The notes below the pieces were generated by a model. It searched no databases, was not told where the DNA came from, and saw only the letters and a program-made list of their open reading frames with translations. A DNA stretch of 64,000 bases from Octopus sinensis (Eukaryota). Every line of letters begins with the position of its first letter. The first letter of the stretch is position 1. This document shows, one piece after another, positions 1 through 64,000 of the stretch. A program made the translations under genes and the position numbers. The stretch covers positions 12,958,001 to 13,022,000 of the forward strand of contig NC_043005.1 of assembly GCF_006345805.1 (NCBI RefSeq), read 5' to 3'.

Positions 1-1304
1 GCCCTCTTGTTGACTGTCAACGTCTAATTGTTGACCAGTGACACTCTCTCTAGGAACGTCGACGGTTCCTTGTTGACTAGTGATGCTCTCTCGTTGACTT
101 TTGACGACACCCTCCTCACTAATGATGCATTCTCGTTGACTATCAGCATCTAATTGTTCATCAGTCACTCGAGGACTGTCGACCATTCCTTGTTGACCTG
201 TGATGATCTCCCATTTACTCTCAATCTCTTCTTCTTGACTAGTAATGCTCTCTCGATGACTTTTGAGGTCACCTTCTTGACTAGGACCTTCGACTAATAT
301 TTGAGGACTAGCGTTGCTCCCTCGTCTTCTGTTGATGAGTCCTTCTTGACTAGGAATGCTCTCTCGCTGACTTTTGACATCACCTTCTTCACTACTGATA
401 AACTTACGTTGACTGTCGACGTCTAATTGTTGACTAGTGATATTCTCCCGTTTACTGTCGATGCGTCCGTCTTGATCCGTGATGCTCCCTCGAGGACTGA
501 CGACGATTCCTTCTTGACTTGTGATGCTCCCTCGTTTACTGCCGATGTGTCCTTCTTGACTTGTAACGCTCTCTCGTTGACTTTTGACACCACCTTCTTC
601 ACTAATAATGCCCTCTCGTTGACTGTTAACGTCTAATTGTTGACCAGGGACACTCTCTCGAGGACTGTCGACGGTTCCTTCTTGACAAGTGATGCTCTCT
701 CGTTGTCTTTTGATGATACCTTCTTCACTAATGATGCATTCTCGTTGACTATCAGCATCTAATTGTTCATCAGTCACTCGAGGACTGTCGACCATTCCTT
801 GTTGACCTGTGATGATCTCCCGTTTACTGTCGATCTCTCCTTCTTGACTAGGAATGCTCTCTCGTTGACTTTTGACGTCACCTTCTTTACTAGGACCTTC
901 GACGAATATTTGAGGACTAGCGTTGCTCCCTCGTCTTCTGTTGATGAGACCTTCTTGACTAGTAATGCTCTCTCGCTGACTTTTGACATCACCTTCTTCA
1001 CTACTGATAAACTCACGTTGACTGTCGACGTCTAATTGTTGACTAGTGATATTCTCTCGTGGACTGTCGACGATCCCCTGTTGACTTGTGATGCCCTCTT
1101 GTTTACTGTCGACCTCTCCTTCTTGACAAGTGATGCTCTCTTGCTGATTGGTGACATCTTGTTCCTTACTAGTGGAGCTTTCTCGGCGACTGTCGACGTC
1201 TACTTGTTGACCAGTGATGCTCTCTCTTTGACTGTCGACGTCTACATGTTCTCTAGTGATGCTCTCTTGTTGAATGTTGGTGTCTCCTTTCTCACTAGTG
1301 ATGG
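1..1304 (-). repeat. Degenerate ~42-bp coding repeats (xRESITSQ-type) with a higher-order duplication of ~600 bp
   Basis: Recurring gactagtgatgctctctcg motif; 1-440 closely matches ~610-1050. Confidence 0.85.
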
Positions 1305-3579
1305 TTTCCTGCCGACTCTCGACGTCTACTTTTTGACTAGCGATGCTCTCTCGTTTGCTGTCGATCTCTGCGTGTTGACTCGGGATGCTTTCTCGCCGAC
1401 TCTCGACGTTTACTTGTTGACTAGCGACGCTCTCTCTTTTGCTGTCGATCTCTGCGTGTTGACTCGGGATGCTTTCTCGCCGACTCTCGACGTCTACTTT
1501 TTGACTAGCGACGCTCTCTCGTTTGCTGTCGATCTCTGCGTGTTGACTCGGGATGCTTTCTCGCCGACTCTCGACGTCTACTTTTTGACTAGCGACGCTC
1601 TCTCGTTTGCTGTCGATCTCTGCGTGTTGACTCGGGATGCTTTCTCGCGGACTCTCGACGTCTACTTTTTGACTAGCGACGCTCTCTCGTTTGCTGTCGA
1701 TCTCTGCGTGTTGACTCGGGATGCTTTCTCGCCGACTCTCGACGTCTACTTTTTGACTAGCGACGCTCTCTCGTTTGCTGTCGATCTCTGCGTGTTGACT
1801 CGGGATGCTTTCTCGCCGACTCTCGACGTCTACTTTTTGACTAGCGACGCTCTCTCGTTTGCTGTCGATCTCTGCGTGTTGACTCGGGATGCTTTCTCTC
1901 GCCGACTCTCGACGTCTACTTTTTGACTAGCGACGCTCTCTCGTTTGCTGTCGATCTCTGCGTGTTGACTCGGGATGCTTTCTCTCGCCGACTCTCGACG
2001 TCTACTTTTTGACTAGCGACGCTCTCTCGTTTGCTGTCGATCTCTGCGTGTTGACTCGGATGCTTTCTCGCCGACTCTCGACGTCTACTTTTTGACTAGC
2101 GACGCTCTCTCGTTGCTGTCGATCTCTGCGTGTTGACTCGGATGCTTTCTCGCCGACTCTCGACGTCTACTTTTTGACTAGCGATGCTCTCTCGTTTGCT
2201 GTCGATCTCTGGTGTTGACTCGGGATGCTTTCTCGCCGACTCTCGACGTCTACCTGTTCACTAGTGATGATCTCAGGCTGACGTTTGACCTGTCTTTCTT
2301 TACTAGTGACGCTGTCTTCTGGAATAATTGGGCCCCTTTTTACATAAATGGGGGTCCGTAATTGATCGATTTGTGGGCATGGGAAGCCAGGTTGTTGACA
2401 TGTTATGTTGCTTTGTTTACAAACGTAGTCCTTTCTTACACAAATTTGGGTCTTTGGTTGACGGACGACGTTCTCTCTTGCGCTTGTGAAGCCACACCGT
2501 TGACAGGTCATTTTGTTTTGTTCACAAACGAAGCCCACGTTTGCACAATTGCAAAACTTTTGTTTACTGCTGACGTTCTCTTGTGGGTATGTGAATCCAC
2601 ATTCTTGACAGGTTATGTCGAATTGTTCACAAACGGGCCCCTTCCCTGTACAAGTGTAGGACGTTTCTCGACAGATGACGTTCTCTTGTGGACATGTGAA
2701 CCCACATCTTTGACAGGTTATGTTACTTTGTCCACAAACGGGATCTCTACAGGGCATCTCTTCTTCACTGATAGCACTGTTCTCTTCACTGATGCGCTTC
2801 AGTCGTGAATAGATGCAGCAGTCGTCTTTACTAGTGGTGGCCTCTTGATCGCAGATTATTCTTCCTTGTGGAAAGATGAGGGCTTCTTCGTCACTATATA
2901 GGCTCGCTGGTTCACTTCCTAGGCTTCCGTATTCACTGGTAGCAGACCCTAGTTGACTACTAGTGAGGCTCCCTGTTGCATCAAATTTCACTCGCGTTTG
3001 TTGATTTTCCCTGCTTTGGCTATTTGTGCTCCCTTGTGGACTGATACGAACCCTTTTTTCATCGGTAAGATAATCTGATTGACTAGTCTTCCTTTTTGTA
3101 CGGGAAGACAAGTTCCTCTTGTCGGTTTCAACAATGGTGTTGTCATCGGAGATGACATCATCTTGTTCACTACTTAAGCTTGCTGGTTCACTTCCTAAGC
3201 TTCCGAATTCACTGGTTATAGTCCCTAGTTGATTACTGAGGCTAGTCGCCTCTGTTGCATCAAGCTTCGTTTGTGATTGGGGATTTTCCGTTTTTGAACT
3301 GATTGCGCTCTCTTTTTCATCGGTAAGATAATCTGGTTGACGAGTCGTCTTTTCTTTGGGGAATCCCTTTTTATCAACATCGCTGCTCTCTTCGCTGATG
3401 ATATCTTCTTGTTCACTACTTGAGCTCGCTCGTTCACTTGCAACGCTTTCAAATTCGCTAGTTGCACTCCCTACTTCATCACTAGAGAGACTTCCAAATT
3501 CACTGCTTACACTCCCTAATTTGGTGTTCTTGTCTCGACCGGTGTGTTTAGATGAACCTTTGGCTTGGTTAGATTTCAT
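1..3579 (-). CDS. Giant exon of a repetitive Ser/Glu/Arg-rich, probably disordered protein (>=1190 aa); runs off the left edge
   Basis: The 470-aa ORF 3579-2167 continues in the same absolute frame from ~1896 to 1 with no stop (I read the triplets). The stop at 2167 arises from local indels in the 84-bp array. The SRRES motif recalls Futsch/MAP1-type repeats, but similarity is low-complexity only. Confidence 0.75.
1305..2255 (-). repeat. ~11 near-identical 84-bp units encoding SIPSQHAEIDSKRESVASQKVDVESRRE
   Basis: Unit tttctcgccgactctcgacgtctactttttgactagcgacgctctctcgtttgctgtcgatctctgcgtgttgactcgggatgc; built from two 42-bp halves. Confidence 0.95.
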
Positions 3580-4227
3580 TCTTGGCTATTGTGTTTCTGT
3601 CTTTTGACTAGTGAGGATTTCTCGTCAAATGTTGAGTCTCCTTTATTGAGTAGCGAAACTTTTTGACTGGTTAAACGTTACAGGTGTGTAGTATAGACTT
3701 CTGAAAACGTTCCATATCATTTCTGGTTCTTATTGTAATATTCTCTCAGCCACAATAGACATGGCATTTAAAGGCATCTCTTCTGCGTTCTTCTGCGCCT
3801 GTTATAATAACAATGATTTCTAACTTAGGCACAAATTCACAAATATAGAGGAAACATTTATTAATGGTCCGGTTCTTATTCCGAGCCAAGGAAGGAACAT
3901 CTACGCGTTCGCTTGAGCTTCTAGAGATAGTAAGCGAATCTCCCTCAAATCCCGCCACTACCGACTAAAAATAGGGAACAAGGCATTCGATGATATGGTT
4001 TCGGATACAGAATTAATCTGAATTAAACGATGGGAAGCTTTTGATTACAAACCGGCTTGATCATTAGGAAATGTTTTTTGTTGAATTTGTAAGCTTGAGA
4101 AATTAAGTAAACTTTGATAAGCTTTCAACTTAGAATATAAAGCAATTTAACTAAATACCGGATGTCAAATCGCGTAGCACTAATCTAAGCTTCCCACTGA
4201 CAAAAGAAATCAATATTTGATATAAGG

Positions 4228-4420
4228 AGCGAGCTGACAGAATCGTTAGCACGCCAGGCAAAATGCCTAGCGGTATTTCGTCCGTCTTTACGTTCTGAGT
4301 TCAAATCCCCGCCGAGGTTGACTTTGCTTTTTATCCTTTCAAATAAGTACCAATTGAAAACTGGGGTTGATGTAATGGCCTTACCCCACCCGTAAACATT
4401 GCCGGTCCTGTGCCAAACTT
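4228..4420 (+). mobile_element. tRNA-derived SINE family A, diverged copy
   Basis: gagctgacagaatcgttagcacg head, gttctgagttcaaatcc B-box, shared central domain. Confidence 0.75.
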
Positions 4421-5097
4421 TAGAAGCTATATGCAATATATTAAAAACGAAAAGTGTGGCGAGCACTCCAATATATCGAGATGGAAAGTAATGCAGGTTC
4501 AGTCACTAGTTGACACTATTTTAATTTATCTCAACTTAAACCACTGATATCTTTAGGAATGCCACCATTTCAGTTTCTCTAAAAGAGTAAAGCCAGTTCA
4601 GGTACAACTAAAAATAATGATAATAAATCATATTGTAAAGAGATTTCAAATCGCTAGTCGAGGTAATTTCACTGCTAGTAATCAAGTCGGTTTATGATGG
4701 AAGACGTTCTAACTATGAACAACGTTCCGAAAACCCTGGGGGTACAATTTGAGTGAAATGTAGATACCATTTCTTGCAAGTCAAGAAATGTGGCTTGTCG
4801 TATGTTTGCGAAATTTGTCTTCTACATCATACTGTTTGAGTGACCACATAAATTCTCCCTTCTTGGGCATCTTTTTGAAAAGTAACAGATATGAAATTAA
4901 TAACATTTTCTAGATATATAACCGGAAATATTATTTTCGTTTTAAATAACCAGAAATTTACAGAGCAAACTCAGTTAAATTCGACATTCAACGGTCACTA
5001 ACATTAAGCTGAAAGTTGTTTTTTTTTCTTTTCAATTTGAAAGTTTATTTTCAAATTGTTTATATATTGATAAAAAGAAAAGTGGGGACTGAAATCT

Positions 5098-5304
5098 TCC
5101 TTTTCTACTCTAGGTACAAGGCCCGAAATTTTGGGGCAGAGGACCAGTCAATTAGATCGACCCCAGTACGCAACTGGTACCTAATTTATCGATCCCGAAA
5201 GGATGAACAACAAAGTCGACCTCGGCGGAATTTGAACTCAGATCGTAAAGACAGACGAAATACTGCTAGGCATTTCGCCCGGCGGTTCTGCTAGCTCGCC
5301 GCCT
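5098..5304 (-). mobile_element. SINE family A with A1 tail
   Basis: Reverse complement of the A head and body plus tail gggccttgtacctagagtagaaaa. Confidence 0.85.
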
Positions 5305-5732
5305 TGGACTGAAAACTTCCTGAAGGCAAGTAATTGAGGACATAACTAACGCTGATAATATTGACTGAAATGAATTACTTCTTAAAGGATATATCTTCTG
5401 TGATGACTAATATTAAAAGTAATGTTAACTTTTTTGCATCATTGGAATTAATTAATAATCTAGCGGTATGCTGTAAATGAGTCAATGCATTTGGGGACAT
5501 GTTCAAACGAAAAAAGTCTGAAGATGTTGTTTTGGCCTCGTATCCAACTGCCTCACCTGACTGGAGCTTATATATAAGTGGGCGGCAGTTCACTACAAAT
5601 ATTCTGTAATATTGTAGCGGGTCGGTGTTAGTATAAATGAAATAATTGATCGCTAGTATAAACCATTTCAGAATTCGGTTTCAATATATTGCCGAGTCTC
5701 CCGGCGGTATATTTTTAACTTATTACACTCGT

Positions 5733-8700
5733 AGTGGGTAGCGAACTTCTTCACTACTTCAGGGAGTGACGACCCTGCCTGACACGAGTTCCGGGCTCAG
5801 CTGGCTCCGGCTGACAGTACCCGGTATGGGCCCCTATCCAGGGTTACGGAAAGGAGACAACCTTCAAAGAAATCCGGAGTGGAGCCCCGAAGGTGGTCTA
5901 GTGTTCGACTCGACACTCTTCCGGCAGCTCCTGCAACCAAGCTGGTGCCAAACGTAATGCAATGCACTCCTTTGGACTACATCAGCAAGGTCGAGAGAGG
6001 AAACCTGACGATTGGGCTACCCAGGACTTTCTTATCTCTAGCCCAGGCATGCGCAAAACTGGAGAGGACACTTCAGTGCTGCTGTAAAAAGCTGCAGAAA
6101 CAACACGGGAGGTAACAGTCACGAGTGATAAGTCCATTCAGATTGGCATAAAATATGGGCGCTACGGGTTACCTCTGACGGTGGGAGGGACCTCCATGTC
6201 CTATTGGTTAGCTACTGCCCACCTCAAGCTGGGCAGCCCCCAGTTAATAAGGTGCTGACCCGCCACAGGCCGCCTGCTCCATTGGGTGCTTGGAGCTAAG
6301 AGTATGACTTGAAAAGCGGCCTGCAACCTCTGCACCAAGCAAACAACTAAAAGTCAAGAAAACACCTGGAATATCTGATGATCTACTCAGGGTTGAAGAC
6401 ACTAGGAAAACGGCCATCATTGACCGTGAACTAAAGAAGCTCAACATAGACATTGCTGGGCTACAGGAGACAAGACTTCCCTCAAACGGCAAACTCAAAG
6501 AGCAGGATTTCACCTTTTGGCAGGGAAGCAATCCAGAAGAATCTCGTCAACATGGCGTCAACATGGCGTTGGCTTTGCAGTGAGAAACTCACTACTCTCC
6601 TCAATAGAACCACCATCAGGAGGCACTGAGCGTATCCTCTCACTGCGCCTCTCGACTTCTTCTGACTCAGTACATCTACTCAGTATCTATGCTCCCACTC
6701 TCTACAGCTCAGAGGAGACCAAGGACCAGTTCTACAAAGATCTCAACTGTGTCATAGAAAATATACCAACGACTGAAAATATCTACCTTCTAGGGGATTT
6801 TAACGCTCGCGTGGGATCTGACCATGATTCGTGGCCCATTTGTGTTGGACACTTTGGTATTGGTAACATGAATGACAATGGTCAGAGACTACTCGAATTC
6901 TGCACATACCACAACCTGTGCATCACAAACACATTCTTTGCCAACAAGCCATCCCACAAGGCATCTTGGAGACATCCAAGATCTCACCACTGGCATCAGC
7001 TGGATCTCATCATTACACGGAGATCCTTTCTGAGTTCTACTCTATTGACCTGCAGTTACCACAGCGCGGATTGTGACACAGACCACTCACTAATTAGAAG
7101 TAGGGGGCCTAAAAAAGTCCATCGCTCCAAGAAAGTGGGCCGACCACGCATTAACACTGCCAGAACCTCGGACCCTACACTGCAAAAATGTTTTGCTGCT
7201 TCTATCAAGGTTGCCCTCAGTAGCTGCCCAACCTCCTCTGCTGAAAGTAGGTGGAACTATATCGGGGAAGCTTTGTATACGACATCAATAGGTACTTTCG
7301 GTATGAGAGAAATGCAAAACCCAGATTGGTTCAATGCTGAGCTCTCAGAGCTGGAACCAGTTATCGAAGCAAAGCGTGCAGCTCTGATGCAATACAAGAG
7401 TGACTCTTCTACAAAGTCACTCGAAGAACTCAGAAAGGCACGAAATAAAACCCAACTGACAGCCAGACGCTGTGCAAATAGGTATTGGCAGGAAATCTGT
7501 CAGAGTATCTAGTCAGCTGCTGACAGGGGCGACACCCGTGGGATGTATGCCGGTTTGAAGAAGGCCCTCGGTCCATCCGCAACCAAGTCAGCCCCTCTGA
7601 AATCAACTACTGGAGATCTCATCAGGGATCAAAGCAAGTAAATGGATAGATGGGTGGAGCACTACCAGGATCTCTACTCACGGGAGACTACAGTGGCTGA
7701 GGTTGCAGTCGAGAGTGTCAAGATCTTGCCAGTCATGTGCGAACTTGACAGTCCGCCATCTATAGCAGAGCTCACCAAAGCTGTTGACTCCCTAGCAAGA
7801 AACAAGGCTCCGGGAAAAGACGGCATCCCCTCAGAGATCATCAAAGCCGGCAAAAACACCATCCTGCTTCGGCACCTTCATGAGCTTCTGTGTCAGTGCT
7901 GGGAAGAGGGTACAGTCCCTCGGGATATGCGGGATGCTAACATCATTACGCTTTACAAAAACAATTACCGTGGAATATCTCTTCTAAGCACTGTTGGAAA
8001 TACCTTTGCCCGCGTTATCCTGGCCAGGCTACAACTATTTGCTTCTCGAATCTATCCGGAATCGCAGTGTGGCTTTAGAAGAAGCACATCAACTATCGAT
8101 ATGATATTCTCCATACGCCAACTTCAGAGAGCAGAAAATGCCATTATATATGGCCTTCATTGATCTAACAAAGGCTTTTGACTCGGTAAGCAGAACAGGC
8201 CTCTTCATCCTGCTCCAAAAAAATCGGATGTCCACCACAGCTGCTGAGGATCATCAAGTCTTTCCATGATGACATGCAAGGCACCATACAGCACAACGGT
8301 TCGACATCAGCCGCCTTCCAAATAAAAAAACGGGGTAAAGCAAGGCTGTGTCCTCGCTCGTACATTGTTTGGCATCTTCTTCTCGCTCTTACTCTCACAT
8401 GGCTTTCAGACATCAGATGATGGAGTGTTTCTGCACAGTAGAAGTGACGGGAAACTGTTCAATCTCTTGCGCCTGCGTGCCAAGACCAAAATCAGAAACG
8501 TCCTGATCAAGGAGATGCTATTTGCTGATGATGCCGCTCTGGTATCACACACAGAAGAAGCCCTCCAAAGGCTCATTAACTGTTTTGAGCAAGCGTGTAA
8601 CGACTTTGGCTTAGATATCAGCCTTAAGAAGACCAACATCATGGGTCAGGCTACATCGGACATCCCAAACATACATATTGGAGACCACAGATTACAAGAG

Positions 8701-9534
8701 GTGGAGAAGTTTACCTATCTGGGTTCTACCGTCACCTACAACCTATCCCTTGACACTGAGCTCAATATACGCATTGGCAAGGCAGCTGCTGTGATGGCCC
8801 AACTCTCCAAACGGGCTTGGGACAACAATAAGCTGACCAAGACCACGAAAATGAAGATCTACCAGGCATGTGTACTTAGCACTCTACTGTATGGAAGTGA
8901 GACTTGGACGCTATACACACGCCAAGAGCGTCGCCTAAACATCTTTCACCTGCGCTGCCTCCGGAAAATCCTCCGTATCAAATGGCAGAATCATATCCCC
9001 AACAAAGATGTCCTCAGGCAAGCAGGAATACCAAGCATGTTTTCACTCCTCACACAAAGACGTATGAGATGACTTGGGCATGTTAGCCGTATGAAAGATG
9101 GCAGAATCCCCAAGGACATACTCTACGGAGAGCTTGCTAGGGGTACTAAGTCTGTGGGTAGACCGTTCTTACGTTACAAGGATGTTTGCAAAAGGGACAT
9201 GAAGGCCTGCAACATCAATATTAGCGGTTGGGAGGCAGTTGCCGGCAACCGTGGAGACTGGCGACGTACCGTAAAAGAGGGAATACAAAGGAGTGACAGA
9301 GAGAGAGAGAGGAGAAATGGAAAGACAAGAAAAGACGTCAACAAGAAACTATGGCATTACAACCAGCCAGGAACAGTCTTCGCTACATTTCCGGTACCTG
9401 CCAGAGGGAGTGTTTGTCCAGGATAGGACTACACAGCCACATCAGGAAATGTATCAGGACATGAAATGTAAAAGCCGAACTAGACTACTTTATGCGCAAC
9501 TACATTGTCTCCCGAGACAAAAGGGATGCCAACA
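5733..9534 (+). mobile_element. Full-length but disrupted RTE-clade LINE (APE endonuclease, RT, C-terminal Cys/His motif)
   Basis: ORF pieces contain GLQETR, LLGDFNARVG, HWHQLDLII (APE), KAPGKDG, NYRGISLL, FADD (RT) and CQRECLSRIGLHSHIRKC. 8-bp TSD acactcgt at 5725-5732 and 9535-9542. Multiple stops and frameshifts. Confidence 0.93.
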
Positions 9535-10070
9535 ACACTCGTCTTACTTTGAAAATGAAATGTACAGCTTTTTCTCTATGAGTCTTGATGTGTTTTGAAC
9601 AAATCTGTCAAAACTGTCTGAAATCACTGAGAGACAAGAACAAGGTACCGTCTATATGCAATAGCTCGACATACTAGAAATAGCAAACAATATTTCAAGA
9701 TGAAATATTTTTCGTGTACACATGCGCAAACTGAATAAATTGAATAACTTGAATGTTGAACGGCTTTGTGTTAGACGTGCACTTTTAAATTCTATGACCA
9801 CTGCATTGCCAGTATCTAAGAGAAAAACAGCAAAAGGCATTTACTTTCTACGTTCTCACGGTAACTTCATTGCAAAACTATGAGCATATTGAGAAAAACA
9901 GAAGCAATGGTATTGTAGAAAAAGTTATCTTAGGGCGAAAAACAAGAAAAGACGATAATGAGAGTGTTCTGCTTTAAACTTTGAAGGTTCTTTTCTGGAC
10001 AACAGTAATCTTCCTCTGTAAAATCGTTCTCTTATTGAATAAGTTTGTTATGGGACCGCAGAACTGTAAT

Positions 10071-10375
10071 GCGTGGAGGCGCAATGGCCCAGTGGTTAGG
10101 GCAGCGGACTCGCGGTCGGAGGATCGCGGTTTCGATTTCCAGACTGGGCGTTGTGTGTGTTTATTGAGCGAAAACATCTAAAAGCTCCACGAGTCTCCGG
10201 CAGGGGATGGTGGCGCCCCTTGTTGTACTCATTCGCCCCAACTTTCTCTCACTCTTTCTTCCTGTAACGCTGCGATGGACTGGCGTCCCGTCCAGCTGGA
10301 AGGAACACATACGCCATAGAAACCGGGAAACCAGGCTCATGAGCGGGGCTAGGCTTGAAAAGGGCGCATAAAAGA
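10071..10375 (+). mobile_element. tRNA-derived SINE family C, tail type C1
   Basis: A-box tggcccagtgg, B-box ggtttcgatttcc; tail gcgatggactggcgtcccgtccag...gaaaccggg. Confidence 0.88.
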
Positions 10376-11170
10376 AAAAAACATAGAGCTATAATGCAGT
10401 TCCTGGACCCGTCTTCAAAGTCATCTGGATTTTGTTTTGCTGCGAGGTTACAGGCGACTGTTTTATTTTAACCAGGAATCGATTGGTATAAATAGATGAA
10501 ACTTTGACTTTTCGACACTGTTGTGAGGTTGGTTTTCTAACCAGGAATCGATTGGTGGAAATAGATGAAATTCTGACTTTCCGACACAAGTATGACAGAC
10601 AGGTTAGGTTTTGGCTGTTTGGTGGGATTGAACGAATGAGCAAATGAACTTGTTTTGTGGCACCATTAGTGAGAAATGCGACAAAGCAACGTTCGTTCGT
10701 TTCTCTCATTCAAAAACACGCCAGACTTGGTTTAGTTATTTTATAGGGATTCTTGGGTTAGCCACAAAACTATCAGGGTTTAGGTTACACACATTTTGTA
10801 TTTAACCACTCTGAAAATTTCGTGGAATTAAAATAATGTCTTGCGCACACGTGTTAAGAGGCTGGATATTCGATCAAAATATCTATACAAATATTTCATA
10901 AGGTATTTGCTCATTTCTTCCATTGCAGACAACAAAATTGTGCTTCACCATTTCATCATTCAAGCAGACAAGTTATACCTCCTTCTCTCAGATTGCGACT
11001 AAGCCATTATCCATCTGTATTGGGATTCCTAATCGGAGGGTAAAGAAGTGTACTAGCTTGTTTCTGCATTTCACTAAGTGGTGAGCTGTAGTTTCCGACG
11101 TTTTTTTGTTTTTTTTACGGTTAGATTAGTTCAAAACAGAGCAAGAACCATAGAGAAAAACAAACAAACA

Positions 11171-11587
11171 GGCGTAGGAGTTGCTGTGTGGTAAGTAGCT
11201 TGTTTACCAACCACATGGTTCCGGGTTCAGTCCCACTGCGTGGTACCTTGGGCAAGTGTCTTCTACTATAGCCCCGGGCCGACCAAAGCCTTGTGAGTGG
11301 ATTTGGTAGACGGAAACTGAAAGAAGCCTGTCGTATATATGTATATATATATGTATGTGTGTGTTTGTGTGTCTGTGTTTGTCCCCCTAGCATTGCTTGA
11401 CAATTGATGCTGGTGTGTTTACGTCCCCGTAACTTAGCGGTTCGGCAAAAAGAGACCGATAAAATAAGTACTAGGCTTACAAATAATAATTCCTGGGGTC
11501 GATTTGATCGACTAAAGGCGGTGCTCCAGCATGGCCACAGTCACATGACTGAAACAAGTAAAAGAGTAAAAGAGTAAAAAGAGTAAA
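11171..11587 (+). mobile_element. tRNA-derived SINE family B (internal TA/TG microsatellite, (aaagagt)n tail)
   Basis: tRNA-like head, ccttgggcaagtg CORE-like motif, about 15 related copies in the window. Confidence 0.9.
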
Positions 11588-12369
11588 CATACATTTCACC
11601 TTAAAAGTAAGACAAGGGCAATTGTTAAATTTATATTTCATTTTAGTTTTTAGGGACCTCTGTATTTAAGTACCCAGCATTTGGGTACTTAAGCTGCAAT
11701 TCTTCTGTGTTGAAATCCGATGAAGATTACACTTTCAACTTCTCTACTTGGAAGGCAAAACAGATTTGCAAACGGCCTACACGCTCAACGATAGAAGATT
11801 CGAACCTATTACTGAAAGTTTCGTTGTGTTTCTTAATAGAACCCATTATTTGTCATTACTTCATTTCATGTAAAAATTTTGTAGGAATGGATACAATACA
11901 GAAATAATTAATCTAGTTATATTAAACTATAATAGTTACTGGGTGCCTATCCATGATAGTGAGTGGCTACTGGAGAAGATTTAGCTTTTATCCGCTTAAC
12001 AGAATGAAACCAGGTAAAATAGCAAAGAGAAATAGCAGCCAAATCTCATTCAAATCAGAAAGACACATTCAATAATGAGATACGAAATACACGAAAATAA
12101 AAACAATTCAATGGTCACTGTTGAAACGCTGGTGACTATGTCGGCTTGAACAGAGTTGAGTTGGAGCAAAACAAGAAACAGGAGTTTATAACTAAGACCA
12201 GTGATCCTTAAAATATTCCTAGATGGACATGGAAGTCGTTTTGAAGGTGGTGGGGCCAGTTGTTGAAGGTGATGATTGGTGCTGGATAAAGAAAAACAGT
12301 AAATAAATACCTGAACGATCCTGGTTGATCGATTTTGATCACAAAATCCTTTCTTTCTTCTCGCTTCCT

Positions 12370-12428
12370 TTCTCTCTCCTTCTATCTCTCTCACTCACTC
12401 ACTCACTCACTCACTCACTCACTCTCTT

Positions 12429-12490
<62 letters not shown>

Positions 12491-12675
12491 TTCTCTCTTT
12501 CTCTCTACACATTCCTATTGTGTCATTACAGGAATGCATAAAAAATATATTAAGATATATAAAAAGAATTAACGTTACGCTCTTGTCCGATTTTCATCGA
12601 AATATATTTTAAAAATTCATTTATTCGGCATATATTACCGAATAGCTGTTCCGTTGTTATGGTAACCGAGGTAAT

Positions 12676-12720
<45 letters not shown>

Positions 12721-12736
12721 TATATATATACATACA

Positions 12737-12767
<31 letters not shown>

Positions 12768-13710
12768 TTATATTTATATATATATATATATTATATATAT
12801 ACATATATATACATATATATATATATACATACACATAAATATATACATACACACACGTTCAAACAAGCACACGCACACACATATACACATACACACACGA
12901 ATATATGTGTGCAAGAGTGTACGTGTGTATGTGTAAATATTCACATACATTTAATCATTGATAATTTATATGTATACACCAGCATACACTCACAAACATT
13001 AATACCCTCATACATTTGTATGTGCGCGTATACATATATACATCGATATATATATTGTGTGTGTGTGTACAGATTTATAAATGCACACACACACTACACA
13101 CGTATGTATATATGTGTATATTATGTATGCGTGTAGGTATGTATGTATGCAGATATGTATGTATGTTTATATGTATGTATGTATGTATGCATGCATGTAT
13201 GTATGTATGAATGTATGTATGTATGTATGGTATGTATGTATGTATGTATGTATGTATGTATGTATGTAGTATGTATGTATGTATGTATGTGTATTGTATG
13301 TATGTAATGTATGTATGTATGTATGTATGTATGTATGTATGTACGTACGTATGTATGTATGTATGTATGTATGTATGTATGTATGTTTATATGTACGTAT
13401 GTACGTATGTATGTATGTATGTATGTTTATATGTATGTATGTAAGTATGTATATATGTATGTATGTATGTGTATGTATTTCTTTTGCTTCTTTCCTATTT
13501 ACTTTTCAAAGCTCATGTAGATATGGATGTCGGCAGACGCCATTTCGGGATTCGGTTTCACGATTAGCGTTTCATTTATTTAATTTTCTGTTCGAATCTA
13601 CTTCTTATATATTTCTGTGAATTAACATTCACTATGGAAATGTTATTGAATAAGTTACTTACAACGTCGTGAATGTGTTCGAGTGTTTGTGCGCGTGCGC
13701 GCGAGCGTTT

Positions 13711-13752
<42 letters not shown>

Positions 13753-13890
13753 CTGTGTCTGTGTGCGTTCACAAACTTTGCGAGTGATTATATGTGCATC
13801 GATGTTTGTGGAATTATTTCATATGTGTGTGTGTGTGTATGTATGCATATACATATTTAAATATATATGAATGTATACACACACACACAC

Positions 13891-13944
<54 letters not shown>

Positions 13945-14260
13945 AATACATGTGCATAAATATATACTCATACATACATGCATACATACTGACGCACAGA
14001 TACATTTATATGTGTGTGAGTGTATGTGTGTGTGAGTATATATATATATATATATATGTATGTATATATGTATGTATGTATGTGTATGTATGTATGTATA
14101 TATGTATGTATATATGTATGTATATATGTATGTATATATGTATGTATATATGTATGTATATATGTATGTATATATGTATGTATATATGTATGTATATATG
14201 TATGTATATATGTATGTATGTATATATGTATGTATATATGTATATTATATATATATAGGT
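12370..14260. repeat. Compound microsatellite block (TC, TCAC, TA, TACA, TATG, GT, TATATGTA)
   Basis: Direct reading. Confidence 0.95.
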
Positions 14261-14469
14261 AGGCGCAAGCATGGCTGCATGATAAGAAGTTGCTTCCCAA
14301 TCACATGGTCTTAGGTTTAGTCCTACTGCCTTGTGAGTTGATTTGGTAGACAGAAACTGAAAGAAGCCCGTCGTATATATGCATGTGTATATATATGTTT
14401 ATATGTATATGTGTGTGTGTGTGTGTGTGTGTGGTGTATCTTTGTGTATTTAGATCCCCATAACTTAGC
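14261..14469 (+). mobile_element. SINE B, partial, cut by the gap
   Basis: B head and gaaactgaaagaagcccgtcg body. Confidence 0.75.
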
Positions 14470-14569
14470 NNNNNNNNNNNNNNNNNNNNNNNNNNNNNNN
14501 NNNNNNNNNNNNNNNNNNNNNNNNNNNNNNNNNNNNNNNNNNNNNNNNNNNNNNNNNNNNNNNNNNNNN
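14470..14569. other. Assembly gap (100 N)
   Basis: Run of N. Confidence 1.
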
Positions 14570-14775
14570 TTGGAAATATCAAATATGCAATCAACCTGAG
14601 GGGAGTATAACTAATAAGATATGAAAACTGGAATTGTTGGTAGGGGTAGGAGTGACTTGAAGGAGATCGACAAGAAAAGAAGAAAACAGAACATAATGCG
14701 AAGAAAGATATCCCAATCATACGTGGAGCGGTTACACTGGGAAAGAGATGAAGGTGTAAGAGGATTAATGAGTGA
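14570..14775 (+). mobile_element. R4/Dong-type LINE fragment (post-RT thumb region)
   Basis: DLKEIDKKRRKQNIMRRK..YVERLHWERDEGVRGLM matches the LDRKTRK..VDRLYLPRKEGGRGL motif seen in the other copies here. Confidence 0.6.
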
Positions 14776-14870
14776 CGAAGAGGTAGTAGTACAGTTCCAT
14801 ACTTAAGAGATGAGGAATTATGTAGATTATTTACAATTGACGGATAGTTGTCCTCGTCTTGTTTGTTGTT

Positions 14871-14916
14871 AACACAACGTTTCGGATGATATACCCTCCA
14901 GCCTTCAACAGGTGTC
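14871..14916 (-). ncRNA. Minimal type-I hammerhead ribozyme, degenerate
   Basis: Reverse complement reads gacac-CUGUUGA-a-ggcug(gaggguauau)caucc-GAAA-cguu-guguu: 5-bp stem I, stem II with one mismatch, palindromic ACGU stem III, core A6->U. Confidence 0.7.
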
Positions 14917-15011
14917 TTGGGGAAATTTCGAACCTGGGTTCTCATTCCTAAGGTATTTTTCGATGTTGTTGTTGTTATTATTATTATTACTATTATTATT
15001 ATTATTATTAC

Positions 15012-15066
<55 letters not shown>

Positions 15067-15079
15067 CTTTTTTATTATT

Positions 15080-15590
15080 GAGTGAGAGAGCAGTGCATGC
15101 TATCAAAGTGACACTGGGGTAAAATATACGAAGCCCAGTATACCCATCATGACTACCCGTCTGATAAGGGCACACTAAGTACATGCATCACAACCATATG
15201 TGCGCGACATGGTGATCTCATATCAAAATAAACAGCACATGACCTTGAAGGTGGGGCCCAGTTAGAATTTTCTTCTGGTCGAGTAGCCCATTCCGCTCAA
15301 AAGATCCTTGAATAAGGGTTGTTTAAGGATGTTGAACGAAACATCCAAATTTCCAGAGATGAATTATTCAAACCTCAAAGAATTCTTTTCAACACATGGC
15401 TATGATGCTCCCCAACTACTTCTGCTCGTGATCAGAGATGCACATATCGTCAGCCATTAAGGGACATGCTCAACAGGTTAAGGTCAAACAACTGACAAGC
15501 ACATCTGTGATATTGAGCAGAATATTTGCTGTAGTCCATCTTTTATACCAAGACAAATCAATGTACATGATAACGCTTCCAATCAGTTAA
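15080..15590 (-). mobile_element. Element E (non-coding TAA-associated retroposon), 5'-truncated
   Basis: Reverse complement of 18102-18656 lacking ~45 nt at the 5' end; flanked by (ATT)n. Confidence 0.85.
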
Positions 15591-15594
15591 TCCA

Positions 15595-15677
<83 letters not shown>

Positions 15678-15678
15678 T

Positions 15679-15805
15679 ATGTTTGACTTTTGCTTTATAT
15701 TTGTACAAGTTGGCTCCAAGTCTCACCCAGAGACCTCAAGAGACAACAGGTTGGAAGTTCACGTTGTTGTTATGCCTAGTGTGCCATATAGTTGTTTTTT
15801 TTTGT
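15679..15805 (-). mobile_element. Short 3'-end fragment with (TAA)n tail, probably R4/Dong-type
   Basis: Reverse complement ends ...gaggtctctgggtgagacttggagcc...caaacatagaataataat, embedded in ATT arrays. Confidence 0.5.
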
Positions 15806-15876
15806 TTTTTGTTTTTTATTACTATTATTATTATTATTATTTTTATTATTATTATTATTATCATTATTATCATCAC

Positions 15877-15909
<33 letters not shown>

Positions 15910-15960
15910 CATCCTCATCATCATCATCATTATTATTATTATCATTATTATTATCATTAT

Positions 15961-16040
15961 TCAGGTCATTGCCTGGAATCGAAGTCGGAATATTTGGGTT
16001 AGTAGCCTGCGCTCTTAACCACTATGCCATATGCCCGTGG
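15961..16040 (-). ncRNA. tRNA-derived Pol III head (Ser-like loop CUACUAA); not a functional tRNA
   Basis: A-box tggcatagtgg, near-B-box gacttcgattcc, poorly paired acceptor stem. Confidence 0.7.
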
Positions 16041-16108
16041 TTCGAAATTTCCCGTAGACACCTGATGAAGGCGAAACGATGAGGACAAATATCCGTCAAA
16101 TGTAAATA
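16039..16108 (+). ncRNA. Inverted, internally deleted copy of the hammerhead segment
   Basis: ggttcgaaatttccc..gacac-CTGATGA-aggc-GAAAC-gatgaggacaaatatccgtcaaatgtaaataat, homologous to the reverse complement of 14825-14937. Confidence 0.75.
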
Positions 16109-16240
16109 ATGAGGAGGTAGTAGGACTAGAGAATACAAGACTAAGTTTCTATCTAACCCAGGAGTCGGCGAACCGGGTTAAATTACCTGAAGTGGAGTAA
16201 TATGAAATTCTTGGTGGGTAATGAGGAGTCATTAGACATA

Positions 16241-16660
16241 ACTCTTTATTCTTTTACTCTTTTATTTGTTTCAGTCATTTGACTGCGGCCATGCTGGAGC
16301 ACCGCCTTTAGTCGAGCAAATCGACCCCGGGACTTATTCTTTGTAAGCCTAGTACTTATTCTATCGGTCTCTTTTGCCGAACCGCTAAGTGACGGGGATG
16401 TAAACACACCAGCATCGGTTGTCAAGCAATGCTAGGAAGACAAACACAGACACACAAACACACACACATACATATATACATATATATACATATATACGAC
16501 TGGCTTCTTTCAGTTTCCGTCTACCAAATCCACTCACAAGGCATTGGTCGGCCCGGGGCTATAGCAGAAGACACTTGCCCAAGATGCCACGCAGTGGGAC
16601 TGAACCCAGAACCATGTGGTTGGTTAGCAAGCTACTTACCACACAGCCACTCCTGCGCCT
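16241..16660 (-). mobile_element. SINE B, full length
   Basis: Reverse complement of the B consensus. Confidence 0.92.
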
Positions 16661-16989
16661 ATAAAATTATATGTTAAAAACCCTGTTCCTTGTTACGACA
16701 GAATTTTTTCTTCTGGCAACACCGCATCTATCCAATGTAAAGAGATTCATATAAATAGATTCAATGATATTAGGTTCAATAAACCCTTTGAATTCAAAGA
16801 ATCTATGATTTTCTTGCTTTCAAATGAATGTGGGTAACGTCAGCGTAAATAAATATGTTGTGGTTATTGGTTGAAAGAGTTCCCTGAATCCTAATCTAGT
16901 TTCTATCTGGTAGAGAAGGAATAAAAGAAATAATATGTGAAGCATTAGTTACAAAATTTGTAGAACCCAAAAGAGGAAATAAGAAAATT

Positions 16990-17875
16990 TCCAAACAAAA
17001 GAACTCAAACATTTTCAGCTAATGTTTTTCAACATGACGAAAGTGATAAAAGATGACATGGGCAGCTGGATATTGTTAGAGGGAGAACTGAAAGAAGAAA
17101 ATACCAGGTAGTGATGAATTTAGCAGCACACGAACGGGCTTAGAGAGTGATAGCACACGGTCCTAGAGAATGATAGCTCAAGAAGAACTGTTCATTCGAA
17201 TGGAGACTGTAAGATGATTCAGATGAACCTAGATCACACACTGTATTGGAATGTTCACAGTTAGCTCACAATGAATACAAACGTCTAGGCATGATAAGAT
17301 AGCAATAATTTACTGGAATATATGCAAAATATTAAGTTTTGCATTCACAGAAAAGAGCTATGATTACTTTGTGGAAAGAGAATTAAAAGTCCTTGAAGTG
17401 AGATTTGTTAAGGGACTTTCTATACAAACCGAAAGACGAACGGAGCACAACAAAGCGGATATTGTAGTCGTTGATAGAGAAAAGAAACTGTTTTGTTATT
17501 GATGTGGCATAGCCATTTGATACCGGAATCAAGAATAAGGGAAGAAAATGTTGTGTATAATACCAACAGAAAGACCCAAAACCGCTAATGCTGGAACAAA
17601 GAAGTTAACAAGATCATGATCTTGTCAAATGTCACAATTGAGAATAATTTTGAGAACAAATCTTGGAAAACTAGACGTTAATCTGGGAGTGAGAGCAGTG
17701 CAGAAAACCTAATTACTCGGTTCAGCCAGTGTTATCCAGAAAATCCACGGCACTGAATATGAATAGATATGAAGAGAAGAAACAGAAAGGAAAGCTTATC
17801 ATCCTAGACTTCATGTTATGGGGATCAATAGAATGCATAACTAAACCGACTGTAACACCAATTACATTTAACTAA
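16990..17875 (+). mobile_element. Old R4/Dong-type LINE 3' fragment (RLE endonuclease)
   Basis: ECSQLAHNEYK..RHDKIA..YWNICK and EHNKADIVVVDREKK; followed by TGA/TAT/TAA arrays. Confidence 0.7.
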
Positions 17876-17902
17876 ATGATGATGATGATGATGCTGATGA
17901 TG

Positions 17903-17943
<41 letters not shown>

Positions 17944-17965
17944 GGTGATGATGATGATGATGATA

Positions 17966-18012
<47 letters not shown>

Positions 18013-18101
18013 AATAATAATAATATATCAATACAATAATAATAATATAATAAAATAATAATATAATAATATAATAATAAAACCAACAATAATAATAATA
18101 A

Positions 18102-18656
18102 ATGCCCTGATGCAGTACCGGGCAGTGGCTGTCATGGCTTCTGATCTTAGCTGATTGGAAGTGTTATCATGTACATTCTTTTGTCTGGTATAAAAGATGG
18201 ACTACAGCAAATATTCTGCTCAATACCACAGATTTGCTTGTCAGTTGTTTGACCTTAACCTGTTGAGCATGTCCCTTAGTGGCTAACGATATGTGCATCT
18301 CTGATCACGGGCAGGTGTAGTGGGGGAGCATCATAGCCATGTGTTGAGAGGGATTCTTTGGGGTTTTAATAATTCACCTTTGGAAACATGGGTGTTTCGT
18401 TCAACATCCTTAAACAACCCTTATTCAAGGACCTTTTGAGCGGGATGGGCTACTCGACCAGAAGAAAATTCTAACTGAGCCCCACCTGCAAGATCATGTG
18501 CTGTTTATCTTGATATGAGATCACCATGTCGCGCACATATGGTTGTGATGCATGTACTTAGTGTACCCTTATAAGACGGGTAGTCATGATGGGTATACTG
18601 AACTTCGTATATTTTATCCCAGTGTCACTTTGATGGCATGCACTGCTCTCTCACTC
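18102..18656 (+). mobile_element. Element E, longest copy (555 bp, non-coding)
   Basis: (TAA)n on both sides; homologous to 15080-15590 and 26684-26886; no convincing ORF or tRNA boxes. Confidence 0.85.
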
Positions 18657-18711
18657 AATAATAATGAGGAGGAGGAGGCGGAGGAGGATGATGACGACGA
18701 CGACAACAACA

Positions 18712-19198
18712 CAAGGTCAAAGCCTTCCCACTAGAAATTACCAAAAATATATGAAAAAATGCAAGTAACTGTAGAATACGTGGAGATGGAGAAGAACCAA
18801 TAAATCATATTGACTCTGGCTGCCTAGTCTTGGCTAAGAAGGAGTATATTCACAGACACAACCTATATACAATGGAAGCTGTGCCAACACTATGGAATAA
18901 CAACAGAAAAAACATGGTATGAGCACACGCCAGAAAAGGTCACAGGAAATGAAAAAGCAACCATACTCTGGGATATGCCAATACAGACAAATAGAGAAAT
19001 TAAGGCCAATACGCTGGATATGGTTGTCAGAGATAATCAAGAAAAAAATGCTTTCTAATTCATGTATCAATACCGGCAGATGACAACGTGTCTCTAAAAG
19101 AAATGAAGAAACTTACAAAATGCAAAGACCTGGAAATAGAGGCAACCAGAATGTGGAATCTAAAAACAGAAACAATTCCTATCATAGTAGGCGCATTA
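18712..19198 (+). mobile_element. R4/Dong-type LINE RLE fragment
   Basis: CRIRGDGEEPINHIDSGC..LAKKEYIHRH and KCKDLEIEATRMWNLKTETIPIIVGAL. Confidence 0.85.
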
Positions 19199-19210
19199 TG
19201 TATGATGATA

Positions 19211-19245
<35 letters not shown>

Positions 19246-19401
19246 AATGATGATGATGATGACGATGACGATGATGACGATGACGATGATGACGATGACG
19301 ATGATGATCATGATGATCATGATGATCATGATGATGACGACGATGACGATGACGATGACGATGATGACGATGATGACGATGATGACGATGATGACGATGA
19401 C

Positions 19402-19446
<45 letters not shown>

Positions 19447-19450
19447 AATG

Positions 19451-19497
<47 letters not shown>
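19199..19497. repeat. Compound (GAT)/(GAC)/(CAT)/(AAT) trinucleotide array
   Basis: Direct reading. Confidence 0.95.
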
Positions 19498-19499
<2 letters not shown>

Positions 19500-20915
19500 A
19501 GAAGTAAGAAACCGAGCACTGGACCAGGAAGAAGCATATGAATACCTTGGCATAGATGAAAATAACGGCATAAAACATTCAGCAATGAAAGAGAAGATTA
19601 GAAAAGAAGTACTGCAGGAGAGTACGGTTAGTAGCAAAGACTGAACTCAACGCTGCAAACAAAATAAAAGCCCTTAACACTCTTGCAGTACCAATCGTAG
19701 CTTACAGTTTCAACATAATCAACTGGCAAATGAGCAGACTCCAAGACCAGAAAACTACTAACCATGGCTCGAATGAACCACCCAAAAGCGGATGTGAACA
19801 GGATTTTTTTACCGAGAAGCATGGGAGGAAGAGGACGAACTCAATTAGAATTATCTTACAAAACCACCACTGTAGGATTAAATACATATCTTGAACTGTA
19901 AAAAGATCCTCTAATGAAGCTTGTGTACCAGCATGATAAAGTAAAGAAGCTATACTCGGTATACAAAGGATCTGTACAGTTTAAGAAACAACTGATGACG
20001 GAGGAACCTTTGATGAAGGCGAGTGAGAAAGTAACCCAGTTTGCTAAAAGAGTTAAGAAAGAAACGAAAAAACAAACCCAGAAGAAAAGCAAAGAAGAAT
20101 GGCTAGAAAAACCGATGCATGGCCGATACCCATGTAGAGTGAACAAATCAGACATAGAAAAATGAGAACTCATGTATGGATGAAGAGCTCAGGACTGAAG
20201 GCTGAAACTGAAGGTCTTATCATAGCAGCACAAGATCAAAGCTTGGCAACCAGGGCTTACCACAACAAAATAATGAATGATGGCACTGACCTGAAATGCA
20301 GAATGTGTCATGAGCAGGATGAAAGAGTGGACCACATCTTAACTGGATGCACAGCGCTTGCAAAAGCCAAATATATTCATAGACACGATAGAGTAGCGCA
20401 ATATATCCATTGGAAGATATGTGAACACAACCAGCTTACAACTTCAGAAAGATGGTACCAGCATAAACCTGAAACTGTGACCGGAAAAGATGATATAACA
20501 GTACTCTGAGACATACCAGTCAACACTGATAAAGAAATCAAGGCAAACAGGCCGGACATAATCATCAAAGATTAGAAATGTTTAATGATAAATGTGACAG
20601 TATTATCAGAGTGAAATGCGTCCATTAAAGAAGTTGAGAGTTTATTTAAGTATAAAGACCTAGAAATATGTGGGGAATGAAAAGCAGCACAGCACTAGTG
20701 ATGATTGGAGCATTAGGGCTAATTAAAAAGGGCCTTGATAAGCAGCTCAACAAACTCCCTTGCAGTCTTAACGTGGGAGAACTTCAGAGAATAGTGTTGC
20801 TAGGTTCCGCACACATTTGACGCCGTGAACTCTCCATGAGATGAGGACCTGCTCTGACCCTAGAGTCAAGTGGTAACCCCGGTTCAGCAGAAGACAACGG
20901 ACCATATTTTATTTT
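19498..20915 (+). mobile_element. R4/Dong-type LINE, 5'-truncated (RT C-terminus, CCHC finger, RLE, 3' UTR, TAA tail)
   Basis: AYEYLGI, LKAETEGLIIAAQDQSLAT, CRMCHEQDERVDHILTGC, RHDRVAQYIHW, KANRPDIII. Confidence 0.9.
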
Positions 20916-20967
20916 TAAATAATAATAATAATAACAACAACACAACAACAACAACAACAATAATAAT

Positions 20968-22454
20968 GTAGTCATGCCACATGAGCAGAAGGGTTGCAAG
21001 CGAAAGTGCAGAGGTACCAAGGATCAACTCCTGATAAGCAAAACTGTGCTTAGAGACTGCAAGAGGAGGAAAAGTAACTTAGTCATGTCATGGATCGACT
21101 ATCGTAAGGCGTACGATATGATCCCACATTCTTGGATTATGGAGTGTATGAACTTATTTGGTATTGCATCGAATGTTGAGCAATTGCTTGGAAAAAGTAC
21201 GGCGAATTGGAGGACGGACCTAACAGCATATGGAAGAAGCTTAGGAACGGTAGAAATTAAGAGGGGCATCTTCCAAAAGGACTGCTTGTCCCCACTGATC
21301 GTTGTACTGTGCTTGATACCACTAATATTGATTTTGAGGAAAGCAAAAGCTGGGTATGTATTAAAAAGCCGCCAACAAAAAGTCAACCACTTGTTATTCA
21401 TGGATGACCTCAAATATTATGATAAAGATGAAGTCCAAGTCAGTTCCCTCATTGGCACGGTGTTTACCTTCAGTGCTCATATCAGAATGGAGTTCGGACT
21501 GAGAAAGTGTGGTGTGTTAGTATTGAAGAGAGGCAAAATCAATTGTATGGACAGACTAACGATACCGTCGGGGGAAGTTATGAAGCATATAGAAAAGACG
21601 GGCTATTAGTACTTGGAGATTTTGGAAATGGATAAATTGATGGAGAAAGAAATGACAGAAAAATTTAAGGTGGGGTACTTGCGCAGACTGAGACTGATCC
21701 TTAAGTCGAAATTAAACGGACGGAATAAGATTAAAGCTATCAACACCTGGGCAGTTTCACTCCTTAGATATGAAGCAGGGGTAACCGCATGGACAGTAGA
21801 TGAACCTAACAGCTTAGACAGAAATACAAGAAAATTACTAACTAGATATGGGTCACTTCACCCAAAAAGTGACACAGACAGACTGTATGTACCAAGAAAA
21901 AGAGGACTTATTGGATGCAAACACAGCATTAGAGCAGAAGAAAACAACATAGCATGGGATGTATAAAATGCTACAGAACCGCTATAATTAAAAGTGCGAA
22001 GGTCAGGCTTGTGTAGGATGAAAGATTGCAAAGATAAAGCACTAATACAAGAAATTGAAAAGAATGAAAATGAAAATTGGTGGGTAAAGAAAAGAATGCA
22101 TGGTCAATTTCATAGGGATGTTGAAGATAAGACAGACAAAGAAAAAAGATAAGGAAGAAAAAATGTCGAGAGATATGACAGGTTAGCTTGGGAAGTTAGG
22201 CAGTTGTTGTCGATGGAAAAGGTAGCTGTAGTGCCAATAATTGTCGGAGCCCTGGGAACAGTGAGCAAAAATCTCGAGACACGCGTGGAACAAATAGCGG
22301 CTGCAATAAGAGTGGAGCACTTGCAGAAAACAGCACTGCTTGGAACTGCTCGAATACTCCGGAAGGTGCTCGAAAAATAAGAGGTGTTACCTTAGTTCAC
22401 TGGTAGTGAACAGCTGACACCGTAGTACTTCTCCGGCGTTAGAAGCTGTGCAAA

Positions 22455-22456
<2 letters not shown>
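20968..22456 (+). mobile_element. R4/Dong-type LINE of another subfamily (RT core, internal deletion, 3' end, TAA tail)
   Basis: [64 protein letters not shown]. Confidence 0.92.
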
Positions 22457-22521
<65 letters not shown>

Positions 22522-22562
22522 TAATAACGACGACAACAACAACAATAATAATAATAATAATG

Positions 22563-22613
<51 letters not shown>

Positions 22614-22630
22614 TAATAATAATGATAATT
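22457..22630. repeat. (TAA)n/(CAA)n tail array
   Basis: Direct reading. Confidence 0.95.
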
Positions 22631-23091
22631 CCAAGTGATCGTCAAGTGAGTTCTTAATAAAACAATCGGTTCGATAACATTCCTGCCGATACTATATACA
22701 TACGAATCAAATGATTTAAATACTGAAGCTAATTCAATGTATATTCAAAATATTTATGAAGAAATCGAAATTATATGTTATATTTCGACATAAATCAATA
22801 ATAAATCGATTCAGTAATAATAAGATACTACATTTAAATACATACAAAATTATAGGTTCTGCAGCCTTGGCCCCTGTATTGATTTTAAAAGCTAATTGAA
22901 GTATAAAAAAAAGACAAAAAAAAAAGAAAAAGCAGCATTCCAAAATGAAAGAAAATGTCTCTCAAATATTCATATTTTGAAATAAACCAGCACAATATTT
23001 AGAACCTATTGTCAATTTTTTCTGAAATGGGTTCCAAAAAATTCAGAATAAAATTGGTTAAAAACGTTCACTATATCGCTGTTATCAAAGA

Positions 23092-23300
23092 GGTGAGCTG
23101 GCAGAATCGTTAGAACGTCGGGCAAAATACTAACCGAAATTTTGCCCGTCCTTTAAGTTCTGAGTTCAAATTCCGCTGAAATCGAGTTTGCCTTTCGTCC
23201 TTTCAGGGTCCATAAAATATGTACCAGTTCAACACTGGCATTGATGTAATTTATTTACAACCTCTCCCGAAATTGCTGGCCTTGTGCCAAAATTTGAAAT
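23092..23300 (+). mobile_element. SINE A, diverged
   Basis: gagctggcagaatcgttag head and central domain. Confidence 0.7.
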
Positions 23301-23559
23301 CAATATAACACTGTGATCTATAGTCAAAAATATATACTACTGATAGTCTGAATAATGTTAATAATTCCGCTAATTTGAATATCAAATGTAAAATCGATCA
23401 TTTATGTTTTATATATTCCGAAGTATTTTTCGCTCGGCTTAGACCATTGGAGGAAAATCGAGACCTCGATTCCACAAAGTGCAGGCGAGCCGCATTACTA
23501 AAAGTTAAAAAGTGAATTCATCGTTGTTTTTCCATATTCGTGTCATTCGGAAGACCCCG

Positions 23560-25260
23560 CGGGCTGTAGCTTAGCCATGATTGATATAAAGTTTCAGACA
23601 ACACAACATGGCTGATGCATTAGCAAGACTGCTGAGTGGTTCTGATTGCGATTTTGACAAAAGTCACAAAAAAAAAAAAAAAGAAAGAAATTATAATCTG
23701 TCCAGATTTGGAATCGGGAATGAAAATCATGATGGAATGGTTTCCACAATGAAGTCATGAAATATGATTCAGTATTACTCTTTTACTCTTTTACCTGTTT
23801 CAGTCATTTGACTGCGGCCATGCTGGAGCACCGTCTTTAGTCGAACAAATCGACCCCAGGACTTATTCTTTGTAAGCCTATTACTTACTCTATCGGTCTC
23901 TTTTGCCGAACTGCTAAGTTATGGGGACGCAAATACACCAGCATCGGTTGTCAAGCGATTTCCAGGGAACAAACACAGACACACAAACACACACACACAT
24001 ATATACTCTCTATCTTTTACTCTTTTACTTGTTTCAGTCATTTAACTGCGGCCATGCTGGAGCACCGCCTTTAATCGAGCAACTCGACCCCGGGACTTAT
24101 TCTTTGTAAGCCCAGTACTTATTCTATCGGTCTCTTTTGCCGAACCGCTAAGTGACGGGGACGTAAACACACACCAGCATCGGTTGTCAAGCAATGCTAG
24201 GGGGACAAACACAGACACACATACATATATATATATACATATATACGACAGGCTTCTTTCAGTTTCCGTCTACCAAATCCACTCACAAGGCTTTGGTCGG
24301 CCCGAGGCTATAGTAGAAGACACTTGCCCAAGATGCCACGCAGTGGGATTGAACCCAGAACCATGTGGTTGGTTAGCAAGCTACTTACCACACAGCCACT
24401 CCTGCGCCTATATACATATACATATATACGACGGGCTTCCTTCAGTTTCCGTCAACCAAATCCACTCACAAGGTTTTGGTTGACCCGAGGCTATAGTAGA
24501 AGACACTTGCCCAAGGTGCCAGGCAGTGGGACTGAACCCGGAACCTTGTGGCTGGTAAGCAAGCTACTTTCCACACAGCCACTCCTGCTCCTATTATTCA
24601 AGTTAAATAATTATTTCCTAATGGTTGGCCAGAAAAGAAATCTAAATATTAAAGACGGGCATTTAATTGAAAATAAGATAAAAAGATGATGTATTTCAAG
24701 TACTGTTGGCATTTTTTAAATGCTGCAGTTCAATGATTATTCCCAGCTAAATTTACTCAATTACTTGAATATCACAGGTACATAGCACAGTAGTAGTTAT
24801 TGATGCTGGCTGAAAATGCAGTTCGATATAGATGTAGTAGTCAAATTAATGACCTCCACGTCAATCAGTTCTTAACAGACTTTGTAAAGAATATAATGAA
24901 AGGCCCAAAAACCTCTGAACGATGGCATTGAATACATTTCGTCGACGTCTGACCAGAGTACAATAAAATACGGTATGCTGTCACTGAATCGTTCTAAAAA
25001 TGTTCTTGTGTTGCATCGAAAACACCAACAATTTCTAATGGAGCATTAAACAAACTCCGTGATTTTTTTTTCTCCATTGAAAGGACTGCGTGAAACAATA
25101 ATATCCAATAAACGAACTCAATTTACGTCATCAAAAATTGAATTAATCAATTTTTACAATGAAATTAACATCTCCTATTTTTCGACCGGTTTCAATCATG
25201 GAAGTAGAGCGCTCTGTTGAAGCATTCAAATAAGGACGTCAAAATAAAGCCATAGAAATC
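23560..25260 (+). mobile_element. Highly decayed Gypsy-type pol remnant (RNase H end, integrase core), interrupted by SINE B copies
   Basis: ~23570-23670 resembles DIKF..QHG(N)ADAL(S)RL; ~25020-25250 resembles LR.FF...GL.ETI.S...TQFTS...ERSVEAFK. Confidence 0.5.
23777..24588 (-). mobile_element. Tandem SINE B cluster (3' part, full copy, 5' part)
   Basis: Three consecutive B segments in one orientation. Confidence 0.9.
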
Positions 25261-25399
25261 ATTCGTTGAGAGAAAGACATTCAACTGTTTTATTTTCATA
25301 TTGTTTTGTATTAACATCCAGCTTCTAGCAAAAAAAAATCGCCGGCGGTAATGCTGCAGATTCAAAAGCTACGAATGGCTTTTCTTATTATTATAGAAG

Positions 25400-25776
25400 A
25401 CGGTGAACTGGCAGAAACGTTAGCACGCCGGGCGATATGTGTAGCCATATTTCGCCTGTCGTTACGCTGTGAGTTCAAATTCCGCCGAGGTCGACTTTGC
25501 CTTTCATCCTTTCGGGGTCGATAAATTAAGTACCAGTTACGCATTGGAGTCGATGTAATCGACTTAATCCGTTTGTCTGCTCTTGTTTGTCCTCTCTGTG
25601 TTTAGCCCCTTGTGGGTAGTAAAGAAATAGGATCGTTAGCACGCGGGGGAAAATGCTTACCGGCATTTCGTCCTCATTTACATTCTGAGTTCAAATTCTG
25701 CCATGGGTGACTGCCTTTCACCCTTTGAAGGTCAGTGAAATAAGTACCAGATGAACACTGGAATCGAGATAATCGA

Positions 25777-25780
<4 letters not shown>
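25400..25780 (+). mobile_element. SINE A with A2 tail joined to a second, diverged A copy
   Basis: Junction ...gtagtaaagaaatag|gatcgttagcacg at ~25628. Confidence 0.85.
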
Positions 25781-25851
<71 letters not shown>

Positions 25852-26122
25852 TCTCTTTCTCTCACTCTCGCGCGCGAAATTACTGGCCCTATTCCAAAAT
25901 TATTATCATTATTATTGTTGTTGTTGTTATTGTTGTTGTTGTTGTTATTGTTGTCGCTGTTTTCTTTCTTCAAATTTTCTTCTATTTCTCGCCGGGTGCT
26001 TTCCGTCAAGTGTTTGGGGTCAATAAATTAACTACCAGTTGCGTACAGGGGTCGATCTAATCGACTAGCCCTCTACCCACAAATTTCAAGCCTTGTGCCT
26101 AGAGTAGAAAGGATTATCATCA

Positions 26123-26183
<61 letters not shown>

Positions 26184-26202
26184 TAGGAGGAGGAGGAGGA
26201 GT

Positions 26203-26620
26203 GGCTGTGTGGAGGCGCAGGAGTGGCTGTGTGGTAAGTAGCTTGCTTACCAGCCACATGGTTCCGGGTTCAGTCCCACTGCGTGGCACCTTGGGCAAGT
26301 GTCCTCTACTATAGCCTCGAGCCGACCAAAGCCTTGTGAGTGGATTTGGTTGACGTAAACTGAAAGAAGCCCGTCGTATATATGTATATATATATGTGTG
26401 TGTGCGTGTGTGTTTGTGTGTCTGTGTTTGTCCCCCTAGCATTGCTTGACAACCGATGCTGGTGTGTTTACGCCCCCCGTCACTTAGCGGTTCGGCAAAA
26501 GAGACCGACATAATAAGTACTGGGCTTACAAAGAATAAGTCCCGGGTTCGAGTTGTTTGACTAAAGGCGGTGCTCCAGCATGGCCGCAGTCAAATGACTG
26601 AAACAAGTAAAAGAGTAAAG
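26203..26620 (+). mobile_element. SINE B with duplicated 5' tip
   Basis: aggagtggctgtgtgg occurs twice at the head. Confidence 0.9.
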
Positions 26621-26642
26621 CGTAAAGAGTATTATTATTATT

Positions 26643-26683
<41 letters not shown>

Positions 26684-26692
<9 letters not shown>

Positions 26693-26886
26693 CAATGCAT
26701 ACCATCAAAGTAACACTGGGGCAAAATATACGAAACCCAGTATACCCATCATGACTACCCACCTGATAAGGGTATACCAGTCACATATATCACAACCGCA
26801 TGTGTGCGACATGGTGATCTCATATTAAGATAAACAGCGCATGACCTTGCAGGTGGAGCCCACTTAAAATTTTCTTCAAGTCGAGT
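26684..26886 (-). mobile_element. Element E, 3' ~200 bp only
   Basis: Homologous to 18455-18656; terminal GA run expanded, then (ATT)n. Confidence 0.8.
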
Positions 26887-26973
26887 GTTGCAAAGTGTCC
26901 AATGGATAATCCTTGTTCTATTGTCGTGACGTCTCATATTCTTTCTGGGCTAGTGGCGTACATTGATTGGTAA

Positions 26974-27376
26974 CTAGCAGTATCGCCCGGCGTTGATCGG
27001 GTTTGTAAGGGAAATAACTATATAAGCATTTTTAGAGATGTAAAGTATAATAGCCATCTCAATATGGTTAACCACAAGGGGGGGAGGGGTGTTACTGTAG
27101 CTTTTTACGTTCTGAGATTTAATAATAAATTTTTAGAGAGTTACTTCCCTTATATATGCCAAAAATGCATTAAACATGGAAAAAATTCATGGTAAATTTT
27201 TTTTTAAATCGTAGACTCATCGTAGACGCGCGCTAATACCCAGAAGGGCTCGATATGAATCACGACTATAAGATACCCGGTTTTGGTTAAACTGCACCAC
27301 AAAATGTGGGAGTAGTTAGGAATCTAAATCGTAGGAGACAGACACCACACAACCTCTCTTTTATATATAAAGAAGA
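26974..27376 (-). mobile_element. Non-autonomous Helitron (~400 bp)
   Basis: Minus strand: 5'-TC, subterminal hairpin cccgatcaacgccggg, 3'-CTAG, inserted between A and T, no TSD. Confidence 0.72.
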
Positions 27377-27444
27377 TATGCCATACAGTTTCACCATTTT
27401 GTCCACAAATTCTTCACTTAGCACTTTTCTGAGAATCAGAAAGT

Positions 27445-27643
27445 GATTGTTGTTGTTGTTGTTGTTGATGTAGTTGTTGTTGTGGTTGTTGTTGTGGCTT
27501 TGTTGTTGTGGCTTTGTTGTTGTTGTGGTTGTTGTGGTTGTTGTTATGGTTGTTGTTGTTGTTGTTGAGGCTGTTGTGGTTGTTGTGGTTGTTGCTGTGG
27601 TTGTTCTTGTGGTTGTTGTTGCTGTTGTCATTATCGTCATCGC

Positions 27644-27693
<50 letters not shown>

Positions 27694-27698
27694 CCACC

Positions 27699-27732
<34 letters not shown>

Positions 27733-27741
27733 TAATTATTA

Positions 27742-27817
<76 letters not shown>

Positions 27818-27840
27818 ATTATTATTATTATTATTATTCC
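27445..27840. repeat. Compound (GTT)/(ATC)/(ACC)/(ATT) array
   Basis: Direct reading. Confidence 0.95.
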
Positions 27841-27885
27841 ATTGTCTTTGCACAGCTTCTGACGCTGGAGATGTTTTACGATGGT
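27841..27885 (-). mobile_element. ~45-bp 3' tip of the same Dong subfamily as 20968-22456
   Basis: ctttgcacagcttctgacgctggaga matches the reverse complement of 22428-22456; abuts (ATT)n. Confidence 0.75.
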
Positions 27886-28545
27886 GTGCGCACGATGGGA
27901 GGCAGAGATATCGAGATGAAAGTTTGAGTCTGTGGCTTTACAGCAGTAGATAAAGGTGATATAAGAGGAGTGGTGGGTTGTAACCTAAATTTTACGAGGA
28001 CATGCGATACTCCCACTCACAAAAAAAAAAAAATTTACAAAACTTCTAACATGAAGATTATCTTTTTAAGAAGATTATCTCATTTTTACAATTTCGCAGT
28101 TTCCATTTTCTGACTACCTGAAGAAGGTGTAGTGGCCACTTGTCTTGTTTAATTATATACACCTTGCTGTACACAGCAGAATATCAATTCACGGTTTTGT
28201 ATTATCTTGTTTAAAACGAAGATAAAAAATTTTTAGGTTTTCAATATTTATCGTTTGTTCTCTGGAAAGATATACATACACACAGGCACATTACCTATGT
28301 ATGTATGTATATATATATGTGTGTGTATGTGTGAGCATGTGTGTGTGTGTATATATCTGTATGTGTGTGTGCGTGTGTATAATAACTTTTATCTGATGAT
28401 ATAGAACAAAGCAGTCGCCTTTTCAAGTTCAAAGAACGGGGTTAAGAGGACATCTGCGCTTTCTTTGATGTGACAACCCTGTCATAAATTTTAATGATAG
28501 CAACAATAACAGCAAGGAAAATGGATAACAACAACAACGACAACA

Positions 28546-28598
<53 letters not shown>

Positions 28599-30049
28599 TA
28601 GTAAGATTTTCTGTTATAAATTATCTTGACACACTTTTTACATTACATAAAATGAAAGTAATAATAATAATAATAATAATAATAATATAATAATAATAAT
28701 AATAATAGGAAGAAGAAGAAGAAGAAGAAGAAGAAGAAGAAGAAGAAGAAGAAGAAGAAGAACAGCAACAACAACCACAAGTGTTCATAAAAAGATCGCG
28801 GACGACAGAGGACGACACAATGAGAAAATGTACCAAAAATCATGTAAACAAAAGAAATCACAAAAAGAAAGACAAAAGCAAAAATTCAAGCGAAAAAGTT
28901 ACCCAATATTGGGGAGACCCCCAAAAGCAACTTATGGAACCCCTACAATTTCCCTCTAAAGGCAAGTTCCACGCTCCCGAGTTGTCCTTCGTAAGTCTAT
29001 AGGTGCATGCTCAGAGTTGGCCCGTTGATACCGGCCATGCTCGTCTCTTTCGTTCATCATTGAATGAATTTGCTGACTGGCAGCACTTCCATTTTAACTT
29101 TCACTTTCCTTTTCAAGTGAAACTTGAGAAAGTTGATGAAAGCTTCGCCCTGAAGGAAAATGTCTGTCTTCATCCATTTCAGTCTTATTCACCACACAAC
29201 CTCTTTAACCTAAATCACCAGACAGATTTAAAAGCTACCTCTCCTTCCTGATGAAAAGAAGGCAGAGGGACTATCTTCACAATAAATTCACCTTGATTAC
29301 CCCCTACACATGATATCAGCTATTCGGCATAATTCCACAAGTCGGTAACACAATGATAGAGAACGAATGCCTGCAAAACGGTTTCGTTTCCCTGTGTACA
29401 CCCCGGTAGAACCCGGCTAGGAGCACTTCTGTGTCTGTACAGTTTATCGCCAAATGCAAGCACTATGAAACAAGGAAATTTTGGAAATTATCCATTGGGC
29501 CCCGACTCAAAAGCCCACCGTAATAGACCAGCCATTTGATTTTCATCGATGCCAGAATTTCCCCAAGAACATCATCGTTTTTGTCCACCACTAATTTTTC
29601 AAGTAGCATTTCCCAGTTGGTAGAGAACTAAGGGCTTGAAGACTTTCCAGGTGCCAAACGCCATGTCTCAATTTTTGCTTCACCTAGACCGCAGCTCGGT
29701 CAACGATACTAGCTATGAAGAAACGCATATGACATGCGCTTTTCATCGTCTAGGAGAGGCTGGAGATATCGCAACAGACCTGTTCATGCTTGTATAGTTC
29801 AGGCATTACGCTTAAACATACTTTGGGCATGCCGATGTTTTTTTTTTTTTTATCGCCTGGAACTTAATCGTACATCTGCCAGGCTATCTATTATATCGAT
29901 TTCAGCGTCCATTGTTTTTGAAAAGGTTGACAAGAGTTCCCCTGTATAAAGTGAGCGGCTATCAAGTCCATTCCACGCCCAAAGGTTATTTTTCTATTCA
30001 GTAATTTTCTAACCACTGTATTGAGAATTTCACTAATATTACCATATGC

Positions 30050-30371
30050 GTGGAGGCGCAATGGCCCAGTGGTTAGGGCAGCGGACTCGCGGTCGGAGGA
30101 TCACAGTTTCGATTCCCAGACCGGGCGAGGTGTGTGTTTATTGAGCGAAAACACCTAAAAGCTCCACGACGCTCCGGCAGGGGCTGGTGGCAACCTCTGT
30201 TGTACTCTTTCGCCACAACTTTCTCTCACTCTCTCTTCCTGTTTCTTGAGTAACGCTGCGATGTACTGGCGTCCCGTCCAGCTGGGGGGGGGGGAACACA
30301 TATGCCGCAGAAACCGGGAAACTGGGCCCATGAGCCTGGCTAGGCTTGAAAAGGGCGAAAAAGAAAAAAGA
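30050..30371 (+). mobile_element. SINE C1 with 12-bp TSD
   Basis: TSD attaccatatgc at 30038-30049 and 30372-30383. Confidence 0.92.
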
Positions 30372-31126
30372 ATTACCATATGCATTAGAAGAGACGTGTG
30401 CATAATACTCCTCCGTAGCTCATTTAACTACTGAGTATCGCAGCCTGCTATGTATTCACGTCCTAAATCTTGCCCCTCCCCACGAACTATACCACATACT
30501 TGAGAGGAGTATTTACAAGATTGCGGGTATGTCCTTTCATGATGCAATGTCTAGCGTTTGGTTTTAATGTAAACTTACGTATGGTAGTCCTACGTTCACT
30601 TGACTTACATTGTATATTTTGCTATATTTAATTGTCCGATATTTTTCCTGTTATTTATTAATGATTTGAAGAGAGGAGAAATAATCCATTTTGCGTTTTT
30701 GCAATCGAATTCTGTTACTTCTATCTACCGGCAACTAACAATTGCACCAGAATATCGTAGGACACTAATTGTCCAAAAGCAGGGAGCTTCAAATTATCCT
30801 AGGTGTTCTTTAGCAACTTGATCGATTACATATAGCATCAAATCAATAAGTTTCTTATCGACTCGTTTCAACAATCGTTATTTTATTTAGTGGTTTATTG
30901 ATAATACATAAAATCTTGCTGTGAGCTGTATATTGAACTGATTGTAACATTCATATTTTACATTCTGATAGCTTTCCATATAACCAATCGAAGGATCTGC
31001 CATTTTTTTTTTTTTTTTTTGCATAATGTCTACTGGCCTTGATTTATTTCAAAATTTCTTTTGACAGTTCCACGACCTGTGATAAATGATCTCTGTTTTC
31101 TGTCATATCACAACAGACATAATATT

Positions 31127-31782
31127 CTTTTCTACTCTTGGCAGAAGGCCCGAAATTTTGGAGGAGGAGGGGGCCAGTCGATTAGATCGACCCCAGTACG
31201 CAACTGGTACTAAATTTTATCGACCCCGAAAGGATGAAAGCAAAGTCGACCTCGGCGGAATTTGTACTCAGAACGCAAAGACAGACGAAATGCCACTAAG
31301 CATTTCGCCCGGCGTGCTAACGTTTCTTATTTCTTTATTGCCCACAAGGGGCTAAACTTAGAGGGGACAAACAAGGACAGACAAAGGGATTAAGTCGATT
31401 ACATCAACCCCAGGCGGCGAACTGGCAGAATCGTTAGCACGCCGGGCGAAATGCATAGCGTATTTCGTCTGCCGTTACGTTCTGAGTTCAAATTCCGCCG
31501 AGGTCGACTTTGCCTTTCATCCTTTCGGGGTCGATAAATTAAGTACCAGTTGCGCACTGGGGTCGATGTAATCGACTTAATATGTTTGTCTGTCCTTGTT
31601 TCTCCTGTCTGTGTTTAGCCCCTTGTGGGTAGTAAAGAAATAGGTACTTAATTTATCGACCCCGAAAGGATGAAAGGCAAAGTCGACCTCGGCGGAATTT
31701 GAACTCAGAACGTAACGCCAGACGAAATACGGCTACGCATTTCGCCCGGTGTGCTAACGTTTCTACCAGCTCGCCGCCTTAA
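31127..31782. mobile_element. Cluster of SINE A segments in alternating orientation
   Basis: A1(-), A2 tail(-), A2(+) at 31415-31643, A(-) at 31644-31782. Confidence 0.9.
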
Positions 31783-33169
31783 ACGAATATACGCCCACAG
31801 AGGGACTCGAACCCGCGACCCTCAGTAACCTCTAAGGCCACCACAGATGTAATATTAATCCATGTATTATTTACCAGTTTAATTGAACTGCTCTTTACCT
31901 TATGCTAAACAGTCGCTCATTTGCTTTTAAACAAAGACGATAACCTTTCTTTAAAAAAAACCTGCCAACTATCAATAACTTTGACAACTATCAATAACTG
32001 GAGGGGAATGAATCATCTTTTGGTCTTGAAGAGAAGGGCCAGTCGTTGCGAAGCAAGTCTAGATGCGTGAAGAATGTACTTCTGCTCGCAGACACCCACG
32101 GCAATGGTAAAACCAACAAATAAAATGACAAGTTAAATGCTGTTCGTCATTAGAGGAAGGTCAAGTCAAGATGATTTTTTGATATGAGTAGCATTCGTGC
32201 TTTCCTGCTGCTGTCCCAAGATTAGCATATCTCTATCGGATTATCTCAACCTTGTTTATGAAGTCAATGTGGGTTTGGCTTATGGTACCAATGTTGAAAA
32301 TAGATGAGCCCAAATTGCGCCGAAGTCGACTTTGCTTTTCAGCCTTTCGACATCGATAAAATAAGTAACAGCTGAGCAATGGGATCGATTTAACCAGCTA
32401 GCTTTCTTCATCAATTGTTTCTATAGTAGAAATTCTTTCTACTATTTATAGCTTTATCTATTTCGAGTTCTGCCGTTAAAAATGAAATAATTTTGCAAGC
32501 AACATTGCAACGGAGATGCTGGCATATAATTACATCCAAGGATGCGAAACGACGTAGCCTGAATCACAATAACGGGTCGAAGGTTGGTGGGGGTGTACGT
32601 AAAGATATATTTCCGAAAAGAAATCGATAGAAAACTATAAATAACATCCCATTTTAATCTGGTTGCCAAAATGTTAAAACATTTGTTTCTTACAAAAGTT
32701 TAGATGACAAAACAAACATTTTACTCCTTAATAGGAAACATTATAGTTTTTGTGACATTTATTTCAGTAATATAAGTGTATATATTTTTATTGATTTCCT
32801 TCAATTTTTTTTTCTTTCCGTCCAGCAGATTCCGTTTCGCAGTAAAGATTTCATTATTTCATTTTAAAACATTCTAATAATATGATTCAATTATATATCC
32901 TTTTCCCCATATAAAAGTTGAACCAAGCGAATTTTTACGATCGATATTTCAAGTACGATATCTCTCAGTTGAGTAGGCTTCTAGTATTGGTAAAATTTCA
33001 AAATCGATGTTGCCGTCTCATTGTTAAGGAAATTCCGTCGGTTTTGATATTTCAGAGTAAATATAGTACAATACGGCATAAAGGTGAAGTCGATTACAAT
33101 GCACCTATGCGCTAACACTGGCTCACATAAACACATACTCGCGCACACACGTGCGCCGCATAAGGATAT

Positions 33170-33186
33170 GCATTATATGTATATAA

Positions 33187-33217
<31 letters not shown>

Positions 33218-33333
33218 ATTATTCGTATCTGTGTGCATGTGTGAATGTATAAAGTATGTATATGGTGTGTGTGTGTGTATATATATATATGTATATATAT
33301 ATATGTATATAATATATATATATATATATGTAT

Positions 33334-33372
<39 letters not shown>

Positions 33373-33667
33373 GTATATATATATATGTATTATATATATA
33401 TATATATGTATATATGTATATACATATATATATATATGTATATATATATGTATATATGTATATGTGTGTGTGTGTGTGTGTATATATATATGTATATATA
33501 TATATGTATATATATATGTATATATATATGTATATATGTATATACATATATATATGTATATATAATATATGTATATATATATATGTATAATATATGTATA
33601 TATATATGTATATATGTATATGTATATACATATATATATATGTATAATATATGTATATATATATATG

Positions 33668-33701
<34 letters not shown>

Positions 33702-33720
33702 TTGTATGTATGTATATATA
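33170..33720. repeat. (TA)n/(TATATG)n/(TG)n array
   Basis: Direct reading. Confidence 0.95.
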
Positions 33721-34067
33721 AGATGCAAGGAAGTGAACGAAAAAAGAGAGAGAGGGAGAGGGAGGGCGAGAGAAAGAACGAGAGGAGGAGAGAAGATGAG
33801 AGCAAATTGCAAATTCTCAATAGATTGTCAAATAGATCATGGATCTTCCGTCACTTTCCACGATGCATATTCAGTTGTGCGATCAACTGAAATATCTGCC
33901 CGTTAAATTACCGTGTGAAGCAGCTGGTTGCTTCATAGACACAGGAATGCTTAAAGGCCATTCTCGTGCTGCATCATCGCGACACAGGTTCATTCCGACG
34001 AATTTCTACATGTCTTCCGTCTTCAACCACGGCCCGAAGCCATAGCAAAAAAAAAAAACTTTTAATG

Positions 34068-34490
34068 GGCGTGGTTGTGTGGTGAGTAGCTTGCTTCCCA
34101 ACCACATGGTTCCGGATTCAATTCCACATTGGGAAAGTGTCTTCTACTATAGCAAGGGGCCGACAAAAGCCTTATGAGTGGATTTGGTGGACGGAAAATA
34201 AAAGAAGTCTGTCGTGTGTGTGTGTGTGTGTGTGGTGTATGTGTGTGTATGTGTGTCTGCCTGTCTGTCAGTCTGTCAGTCTGTTTGTCTGATTTTTCCT
34301 CTCACCACCGATTGATAGCAGGTGTTGGTGTTTTCGATCCCCGTAACTGAACGGTTCGACAAAAAACATCGATAGAATAAATACCAGGATTTAAAAGAAT
34401 AAAAATATTAAGATCTATCCATTCAACTAAAAATTCTCCAGGGCGGTGCCCCAGCATGACCGCAGTCTAATGACCATGACACGTAAGAGA
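34068..34490 (+). mobile_element. Diverged SINE B-like copy
   Basis: B head, core and ccagcatgaccgcagtc tail. Confidence 0.75.
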
Positions 34491-34809
34491 TAAAAGATAC
34501 CTTAGACTTCATGCAATGGCATCAATGTTGCAGTTGATAAACCGAAATTCTTAAACATTCGGAAATGAAGGAGTTCGATGGATAAATGTAGTTACAGGTA
34601 AACCCTGAATGGTTACCGGAGATACGTTGATAACAAAAAAAAAAAAAACGTTTGGTATGAGGTCGGCTGAAATCCCGGTTATTTCTTTGGATTATCAGTA
34701 TTCCTCGGCAGGGGGGGGGGAAGATTTGGAAGGTGCTGCTTCATCTGATCTCCAGTCGACAGATGATGAGGGTTATATCCCGAAGTGCGTATGTATTCAT
34801 ACACATGCG

Positions 34810-34894
<85 letters not shown>

Positions 34895-34896
<2 letters not shown>

Positions 34897-35030
34897 AGGA
34901 GAATTCACAAAAAAAGACAAAAGACGAAGACAGGTGGTGTACAAAACAAACAGATGTATTAGTATAACGCTCCGGAATTGAAAAAGACCTTTACGTTTCG
35001 AGCCTACGCTCTTCTACAGAAATGAACACA
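34895..35030 (-). mobile_element. Short Penelope-like element G with a degenerate minimal hammerhead (34988-35024) and (TA)n end
   Basis: Reverse complement reads CUGUAGA-a-gagc(guag)gcuc-GAAAC-GUA; homologous to 47398-47530. Confidence 0.55.
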
Positions 35031-35070
35031 GAAAGAAACAAGGAGAGAAAAAAGTGTGTGTAGTTGCTAC

Positions 35071-35116
<46 letters not shown>

Positions 35117-35351
35117 ATATGTGTATATATATACATTATATATATATATTATATATATATTATATATATATATTATATATATATATATATATACACTATT
35201 CTCTTTTAATCTTTTACTTGTTTCAGTCACTCTAGACTTGTTTTTAAACAGAAATCTCCAGGCCTGTCTACGAGTGCCTGTGAATTGGCGATCACATCTA
35301 CAAGTGGTGGTGATCGCGAGTCTAGTGCGGTTGAAAATAATTCACAAAACG

Positions 35352-35434
<83 letters not shown>

Positions 35435-36277
35435 AAGAAGAAGAAGAGCATTATCGCTGTGAAAACAACATCCATCCATGAATTTATTTATTTATTAATT
35501 TTTAAATACATGTTTTATCTGTGAATTTGCGTGTGTAATCTGGGAATGCATACAATGAGCTTCTCTGCCCTAGGTGTATGGAAAACACTCGGCGAGAAAC
35601 GGAAGAAAATTTGAAGAAAGAAGGAAAAACCATAATAATAATAATAATAATAATAGTAATAATAATAATAATAATAATAACAACAACAACAACAACAACA
35701 ACAATAATAATAATAATAATAAAAATAATAAATAATAATAATAATAATATTTTCTGTTATAAATTATCTTGACACACTTTTTGCATTACATAAAATATTC
35801 TTTACATTCTACTGCTGTTTTATTGCTATCTATATACGGGTATCATAAATTTTATGGGTAAAATTGCTCTACTTTACGAGTTTTCGCTCTACGAGCGGTC
35901 TCCGGGAACATATTAACTCGTATATCGAGGTTTTACTGTACGTAATGACGGGAATTGATTCACATGTCTGTCGAATGGCGTCCAACGCGCTAACCACTAC
36001 ACCAAAGTGATTCACCACTCCTTGCTTTTGAATTTAGCACAAGCGAACATATTATTGAAGCAACGAGCATTGTTTATCTCTATTTGCATCGCATAAACTT
36101 GGTTGGTATTTTTTTGATAGCCTCTTAACCTCATACATACATACCTACATACATACATACACACACATAAGCATGTATATACGTATGTGTGTATTCCCGT
36201 ATATAATATGTACGTATGTATACATGTATATGTATATGTGCATATATATATATATATATAAATATATATGTATATAC

Positions 36278-36314
<37 letters not shown>

Positions 36315-36321
36315 TATACAT

Positions 36322-36372
<51 letters not shown>

Positions 36373-36395
36373 ATATCCTACGCAAAATACTAGAG

Positions 36396-36436
<41 letters not shown>

Positions 36437-37139
36437 AGAGGCATGACTGACATTTTTGGCAGTAAAACTTTGTTTGATGGGTTACATTAAAAATAAAACA
36501 ACATCGATAGAACGTTTGTGCTTAAGTTTATTTGTATTAAGACAAAAAAAATTTTTTATTGAAGACTCTAAACTGCGAACAAACACATAATCAGACAAAC
36601 TCTCTCCTATGATAAATTATTCACTTTCTCGCCAGTTTAATGGGAATAAATAAATTCGAGCTAGTCCAATTTGTCACTGAACACACCATAAAACAAATAT
36701 TCATCGTCCCAGCAGGCGGAGTTTGATGCAACGCAGAGCTTGAAATACCTGGAAGCTATTATTTATGAAATAGCTTCATTGGAAAAGCTGCACTAAAATC
36801 GATGGCATTATTTTACATTCTCGATAGTTTAGAATATTACGACTACCAGACAGAGATCATAAGTTTTATGTGTACACTACCTTTCCACGAATTCATATAA
36901 AATTGCATTTTCTATTGTGATCAATCAGGACTAAAACCTGGATATTCAATACTTACTGAATATCTTCGATTTTAAATATTGATCCTCGCAAAAGTGTAGA
37001 TATTGGTTACTCAAACAGATTGTACCGCTTAAGTCATTAAGTTTATTTGGACCGCTTACGTCTTTCATTCAATATTCCTCTCCAGCGGTACAATCAATGT
37101 TTCATAATTATCTCGATTTTGTGCAGGCGTGACTATATA

Positions 37140-37562
37140 GGGATCTTTTCGGTTTGAACGGCAGTTTTTCTAGCGGTGTCATATGAAATTGTCACCTATA
37201 ATTATGACCCTAGTATCGATCTATTGCATTTCAATCTGTTTTAGGTTTAGGGTTAGGGGTGGGGGAAGGGTATCTTTTTTTCTTCAGAAATGTAAATAAA
37301 CCCAATCTGTTTCTTAAACGAGGGACATATTCATACGGCACAGGATGTTTTTTTTTACCTCAATAGACGTCAGTGATTGGCTGAAATTGCAGAAATTGAA
37401 GAAAAAAAACCCAACAAATATCTTACAAACAATAGAATTTTCTCAATAAAGCCAAGAGAAAAAGATGTTTTATAAACACATTCTACCAGTAACGAAGTTT
37501 AAAAGTGTTTAGTTACGTGGAAATTATTTTAAAAAACTGCCGTTCAAAAACGAAAATATCCC
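37140..37562. mobile_element. MITE with ~30-bp TIRs (gggatcttttcggtttgaacggcagttttt), inserted in an old SINE B head
   Basis: Inverted ends, tatata on both flanks, second copy at 43607-44027. Confidence 0.88.
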
Positions 37563-37959
37563 TATATAGTTAAGAGGTTTTGCTTCTTATCCAGGAGGTT
37601 GTGAGTTCAGTTCCACTATGTGGCACTTTGATAGCTTTGGTTCGACACATGCTTTGTGAGTAAAAATGTTGATGGGAATTGTAAGAAGCTACTGTGGACG
37701 TATGAGTGTGTGCATGTACACACGTGCGTGTGTGTAAGCGTATGTGTAACCGTAACTTAGCAGTTCAACATATAGATATTTTTCTAAAAAGCTGGACTTA
37801 AAAATACCTACTGGAGTCGATCTAATCAACTACAACCTTGGCGGCGTGCCCATTACTGTTGCAGTCCCGACGTATGCGCATACATACGTAATATAATAAT
37901 AATGATATGTATGCACGTATAGTGAGTGGATGTGTGTACATATGCATGAAGGTACAAAT

Positions 37960-38683
37960 AGGAGTCTAGGACATTTAACCCCCGCCCCATAGACAATAAC
38001 CCCCAAGGACAACAGATGATGATTTGAAACTTCTTAATATATTGGGTTGTCCGGAAAGTTCGTGCCGATTTATAGTAACTTACCTTTCGATTTATTTTAG
38101 AACATGGTTGAGTCCATAAAATATGATTTGACTACACCTCCATTTAGAGCACAGTTTGTGGAAGAAGGTTTATGTTCCTATAATCTGTGTTAATTCTGTA
38201 ACCCTTTAAAATGGAAGATAAGAAAGTTCATTTTCGGCACTTGGTGCTTTGGGAATCAAACAAAAATTGTTGCAGTTCGGCAGGAATGTGTTACCCCACC
38301 CTCCATATTCACCAGATATTGCTCCTTCGGATTTCCACTTATTCAGGTCTCTACAGAATAGTCTTAATGGTAACAATTTCAATTTCTTGCCATGAAACCA
38401 CCTCATTTCTAGGAAGTGGGTATTTTCAAGTTAAAGGAAAGATGGAGACGCATTGCGCAACAAAATGGTTCATATTTATTTGATTGAAAATGTAATGGCA
38501 AGAATTTATTGATCTTTTTCTTTCCTTTAAAAATCGGCACGAACTTTCCGGACAACCCAATATTAGAGAGGGAGTAATTAGCCAAGGGGTAATTGTCCTA
38601 GGGGGTAGTTGTCGTGGGGGTGGGGGGTGGGGGGAATTGTCGTATGGGGAGTAATTGTCCTCGGGGGTAATTGTCCTGATACG
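37960..38683. mobile_element. Putative MITE with repeated ggacaatt(a)ccccc motifs, hosting a mariner
   Basis: Motifs at 37968-38015 are inverted relative to about five copies at 38585-38677. Confidence 0.5.
38042..38560 (+). mobile_element. Internally deleted mariner element
   Basis: TIR ttgggttgtccggaaagttcgtgccgattt at both ends, TA TSD; remnants MEDKKVHFRHLVLWE and LPHPPYSPDIAPSDFHLFRSLQN. Confidence 0.93.
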
Positions 38684-38823
38684 ATAAATAGATAACTGTG
38701 AGAGGCAGATATCAAGTCAACTGGAGCAGCATGCTGGCACGCATGAATGGATGAAATTTAAGAAATTAAAAGCCAAAAAAGTCATTTGGTAGGACAGGAT
38801 GACAGCAGCAAATGTGTATGTGT

Positions 38824-38854
<31 letters not shown>

Positions 38855-39456
38855 AAAAATATAACACGACAAGCTTCCCCTCACCATATAAAACGCCACA
38901 CTCAGCACGGCCTCAACACCAGTTAGATGTTATGTGAATGCCTATACACCTACACTCTGTAGACAATAAGTATTTAAGCAATAAGAACATGGAGTTCATT
39001 CTACTATGAAGGAAATGCATGAGGGACGTATTATCATCGATAAAATCACAGGCAGCGACGAAAGAACTTTGAGAAATCAATTAATTAGTGAAGTGATTTA
39101 AATAACTAATTATGTAATTAAGTGATAATAAAAATGAAGGTAAATAAAACCAGTGCGTGTACTTTATTCATCACATGAACCGCCCAATGTGAAACAATAT
39201 CTGTTTTCACATCTTGCAAAGCAAATACAAAATCCGATTGTAAGTGTGTAAATTCGTATACGAGTATGTATGTATGTATGTATGTATGTATGTATGTATG
39301 TATGTATGTATGTATGTTTGTATGTACGTACGTATGTATGTATGTGCATTTATATACACATGCGTATACGCACATATATATATTCATCTATGTATATATA
39401 TATATAAATATATATATATACATATATATATACATATATATACATATATATAAATA

Positions 39457-39495
<39 letters not shown>

Positions 39496-39817
39496 AATTT
39501 GCTTCCAGGTAGGAGGTATTCAAAAGTGTTATTCAGCAGTTAAGATATAAATCCAATAAAGTTCTTATAGGATTAGAAATTAGAGGAATATTCTGTTGGA
39601 TTATTCTGAATATATTTCCTTAACCAGATAGGTTTCCTGGAGTATAAATATTGACAATGTAAAAACAAGGATTACTCCGAAGTAACAATAATATTACCTT
39701 TAATTCGATAATTAGATACGGCCTTTTAAAACCAACACGTTTCAATTGCACATGCACACATCCACTCATACATACGTACAAATAGTTTACAAAACATATA
39801 TTATTTTCGGCGCCTTA

Positions 39818-40490
39818 TATTCTTTTCTATTCTAGGCACAAGGCCTGAAATTTTGGGGGAGGGGCCAGTCGATTAGATAGACGCAGTATGCAAATGGTAC
39901 TTAATTTATCGACTCCGAAAGGATGAAAGGTAAAGTCGACCTCGGCGGAATTTGAACTCAGAACATAGTGGCAGACGAAATACCTATTTCTTTACTACCC
40001 ACAAGGGGCCAAACACAGAGAGGACAAACAAGGACAGACACACAGAGTAAGTTGATTATATCGACCCCAGTGCGTAACTGGTACTTATTTAATCGACCCC
40101 GAAAGGATGAAAGGCAAAGTCGACCTCGGCGGAATTTGAACTCAGAACGTAGTGGCAGACGAAATACCTATTTCTTTACTACCCACAAGGGGTCAAACAC
40201 AGAGAGGAAAAACAAGGACAGACACACAGAGTAAGTCGATTATATCGACCCCAGTGCGTAACTGGTACTTATTTAATCGACCCTGAAAGGATGAAAAGCA
40301 GTCAACCTCGGGGGAATTTGAACTCAGAACGTAACGGCAGACGAAATACGCTACGCATTTCGCCCGGCGTACTAACGCTTCTGCCAGCTCGCCGCCCTCG
40401 GAATTTGAACTCAGAACGTAACGGCAGACGAAATACGGCTACGCATTTCGCCCGGCGTGCTAACGTTTCTGCCAGCTCGCCGCCTTAATA
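39818..40490 (-). mobile_element. SINE A trimer (head-A2 | body-A2 | body-A1) plus an extra head fragment
   Basis: ~184-bp units joined at gacgaaatac|ctatttc (~39984, ~40168). Confidence 0.9.
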
Positions 40491-40507
40491 AACATATATT
40501 ACTACTG

Positions 40508-40872
40508 TACTCCGTCGGTTACGACGGCGAAAGCTCCAGTAGATACTGTCAAAGGAACAGCTTGCTCGTGACATTAACGTGCAAGTGGCTGAGCATTCCA
40601 CAGACACGTGTACCCTTAACATATTTCTCGGGGAGATTCAGCGTGACAGAGTGTAACAAGGTTGGCCCTTTGAAATACAAGTAGAACAGAAACAGGAAAA
40701 AAAGAGAGCGAAAGAGTACAGCAGGGTTCACCACCACCCCTTGCCAGAGCTTCGTGGAGCTTTAAGTGTCTTCGCTCAATAAACATTCACCACACTCGGT
40801 CTGGGAATCGAAACCGCAATCCTATGACTGCGAGTCCGCTGCCCTACCCACTGGGCCATTGTGCCTCCGCAT
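40508..40872 (-). mobile_element. SINE C, tail type C2
   Basis: Reverse complement of 52430-52810. Confidence 0.88.
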
Positions 40873-40902
40873 AACCATATTTGCATGTATGGATATATAT
40901 CA

Positions 40903-41132
40903 GGCGGCGTGCTGGCAGAAACGTTAGTACGCCGGGCGAAATGCGTAGCCGTATTTCGTCTGCCGTTACGTTCTGAGTTCAAATTCCGCCGAGGTCAACT
41001 TTGCCTTTCATCCTTTCGCGGTCGATAAATTAAGTACCAGTTACTCACTGGGGTCGATGTAATCGACTTAATCCGTTTGTTTGTCCTTTTTTGTCCTCTC
41101 TGTGTTTAGCCCCTTGTGGGTAGTAAAGAAAT
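40903..41132 (+). mobile_element. SINE A2
   Basis: Full head and A2 tail. Confidence 0.9.
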
Positions 41133-41984
41133 ATGTATGGATATATACATACATACACACACAGACGCACACACACACATACATACATACATACATACAT
41201 ACATACATACATACATACATGCATACATGCATGCATGCATGCATATTCCTTAATGCTCGCTTGCAAATACAAAACCATATAGATGCATAATAATGCACTT
41301 CATTTGGCGATGGAGTGTATTATAGTATTATATTCGTATATTTGTTAACTATTTACCAAATGAAAGAACAGCTCGGGGTGGGGTGGTATGTGTATGTGAA
41401 TACGTGCGCGCGCATGTGTCGGTGCGCACGCACTTACGTTTACAGCGCCCTGGACTATACTTTTTTCTATGCATTCTATCGGACGCTATACATTCAAACC
41501 TTTTGCCATTTATGAGAACGCTAATATTCATAAAGATTTCTTCCATATTCTTCCAATTATATTCAGAGTCGGATATAGAAAACCATCCGTTTTAGCCTTA
41601 AGGTTTTTCTCATAGAATCATCAGCTATCGATTGAATGTTGTTAGTTTTGTACTTGCAACGAACAACATGATTATCCGTGAAAACTGTAGCAAATATCAC
41701 GATGAATCATTTGCCATTGGCTGTCGCATGCTTTTCTGAAGAAGTGTTGGAAAGCGGCCATGTTGGCAATACAGAGACGAGACGAAAATCTTTCGTTGCA
41801 AATACATCAAAGTCAAGCCGTCTTTAAACTCTGCTATCATGTTTTCGCAACAGACAAGTCTCGTGTTTAATTTTCACTTTTTGTTGTTGCTTTTCAAGGT
41901 TTTATATCTGCTGAAAAATCTTTCTTTCATTTTATAAATGTGTCTGACTTCAGTCATATATGCTTACACCTATTGTGCGTTGTT

Positions 41985-42106
41985 TTTTCTTTCTTCTTTT
42001 CTTTCTCTCTCTTTTCCTTATTCCTTCTCTCTCTCCCTTTGTCTCTCTCTCTCTCTCTCTGACACACACACTGTCTCTCTCTGTGATGCACACATTCTCT
42101 CTCACA

Positions 42107-42137
<31 letters not shown>

Positions 42138-42709
42138 ACACACACACACTCTCTCTCTAACACATACGCGCTCTCTCTCTCTCTCTCTGACACACTGTCT
42201 CTCTAACACACAGACTCTCTCTCTCACTCACCCTATCTGTCTGTAACACCTGTACTTTTTTCTTTTCTTGTTTCTTTCCATCACTTTCTCTTATTTCTTC
42301 TCTCTCTCCCTCTCTGACACGCATACTCTCTCTCTCTCTCTCTCTCTCACGCTCACATACACACACTCTCTTTCTCTCTCGCTCTCACTTACACACTCTC
42401 TCTCACTCTGTCTGTAACACACGTACTTTTTTCTTTTCTTGCTTTCTTTCCCTCTCTTTCTCTTATTCCTTCTCACTCTCTCTGACACATACTCTCTCTA
42501 TCTCTCTGAACCCCCCTCTCTCTCTCTGACACACACACTGTCTCTCTAACACACAGACTCTCTCTCTCACTCACTCTCTTTCTGTGATATACATACTCTG
42601 TCTGTCTCTCTCTCTCTCTGATACACATACTCTCTCTCTCTTAATCACACATACACACACACACTCTTTCTCTGACACATACACACACACTCTCTTTCTT
42701 TGATATACA

Positions 42710-42743
<34 letters not shown>

Positions 42744-42890
42744 GACACATACACACACACTCTCTCTCTCTCACTCACTCTCTTTCTGTGATATACATAC
42801 TCTGTCTGTCTCTCTCTCTCTCTCACATACACTCTTTCTTACTCACATACACTCTATCTGTCCGTCTCTCTCTCTCTCTCTCTGAACAAT
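41985..42890. repeat. Compound (CT)/(CA) low-complexity array with higher-order blocks
   Basis: ctgtctgtaacac..tacttttttcttttctt recurs. Confidence 0.9.
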
Positions 42891-43372
42891 GTGAGACTAA
42901 TCCTGGTTTTTATATTATTTTATTTTTAGTAGGTTTTCCGAATTGCAATTATATTTCGTTCTCAAAGAAGTTAACTTCTCTCCATTCGTGAGTAAATAAC
43001 TGTTTCCCAATTTAGACACAAGACCAGTAATTTTGAACGGTATTGTCAATTAGAAAAACCCCAGTTCTTGACTGGTATCTTATTTCATCGACTCTGAAAG
43101 ATTAAAAGGCGAACTTGTCCTCGACGGAGTTCGAACTCACAAAGTAAAACAACAGTAAGAAATACTGCAACGCATCTGTTCCGACGCTCTATCGTTTCTG
43201 CCATCTCACTGCCTTTCGAGAATTGATTGATAAAGAACCTATCATGTTATTCTATCAATTAAATAGATGATACATATTAGATTCAAATTTTGGCACAAGA
43301 CCAGCGGGTTCGGGGTGGGGATGGAGGTAGGAGCAAATCGATTAGATCGATCCCGGTGCTCAACTGGTATTT

Positions 43373-43595
43373 AGGATCCTTTACCTTTTGACCTACAGGT
43401 TTAAAAAATTATTTTTTTGTAACTAAACACTTCCAAACTTCGGACTCTGGTAGAATGTGTCATAGAAAACATCTTTTACTCTTAGCATTTTTGAGAAAAA
43501 CTTACATTTACGAAGTTATTTCACGTTAAAGTTCTCGTATTTCGGTAATTTCAACCAATCACTGACGTGTCCGAGGGAAATTTTGTCCTGATCCC
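43373..43595. mobile_element. Short MITE related to the gggatc MITE, opposite orientation
   Basis: ggatcc...gatccc ends; internal gtaactaaacact..ggtagaatgtgt and caaccaatcactgacgt are reverse complements of motifs in the neighbouring MITE. Confidence 0.6.
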
Positions 43596-43606
43596 ATAAA
43601 TTAATT

Positions 43607-44027
43607 GGGATCTTTTCGGTTTGAACGGCAGTTTTTTCTAGCGGTGTCATATGCAATTGTCACCCATAATTATGACCCTAGAATCGATCTATTGCATTTC
43701 AATCTGTTTTAGGGTTAGAGTTAGGGGTGGGGGGAAGGGTATCTTTTTTTCTTCACAAATGTAAATAAACCCAATCTGTTTCTTAAACGAGGGACATATT
43801 CATACGGCACAGGATGTTTTTTTTACCTCAATGGACGCCATTGATTGGTTGAAATTGCAGTAATTGAAGAAAAAAAACAACAAATATCTTACAAACTGTA
43901 GAATTTTCTCAATAAAGCCAAGAGAAAAAGATGTTTTATAAACACATTCTACCAGTATACGAAGTTTTAAATTTTTTAGTTACCTAGAAATTATGTTAAA
44001 AATTGCCAGTCAAACCGAAAAGATCCC
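43607..44027. mobile_element. Second copy of the gggatc-TIR MITE
   Basis: High similarity to 37140-37562. Confidence 0.88.
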
Positions 44028-44444
44028 TTTTTTTAATGCCTATTACGATACCATATTTAAAAATTTTTTTTAATACATGTTTTATCTATATCCCACTATT
44101 ATTTTTATATATGTTCTATTATTAGTATGTTTATGTATCTATATACCTTTATGTCCATGTATATTTTTAGTATTCATATATTTTCATATTTTTATTTATT
44201 TTTTATATCTCTGATGTATCGATATATGTTACATTTTGGACAATCCTGATATCTCTACCTCCATAGGCATGCACACATGTATATCATGACTCATACCCTG
44301 TTTACTTGCCTGACTTTTTTTTTTACATAATTCTATGTACTGTACATGCACCTTTGATGAGTTGTAGTGCACCATACGTCCGCGATGTATGGTAAATACC
44401 GCCAAATTGTATTCGTAAATATAGATTACTTTTTTTACTGTACT

Positions 44445-44850
44445 CTCTCTTTCTCTTTTCTCTTTTACTTGTTTCAGTCATTTGACTGCGGCCATGCTGG
44501 AGCACCGCCTTAAATCGACCAACTCGACCCCGGGACTTATTCTTTGTAAGCCCAGTACTTATTCTACCGGTCTCTTTTGCCGAACCGCTAAGTGACGGGG
44601 ACATAAACACACCAGCATCGGTTGTCAAGCAATGCTAGGGGGACAAGCACAGACACACAAACAAACACACACACATATATATATATACATATATACGACG
44701 GGCTTCTTTCAGTTTCCATCTACCAAATCCACTCACAAGGCTTTGGTAGGCCCGAGGCTATAGTAGAAGACACTTGCCCAAGTTGCCACGCAGTGGGACT
44801 GAACCCGGAACCATGTGGTTGGTAAGCAAGCTACTTACCACACAGCCACT
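44445..44850 (-). mobile_element. SINE B
   Basis: Reverse complement of the B consensus. Confidence 0.9.
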
Positions 44851-45104
44851 ATAAACATTATTTGTTTGTAGGTGTAAAACAGGTTTTTATTAACCATGTA
44901 CTATTAACCAAAATAAAGTACAGAACTGGGAATGGTTATTATCGGTTTAGCCTAGAGACAAACTAATTCGACTTAAGTCGTGTCTCCTGAACCAATTAAC
45001 GACGTAGGGTGAGTTACGCCTGTAATAATTTACTAAAAGTCAAGAGATACTCTTTTGTAAATAGTGACCCGATTTTGCTAATTGCTATTAATAACAACAC
45101 AGTA

Positions 45105-45671
45105 GTGAAGGCGCATGGCTCAGTGGTTAGAGCGTCGAACTTACGACCGTGAGGTTGGGAGTTCGGATCCCGGATCGGGCAGTGTGTTGTGTTCTTGAGC
45201 AAGACACTTTATTTGACGTTGCTCCAGTTTACTCACATGTAGAAATGAGTAGCGTCGTCACTGGTGCCAAGCAGTATCGGCCTTTGGCGGCGAGCTGGCA
45301 GAATCGTTAGCACGCCGGGCGAAATGCTAAGCGATATTTCGTCTGCCGTTACGTTCTGAGTTCAAATTCCGCTGAGGTCAACTTTGCCTTTCATCTTTTC
45401 GGGGTCGATTAGATAAGTGCCAGTTACGCACTGGGGTCGATATAATCAACTTAATCCGTTTGTCTGTCCTTGTTTGTCCCCTCTGTGTGTAGCTCCTTGT
45501 GGGCTGTAAAGAAATAGGTTTTCCCTTGGATAACATCGGTGGCGTTGAGAAGGGAGGCCGGTATGCATGTGCGGCAGCTGGTCTTCCATAAACAACCTTG
45601 CCCGGACTTGTGCCTCGGAGTGTTACATTCTAGGTGCAATCCCATGGTCAGTCATGACCGAAGGGGGTCTC
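45105..45671 (+). mobile_element. tRNA-derived SINE family D with SINE A2 nested at 45286-45517
   Basis: A-box tggctcagtgg, B-box gttcggatccc, tcttgagcaagacacttt CORE-like motif; presumed D tail resumes after gaaatag. Confidence 0.75.
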
Positions 45672-46359
45672 CCACAGATCTCTCATTAATGCTAGTCAAG
45701 TGTAGGTAGTTTTGTGACAGGTGATTCTAAAAATGAAATAATCTTTACTTGACACAAGAATAAAAAGTGAAGTTGTTTCTACTCATCGCATTTCCAGCTA
45801 TCCTGGTTAGCGTAGTTACAGTTACTAACATCTCTACTTACGTATGTATGTAAGTATGCATGTACATATGTATGCATGCATGCAATATATGTATATATAT
45901 ATATATGCATGCATGCATGCATGCATGTATGCATGTATGTATGTATGTATGTTTGTATGTATGTATGTATGTATGTATGTATGTATGTATGTATGCATGC
46001 ATGTATGTATGTATGCATGTATGTATGTATGTCGTTAATCAGTTTATTTCAAGATTTCTTGCCAATACAGAAAGAACCGGTTTCTAACCTAGATCCAAGG
46101 TTCCTTCATTGGAATTTCAACATCAACAACAGGGTATTGTTTTATGCATGTACGTATACGTACAGATGTGTATATTTTGTTTTATGTATGTCTTCTCATG
46201 CATATACTTGCATATCTAGACCTGATCATATATAGTTGAATGATAAACTTCTGGAAAGTTTTACAGACTTTTACAGTTCCAATGATGGTTTGGATCTGTC
46301 GTCTTCGAATCGGCTTTCTCCTTTCTGGTTTTGAGAATCCTAGTCTATCATGATTGGTA

Positions 46360-46813
46360 TTTAAGCAGTGTGTAAAAGGAAACGCTTGCTAATGAAACCT
46401 TACAAGTTGCAGCTCGTTCAGGCCATAACGGCAGATGATAAGCGAAAGCGCATACAATTCTGTGTTGATATGCAAGAGAATCTTGAAGAAACCGAGTTCC
46501 CCTCTTCCTGCAAACCTAGAGTAACCCGAGTAGAGAATCACTACCGCACTGGATACTGTTACCCAAGACATGCTGCAGCGTGTTTGGGAAGAGCTGGACT
46601 ATCGACTTGACGTGTGCCGTGTCTCAGGCGATGCGCATATTGAACATTTGTAAAATCGTTCAAGGAATCCACATGTCTTTGAGTTTCTCATTCAAATCTG
46701 AAAGAATAAATCTTATGTTGCTCAACATTAAGCCCGTTTAGTTTCATTTGCTTTGACTGTGAAGTTTCTGCGATATTTACATCCCAAATGACATCAATTG
46801 TTTGAAACACCCC
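46360..46813 (+). mobile_element. Tc1/mariner-superfamily transposase remnant with probable right TIR
   Basis: LLMKPYKLQLVQAITADDKRKRIQFC and VTQDMLQRVWEELDYRLDVCR..GAHIEHL*; ends gaaacaccc..ta. Confidence 0.72.
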
Positions 46814-46814
46814 A

Positions 46815-46882
<68 letters not shown>

Positions 46883-47397
46883 ATATGTAGATATCGATGG
46901 TGTCTGGGAGTGTGTAAGTCTTGAAAAAATTACAAAAATCGATTCCAGGTGAGAATGCGATCGATAAAGCTGTGGGAACGTGCATTCGTACGCGCAAGTA
47001 CATAAGCTGTTATATAAAATCCGTTCTGTCTGTCGGAAATTATTTTGCCTTAACTTCGTTTCTTTCCTGCCAAGCTTACTATTTAAACCATGTTTGTGTT
47101 CTTCCAGTCAACAGCCTTATCATTACTGGTACTTTAAACTCTTCGGTTGCATATTTGTGCGAATAAAATAGTTTTTATTTGGAATAGAAAAAAGTCTATC
47201 TTTATTTCTTCTTTTGCTGGTGTATCAAATTTAGGTTAAACCAGTGTTTCTCAAAGGGGTGGCCTATGGGACGGTCGGACAAGTTGCTTTGAGAAAATTT
47301 GGTTTAAATGTTTGACAACTCAGCACCATCCATTGGACGGGGGGCGTTTTGCTCGTATATATATATATATATAATATATATATATATATGTATATAA

Positions 47398-47530
47398 ATT
47401 CAAATTTGCAGAAAACAAAAAAACGAAGACAGGTGAGGGAACAACAAATCAGTGTATTATTATGTTGACGCTCAGAAAAAAATGGAAAAGTCCTTGACGT
47501 TTCGAGCGTACGCCCTTCGTCGGAACGTCT
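47398..47530 (-). mobile_element. Element G second copy with degenerate hammerhead (47492-47527)
   Basis: Reverse complement reads CCGACGA-a-gggc(guac)gcuc-GAAAC-GUC. Confidence 0.55.
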
Positions 47531-47869
47531 TGATACTGGGATCATGCCAGGGCACCGGCTTGAAGGGTCTGGTTGTATAAATCGCCCCTAGTGCTTATTT
47601 TTTGAATTCTGGTACTTTTATCGGCCACACACATTCATATATACATACATACACACACATGTATATATATATATATGTATAACACCTGGTATAATTATAA
47701 ACGTGGTAAATTTTTGCTATTTCTCCGCAGACTGAAAAAAAAGTGATGAACACCCTTCATCGATTTTCGAACCTTATTGGCGTCTATATCATTCTGACAG
47801 TCTCCGCAGAAACAAACAGCCAAACTGTTTATATACTCAACAAATGCAGCAGTTACTCTGTGAAGAATT

Positions 47870-48222
47870 CTCTAATTTGCATACTTATTTTATCGGCCAC
47901 ACACACATACTCACACACAAACACACACATGAGCATACACATATACATACATACATACATACATACATACATGCATGCATGCATACATACATACATACAT
48001 ACATGCATGCATGCATACATACATACATACATACATACATACATACATACATACATACATACATACATACGACAATCTTTCAGTTTCCGTCCACCAAATC
48101 CACTCACAAGGTTTTGGTTGGTCTGAGGCTAAAGTAGAAGACATTTGTCGAAGGTGCCATGCAGTGGAACTGAACCCGGAACCATGTGAATGGGAAAGAA
48201 GGGTCTAGGCACACAGCCACAC
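47870..48222 (-). mobile_element. SINE B 5' half with expanded (TACA)n
   Basis: B head and core adjacent to a ~130-bp TACA array. Confidence 0.75.
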
Positions 48223-48396
48223 CAATACATATCATACACATACATATTTTATAAACCTAACAAGTGAGTGAGGAAGAGAGGATGAAAGGATAATAGCGAG
48301 ACAGCGCAGAAAGACGACAGATTTATATTGAAAGTCTTTGATAGAACATTTAGTTGTGCTTAAATCAAACGCCAATTCAGTATGTGCATTAAATAA

Positions 48397-48443
<47 letters not shown>

Positions 48444-49029
48444 GTAGTAGATATAAATAAAGTGTTGATATTCAGTGTAGTATTAAGAAAAAAACTGCAA
48501 TGAATACAGACTGACTGCAAAATAGTTCCAGGTTAGAATATGGAAATTTCTAAACGGAAGATTTGTCAAATTCTTTCTTCAAACGTCAAAGCAAAATACA
48601 TGGAATGTAACCGAAACTAAATAGTTTTTGTTGTGTCATAAACACAACACTTTTAACTCTTAAATTCCTTTGAAGTAATCTAGCAACGAAAATAACGAGT
48701 TAAAAGCTATGTTTATTGATGTTACATAAGTGAAATACCATTTCACATAAGCTTGACAAAAATTATAGGGCATTTCACAGCCATTCACAATTATTGTTGT
48801 TGTCGTTGTTGTTGTTGCTCACGTCGTCGGGGTTGTTATAGTTGCTGCTGTTGCTCTCGTCACTGTGACTTCTTTTTGTTTTTGTTTTTGTTGTTGCTGT
48901 TGTTTTGATCGTAGGTCATCAATGGTCGAGCAACCATATCGTATGTTCAAAGACTTTCTAGCCGTAGCCATCCCGTCTGTTTAATGTATCTCATGTCCTC
49001 TCTTCCTCGAAACTGACTGGTTTTGCACC

Positions 49030-49780
49030 ACTTCTACTCAGGCCCTCCCAATTCACGGGCGTTTTCTCTTCCTTCTCCTCTTCCTTGTCTTCCTTGTCTC
49101 CCTCTTCGTTTTCCTCTACTTCCTCTTCCTCCCCTCCACTTCCTCCTCTTTCTTCCCTCCACTTCTCCTCCCCTTTCTCTTCCTCCTCTTTCTTCCCTCA
49201 ACTTCCTCTTCCTCCTATTCTTCCTCCCCTCCACTTCTTCCTCTTCCCCTTCCTCCTCTTTCTCCCCTCCACTTCCTCTTCCCCTCCCCTCAACTTCCTC
49301 TTCCTCCTATTCTTCCTCCCCTCCACGCTCTCCTCCTTCTCCGCCACATCATCATCATTATAGCATCATCTACTTTCATCTCGCCCTCTTACACATCTCC
49401 TTCTCCTCTTTATCTTCCTCCTCCTTATCATCGCCTTCTTCCTCATCCCCTTCATATTCCTCATCATCATCGTCTTCCACTTCCTCCTTCTCCTCCTAAT
49501 CATCATCTTCCTTTCTCCTCCTCCTCCCAACCTGTTTTCCTCGCTCTCTTCTCTGCCCTCATCATCCTCCTCGTCTTCCACTTTCTTCTTCTCCTCATCA
49601 TCTTCTTCCTCCTTCACCTCCTCCTCCTCCTCCTCCCAACACGTCTTCCTCGTTCTGCTCTTCCTCGCCGCCTTCACCTCCTTCCTTCACCTTCACCTCC
49701 TCCTCAACCTCGTCTTTTCTCGCCCCCACCTCGTCCTTCACCACCACATCCTCACACATCCCCCCCCCCTTATATTGTAT
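49030..49780. repeat. Pyrimidine-rich (CCT/CTT) low-complexity tract
   Basis: Direct reading. Confidence 0.9.
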
Positions 49781-50389
49781 TCAGGCATTTTATTAACCTT
49801 TTGTCTGGATAATTAAATTTCATTCTCGTAATGACATAAATCACCCTCTCCACAAAATAGAATTGATATTTTCTACTTCTGCAATACTTTTTCAGTATCG
49901 TCTGTAAGTACCTTTTCATATTCGCCACAAAAAGTATTCGATTATTGCTTCTTAAAGACTTATATAATGAAACATGTGAAAAACTAATAAAACCCGAAAA
50001 GTTATCTTTTGTTAAAATGTGTCATTGGTTGTGTCATCGTTTTTCTCACAGCATAAAAAAAGAGATTTTTGTTTTTTCAAAGCCGCTGAGTAAAACTGCT
50101 TTTCGCTGTTAACAGTAATAAACTTTTGAACGGATAAATCCGTTTCCGACGTTCGAATGTTTAACGATATTGTTTGGAGCAAGGAAAATTTTCGCTACTA
50201 TTTCCAGGAGGTTTCAATGATCGTGTAAAGACTCCGTCGTTGTTTTAACATCATTCAAGGTGGTTCAAGAAAGTTTACGGGCAGCCTAAGGTTATAGTTT
50301 CAATTTCATGTCATTAGATTATGCTGTCAAATCGAGAATTTAATGGTGGAATAAAGAAGTAATAGCCGACGGAATGAGCTAACCATTAA

Positions 50390-50644
50390 GCAGTAGCAGC
50401 AGCAGCGGCGGCAGCAGCGGCGGCAGCAGCGGCGGCAGCGGCGGCAGCGGCAGCAGCGGCGGCAGCAGCAGCGGCAGCAGCAGCAGCGGCAGCAGCGGCA
50501 GCAGCGGCAGCAGCGGCAGCAGTGGTGGTAGTAGTAGTAGTGGTGGTGGTGACGGTGGTGGTGGTGGTAGTAGTAGTGGTGGCGGTGGTGGTGGTGGTGG
50601 TGGTGGTGGTGGTGGTGATGGTGGTAGTAGTAGTAGTAGTAGTA

Positions 50645-50728
<84 letters not shown>
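50390..50728. repeat. Compound (GCA/GCG)-(GGT)-(AGT) array
   Basis: Direct reading. Confidence 0.95.
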
Positions 50729-50730
<2 letters not shown>

Positions 50731-51030
50731 CATCACAATCCTATCTCAGGTTTCGCTTGAATGTGTTTGCAGGCCAATTGCTGTTACTTTATAGGATAGT
50801 TCAGTTTGGCTGAGTTCACCTTCCTCTTTTGCTTCGGTAGGCAGAGACGGCTGATGTCTGCCTTAGGAAGGTGCATTTTATTAATCGTGAGTTTTCGTGT
50901 TTATCCATCCATTCCTTGAAGGTCCGATAGGTTTCGGTTGATGACACAGAAATCATATAGCACTACAGGTACAACTAAGATGTTGATAGCCTTGCTACGA
51001 TTTGTAAGTTAAGTTAATTTAGTTAAGTTA

Positions 51031-51590
51031 TTACAAATATCTTGGGTCATACATATCAAAGACTTTCTAACTAGAAAGGGTATGGCCTCGTCAGCCTGTA
51101 ATGACATGCATAAGATCTAGTCATCAAATCTAAGTAGAGACTTCAAACTTGAAATCTTCAAAGCCACAGTCGAACCAATTCTACTATATGGCTCAGAAAC
51201 CTGGACGTTATCAAAGAAGCTTGAGAAGCGGTTGGATGGAACCTACACTCGCCTCCTTATGAGAGCTCAAAATCTCTCGTAGAAGCGCCATCCAACCAAA
51301 ATGCAAATATATGGGAAACTACCACCTGTGTCATCTCTTGTGAAAGGTAGGAGAGTCCAGTTTGCTGGACATTGTTGTAGAGCTGAAAAAGAGGTAATTT
51401 CTACTCTTCTCCTCTGGAAGCCATCTACTCGCAATACCAGAGGGCGCACACTCTCCTACCCTGATGTAATCTCCAGGGATACAGGCATCCAGCAACAGGA
51501 CCTCCGTAATGCCATGATGGACCGTGAAGTCTGGCGTAGCATGGTAAATTCCATTGTCTCGACCACGGTCGAACAATGATGATGATAATA
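51031..51590 (+). mobile_element. 5'-truncated RTE-type LINE with (TGA)n tail
   Basis: KYLGSYI, ILLYGSETW, QFAGHC; flanked by agttaagtta (51021-51030, 51591-51600). Confidence 0.85.
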
Positions 51591-51600
51591 AGTTAAGTTA

Positions 51601-51895
51601 ATTTTTTTGCTCAAAAAGCAAAAAGCAAGGCCATGTAGGGGGACATGGAGTTATGTACAGGGAGGGTGTTCATGCAAAGAGTTCATGCCATTTCTGGTCA
51701 AGAGAGTCTTTGAACCGAGCGGTCGTCGGCATCTTCATTATCTCGTCCGGCAGCTTATTCCACGGATCCGCAACCCGGACGGAGAAAGCCCCTCTCCTTC
51801 GATTGAGATGAAATCGTCGCAGATAGAGCTTTTCGGAGTGACCCCGCAGCCGACACTCTGGAGCAGGAGTGAAGAACAGCTCTTTCGAGAGGTTA
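51601..51895 (-). mobile_element. CR1-type LINE 3' end
   Basis: LRGHSEKL..RRGAFSVRVADPWNKLP..FKDSLD, a typical CR1/L2 C-terminus. Confidence 0.8.
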
Positions 51896-52429
51896 CACTT
51901 TCCAGAATTGAGTTGAGTTTTCATGACCAGCCGTCTTACACTTTTCGGAACTTTTCCTGCATTTGAATAAGTTGGATTCTGTAGATATCTATATGTGCCC
52001 TCAGAATCCAATTTTTTAATAGAGGCATTTAGGTTACGTTTGATGGATGGTGTTCTCGTCAACGTTACTTTTTCACACTTACCAAATTCAAATTCCATTC
52101 TTATGTCGTTACTAAACTGCTTTATCGTTGTTTAAAGTCCTTCTAACATTTAGTTTCTGATATTCCGTTAAAAAAGAAACGATTGATTTTGTTGTTGTTA
52201 CTGATGTCTTTAGTTTGTGTCTGTACTCTGTGTTATTCAGTTTGCTAGAAAGCGAAAAGAGTACCATACAGAAAACGCGAGGCGAAAGACAGTAACATTT
52301 GAAAATTTTGATTTTGATTGACTACGTTGACTCCATTACTTTTGTTCAAAAAGAGAAGTTTCCGTTTTATCAAAGCATGTTGGAGAAAGACGGAGATTAC
52401 TGGAGACATCTTGGATATATCTAGGGTTT

Positions 52430-52810
52430 GTGGAGGCGCAATGGCCCAGTGGTTAGGGCAGCGGACTCGCGATCATAGGATCGCGGTTTCGATTCCCAGA
52501 CCGGGCGTTGTGAGTGTTTATTGAGCGAAAACACCTAAAGCTGCACGAGGCTCCGGCAGGGGGTGGTGATCCCTGCTGTACTCTTTCACCACAACTTTCT
52601 CTCACTCTTACTTCCTGTTTCTCTTGTACCTGTATTTCAAAAGGCCGGCCTTGTCACTCTCTGTGTCACGCTGAATATTCCCGAGAACTACGTTAAGGAT
52701 GCACGTGTCTGAGGAGTGCTCAGCCACTTACACGTTAATTTCACGAGCAGGCTGTTCCGTTGATTCGGATCAACCGGAACCCTCATCGTCGTAACCGACG
52801 GAGTGCTTCC
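52430..52810 (+). mobile_element. SINE C2 with 11-bp TSD
   Basis: TSD atctagggttt at 52419-52429 and 52811-52821. Confidence 0.92.
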
Positions 52811-53020
52811 ATCTAGGGTTTACAAAAGCCACAAACAGTGAACACTGTCGAAAGCTTTTAAGTAATTAATCCATGCAGTACTTAAGTCTGTATGCTTTGC
52901 ATCACAATTTTCTAAAATCATTTTGTTGATTCTCAGTAGGTCTTTTCCTCCATAGGAGTTCCATTTATCTCCTTTTTGTTTTTGTGGAATGGTGGTGTTT
53001 TCTTAAATAAAAATGTGCAT

Positions 53021-53615
<595 letters not shown>

Positions 53616-53884
53616 GAAACAAAAGAGAAAAAAAGATTCCTTCAGTAAGTATTGAAGTCAGAACTGAGTAAGTCGTGAGATGCAGGTTTATAGTCCTTCA
53701 GGTTTTTAATTTCTTGTGTTTTCAGTGTGGGTGGGGTATGCTGTGTCTTCTATGAACCAGTCAGGGATTCTTTCAGGATTTTGTACCGGTGCACTCATTT
53801 CTTTGGCTAATGCCTTGTGTGTTTCTGTAAATGTATTTAACCAATAATTTGGGTTTTGATCTGTCTCTTTTGACAACTTCCATA

Positions 53885-54287
53885 CTCTTACTCTTTTACT
53901 CTTTTACTTGTTTCAATCATTTGACTGCGGCCATGCTGAGCATCGCCTTTAATCGAGCAACTCGACCCCGGGACTTATTCTTTGGAAGCCCAGTACTTAT
54001 TCTATCGGTCTCTTTTGCCGAACCGCTAAGTGACGGGGACAGAAGCACACCAGCATCGGTTGTCAAGCAATGCTAGGGGGACAAACATAGACACACAAAC
54101 ACACACACACATACATATATATATCTATACATATATACGACAGGCTTCTTTCAGTTTCCGTCAACCAAATCCACTCACAAGGCATTGGTCTGCCCGGAGC
54201 TATAGCAGAAGACACTTGCCCAAGGTGCCACGCAGTGGGACTGAACCCGGAACCATGTGGCTGGTTAACAAGCTATTTACCACACAG
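53885..54287 (-). mobile_element. SINE B
   Basis: Reverse complement of the B consensus. Confidence 0.9.
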
Positions 54288-54577
54288 GTTAAGATCTTGC
54301 CTTTACTCTGCCGTTTCAACCTCAACTTCTTGACGTTGCGCCACATCTTTCGTCCTTTCATTTTCCTTGTTGATGCAACCTGCTTCCCCGTTGTGTTCTG
54401 TCCAGTTACGCTTGATGTTCTTCCAGAATTCCCCAGTTTCATTCGCATTAGGCGGATCTTATATTTCTATTGGTTATTTCCCCATTTATCTGTAAAATTT
54501 CTAGGCGTCTGTCTGGAAAATCTTGTTCTGTCAATAGAATTTACTTCGTTGCTCATAATTTTAACCCATTGTGCTTT

Positions 54578-54978
54578 GACTTTACTTGTTTCAGTCATTT
54601 GGCTGCGGCCATGCTGGAGCACCGCCTTTAATCGAGCAACTCGACCCCGGGACTTATTCTTTGGAAGTCCAGTACTTATTCTATCGGTCTCTTTTGCCGA
54701 ACCGCTAAGTGACGGGGACAGAAGCACACCAGCATCGGTTGTCAAGCGATGTTGGGGGGGGGGGGACAAACACAAACACAAACATACACGCACACATACA
54801 TATATATATCTATACATATATACGACAGGCTTCTTTCAGTTTCCGTCTACCAAATCCACTCACAAAGCTTTGTTCGGCCCGAGACTATAGTAGAAGACAC
54901 TAACCCAAGGTGCGACGCAGTGGGACTGAACCCGGAACCATGTGGTTGGTAAGCAAGCTACTTACCACACAGCCACTC
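54578..54978 (-). mobile_element. SINE B
   Basis: Reverse complement of the B consensus. Confidence 0.9.
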
Positions 54979-55285
54979 TGACTTGCATACGTTGTTTTAG
55001 GATCTCTTTGATAATAGAAATACTTTGATCATCTGTTATTTTGTACTTTCTGTTAACTTTCTTACTTTTCTACTTTCGACATTTATTCCCTTCGAAAGTT
55101 CAACAATCGACAATTCCCCTTCTCAGATGTTTTATTTATTTTTTATTTTGACATTCCACTTTGGTTGTTTGTTGACATGTATGTTCTCGTTTTCTTGAAA
55201 ACCAATTTGTTGGCTCATAGCCCTTGCCATAGAGTTTACAAGGATACTGATGGTTATCAGATCATTTTCAACTTCTCTTAGTGGA

Positions 55286-55440
55286 AGCACTCCGTCGGTT
55301 ACGACGACGAGGGTTCCGGTTGATCCGAATCAACGGAACAGCCTGCTCGTGAAATTAACGTGTAAGTGGCTGAGCACTCCACAGACACGTGTACCCTTAA
55401 CGAGTCCGCTGCCCTAACCACTGGGCCATTGCGCCTCCAC
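55286..55440 (-). mobile_element. SINE C2 with a large internal deletion
   Basis: C2 tail joined directly to the 5' tip of the head. Confidence 0.8.
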
Positions 55441-55563
55441 TCTTCTCTTAGTATTTATTTCATAGCTGCATTATGCATTTTAATCTTCTATGCGCTTATC
55501 TTATTCTTTTGGAATCTTGGCAGCTGGTTTCTGTCCTTCATTTCAATGCATAGTATTATAGTC

Positions 55564-55865
55564 GAGTGGAAGCACATGGCCTAGTGGTTAGAGCAGCGGA
55601 CTCGCGGTCGAGGGGTCGCGGGTTCGAATATCAGACCGGGCGATGTGTGTGTTTTTGAGCGAAACACCTAAGCTCCACGCAGCTCCGGCAGAAGGCAATG
55701 GCGAACTTCTGCTGACTCTTTCGCAAGAACAACTTTCTCTCACTCTTTCCTCCTGCATCTTGCAGCTCACCTGCGACGGACCGGCGTCCCGTCCAGGTAG
55801 GGAACCTATACGCCGAGGAAACCGGGAAACCGGCCCTTATGAGCCAAGCGTGGCTCGAGAAGGAA
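55564..55865 (+). mobile_element. SINE C1-like subfamily with 15-bp TSD
   Basis: TSD catagtattatagtc at 55549-55563 and 55866-55880; B-box ggttcgaat. Confidence 0.88.
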
Positions 55866-57184
55866 CATAGTATTATAGTCAGATCTCAAACGATATCTTC
55901 TTTGGCTGCGGCCAATTCTTTCTTATGTCTTTCGAGATGTAGGATATCATCTTCATTGCCTACATTTTCTGGGACCTGGTTGTTATCTTAATGCTTTCGT
56001 AGTTTCTGTTTCATTTACTCGCTCATAGGTTTTTCCTATCATGTTGTGGACAGCTACTACAGGTATGCTAGCATTGCTTGTTTCGTTTTGTAACATTTCC
56101 TCATGCACTTAGATGGTTCGCACCCTTATTACATCTAGTTCAGCTGATCCCTACGTCTACTGCCTAGCTTATTGGCATTCATATATACTCGTGTGCTTTC
56201 GCCTATTTTACTTTTTCGATTCATTGTATACCTGTTCGGTGATATTTTACTGTGGCCTATTAAGTGCCGTGTAAAATACTTATATTTAGTTTTTTTATAA
56301 TCTTCTCGTATTCATTTCTGCTTTTACTTTTCTTTTATTTCTGGAATTATTTTAAGGTGGGTTATCCAACGGTTTCGGATTGGGGATTTACTGGTTCTGA
56401 TGATTGTTTAGACTATTATTTTAAGACTTTGCTCCAGAGTTCAATTTTTTTAATAACCCTATCTTCATGCATCATTACATATCCCTTGGTAACCGACGTG
56501 ACCGATAAGGCGGTATGATTAGTGTAATTTACACTACATATGATATTTATGATTTCATTTGATCCTTACTGGGAACTGAAGTTGTTTCTGCAACCACACT
56601 AGAGTGGTTAGCTTAAGGAAGCTCATAAAAGCCTGTCTTTCTTCATCTAAACAGGACCAACACCAGTATTTTATACCAGAAAACTAAGAATAGAAAGGCG
56701 GATTGATATCAGGAGTCCTGTATGTTGTCAAGTTTGCATGAAGAGGCCCAGTGGGGATGGACTTGACCTCCTTCATCGACATAGATTTTTTCTCCCTAAA
56801 ACCAGCCTGGCATTTTATGAATTAGGCTTTTCGTAACCCCGGAAAGTGGGTGTAGAGAGGGAAGTGCTACTTCCTAGGGAATTTGTGAAAAGATGCGTTA
56901 GAGTGAATTACTGACCCTACACTGAGCGCATGCACCTGTATGTTGGAGAACAACAATTGGGTGAGGGCGTGTGCTTTTGGTGCTGAAAGTAACCCTGGTT
57001 CTGTAGTGATCCTTGATTAGCCCTAGCTGGAGTTTCTCCTGTATTAGGGGAACTACATCATTCATGTTATCGTATACTTTGTATACGATGTATACTTTTA
57101 TCACAATTTCAATGGCTTTTCCATTTTTCTCCTTATCTTATATGTCAACCGCCACTCAAATTGTTGACTGTCTTTGTGATGTTC

Positions 57185-58660
<1,476 letters not shown>

Positions 58661-58839
58661 ATTACATCAACGCTTTTAACAAGAACGTCGACGGAAGAAT
58701 GAAACGTATGTACATGAGAGACTTCACCTAATTGCAGCGTATAAAACGTGCTTCAGGTGCCTTCCTTGAAAGTTACAAATGTTCTTTTTATTCCCCTGTT
58801 ATTACAGAATTTAGTTGAACAGGATTGCAGAGAAGGTGA

Positions 58840-59226
58840 GAAAGAAAGGAACAAAGAAAGAGAGAAAGAAAGAGAGAAAGAAAGAAAGAAAGAAAGAGAA
58901 GGAAAGAAAGAAAGAGAAAAGGAAAGGAAGAGAAAGAGAAAGAAAGACAGGAAAAAGAAAGAGAGAAAGAAAGAGGAAAGGAAAGAAAGCGAGAGAAAGA
59001 GAAAAGGAAGAGAACAGAAAAAGAAGACAGGAAAAAGAAAGAAAGAAAGAAGAGAAAAATAGAAGGAAAAAGAAGGAAAAGAGAGAAGAGAGAGAAAGAG
59101 AAAAGGAAAGAAAGAAAAAAGAAGACAGGAAAAAGAAAGAAAGAAAGAAAGAGAAAAATAGAAGGAAAAAGAAAGAGAAAAGGAGAGAAAGAGAGAGAAA
59201 GAGAAAAGGAAAGAAAGAGAAAGACA

Positions 59227-59257
<31 letters not shown>

Positions 59258-59260
59258 GAA

Positions 59261-59322
<62 letters not shown>

Positions 59323-59330
59323 AGGAAAGA
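58840..59330. repeat. Near-pure purine strand (AAAG/GA) with internal block repeats
   Basis: Direct reading. Confidence 0.95.
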
Positions 59331-60084
59331 ATATGGTCTCCAGAATTACGCCACAGAAACTATAGAATTAACAGGACAGAAATAATAAGTAATATAAAAC
59401 AAAAATGGCGAACAATTCCTTGTGTAATAAACTCATATTAGGATAGGTGGCAGGTCTGTAATTCATACACGATTGCCGTCAACATGGCGAGATGATGAAA
59501 ACACACATGTTAAAAACAAATAATCATATCCATTCACATACACGTTACACATATATGTGTGTGTGTGTGTGTGTGGTGTGTGTGTGTGTGGTGTGTGTGT
59601 GCGTATGTGTGTGCTTGATTTGTGCTTGTGTGGAAATATGTGTGGGTATGTCTGTTATGTAACGAAGAAGAAATGGGTAATAAAGACCATATTGTCGGAT
59701 GAATGGTTTTTCTTTTAATAGACTGATTGCTGTGGATGATTACCGTTGTTTTCAGGCAGACACTTAACAATTTTTCAATCTACGGTTGAACATTTGCTAA
59801 AGTTGAGCATGAAACCATTGGTGCTGCTTTAACACCAATTATTCTGCTAAAATCTCTGTGTGTCTCTTTGTGTGTATATATCTATATGTGTGTATGTATG
59901 TATGCATGTATGTATGTATGTATGTATGTATGTAGTATGTATGTATGCATGTATGTATGTATGCATGTATGCATGTATGCATGTATGTATGTATGTATGT
60001 ATGTATGTATGTATGTATTATGTATGTATGTATGTATGCAGTTTCCGTTTGTATGTGTGTCATGAGTGGCTGTGTGGTAAGAAG

Positions 60085-60240
60085 CAGAATCGTTAGCACG
60101 CTGTGAGAAATTCATAGCAGTATTTCGTCTGCCGTTACGCTCTGAGTTCAAATTCCGCCGAGGTCGACTTTCCCTTCCATCGTTTCGGGGTCGATAAATT
60201 AAGTACCAGTTACGCACTGGGTCGATGTAATCGACTTAAT
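60085..60240 (+). mobile_element. SINE A following a SINE B head tip
   Basis: gtggctgtgtggtaagaa|gcagaatcgttagc. Confidence 0.8.
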
Positions 60241-60292
60241 TATTTACATTATTATTATGATCGAACGCCACGCATCCTCTTCTAAGTAAGTT

Positions 60293-60340
<48 letters not shown>

Positions 60341-60356
60341 ATATATATAATATATA

Positions 60357-60404
<48 letters not shown>

Positions 60405-61119
60405 TAGTATGTGTTATTCTCTTTTCTTGCCTCTGATTCTTCCCCCGCCTTATTTGCACCGTTATTTCTATTGCTGTGCCAATCCTGTTTCTTCTCCCCT
60501 CCCTTATTACTCCCTTCGCTCTCTCTCTCTCTTTCCCCTGGTGCCTTCGTCCCTTTCTTTCCCTCTCTCTTTGATTCCTTGCTCCCTGCCTTTCTTTTTT
60601 CTTTCTCTTTCTTCCGTGCTCTCACGTGACCGCGTTCAAACTGGTCACTTCGGCCTGACTCGGCCACGCCCACGTTGTTTTCGTTTTTGCCGTTGAAGGC
60701 TTTTTTTCATTTACGCCAGCCAAGATAAGTTAAAAATTGTCTAAAGTCGTAAGACGCTCCTGTCCTTGTACTGTCCACCTTCGTGTTTTTTATTGCTGTT
60801 TTTTATATATAATTTTGTTTCTTGTATTTACATTCGTGTGGCATCCTGTCTTTGTTCCGTATACATTCGACCCTCTTTCCAAGAAATCCAATGCCTGTGG
60901 CTTGGATTTTCCTTGGGGCTGGCCGGATCGGAGTTATATCGAGATTAAACAGTCGAAATTACTAAAATGATCCGGTTCCCGACTGAAGATTAGAGGCTTC
61001 GAGTGACCCGTCTGTTTTTTTGTGTCGTCTCCTTGTGTGTTTTTGCGTTCTTGTTCCACTTTGTAATTTATATTTTATATTAAATTCTATACATATATAT
61101 ATATATATTATATATATAT

Positions 61120-61197
<78 letters not shown>

Positions 61198-61251
61198 CGA
61201 ACATAGAGACAGACGACAGACATCTGCATCGATGGGTGTGTGCCTGTGTTG

Positions 61252-61283
<32 letters not shown>

Positions 61284-61679
61284 GGGGAGAGAGGGAGAGA
61301 AAGAAAAGGAAAAAGAGGATGAGAGTGGTCGCTTTGATTGCTATGGTAACATTAAAACCTAATACAGGATGTTCCATCGTCTGGTCGTCGGCGACGAAAA
61401 ACACTCTCTTGCCATGCCATGGCTGGTCTGGTGAAGAGATTTTATCAGCAACATCAGACACCAAACAAGAGAAAAATTAAACTTGTCATAAGGACAGATG
61501 TACTTGAAATAAGATGACCGATTATTCATCAACAGCCATGAGATACAAAAAATACTGGAGACTGACAAATGGAAGTGATTAGAATCCCCTAATAATCTGA
61601 GTTAACAACAGATTATTTGACACGTTAATCTAGTTGCGTTTGTCTTACTTCGTAAGAAGTATCTTCTATCTCTTATGTT

Positions 61680-62098
61680 TCACTTGCTGCAGTCATTAGA
61701 CTGCGGCCAGACTTGAGCACCACCTTGAATTTTTAGTAGAATGAATTAACCCCAATACTTATTTTTTTAAGCCTGGTATTCTTCAATCGTTGTTTTCTTT
61801 AGCCGGACCGCTAAGTCACGGGGGAGGTGTGCAAACGTAACCGACACTGGCTGTCAAACGGTTGCGGGAGGGGGAGTGGAATAGACACAGACAGATAGAC
61901 ACACACACATACACACACACACTCTCACACAAGCTCTCTCTCTCTCTCTCTCAAACACACACACACACACAGAGTTTCCGTATACCAAATCCACTCACAA
62001 GGTTTTCATCGGCCCAGGATATAGTAGAAAAACACTTGCCCAAGGTGCCACGCAGACTTCGGTTGGGAAGCAAACTCTTTTACCACACAGCCGCGCCT
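61680..62098 (-). mobile_element. Diverged SINE B-like copy
   Basis: ccaaatccactcacaagg and cacttgcccaaggtgccacgcag motifs. Confidence 0.7.
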
Positions 62099-62107
62099 GA
62101 AGTATGT

Positions 62108-63435
62108 TTGGTATTATATAGTGCGGCAAGCTGGCAGAAGCGTTAGCACGCCGGGCGATGTGCTTAGCCGTATTTCGTCTGTTGCTACGTTCTGAGTTCA
62201 AATTCCGTTGAAGTCGACTTTGCCTTTCGTCCTTTCGGGTCAATAAATTAAGTACCAGTTGCGTACTGGGGTAGATCTAATCGACTGGCCCCTTCCCCAA
62301 AATTTCGGGCCTTGTGCCTAGAGTAGAAAAGAATCGTTAGAGGTCGGACAGACAACTTTGCGGCATTTCCTCTGGCTCTTTACGCCCTGAGTTCAAATTC
62401 CGCCGAGATCAACGTTGCCCTTCATTCCTTTTAGGGTCAATAAAATATATATCACTTGAGTACTGGGGTGGGTGTTATCGATTCCCTCTTCCCCCTAAAA
62501 TTCCTGATCGCGTGCTAAAATATGAAATCATTAAAGGGCAACAACGCTGCTACAATCGCTAGCGAGTCGTCAGACAAAATGTTTAGTGGCGCTTCTACCG
62601 GTTTTTTTCCGTTCTCAGCTCAAATGTCATCGAGGTCAATTTTGCCTTTTATCCCTTCGGAGGATAAAAGGCAAAATCAAATACTGGGTCGTTGGGATCG
62701 ATTACACACCGCCTTTAAAGTTACTGGCCGCTAAGCATTTCGTCCGGCATGCTAACGTTTCTGCCAGCTCACCGCCTTTATTCTTTTCTACTCTAGGCAC
62801 AAGGCCCGAAATTTTGGGGGAGGTGGCCAGTCAGTTAGATCGACCACAGTATGCAACTGGTACTTAATATATCAATCCCGAATGGCTGAAAGCAAAGTCG
62901 ACCTCGGCGGAATTTGAACTCAGAACGTAAAGACAGACGAAATACCCATTTCTTTACAACCCACAAGGGGGTAAACACAGAGAGGACAAACAAGGACAGA
63001 CAAACGGATTAAGTCGATTATATCGACCCCAGTGTGTAACTGGTACTTAATTTATCGACCCCGAAAGGATGAAAGGCAAAGTCGTTCGCGGCGGAATTTG
63101 AACTCAGAACATAATGACAGACGAAATACCTATTTCTTTACTACCCACAAGGGGCTATACACAGAGAGGACAAACAAGGACAGACAAACGGATTAAGTCG
63201 ATTATATCGACCCCAGTGCATAACTGGTACTTAATTAATCGACACCAAAAGGAGGAAAGGCAAAGTTGACCTCGGCAGAATTTGAACTCAGAACGTAGCG
63301 GCAGACGAAATACCGCTAAGCATTTCGCCCTGCGTGCTAACGTTTCTGCCAGCTCGTCGCTTTTATTATTTTCTACTCTAGGCACAAGGCCCGAAATTTT
63401 TGGAGAGGGGGCCAGTCGATTAGATCGACCCCAGC
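62108..63435. mobile_element. SINE A cluster: A1(+), two old A(+), then A trimer(-) at 62779-63360 and an A1 tail(-)
   Basis: Junctions gacgaaatac|c(c/t)atttc at ~62947 and ~63130. Confidence 0.9.
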
Positions 63436-64000
63436 CTTTATTGTGAAACCAATATTGGACAAACTTCAGTAAGAAGACCTCATACATAATATCGATTGCA
63501 ATCGTTTAGAAAATCGATATCGATCTGTGCGGATCTTAGATCCCTACAATACTAACATGCATCATTTTGTGCTGTGTATGGTACACTGTGCAAAAGTTCA
63601 TGTTATATAATTAGAAGTGGTGTAGGCTTAATTTGAACCCACTCTAATTAGAATATAATGCTTGTACGGGGTTTGCTGCTGTAGCAAAACTTCAAGATTT
63701 TATGCTTTGTTGCTGAACTCTCACACGTCATCTTCGGGAGGAAGTCCATCAATATGTGTATGTGCGCGTGCGCGTAGTATGTGTGTGTTCTCGTGTGTGT
63801 GCGCGCATGTATGCGTATGTGCATGAGTGTATGTGTGCGTATGTGCGTATGTGTGTATGTGTGTGTAAGTGTGTGTATGCGTGTATGTGTGTGAATACGT
63901 GCATGTATGTGTGTGTATGCGCGCGTTGTATGTATGTGGGTGTACACGTGTGTGTGTGTGCGCGCTCGTGTGTATACGTATGTGCACGTATACGTGTGTG

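What the first reader, a model, noticed from the sequence alone, without database searches (positions are those of the whole stretch)
1..3579. Hidden >=1190-aa repeat protein with a dense array of PKA-type sites, missed by the ORF track
Seen: the minus-strand frame is open from ~1896 to base 1 and in phase with the 470-aa ORF. It encodes 14-aa units placing RRES or KRES every 14 residues (~22 in the perfect array) plus degenerate QRES/KRGS/RRGS units. Known: (R/K)-R-x-S is the PKA consensus, and Drosophila Futsch carries SRRES-containing repeats. Inference: a lineage-specific disordered protein whose charge is tuned by multisite phosphorylation (cytoskeletal, neuronal or sperm).
Basis: partly seen in the sequence, partly recalled or inferred. 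Interest (0 to 1): 0.7.

Follow-up and report, generated by a model that had tools for sequence, protein, structure and literature searches.

The report
Orphan repeat-protein gene, frame broken in assembly
The minus strand at the left edge of the window carries a long reading frame for a serine-rich protein built from tandem repeats, with no credible relative anywhere; three stop codons in the newest repeats break it as assembled, and the proposed kinase-site function is untested and not well supported by the older repeats.

Summary
From the ATG at 3579 to base 1, one minus-strand frame has 3 stops in 1193 codons; the other five frames have 28-110. It is not one open frame. It reads as 470 codons, then an 81-codon zone with three TAGs, then 642 open codons that run off the window.

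The stops come from six 1-2-nt indels (net 0) in five near-identical 84-nt repeat units. That pattern suggests assembly error or very recent damage.

The frame looks maintained:
- The non-repeat part has 0 stops against 21±4 in shuffles.
- The old, diverged 14-aa units have 0 stops against 8-11 expected.
- Indels in the old units are all multiples of three.

Amino-acid constraint is weak (dN/dS 0.5-1.0). I found no credible homologue, Pfam domain, PDB relative or confident fold.

The RRES/KRES "PKA array" is one 28-aa unit amplified about 12 times. As assembled, 16 sites are in frame, not about 22. The older consensus is SQEGDVDSQRESIT: monobasic, with the Ser often lost, and with SQ and acidic-kinase motifs equally dense.

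Best reading: a lineage-restricted gene, intronless within the window, for a probably disordered repeat protein. Phospho-regulation is plausible but unproven. Tissue and taxon were not testable.

The parts
3577..3579 (-). ATG start codon of the frame. An in-frame TAG lies 9 nt upstream (3588-3586) and there is an A at -3.
2167..3579 (-). 470-codon ORF as assembled, ending at TAG 2169-2167. No signal peptide or hydrophobic segment.
   Evidence: 0 stops against 21.3±4.2 in shuffles for its 420 non-array codons
2794..3519 (-). Three diverged acidic, Ser-rich repeats of about 90 aa. They start at 3519, 3228 and 2952, with shared motifs LGxxTSEFGSLGSEPASLSSEQ and DYLTDEK.
   Evidence: 40-52% aa identity, dN/dS 0.54-0.83
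2362..2739 (-). Cysteine-rich zone of 18 heptads ([VTI]C-x5, e.g. VCGQSNI/TCQRCGF/TCPQENV), organised in repeats of about 35 aa.
   Evidence: This is the only region with any database match, a (TCSESGV)n repeat in Pecten maximus XP_033725044.1.
1..2304 (-). Tandem array of 42-nt (14-aa) units, about 54 in all, running off the left end of the window. Old-unit consensus is SQEGDVDSQRESIT.
1330..2253 (-). Eleven near-identical 84-nt (28-aa) units, VDVESRRESIPSQHAEIDSKRESVASQK, the recently amplified core. A twelfth, half-diverged unit lies at 1329-1246.
   Evidence: (97% matches)
1834..2253 (-). Units 0-4, which carry six frame-shifting indels. Sequence contexts: delG 2217-2207; CCC>CC 2145-2137 and 2063-2055; AAA>AA 2118-2109; +GA 1989-1977 and 1903-1891. 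Net change is 0 nt, and there is only one substitution in these units.
1927..2169 (-). Zone of 81 codons that holds the three in-frame TAG stops (2169-2167, 2004-2002, 1929-1927).
1..1926 (-). 642-codon open tail, in phase with the ATG and truncated by the window edge.
1..414 (-). Copy B of a 609-nt higher-order duplication. Copy A is at 610-1023. The copies are 94% identical with no indels.
   Evidence: dN/dS 1.0
610..1023 (-). Copy A of the 609-nt higher-order duplication.

Best explanation
This is a taxonomically restricted protein-coding gene, or one that was coding until very recently. It has no intron within the window.

The product is non-globular, rich in Ser/Glu/Gln/Arg, and built from three repeat families:
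- three acidic Ser-rich repeats of about 90 aa;
- 18 cysteine heptads;
- about 54 or more 14-aa units, which also form 28-aa and 203-aa higher-order repeats.

The array evolves by amplification of whole units. A young, near-identical core of 84-nt units sits between older, degenerate units.

Shown:
- Selection has kept the frame free of stops and of non-3n indels in the old units and in the non-repeat part.
- Constraint on amino-acid identity is weak.

Inferred:
- The three stops come from six 1-2-nt indels confined to five young units. I lean (about 55:45) to assembly or consensus errors in a near-perfect tandem array rather than real lesions. On that reading the true product is a single polypeptide of at least 1190 aa that continues beyond the window.
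- It most likely works as an intracellular, intrinsically disordered, multiply phosphorylatable scaffold or spacer. No particular kinase is indicated.
For: - The frame has 3 stops in 1193 codons, against 28-110 in the other five frames.
- The non-array ORF part has 0 stops against 21.3±4.2 in 5000 shuffles.
- The diverged units have 0 stops against 7.7-10.8 expected, and CGA>CAA occurs 3-4 times while the symmetric CGA>TGA occurs 0 times.
- The only indels in the old array are 27 nt and 6 nt.
- The antisense frame that is open in the perfect units has 7 stops in the diverged part. It acts as an internal control.
- All six frameshifts lie in 420 nt that differ from sister units by a single substitution. 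That is about 14 per kb, against about 1.3 per kb in a decayed LINE nearby. Five of the six are in CCC, AAA or GAGA contexts. The assembly is scaffolded, with a 100-N gap.
- There is no AATAAA or ATTAAA on this strand after the first stop.
- The product has no signal peptide and no hydrophobic stretch, and the tail is 17% Ser with net charge -45. pLDDT is 35-38.
Against: - No homologue exists in 1.84 billion or 5.8 billion protein sets, in metagenome or viral contigs, in Pfam or in PDB. There is therefore no cross-species test of frame conservation.
- dN/dS is 1.0 between the 609-nt copies and 0.54-0.83 among the N-terminal repeats. Differences are spread evenly over the three codon positions, 100/67/87.
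- Identical indels in adjacent units (CCC>CC in units 1 and 2, +GA in units 3 and 4) could reflect real variants spread by unit duplication. Units 5-10 have the same sequence contexts and are clean.
- The conservative version of the stop test gives only P about 0.02.
- No expression data could be consulted.
Confidence: 0.55

Rival explanations
1. The frameshifts are real. Either the gene now makes only the 470-aa protein and the array has just become 3' UTR, or the whole gene is a very young pseudogene or a null allele.
For: The sequence as assembled has three TAGs. Identical indels in neighbouring units look like real variants copied by unit duplication, and seven other units with the same contexts are intact. 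Weak amino-acid constraint fits a dispensable gene.
Against: Four to six indels against one substitution in 420 nt is far from a normal mutation spectrum. No disabling change exists in the other roughly 3150 nt. The 642-codon tail has not begun to decay. No poly(A) signal follows the first stop.
Confidence: 0.25
2. The array is a non-coding 42/84-nt minisatellite that happens to be open in one frame, lying beside an untranslated or chance ORF. No protein is made from it.
For: dN/dS is about 1 and differences are flat across codon positions. The antisense frame is also open over the perfect units. There is no homologue, domain or fold. T-poor composition (11-20% T) lowers the chance of stops.
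Against: Shuffles and simulations that keep composition still expect 21 and 8-11 stops where none occur. The other frames do accumulate stops. Old-unit indels are all multiples of three. The array is in phase with a 420-codon upstream ORF that starts at an ATG.
Confidence: 0.1
3. The zone with the stops is removed as an intron, so the mature mRNA is in frame.
For: 110 GT..AG removals would keep the frame and remove every stop. The net indel sum is 0.
Against: The best donors match only 6 of 9 consensus positions. No acceptor has a pyrimidine tract (at most 7 of 14), because the strand is purine-rich. The candidates exist only because the units repeat.
Confidence: 0.05
4. The ORF belongs to a transposable element or an endogenous viral element with internal tandem repeats.
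For: The surroundings are dense with LINE and SINE copies.
Against: There is no second copy in the window and no relative in any protein or contig collection, whereas the neighbouring LINE finds 2197. There is no transposase, RT or capsid domain, and no terminal repeats bracket the ORF.
Confidence: 0.03

Closest known systems
Involucrin and trichohyalin-type genes: single-exon structural proteins built from short Gln/Glu-rich tandem repeats (from my own knowledge)
   Same: The repeat array lies in one exon. A young, near-identical block of units sits next to older, degenerate units. Evolution is by unit amplification with weak amino-acid constraint. The units are rich in Q, E and R.
   Different: No sequence similarity was found. 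There is no S100/EF-hand head. The unit is 14/28 aa and Ser-rich. The source is an invertebrate-like genome. No transglutaminase-substrate role is implied.
Neurofilament-H KSP tail and the MAP1B/Futsch repeat regions
   Same: The concept matches: a long, disordered repeat region that presents one phospho-acceptor motif per unit.
   Different: Those motifs are proline-directed (KSP), and the proteins carry conserved rod or MAP1 domains. No such domain or similarity was found here. The Futsch SRRES statement could not be verified.
CFTR R domain: a disordered segment with many dibasic PKA sites (from my own knowledge)
   Same: R-R/K-x-S sites sit in an unstructured, charged segment where charge could be tuned by multisite phosphorylation.
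   Different: The R domain is not a tandem repeat and is part of an ABC transporter. Here the dibasic sites come from one amplified unit and are absent from the older units.
Nopp140 (NOLC1) and treacle: acidic serine clusters phosphorylated by CK2 (from my own knowledge)
   Same: The N-terminal repeats carry acidic Ser clusters such as SSSSEQEDIISEESSD, interspersed with basic K/R patches. There is no signal peptide.
   Different: There is no LisH or SRP40 domain and no similarity in any search.
Pecten maximus 'papilin-like' XP_033725044.1, C-terminal (TCSESGV)n heptads
   Same: A cysteine every seventh residue over more than 120 aa. Identity is 28-29% over 143 aa, E 1e-23.
   Different: The match is confined to the periodic Cys zone, and the rest of both proteins is unrelated. 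It is best read as similar low-complexity periodicity, not orthology.

Membership tests
Functional protein-coding gene | Uninterrupted reading frame from start to stop | tested here: not met
   Three in-frame TAGs at 2169, 2004 and 1929, caused by six indels. The 3' end lies outside the window. The failure may be an assembly artefact.
Functional protein-coding gene | Frame kept free of stops and frameshifts beyond chance | tested here: met
   0 stops against 21.3±4.2 expected in the non-array part. 0 against 7.7-10.8 in the old units. Only 3n indels in the old units.
Functional protein-coding gene | Purifying selection on amino acids (dN/dS well below 1) | tested here: inconclusive
   dN/dS is 1.0 between the 609-nt copies (25 differences) and 0.54-0.83 among the N-terminal repeats. 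These are paralogous comparisons only.
Functional protein-coding gene | Transcription and translation | not testable with these tools
   No expression data were available. No related protein exists in collections that include assemblies of public sequencing runs.
PKA substrate sites (R-R/K-x-S/T-hydrophobic) | Dibasic residues at -3/-2, Ser at 0, hydrophobic residue at +1 | tested here: met
   RRESI and KRESV occur 16 times in frame as assembled, 13 of them in the near-perfect part of the open tail.
PKA substrate sites (R-R/K-x-S/T-hydrophobic) | Motif conserved across the older, independently evolving units | tested here: not met
   Only 4 [RK]R.S in the 432-aa degenerate tail. The consensus is QRES. 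Ser12 is kept in about 17 of 28 old units.
PKA substrate sites (R-R/K-x-S/T-hydrophobic) | Actual phosphorylation by PKA | not testable with these tools
   This needs a kinase assay or phosphoproteomics.
MAP1B/Futsch family | MAP1 N-terminal and light-chain domains, or sequence similarity to them | tested here: not met
   No Pfam family matched. No MAP-like hit appeared in the exhaustive search.
SQ/TQ cluster domain (ATM/ATR-type target region) | At least 3 SQ/TQ within 100 residues | tested here: met
   37 [ST]Q in the 642-aa tail, about one per unit. This is a motif count only and says nothing about function.
Non-coding minisatellite | Diverged units accumulate stops and non-3n indels in every frame | tested here: not met
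   The coding-phase frame has no stops in 1-1926. The other frames, including the antisense frame that is open in the perfect units, do accumulate them.
Transposable element or viral ORF | Multiple copies, TE or viral protein domains, terminal repeats | tested here: not met

The most novel reading that the evidence does not exclude
A gene restricted to one invertebrate lineage grew out of a 42-nt minisatellite and is translated into a disordered protein of at least 1190 aa. Its recently amplified core creates about 22 new dibasic kinase sites on a background of about 40 SQ and acidic-kinase sites. That would be a phospho-switch array caught in the act of expanding.
Probability: 0.12. Interest if true: 0.5.

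Novelty: new member of a known kind. Interest (0 to 1): 0.3.

Why it matters
If the frame is intact in the real genome and is expressed, this is an unannotated orphan gene. It would give a clean example of how a tandem-repeat protein grows, with old degenerate units flanking a freshly amplified core. It would also show how such growth can multiply a kinase motif within a short evolutionary time.

There is a practical point too. Near-perfect coding repeats are places where assemblies introduce frameshifts and gene predictors then drop the gene. Otherwise it is an ordinary low-complexity orphan ORF with no functional evidence.

Tried and rejected
- Homology. I searched the 470-aa ORF and the 632-aa array against 5.8 billion proteins. 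I ran the ORF exhaustively against 1.84 billion representatives. I also tried an exact look-up, metagenome and viral scans by protein and by DNA, Pfam and NCBIfam and PDB. Nothing credible came back. The NCBIfam hits (HmpF, SMC, Rad50, ClfA) are far below their cut-offs and are compositional. The Pecten hit is periodic-cysteine similarity only.
- Species identification. The neighbouring LINE reverse transcriptase gave about 70%-identical relatives from sea urchin, amphioxus, gastropods, coral and shark, so no species was identified. Rfam and tRNA scans were empty.
- An intron across the shifted zone. Only weak signals exist, so I rejected it.
- The LINE as an indel-free control. My first reading, that the LINE stays in a single frame, was wrong. 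tblastn shows at least 4 frame changes. I kept the argument only as a density and indel-to-substitution comparison.
- Structure. Both AlphaFold2 runs were low-confidence, so I ran no fold search.
- Literature. Strings of the repeat peptides gave no hits, and no paper pairs Futsch with SRRES.
- A paralogue elsewhere in the window: none found.
Full report
**Setting**

The window is eukaryotic. It is full of microsatellites and has at least 16 copies of a SINE-like core. It also holds decayed LINE endonuclease/reverse-transcriptase ORFs and one 100-N scaffold gap. It has no tRNA or Rfam hits. The LINE's best relatives are only about 70% identical and come from assorted marine animals.

**The observation**

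- Translating the minus strand from the ATG at 3579 to base 1 gives 1193 codons with exactly three stops, all TAG, at 2169, 2004 and 1929.
- The other two minus frames have 42 and 110 stops over the same stretch. The plus frames have 28, 75 and 110.
- The sequence as assembled therefore reads as a 470-codon ORF, then an 81-codon zone with three stops, then 642 open codons that leave the window. The ORF lister misses that tail because it runs off the end.
- The two open parts are in the same phase. "At least 1190 aa" holds only if the three stops are ignored.

**Anatomy of the conceptual protein**

- Residues 21-262: three diverged acidic, Ser-rich repeats of about 90 aa.
- Residues 281-406: 18 cysteine heptads.
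- From residue 426 onwards: 14-aa units.
- The array has a young core of eleven near-identical 84-nt (28-aa) units, VDVESRRESIPSQHAEIDSKRESVASQK, plus a half-diverged twelfth. Degenerate units flank the core on both sides.
- The old-unit consensus is SQEGDVDSQRESIT, and old units are about 80% identical to it.
- The distal part contains a 609-nt higher-order duplication, 94% identical with no indels.

**Where the stops come from**

- I aligned each 84-nt unit to the consensus. This shows six small indels, all in units 0-4 (2253-1834): loss of a G, loss of one C from CCC (twice, in adjacent units), loss of one A from AAA, and gain of GA in a GAGA context (twice, in adjacent units).
- They sum to -3 and then +3, so the frame returns twice and the distal array stays in phase.
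- These five units differ from their sister units by one substitution only.
- Six frameshifts in 420 nt is about 14 per kb. A clearly decayed LINE nearby has at least 4 frame changes in about 3.1 kb.
- No other disabling change exists in the remaining roughly 3150 nt of the frame.
- Clustering, an extreme indel-to-substitution ratio and low-complexity contexts all fit consensus errors in a near-perfect tandem array. They could instead mean very recent lesions.
- Against the artefact reading, the paired identical indels and the seven clean units with identical contexts are what real variants copied by unit duplication would look like.
- I lean 55:45 to artefact and cannot decide without reads.
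- A splice that removes the zone is formally possible (110 frame-preserving GT..AG pairs), but the signals are poor.

**Is it coding?**

For:
- The 420 non-array codons have no stop, against 21.3±4.2 in 5000 dinucleotide-preserving shuffles, minimum 8.
- Random substitution at the observed level in the diverged units would give 7.7-10.8 stops. None is seen. P is about 6e-5 if all differences count and about 0.02 if only distinct variants count.
- CGA>CAA occurs 3-4 times, but the mirror CpG change CGA>TGA never does.
- The only old-unit indels are 27 nt and 6 nt.
- The antisense frame that is open in the perfect units collects 7 stops in the diverged part.

Against, or neutral:
- dN/dS is 1.0 between the two 609-nt copies and 0.54-0.83 among the N-terminal repeats.
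- Differences are spread evenly over codon positions.
- No homologue exists to test frame conservation across species.

The best fit is a fast-evolving, weakly constrained coding sequence whose frame, rather than its residues, is under selection. That is common for disordered repeat proteins and young genes.

**What the protein would be**

- It has no signal peptide or hydrophobic segment. The maximum 19-residue hydropathy is 0.35.
- The tail is 17% Ser, 13% Glu, 11% Gln and 9% Arg, with net charge -45.
- There is no Pfam, PDB or confident AlphaFold2 structure; pLDDT is 35.5 and 38.3, from single-sequence runs.
- This points to an intracellular, probably disordered protein.

**The PKA reading**

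- R-R-E-S-I and K-R-E-S-V do match the textbook R-R/K-x-S-hydrophobic consensus. That consensus is from my own knowledge.
- They occur 16 times in frame as assembled, or about 22 if the indels are ignored.
- All but a few of them are copies of one recently amplified 28-aa unit.
- The 432-aa older part has only 4 [RK]R.S. Its consensus is monobasic QRES, and the acceptor Ser is kept in roughly 17 of 28 old units.
- [ST]Q (37) and S-x-x-[ED] (38) motifs are at least as dense.
- Multisite phosphorylation is plausible for such a sequence. A selected PKA array is not supported, and no kinase can be singled out.
- Nothing bears on the tissue of expression.

**Comparison with known systems**

- In the way it evolves it resembles single-exon Q/E-rich repeat genes such as involucrin and trichohyalin.
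- In concept it resembles phospho-repeat tails such as neurofilament-H KSP, MAP1B/Futsch, the CFTR R domain and Nopp140.
- It is not a member of any of these. No defining domain or similarity was found.
- The only database match is a scallop "papilin-like" protein, and it is confined to the periodic-cysteine zone.

**Verdict**

This is a real and non-random long reading frame for an orphan repeat protein, broken in the assembly by six clustered indels. Interest is modest unless reads and RNA show that it is intact and expressed.

Noticed in passing
window 6368-9452 (+): A decayed LINE with an Exo_endo_phos_2 endonuclease and RVT_1 reverse transcriptase. It has several in-frame stops and at least 4 frame changes. 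Its best relatives are about 65-72% identical and come from sea urchin, amphioxus, gastropods and coral.
   Followed up: partly
window 20935-21963 (+) and 51673-52131 (-): Further retroelement fragments. The first has a clear RVT_1 domain (E 1e-13). The second has no Pfam hit.
   Followed up: partly
window 4252-4309 and 5227-5284; other copies near 23159, 25684, 31481-31694, 39947-40972, 45355, 60141, 62191-63093: A SINE-like element with core GGAATTTGAACTCAGA, present at least 16 times in the window. Two copies in inverted orientation (90% complementary, 917 nt apart) lie just upstream of the ORF.
   Followed up: partly
window 11124-11540, 23812-24686, 26089-26589, 44326-44822, 54030-54949: A second multi-copy element, giving recurring pseudo-ORFs such as LRPCWSTAF...VSFAEPLSDG. 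It always abuts CA/TA-type microsatellites.
   Followed up: no
window 14470-14569: A run of exactly 100 N, which is a scaffold gap. The assembly is therefore scaffolded and not gap-free, which bears on the question of indel artefacts.
   Followed up: yes
window 42001-44000 and 48001-50000: Two blocks with very strong negative GC skew (-0.38 and -0.44). The second gives a Ser/Pro/Leu-rich low-complexity pseudo-ORF at 49023-49499.
   Followed up: no
window 19060-19644, 27287-27953, 57013-57729, 58174-59441: Long trinucleotide and purine-rich microsatellites. They produce poly-Ile, poly-Asp, poly-Met and KE/R-rich pseudo-ORFs of 130-240 codons on both strands.
   Followed up: no
window 2362-2739 (-): The cysteine-rich zone is strictly heptad-periodic, and the 14-aa units place I/V every seventh residue. 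The whole protein may therefore descend from a 7-residue (21-nt) period.
   Followed up: no
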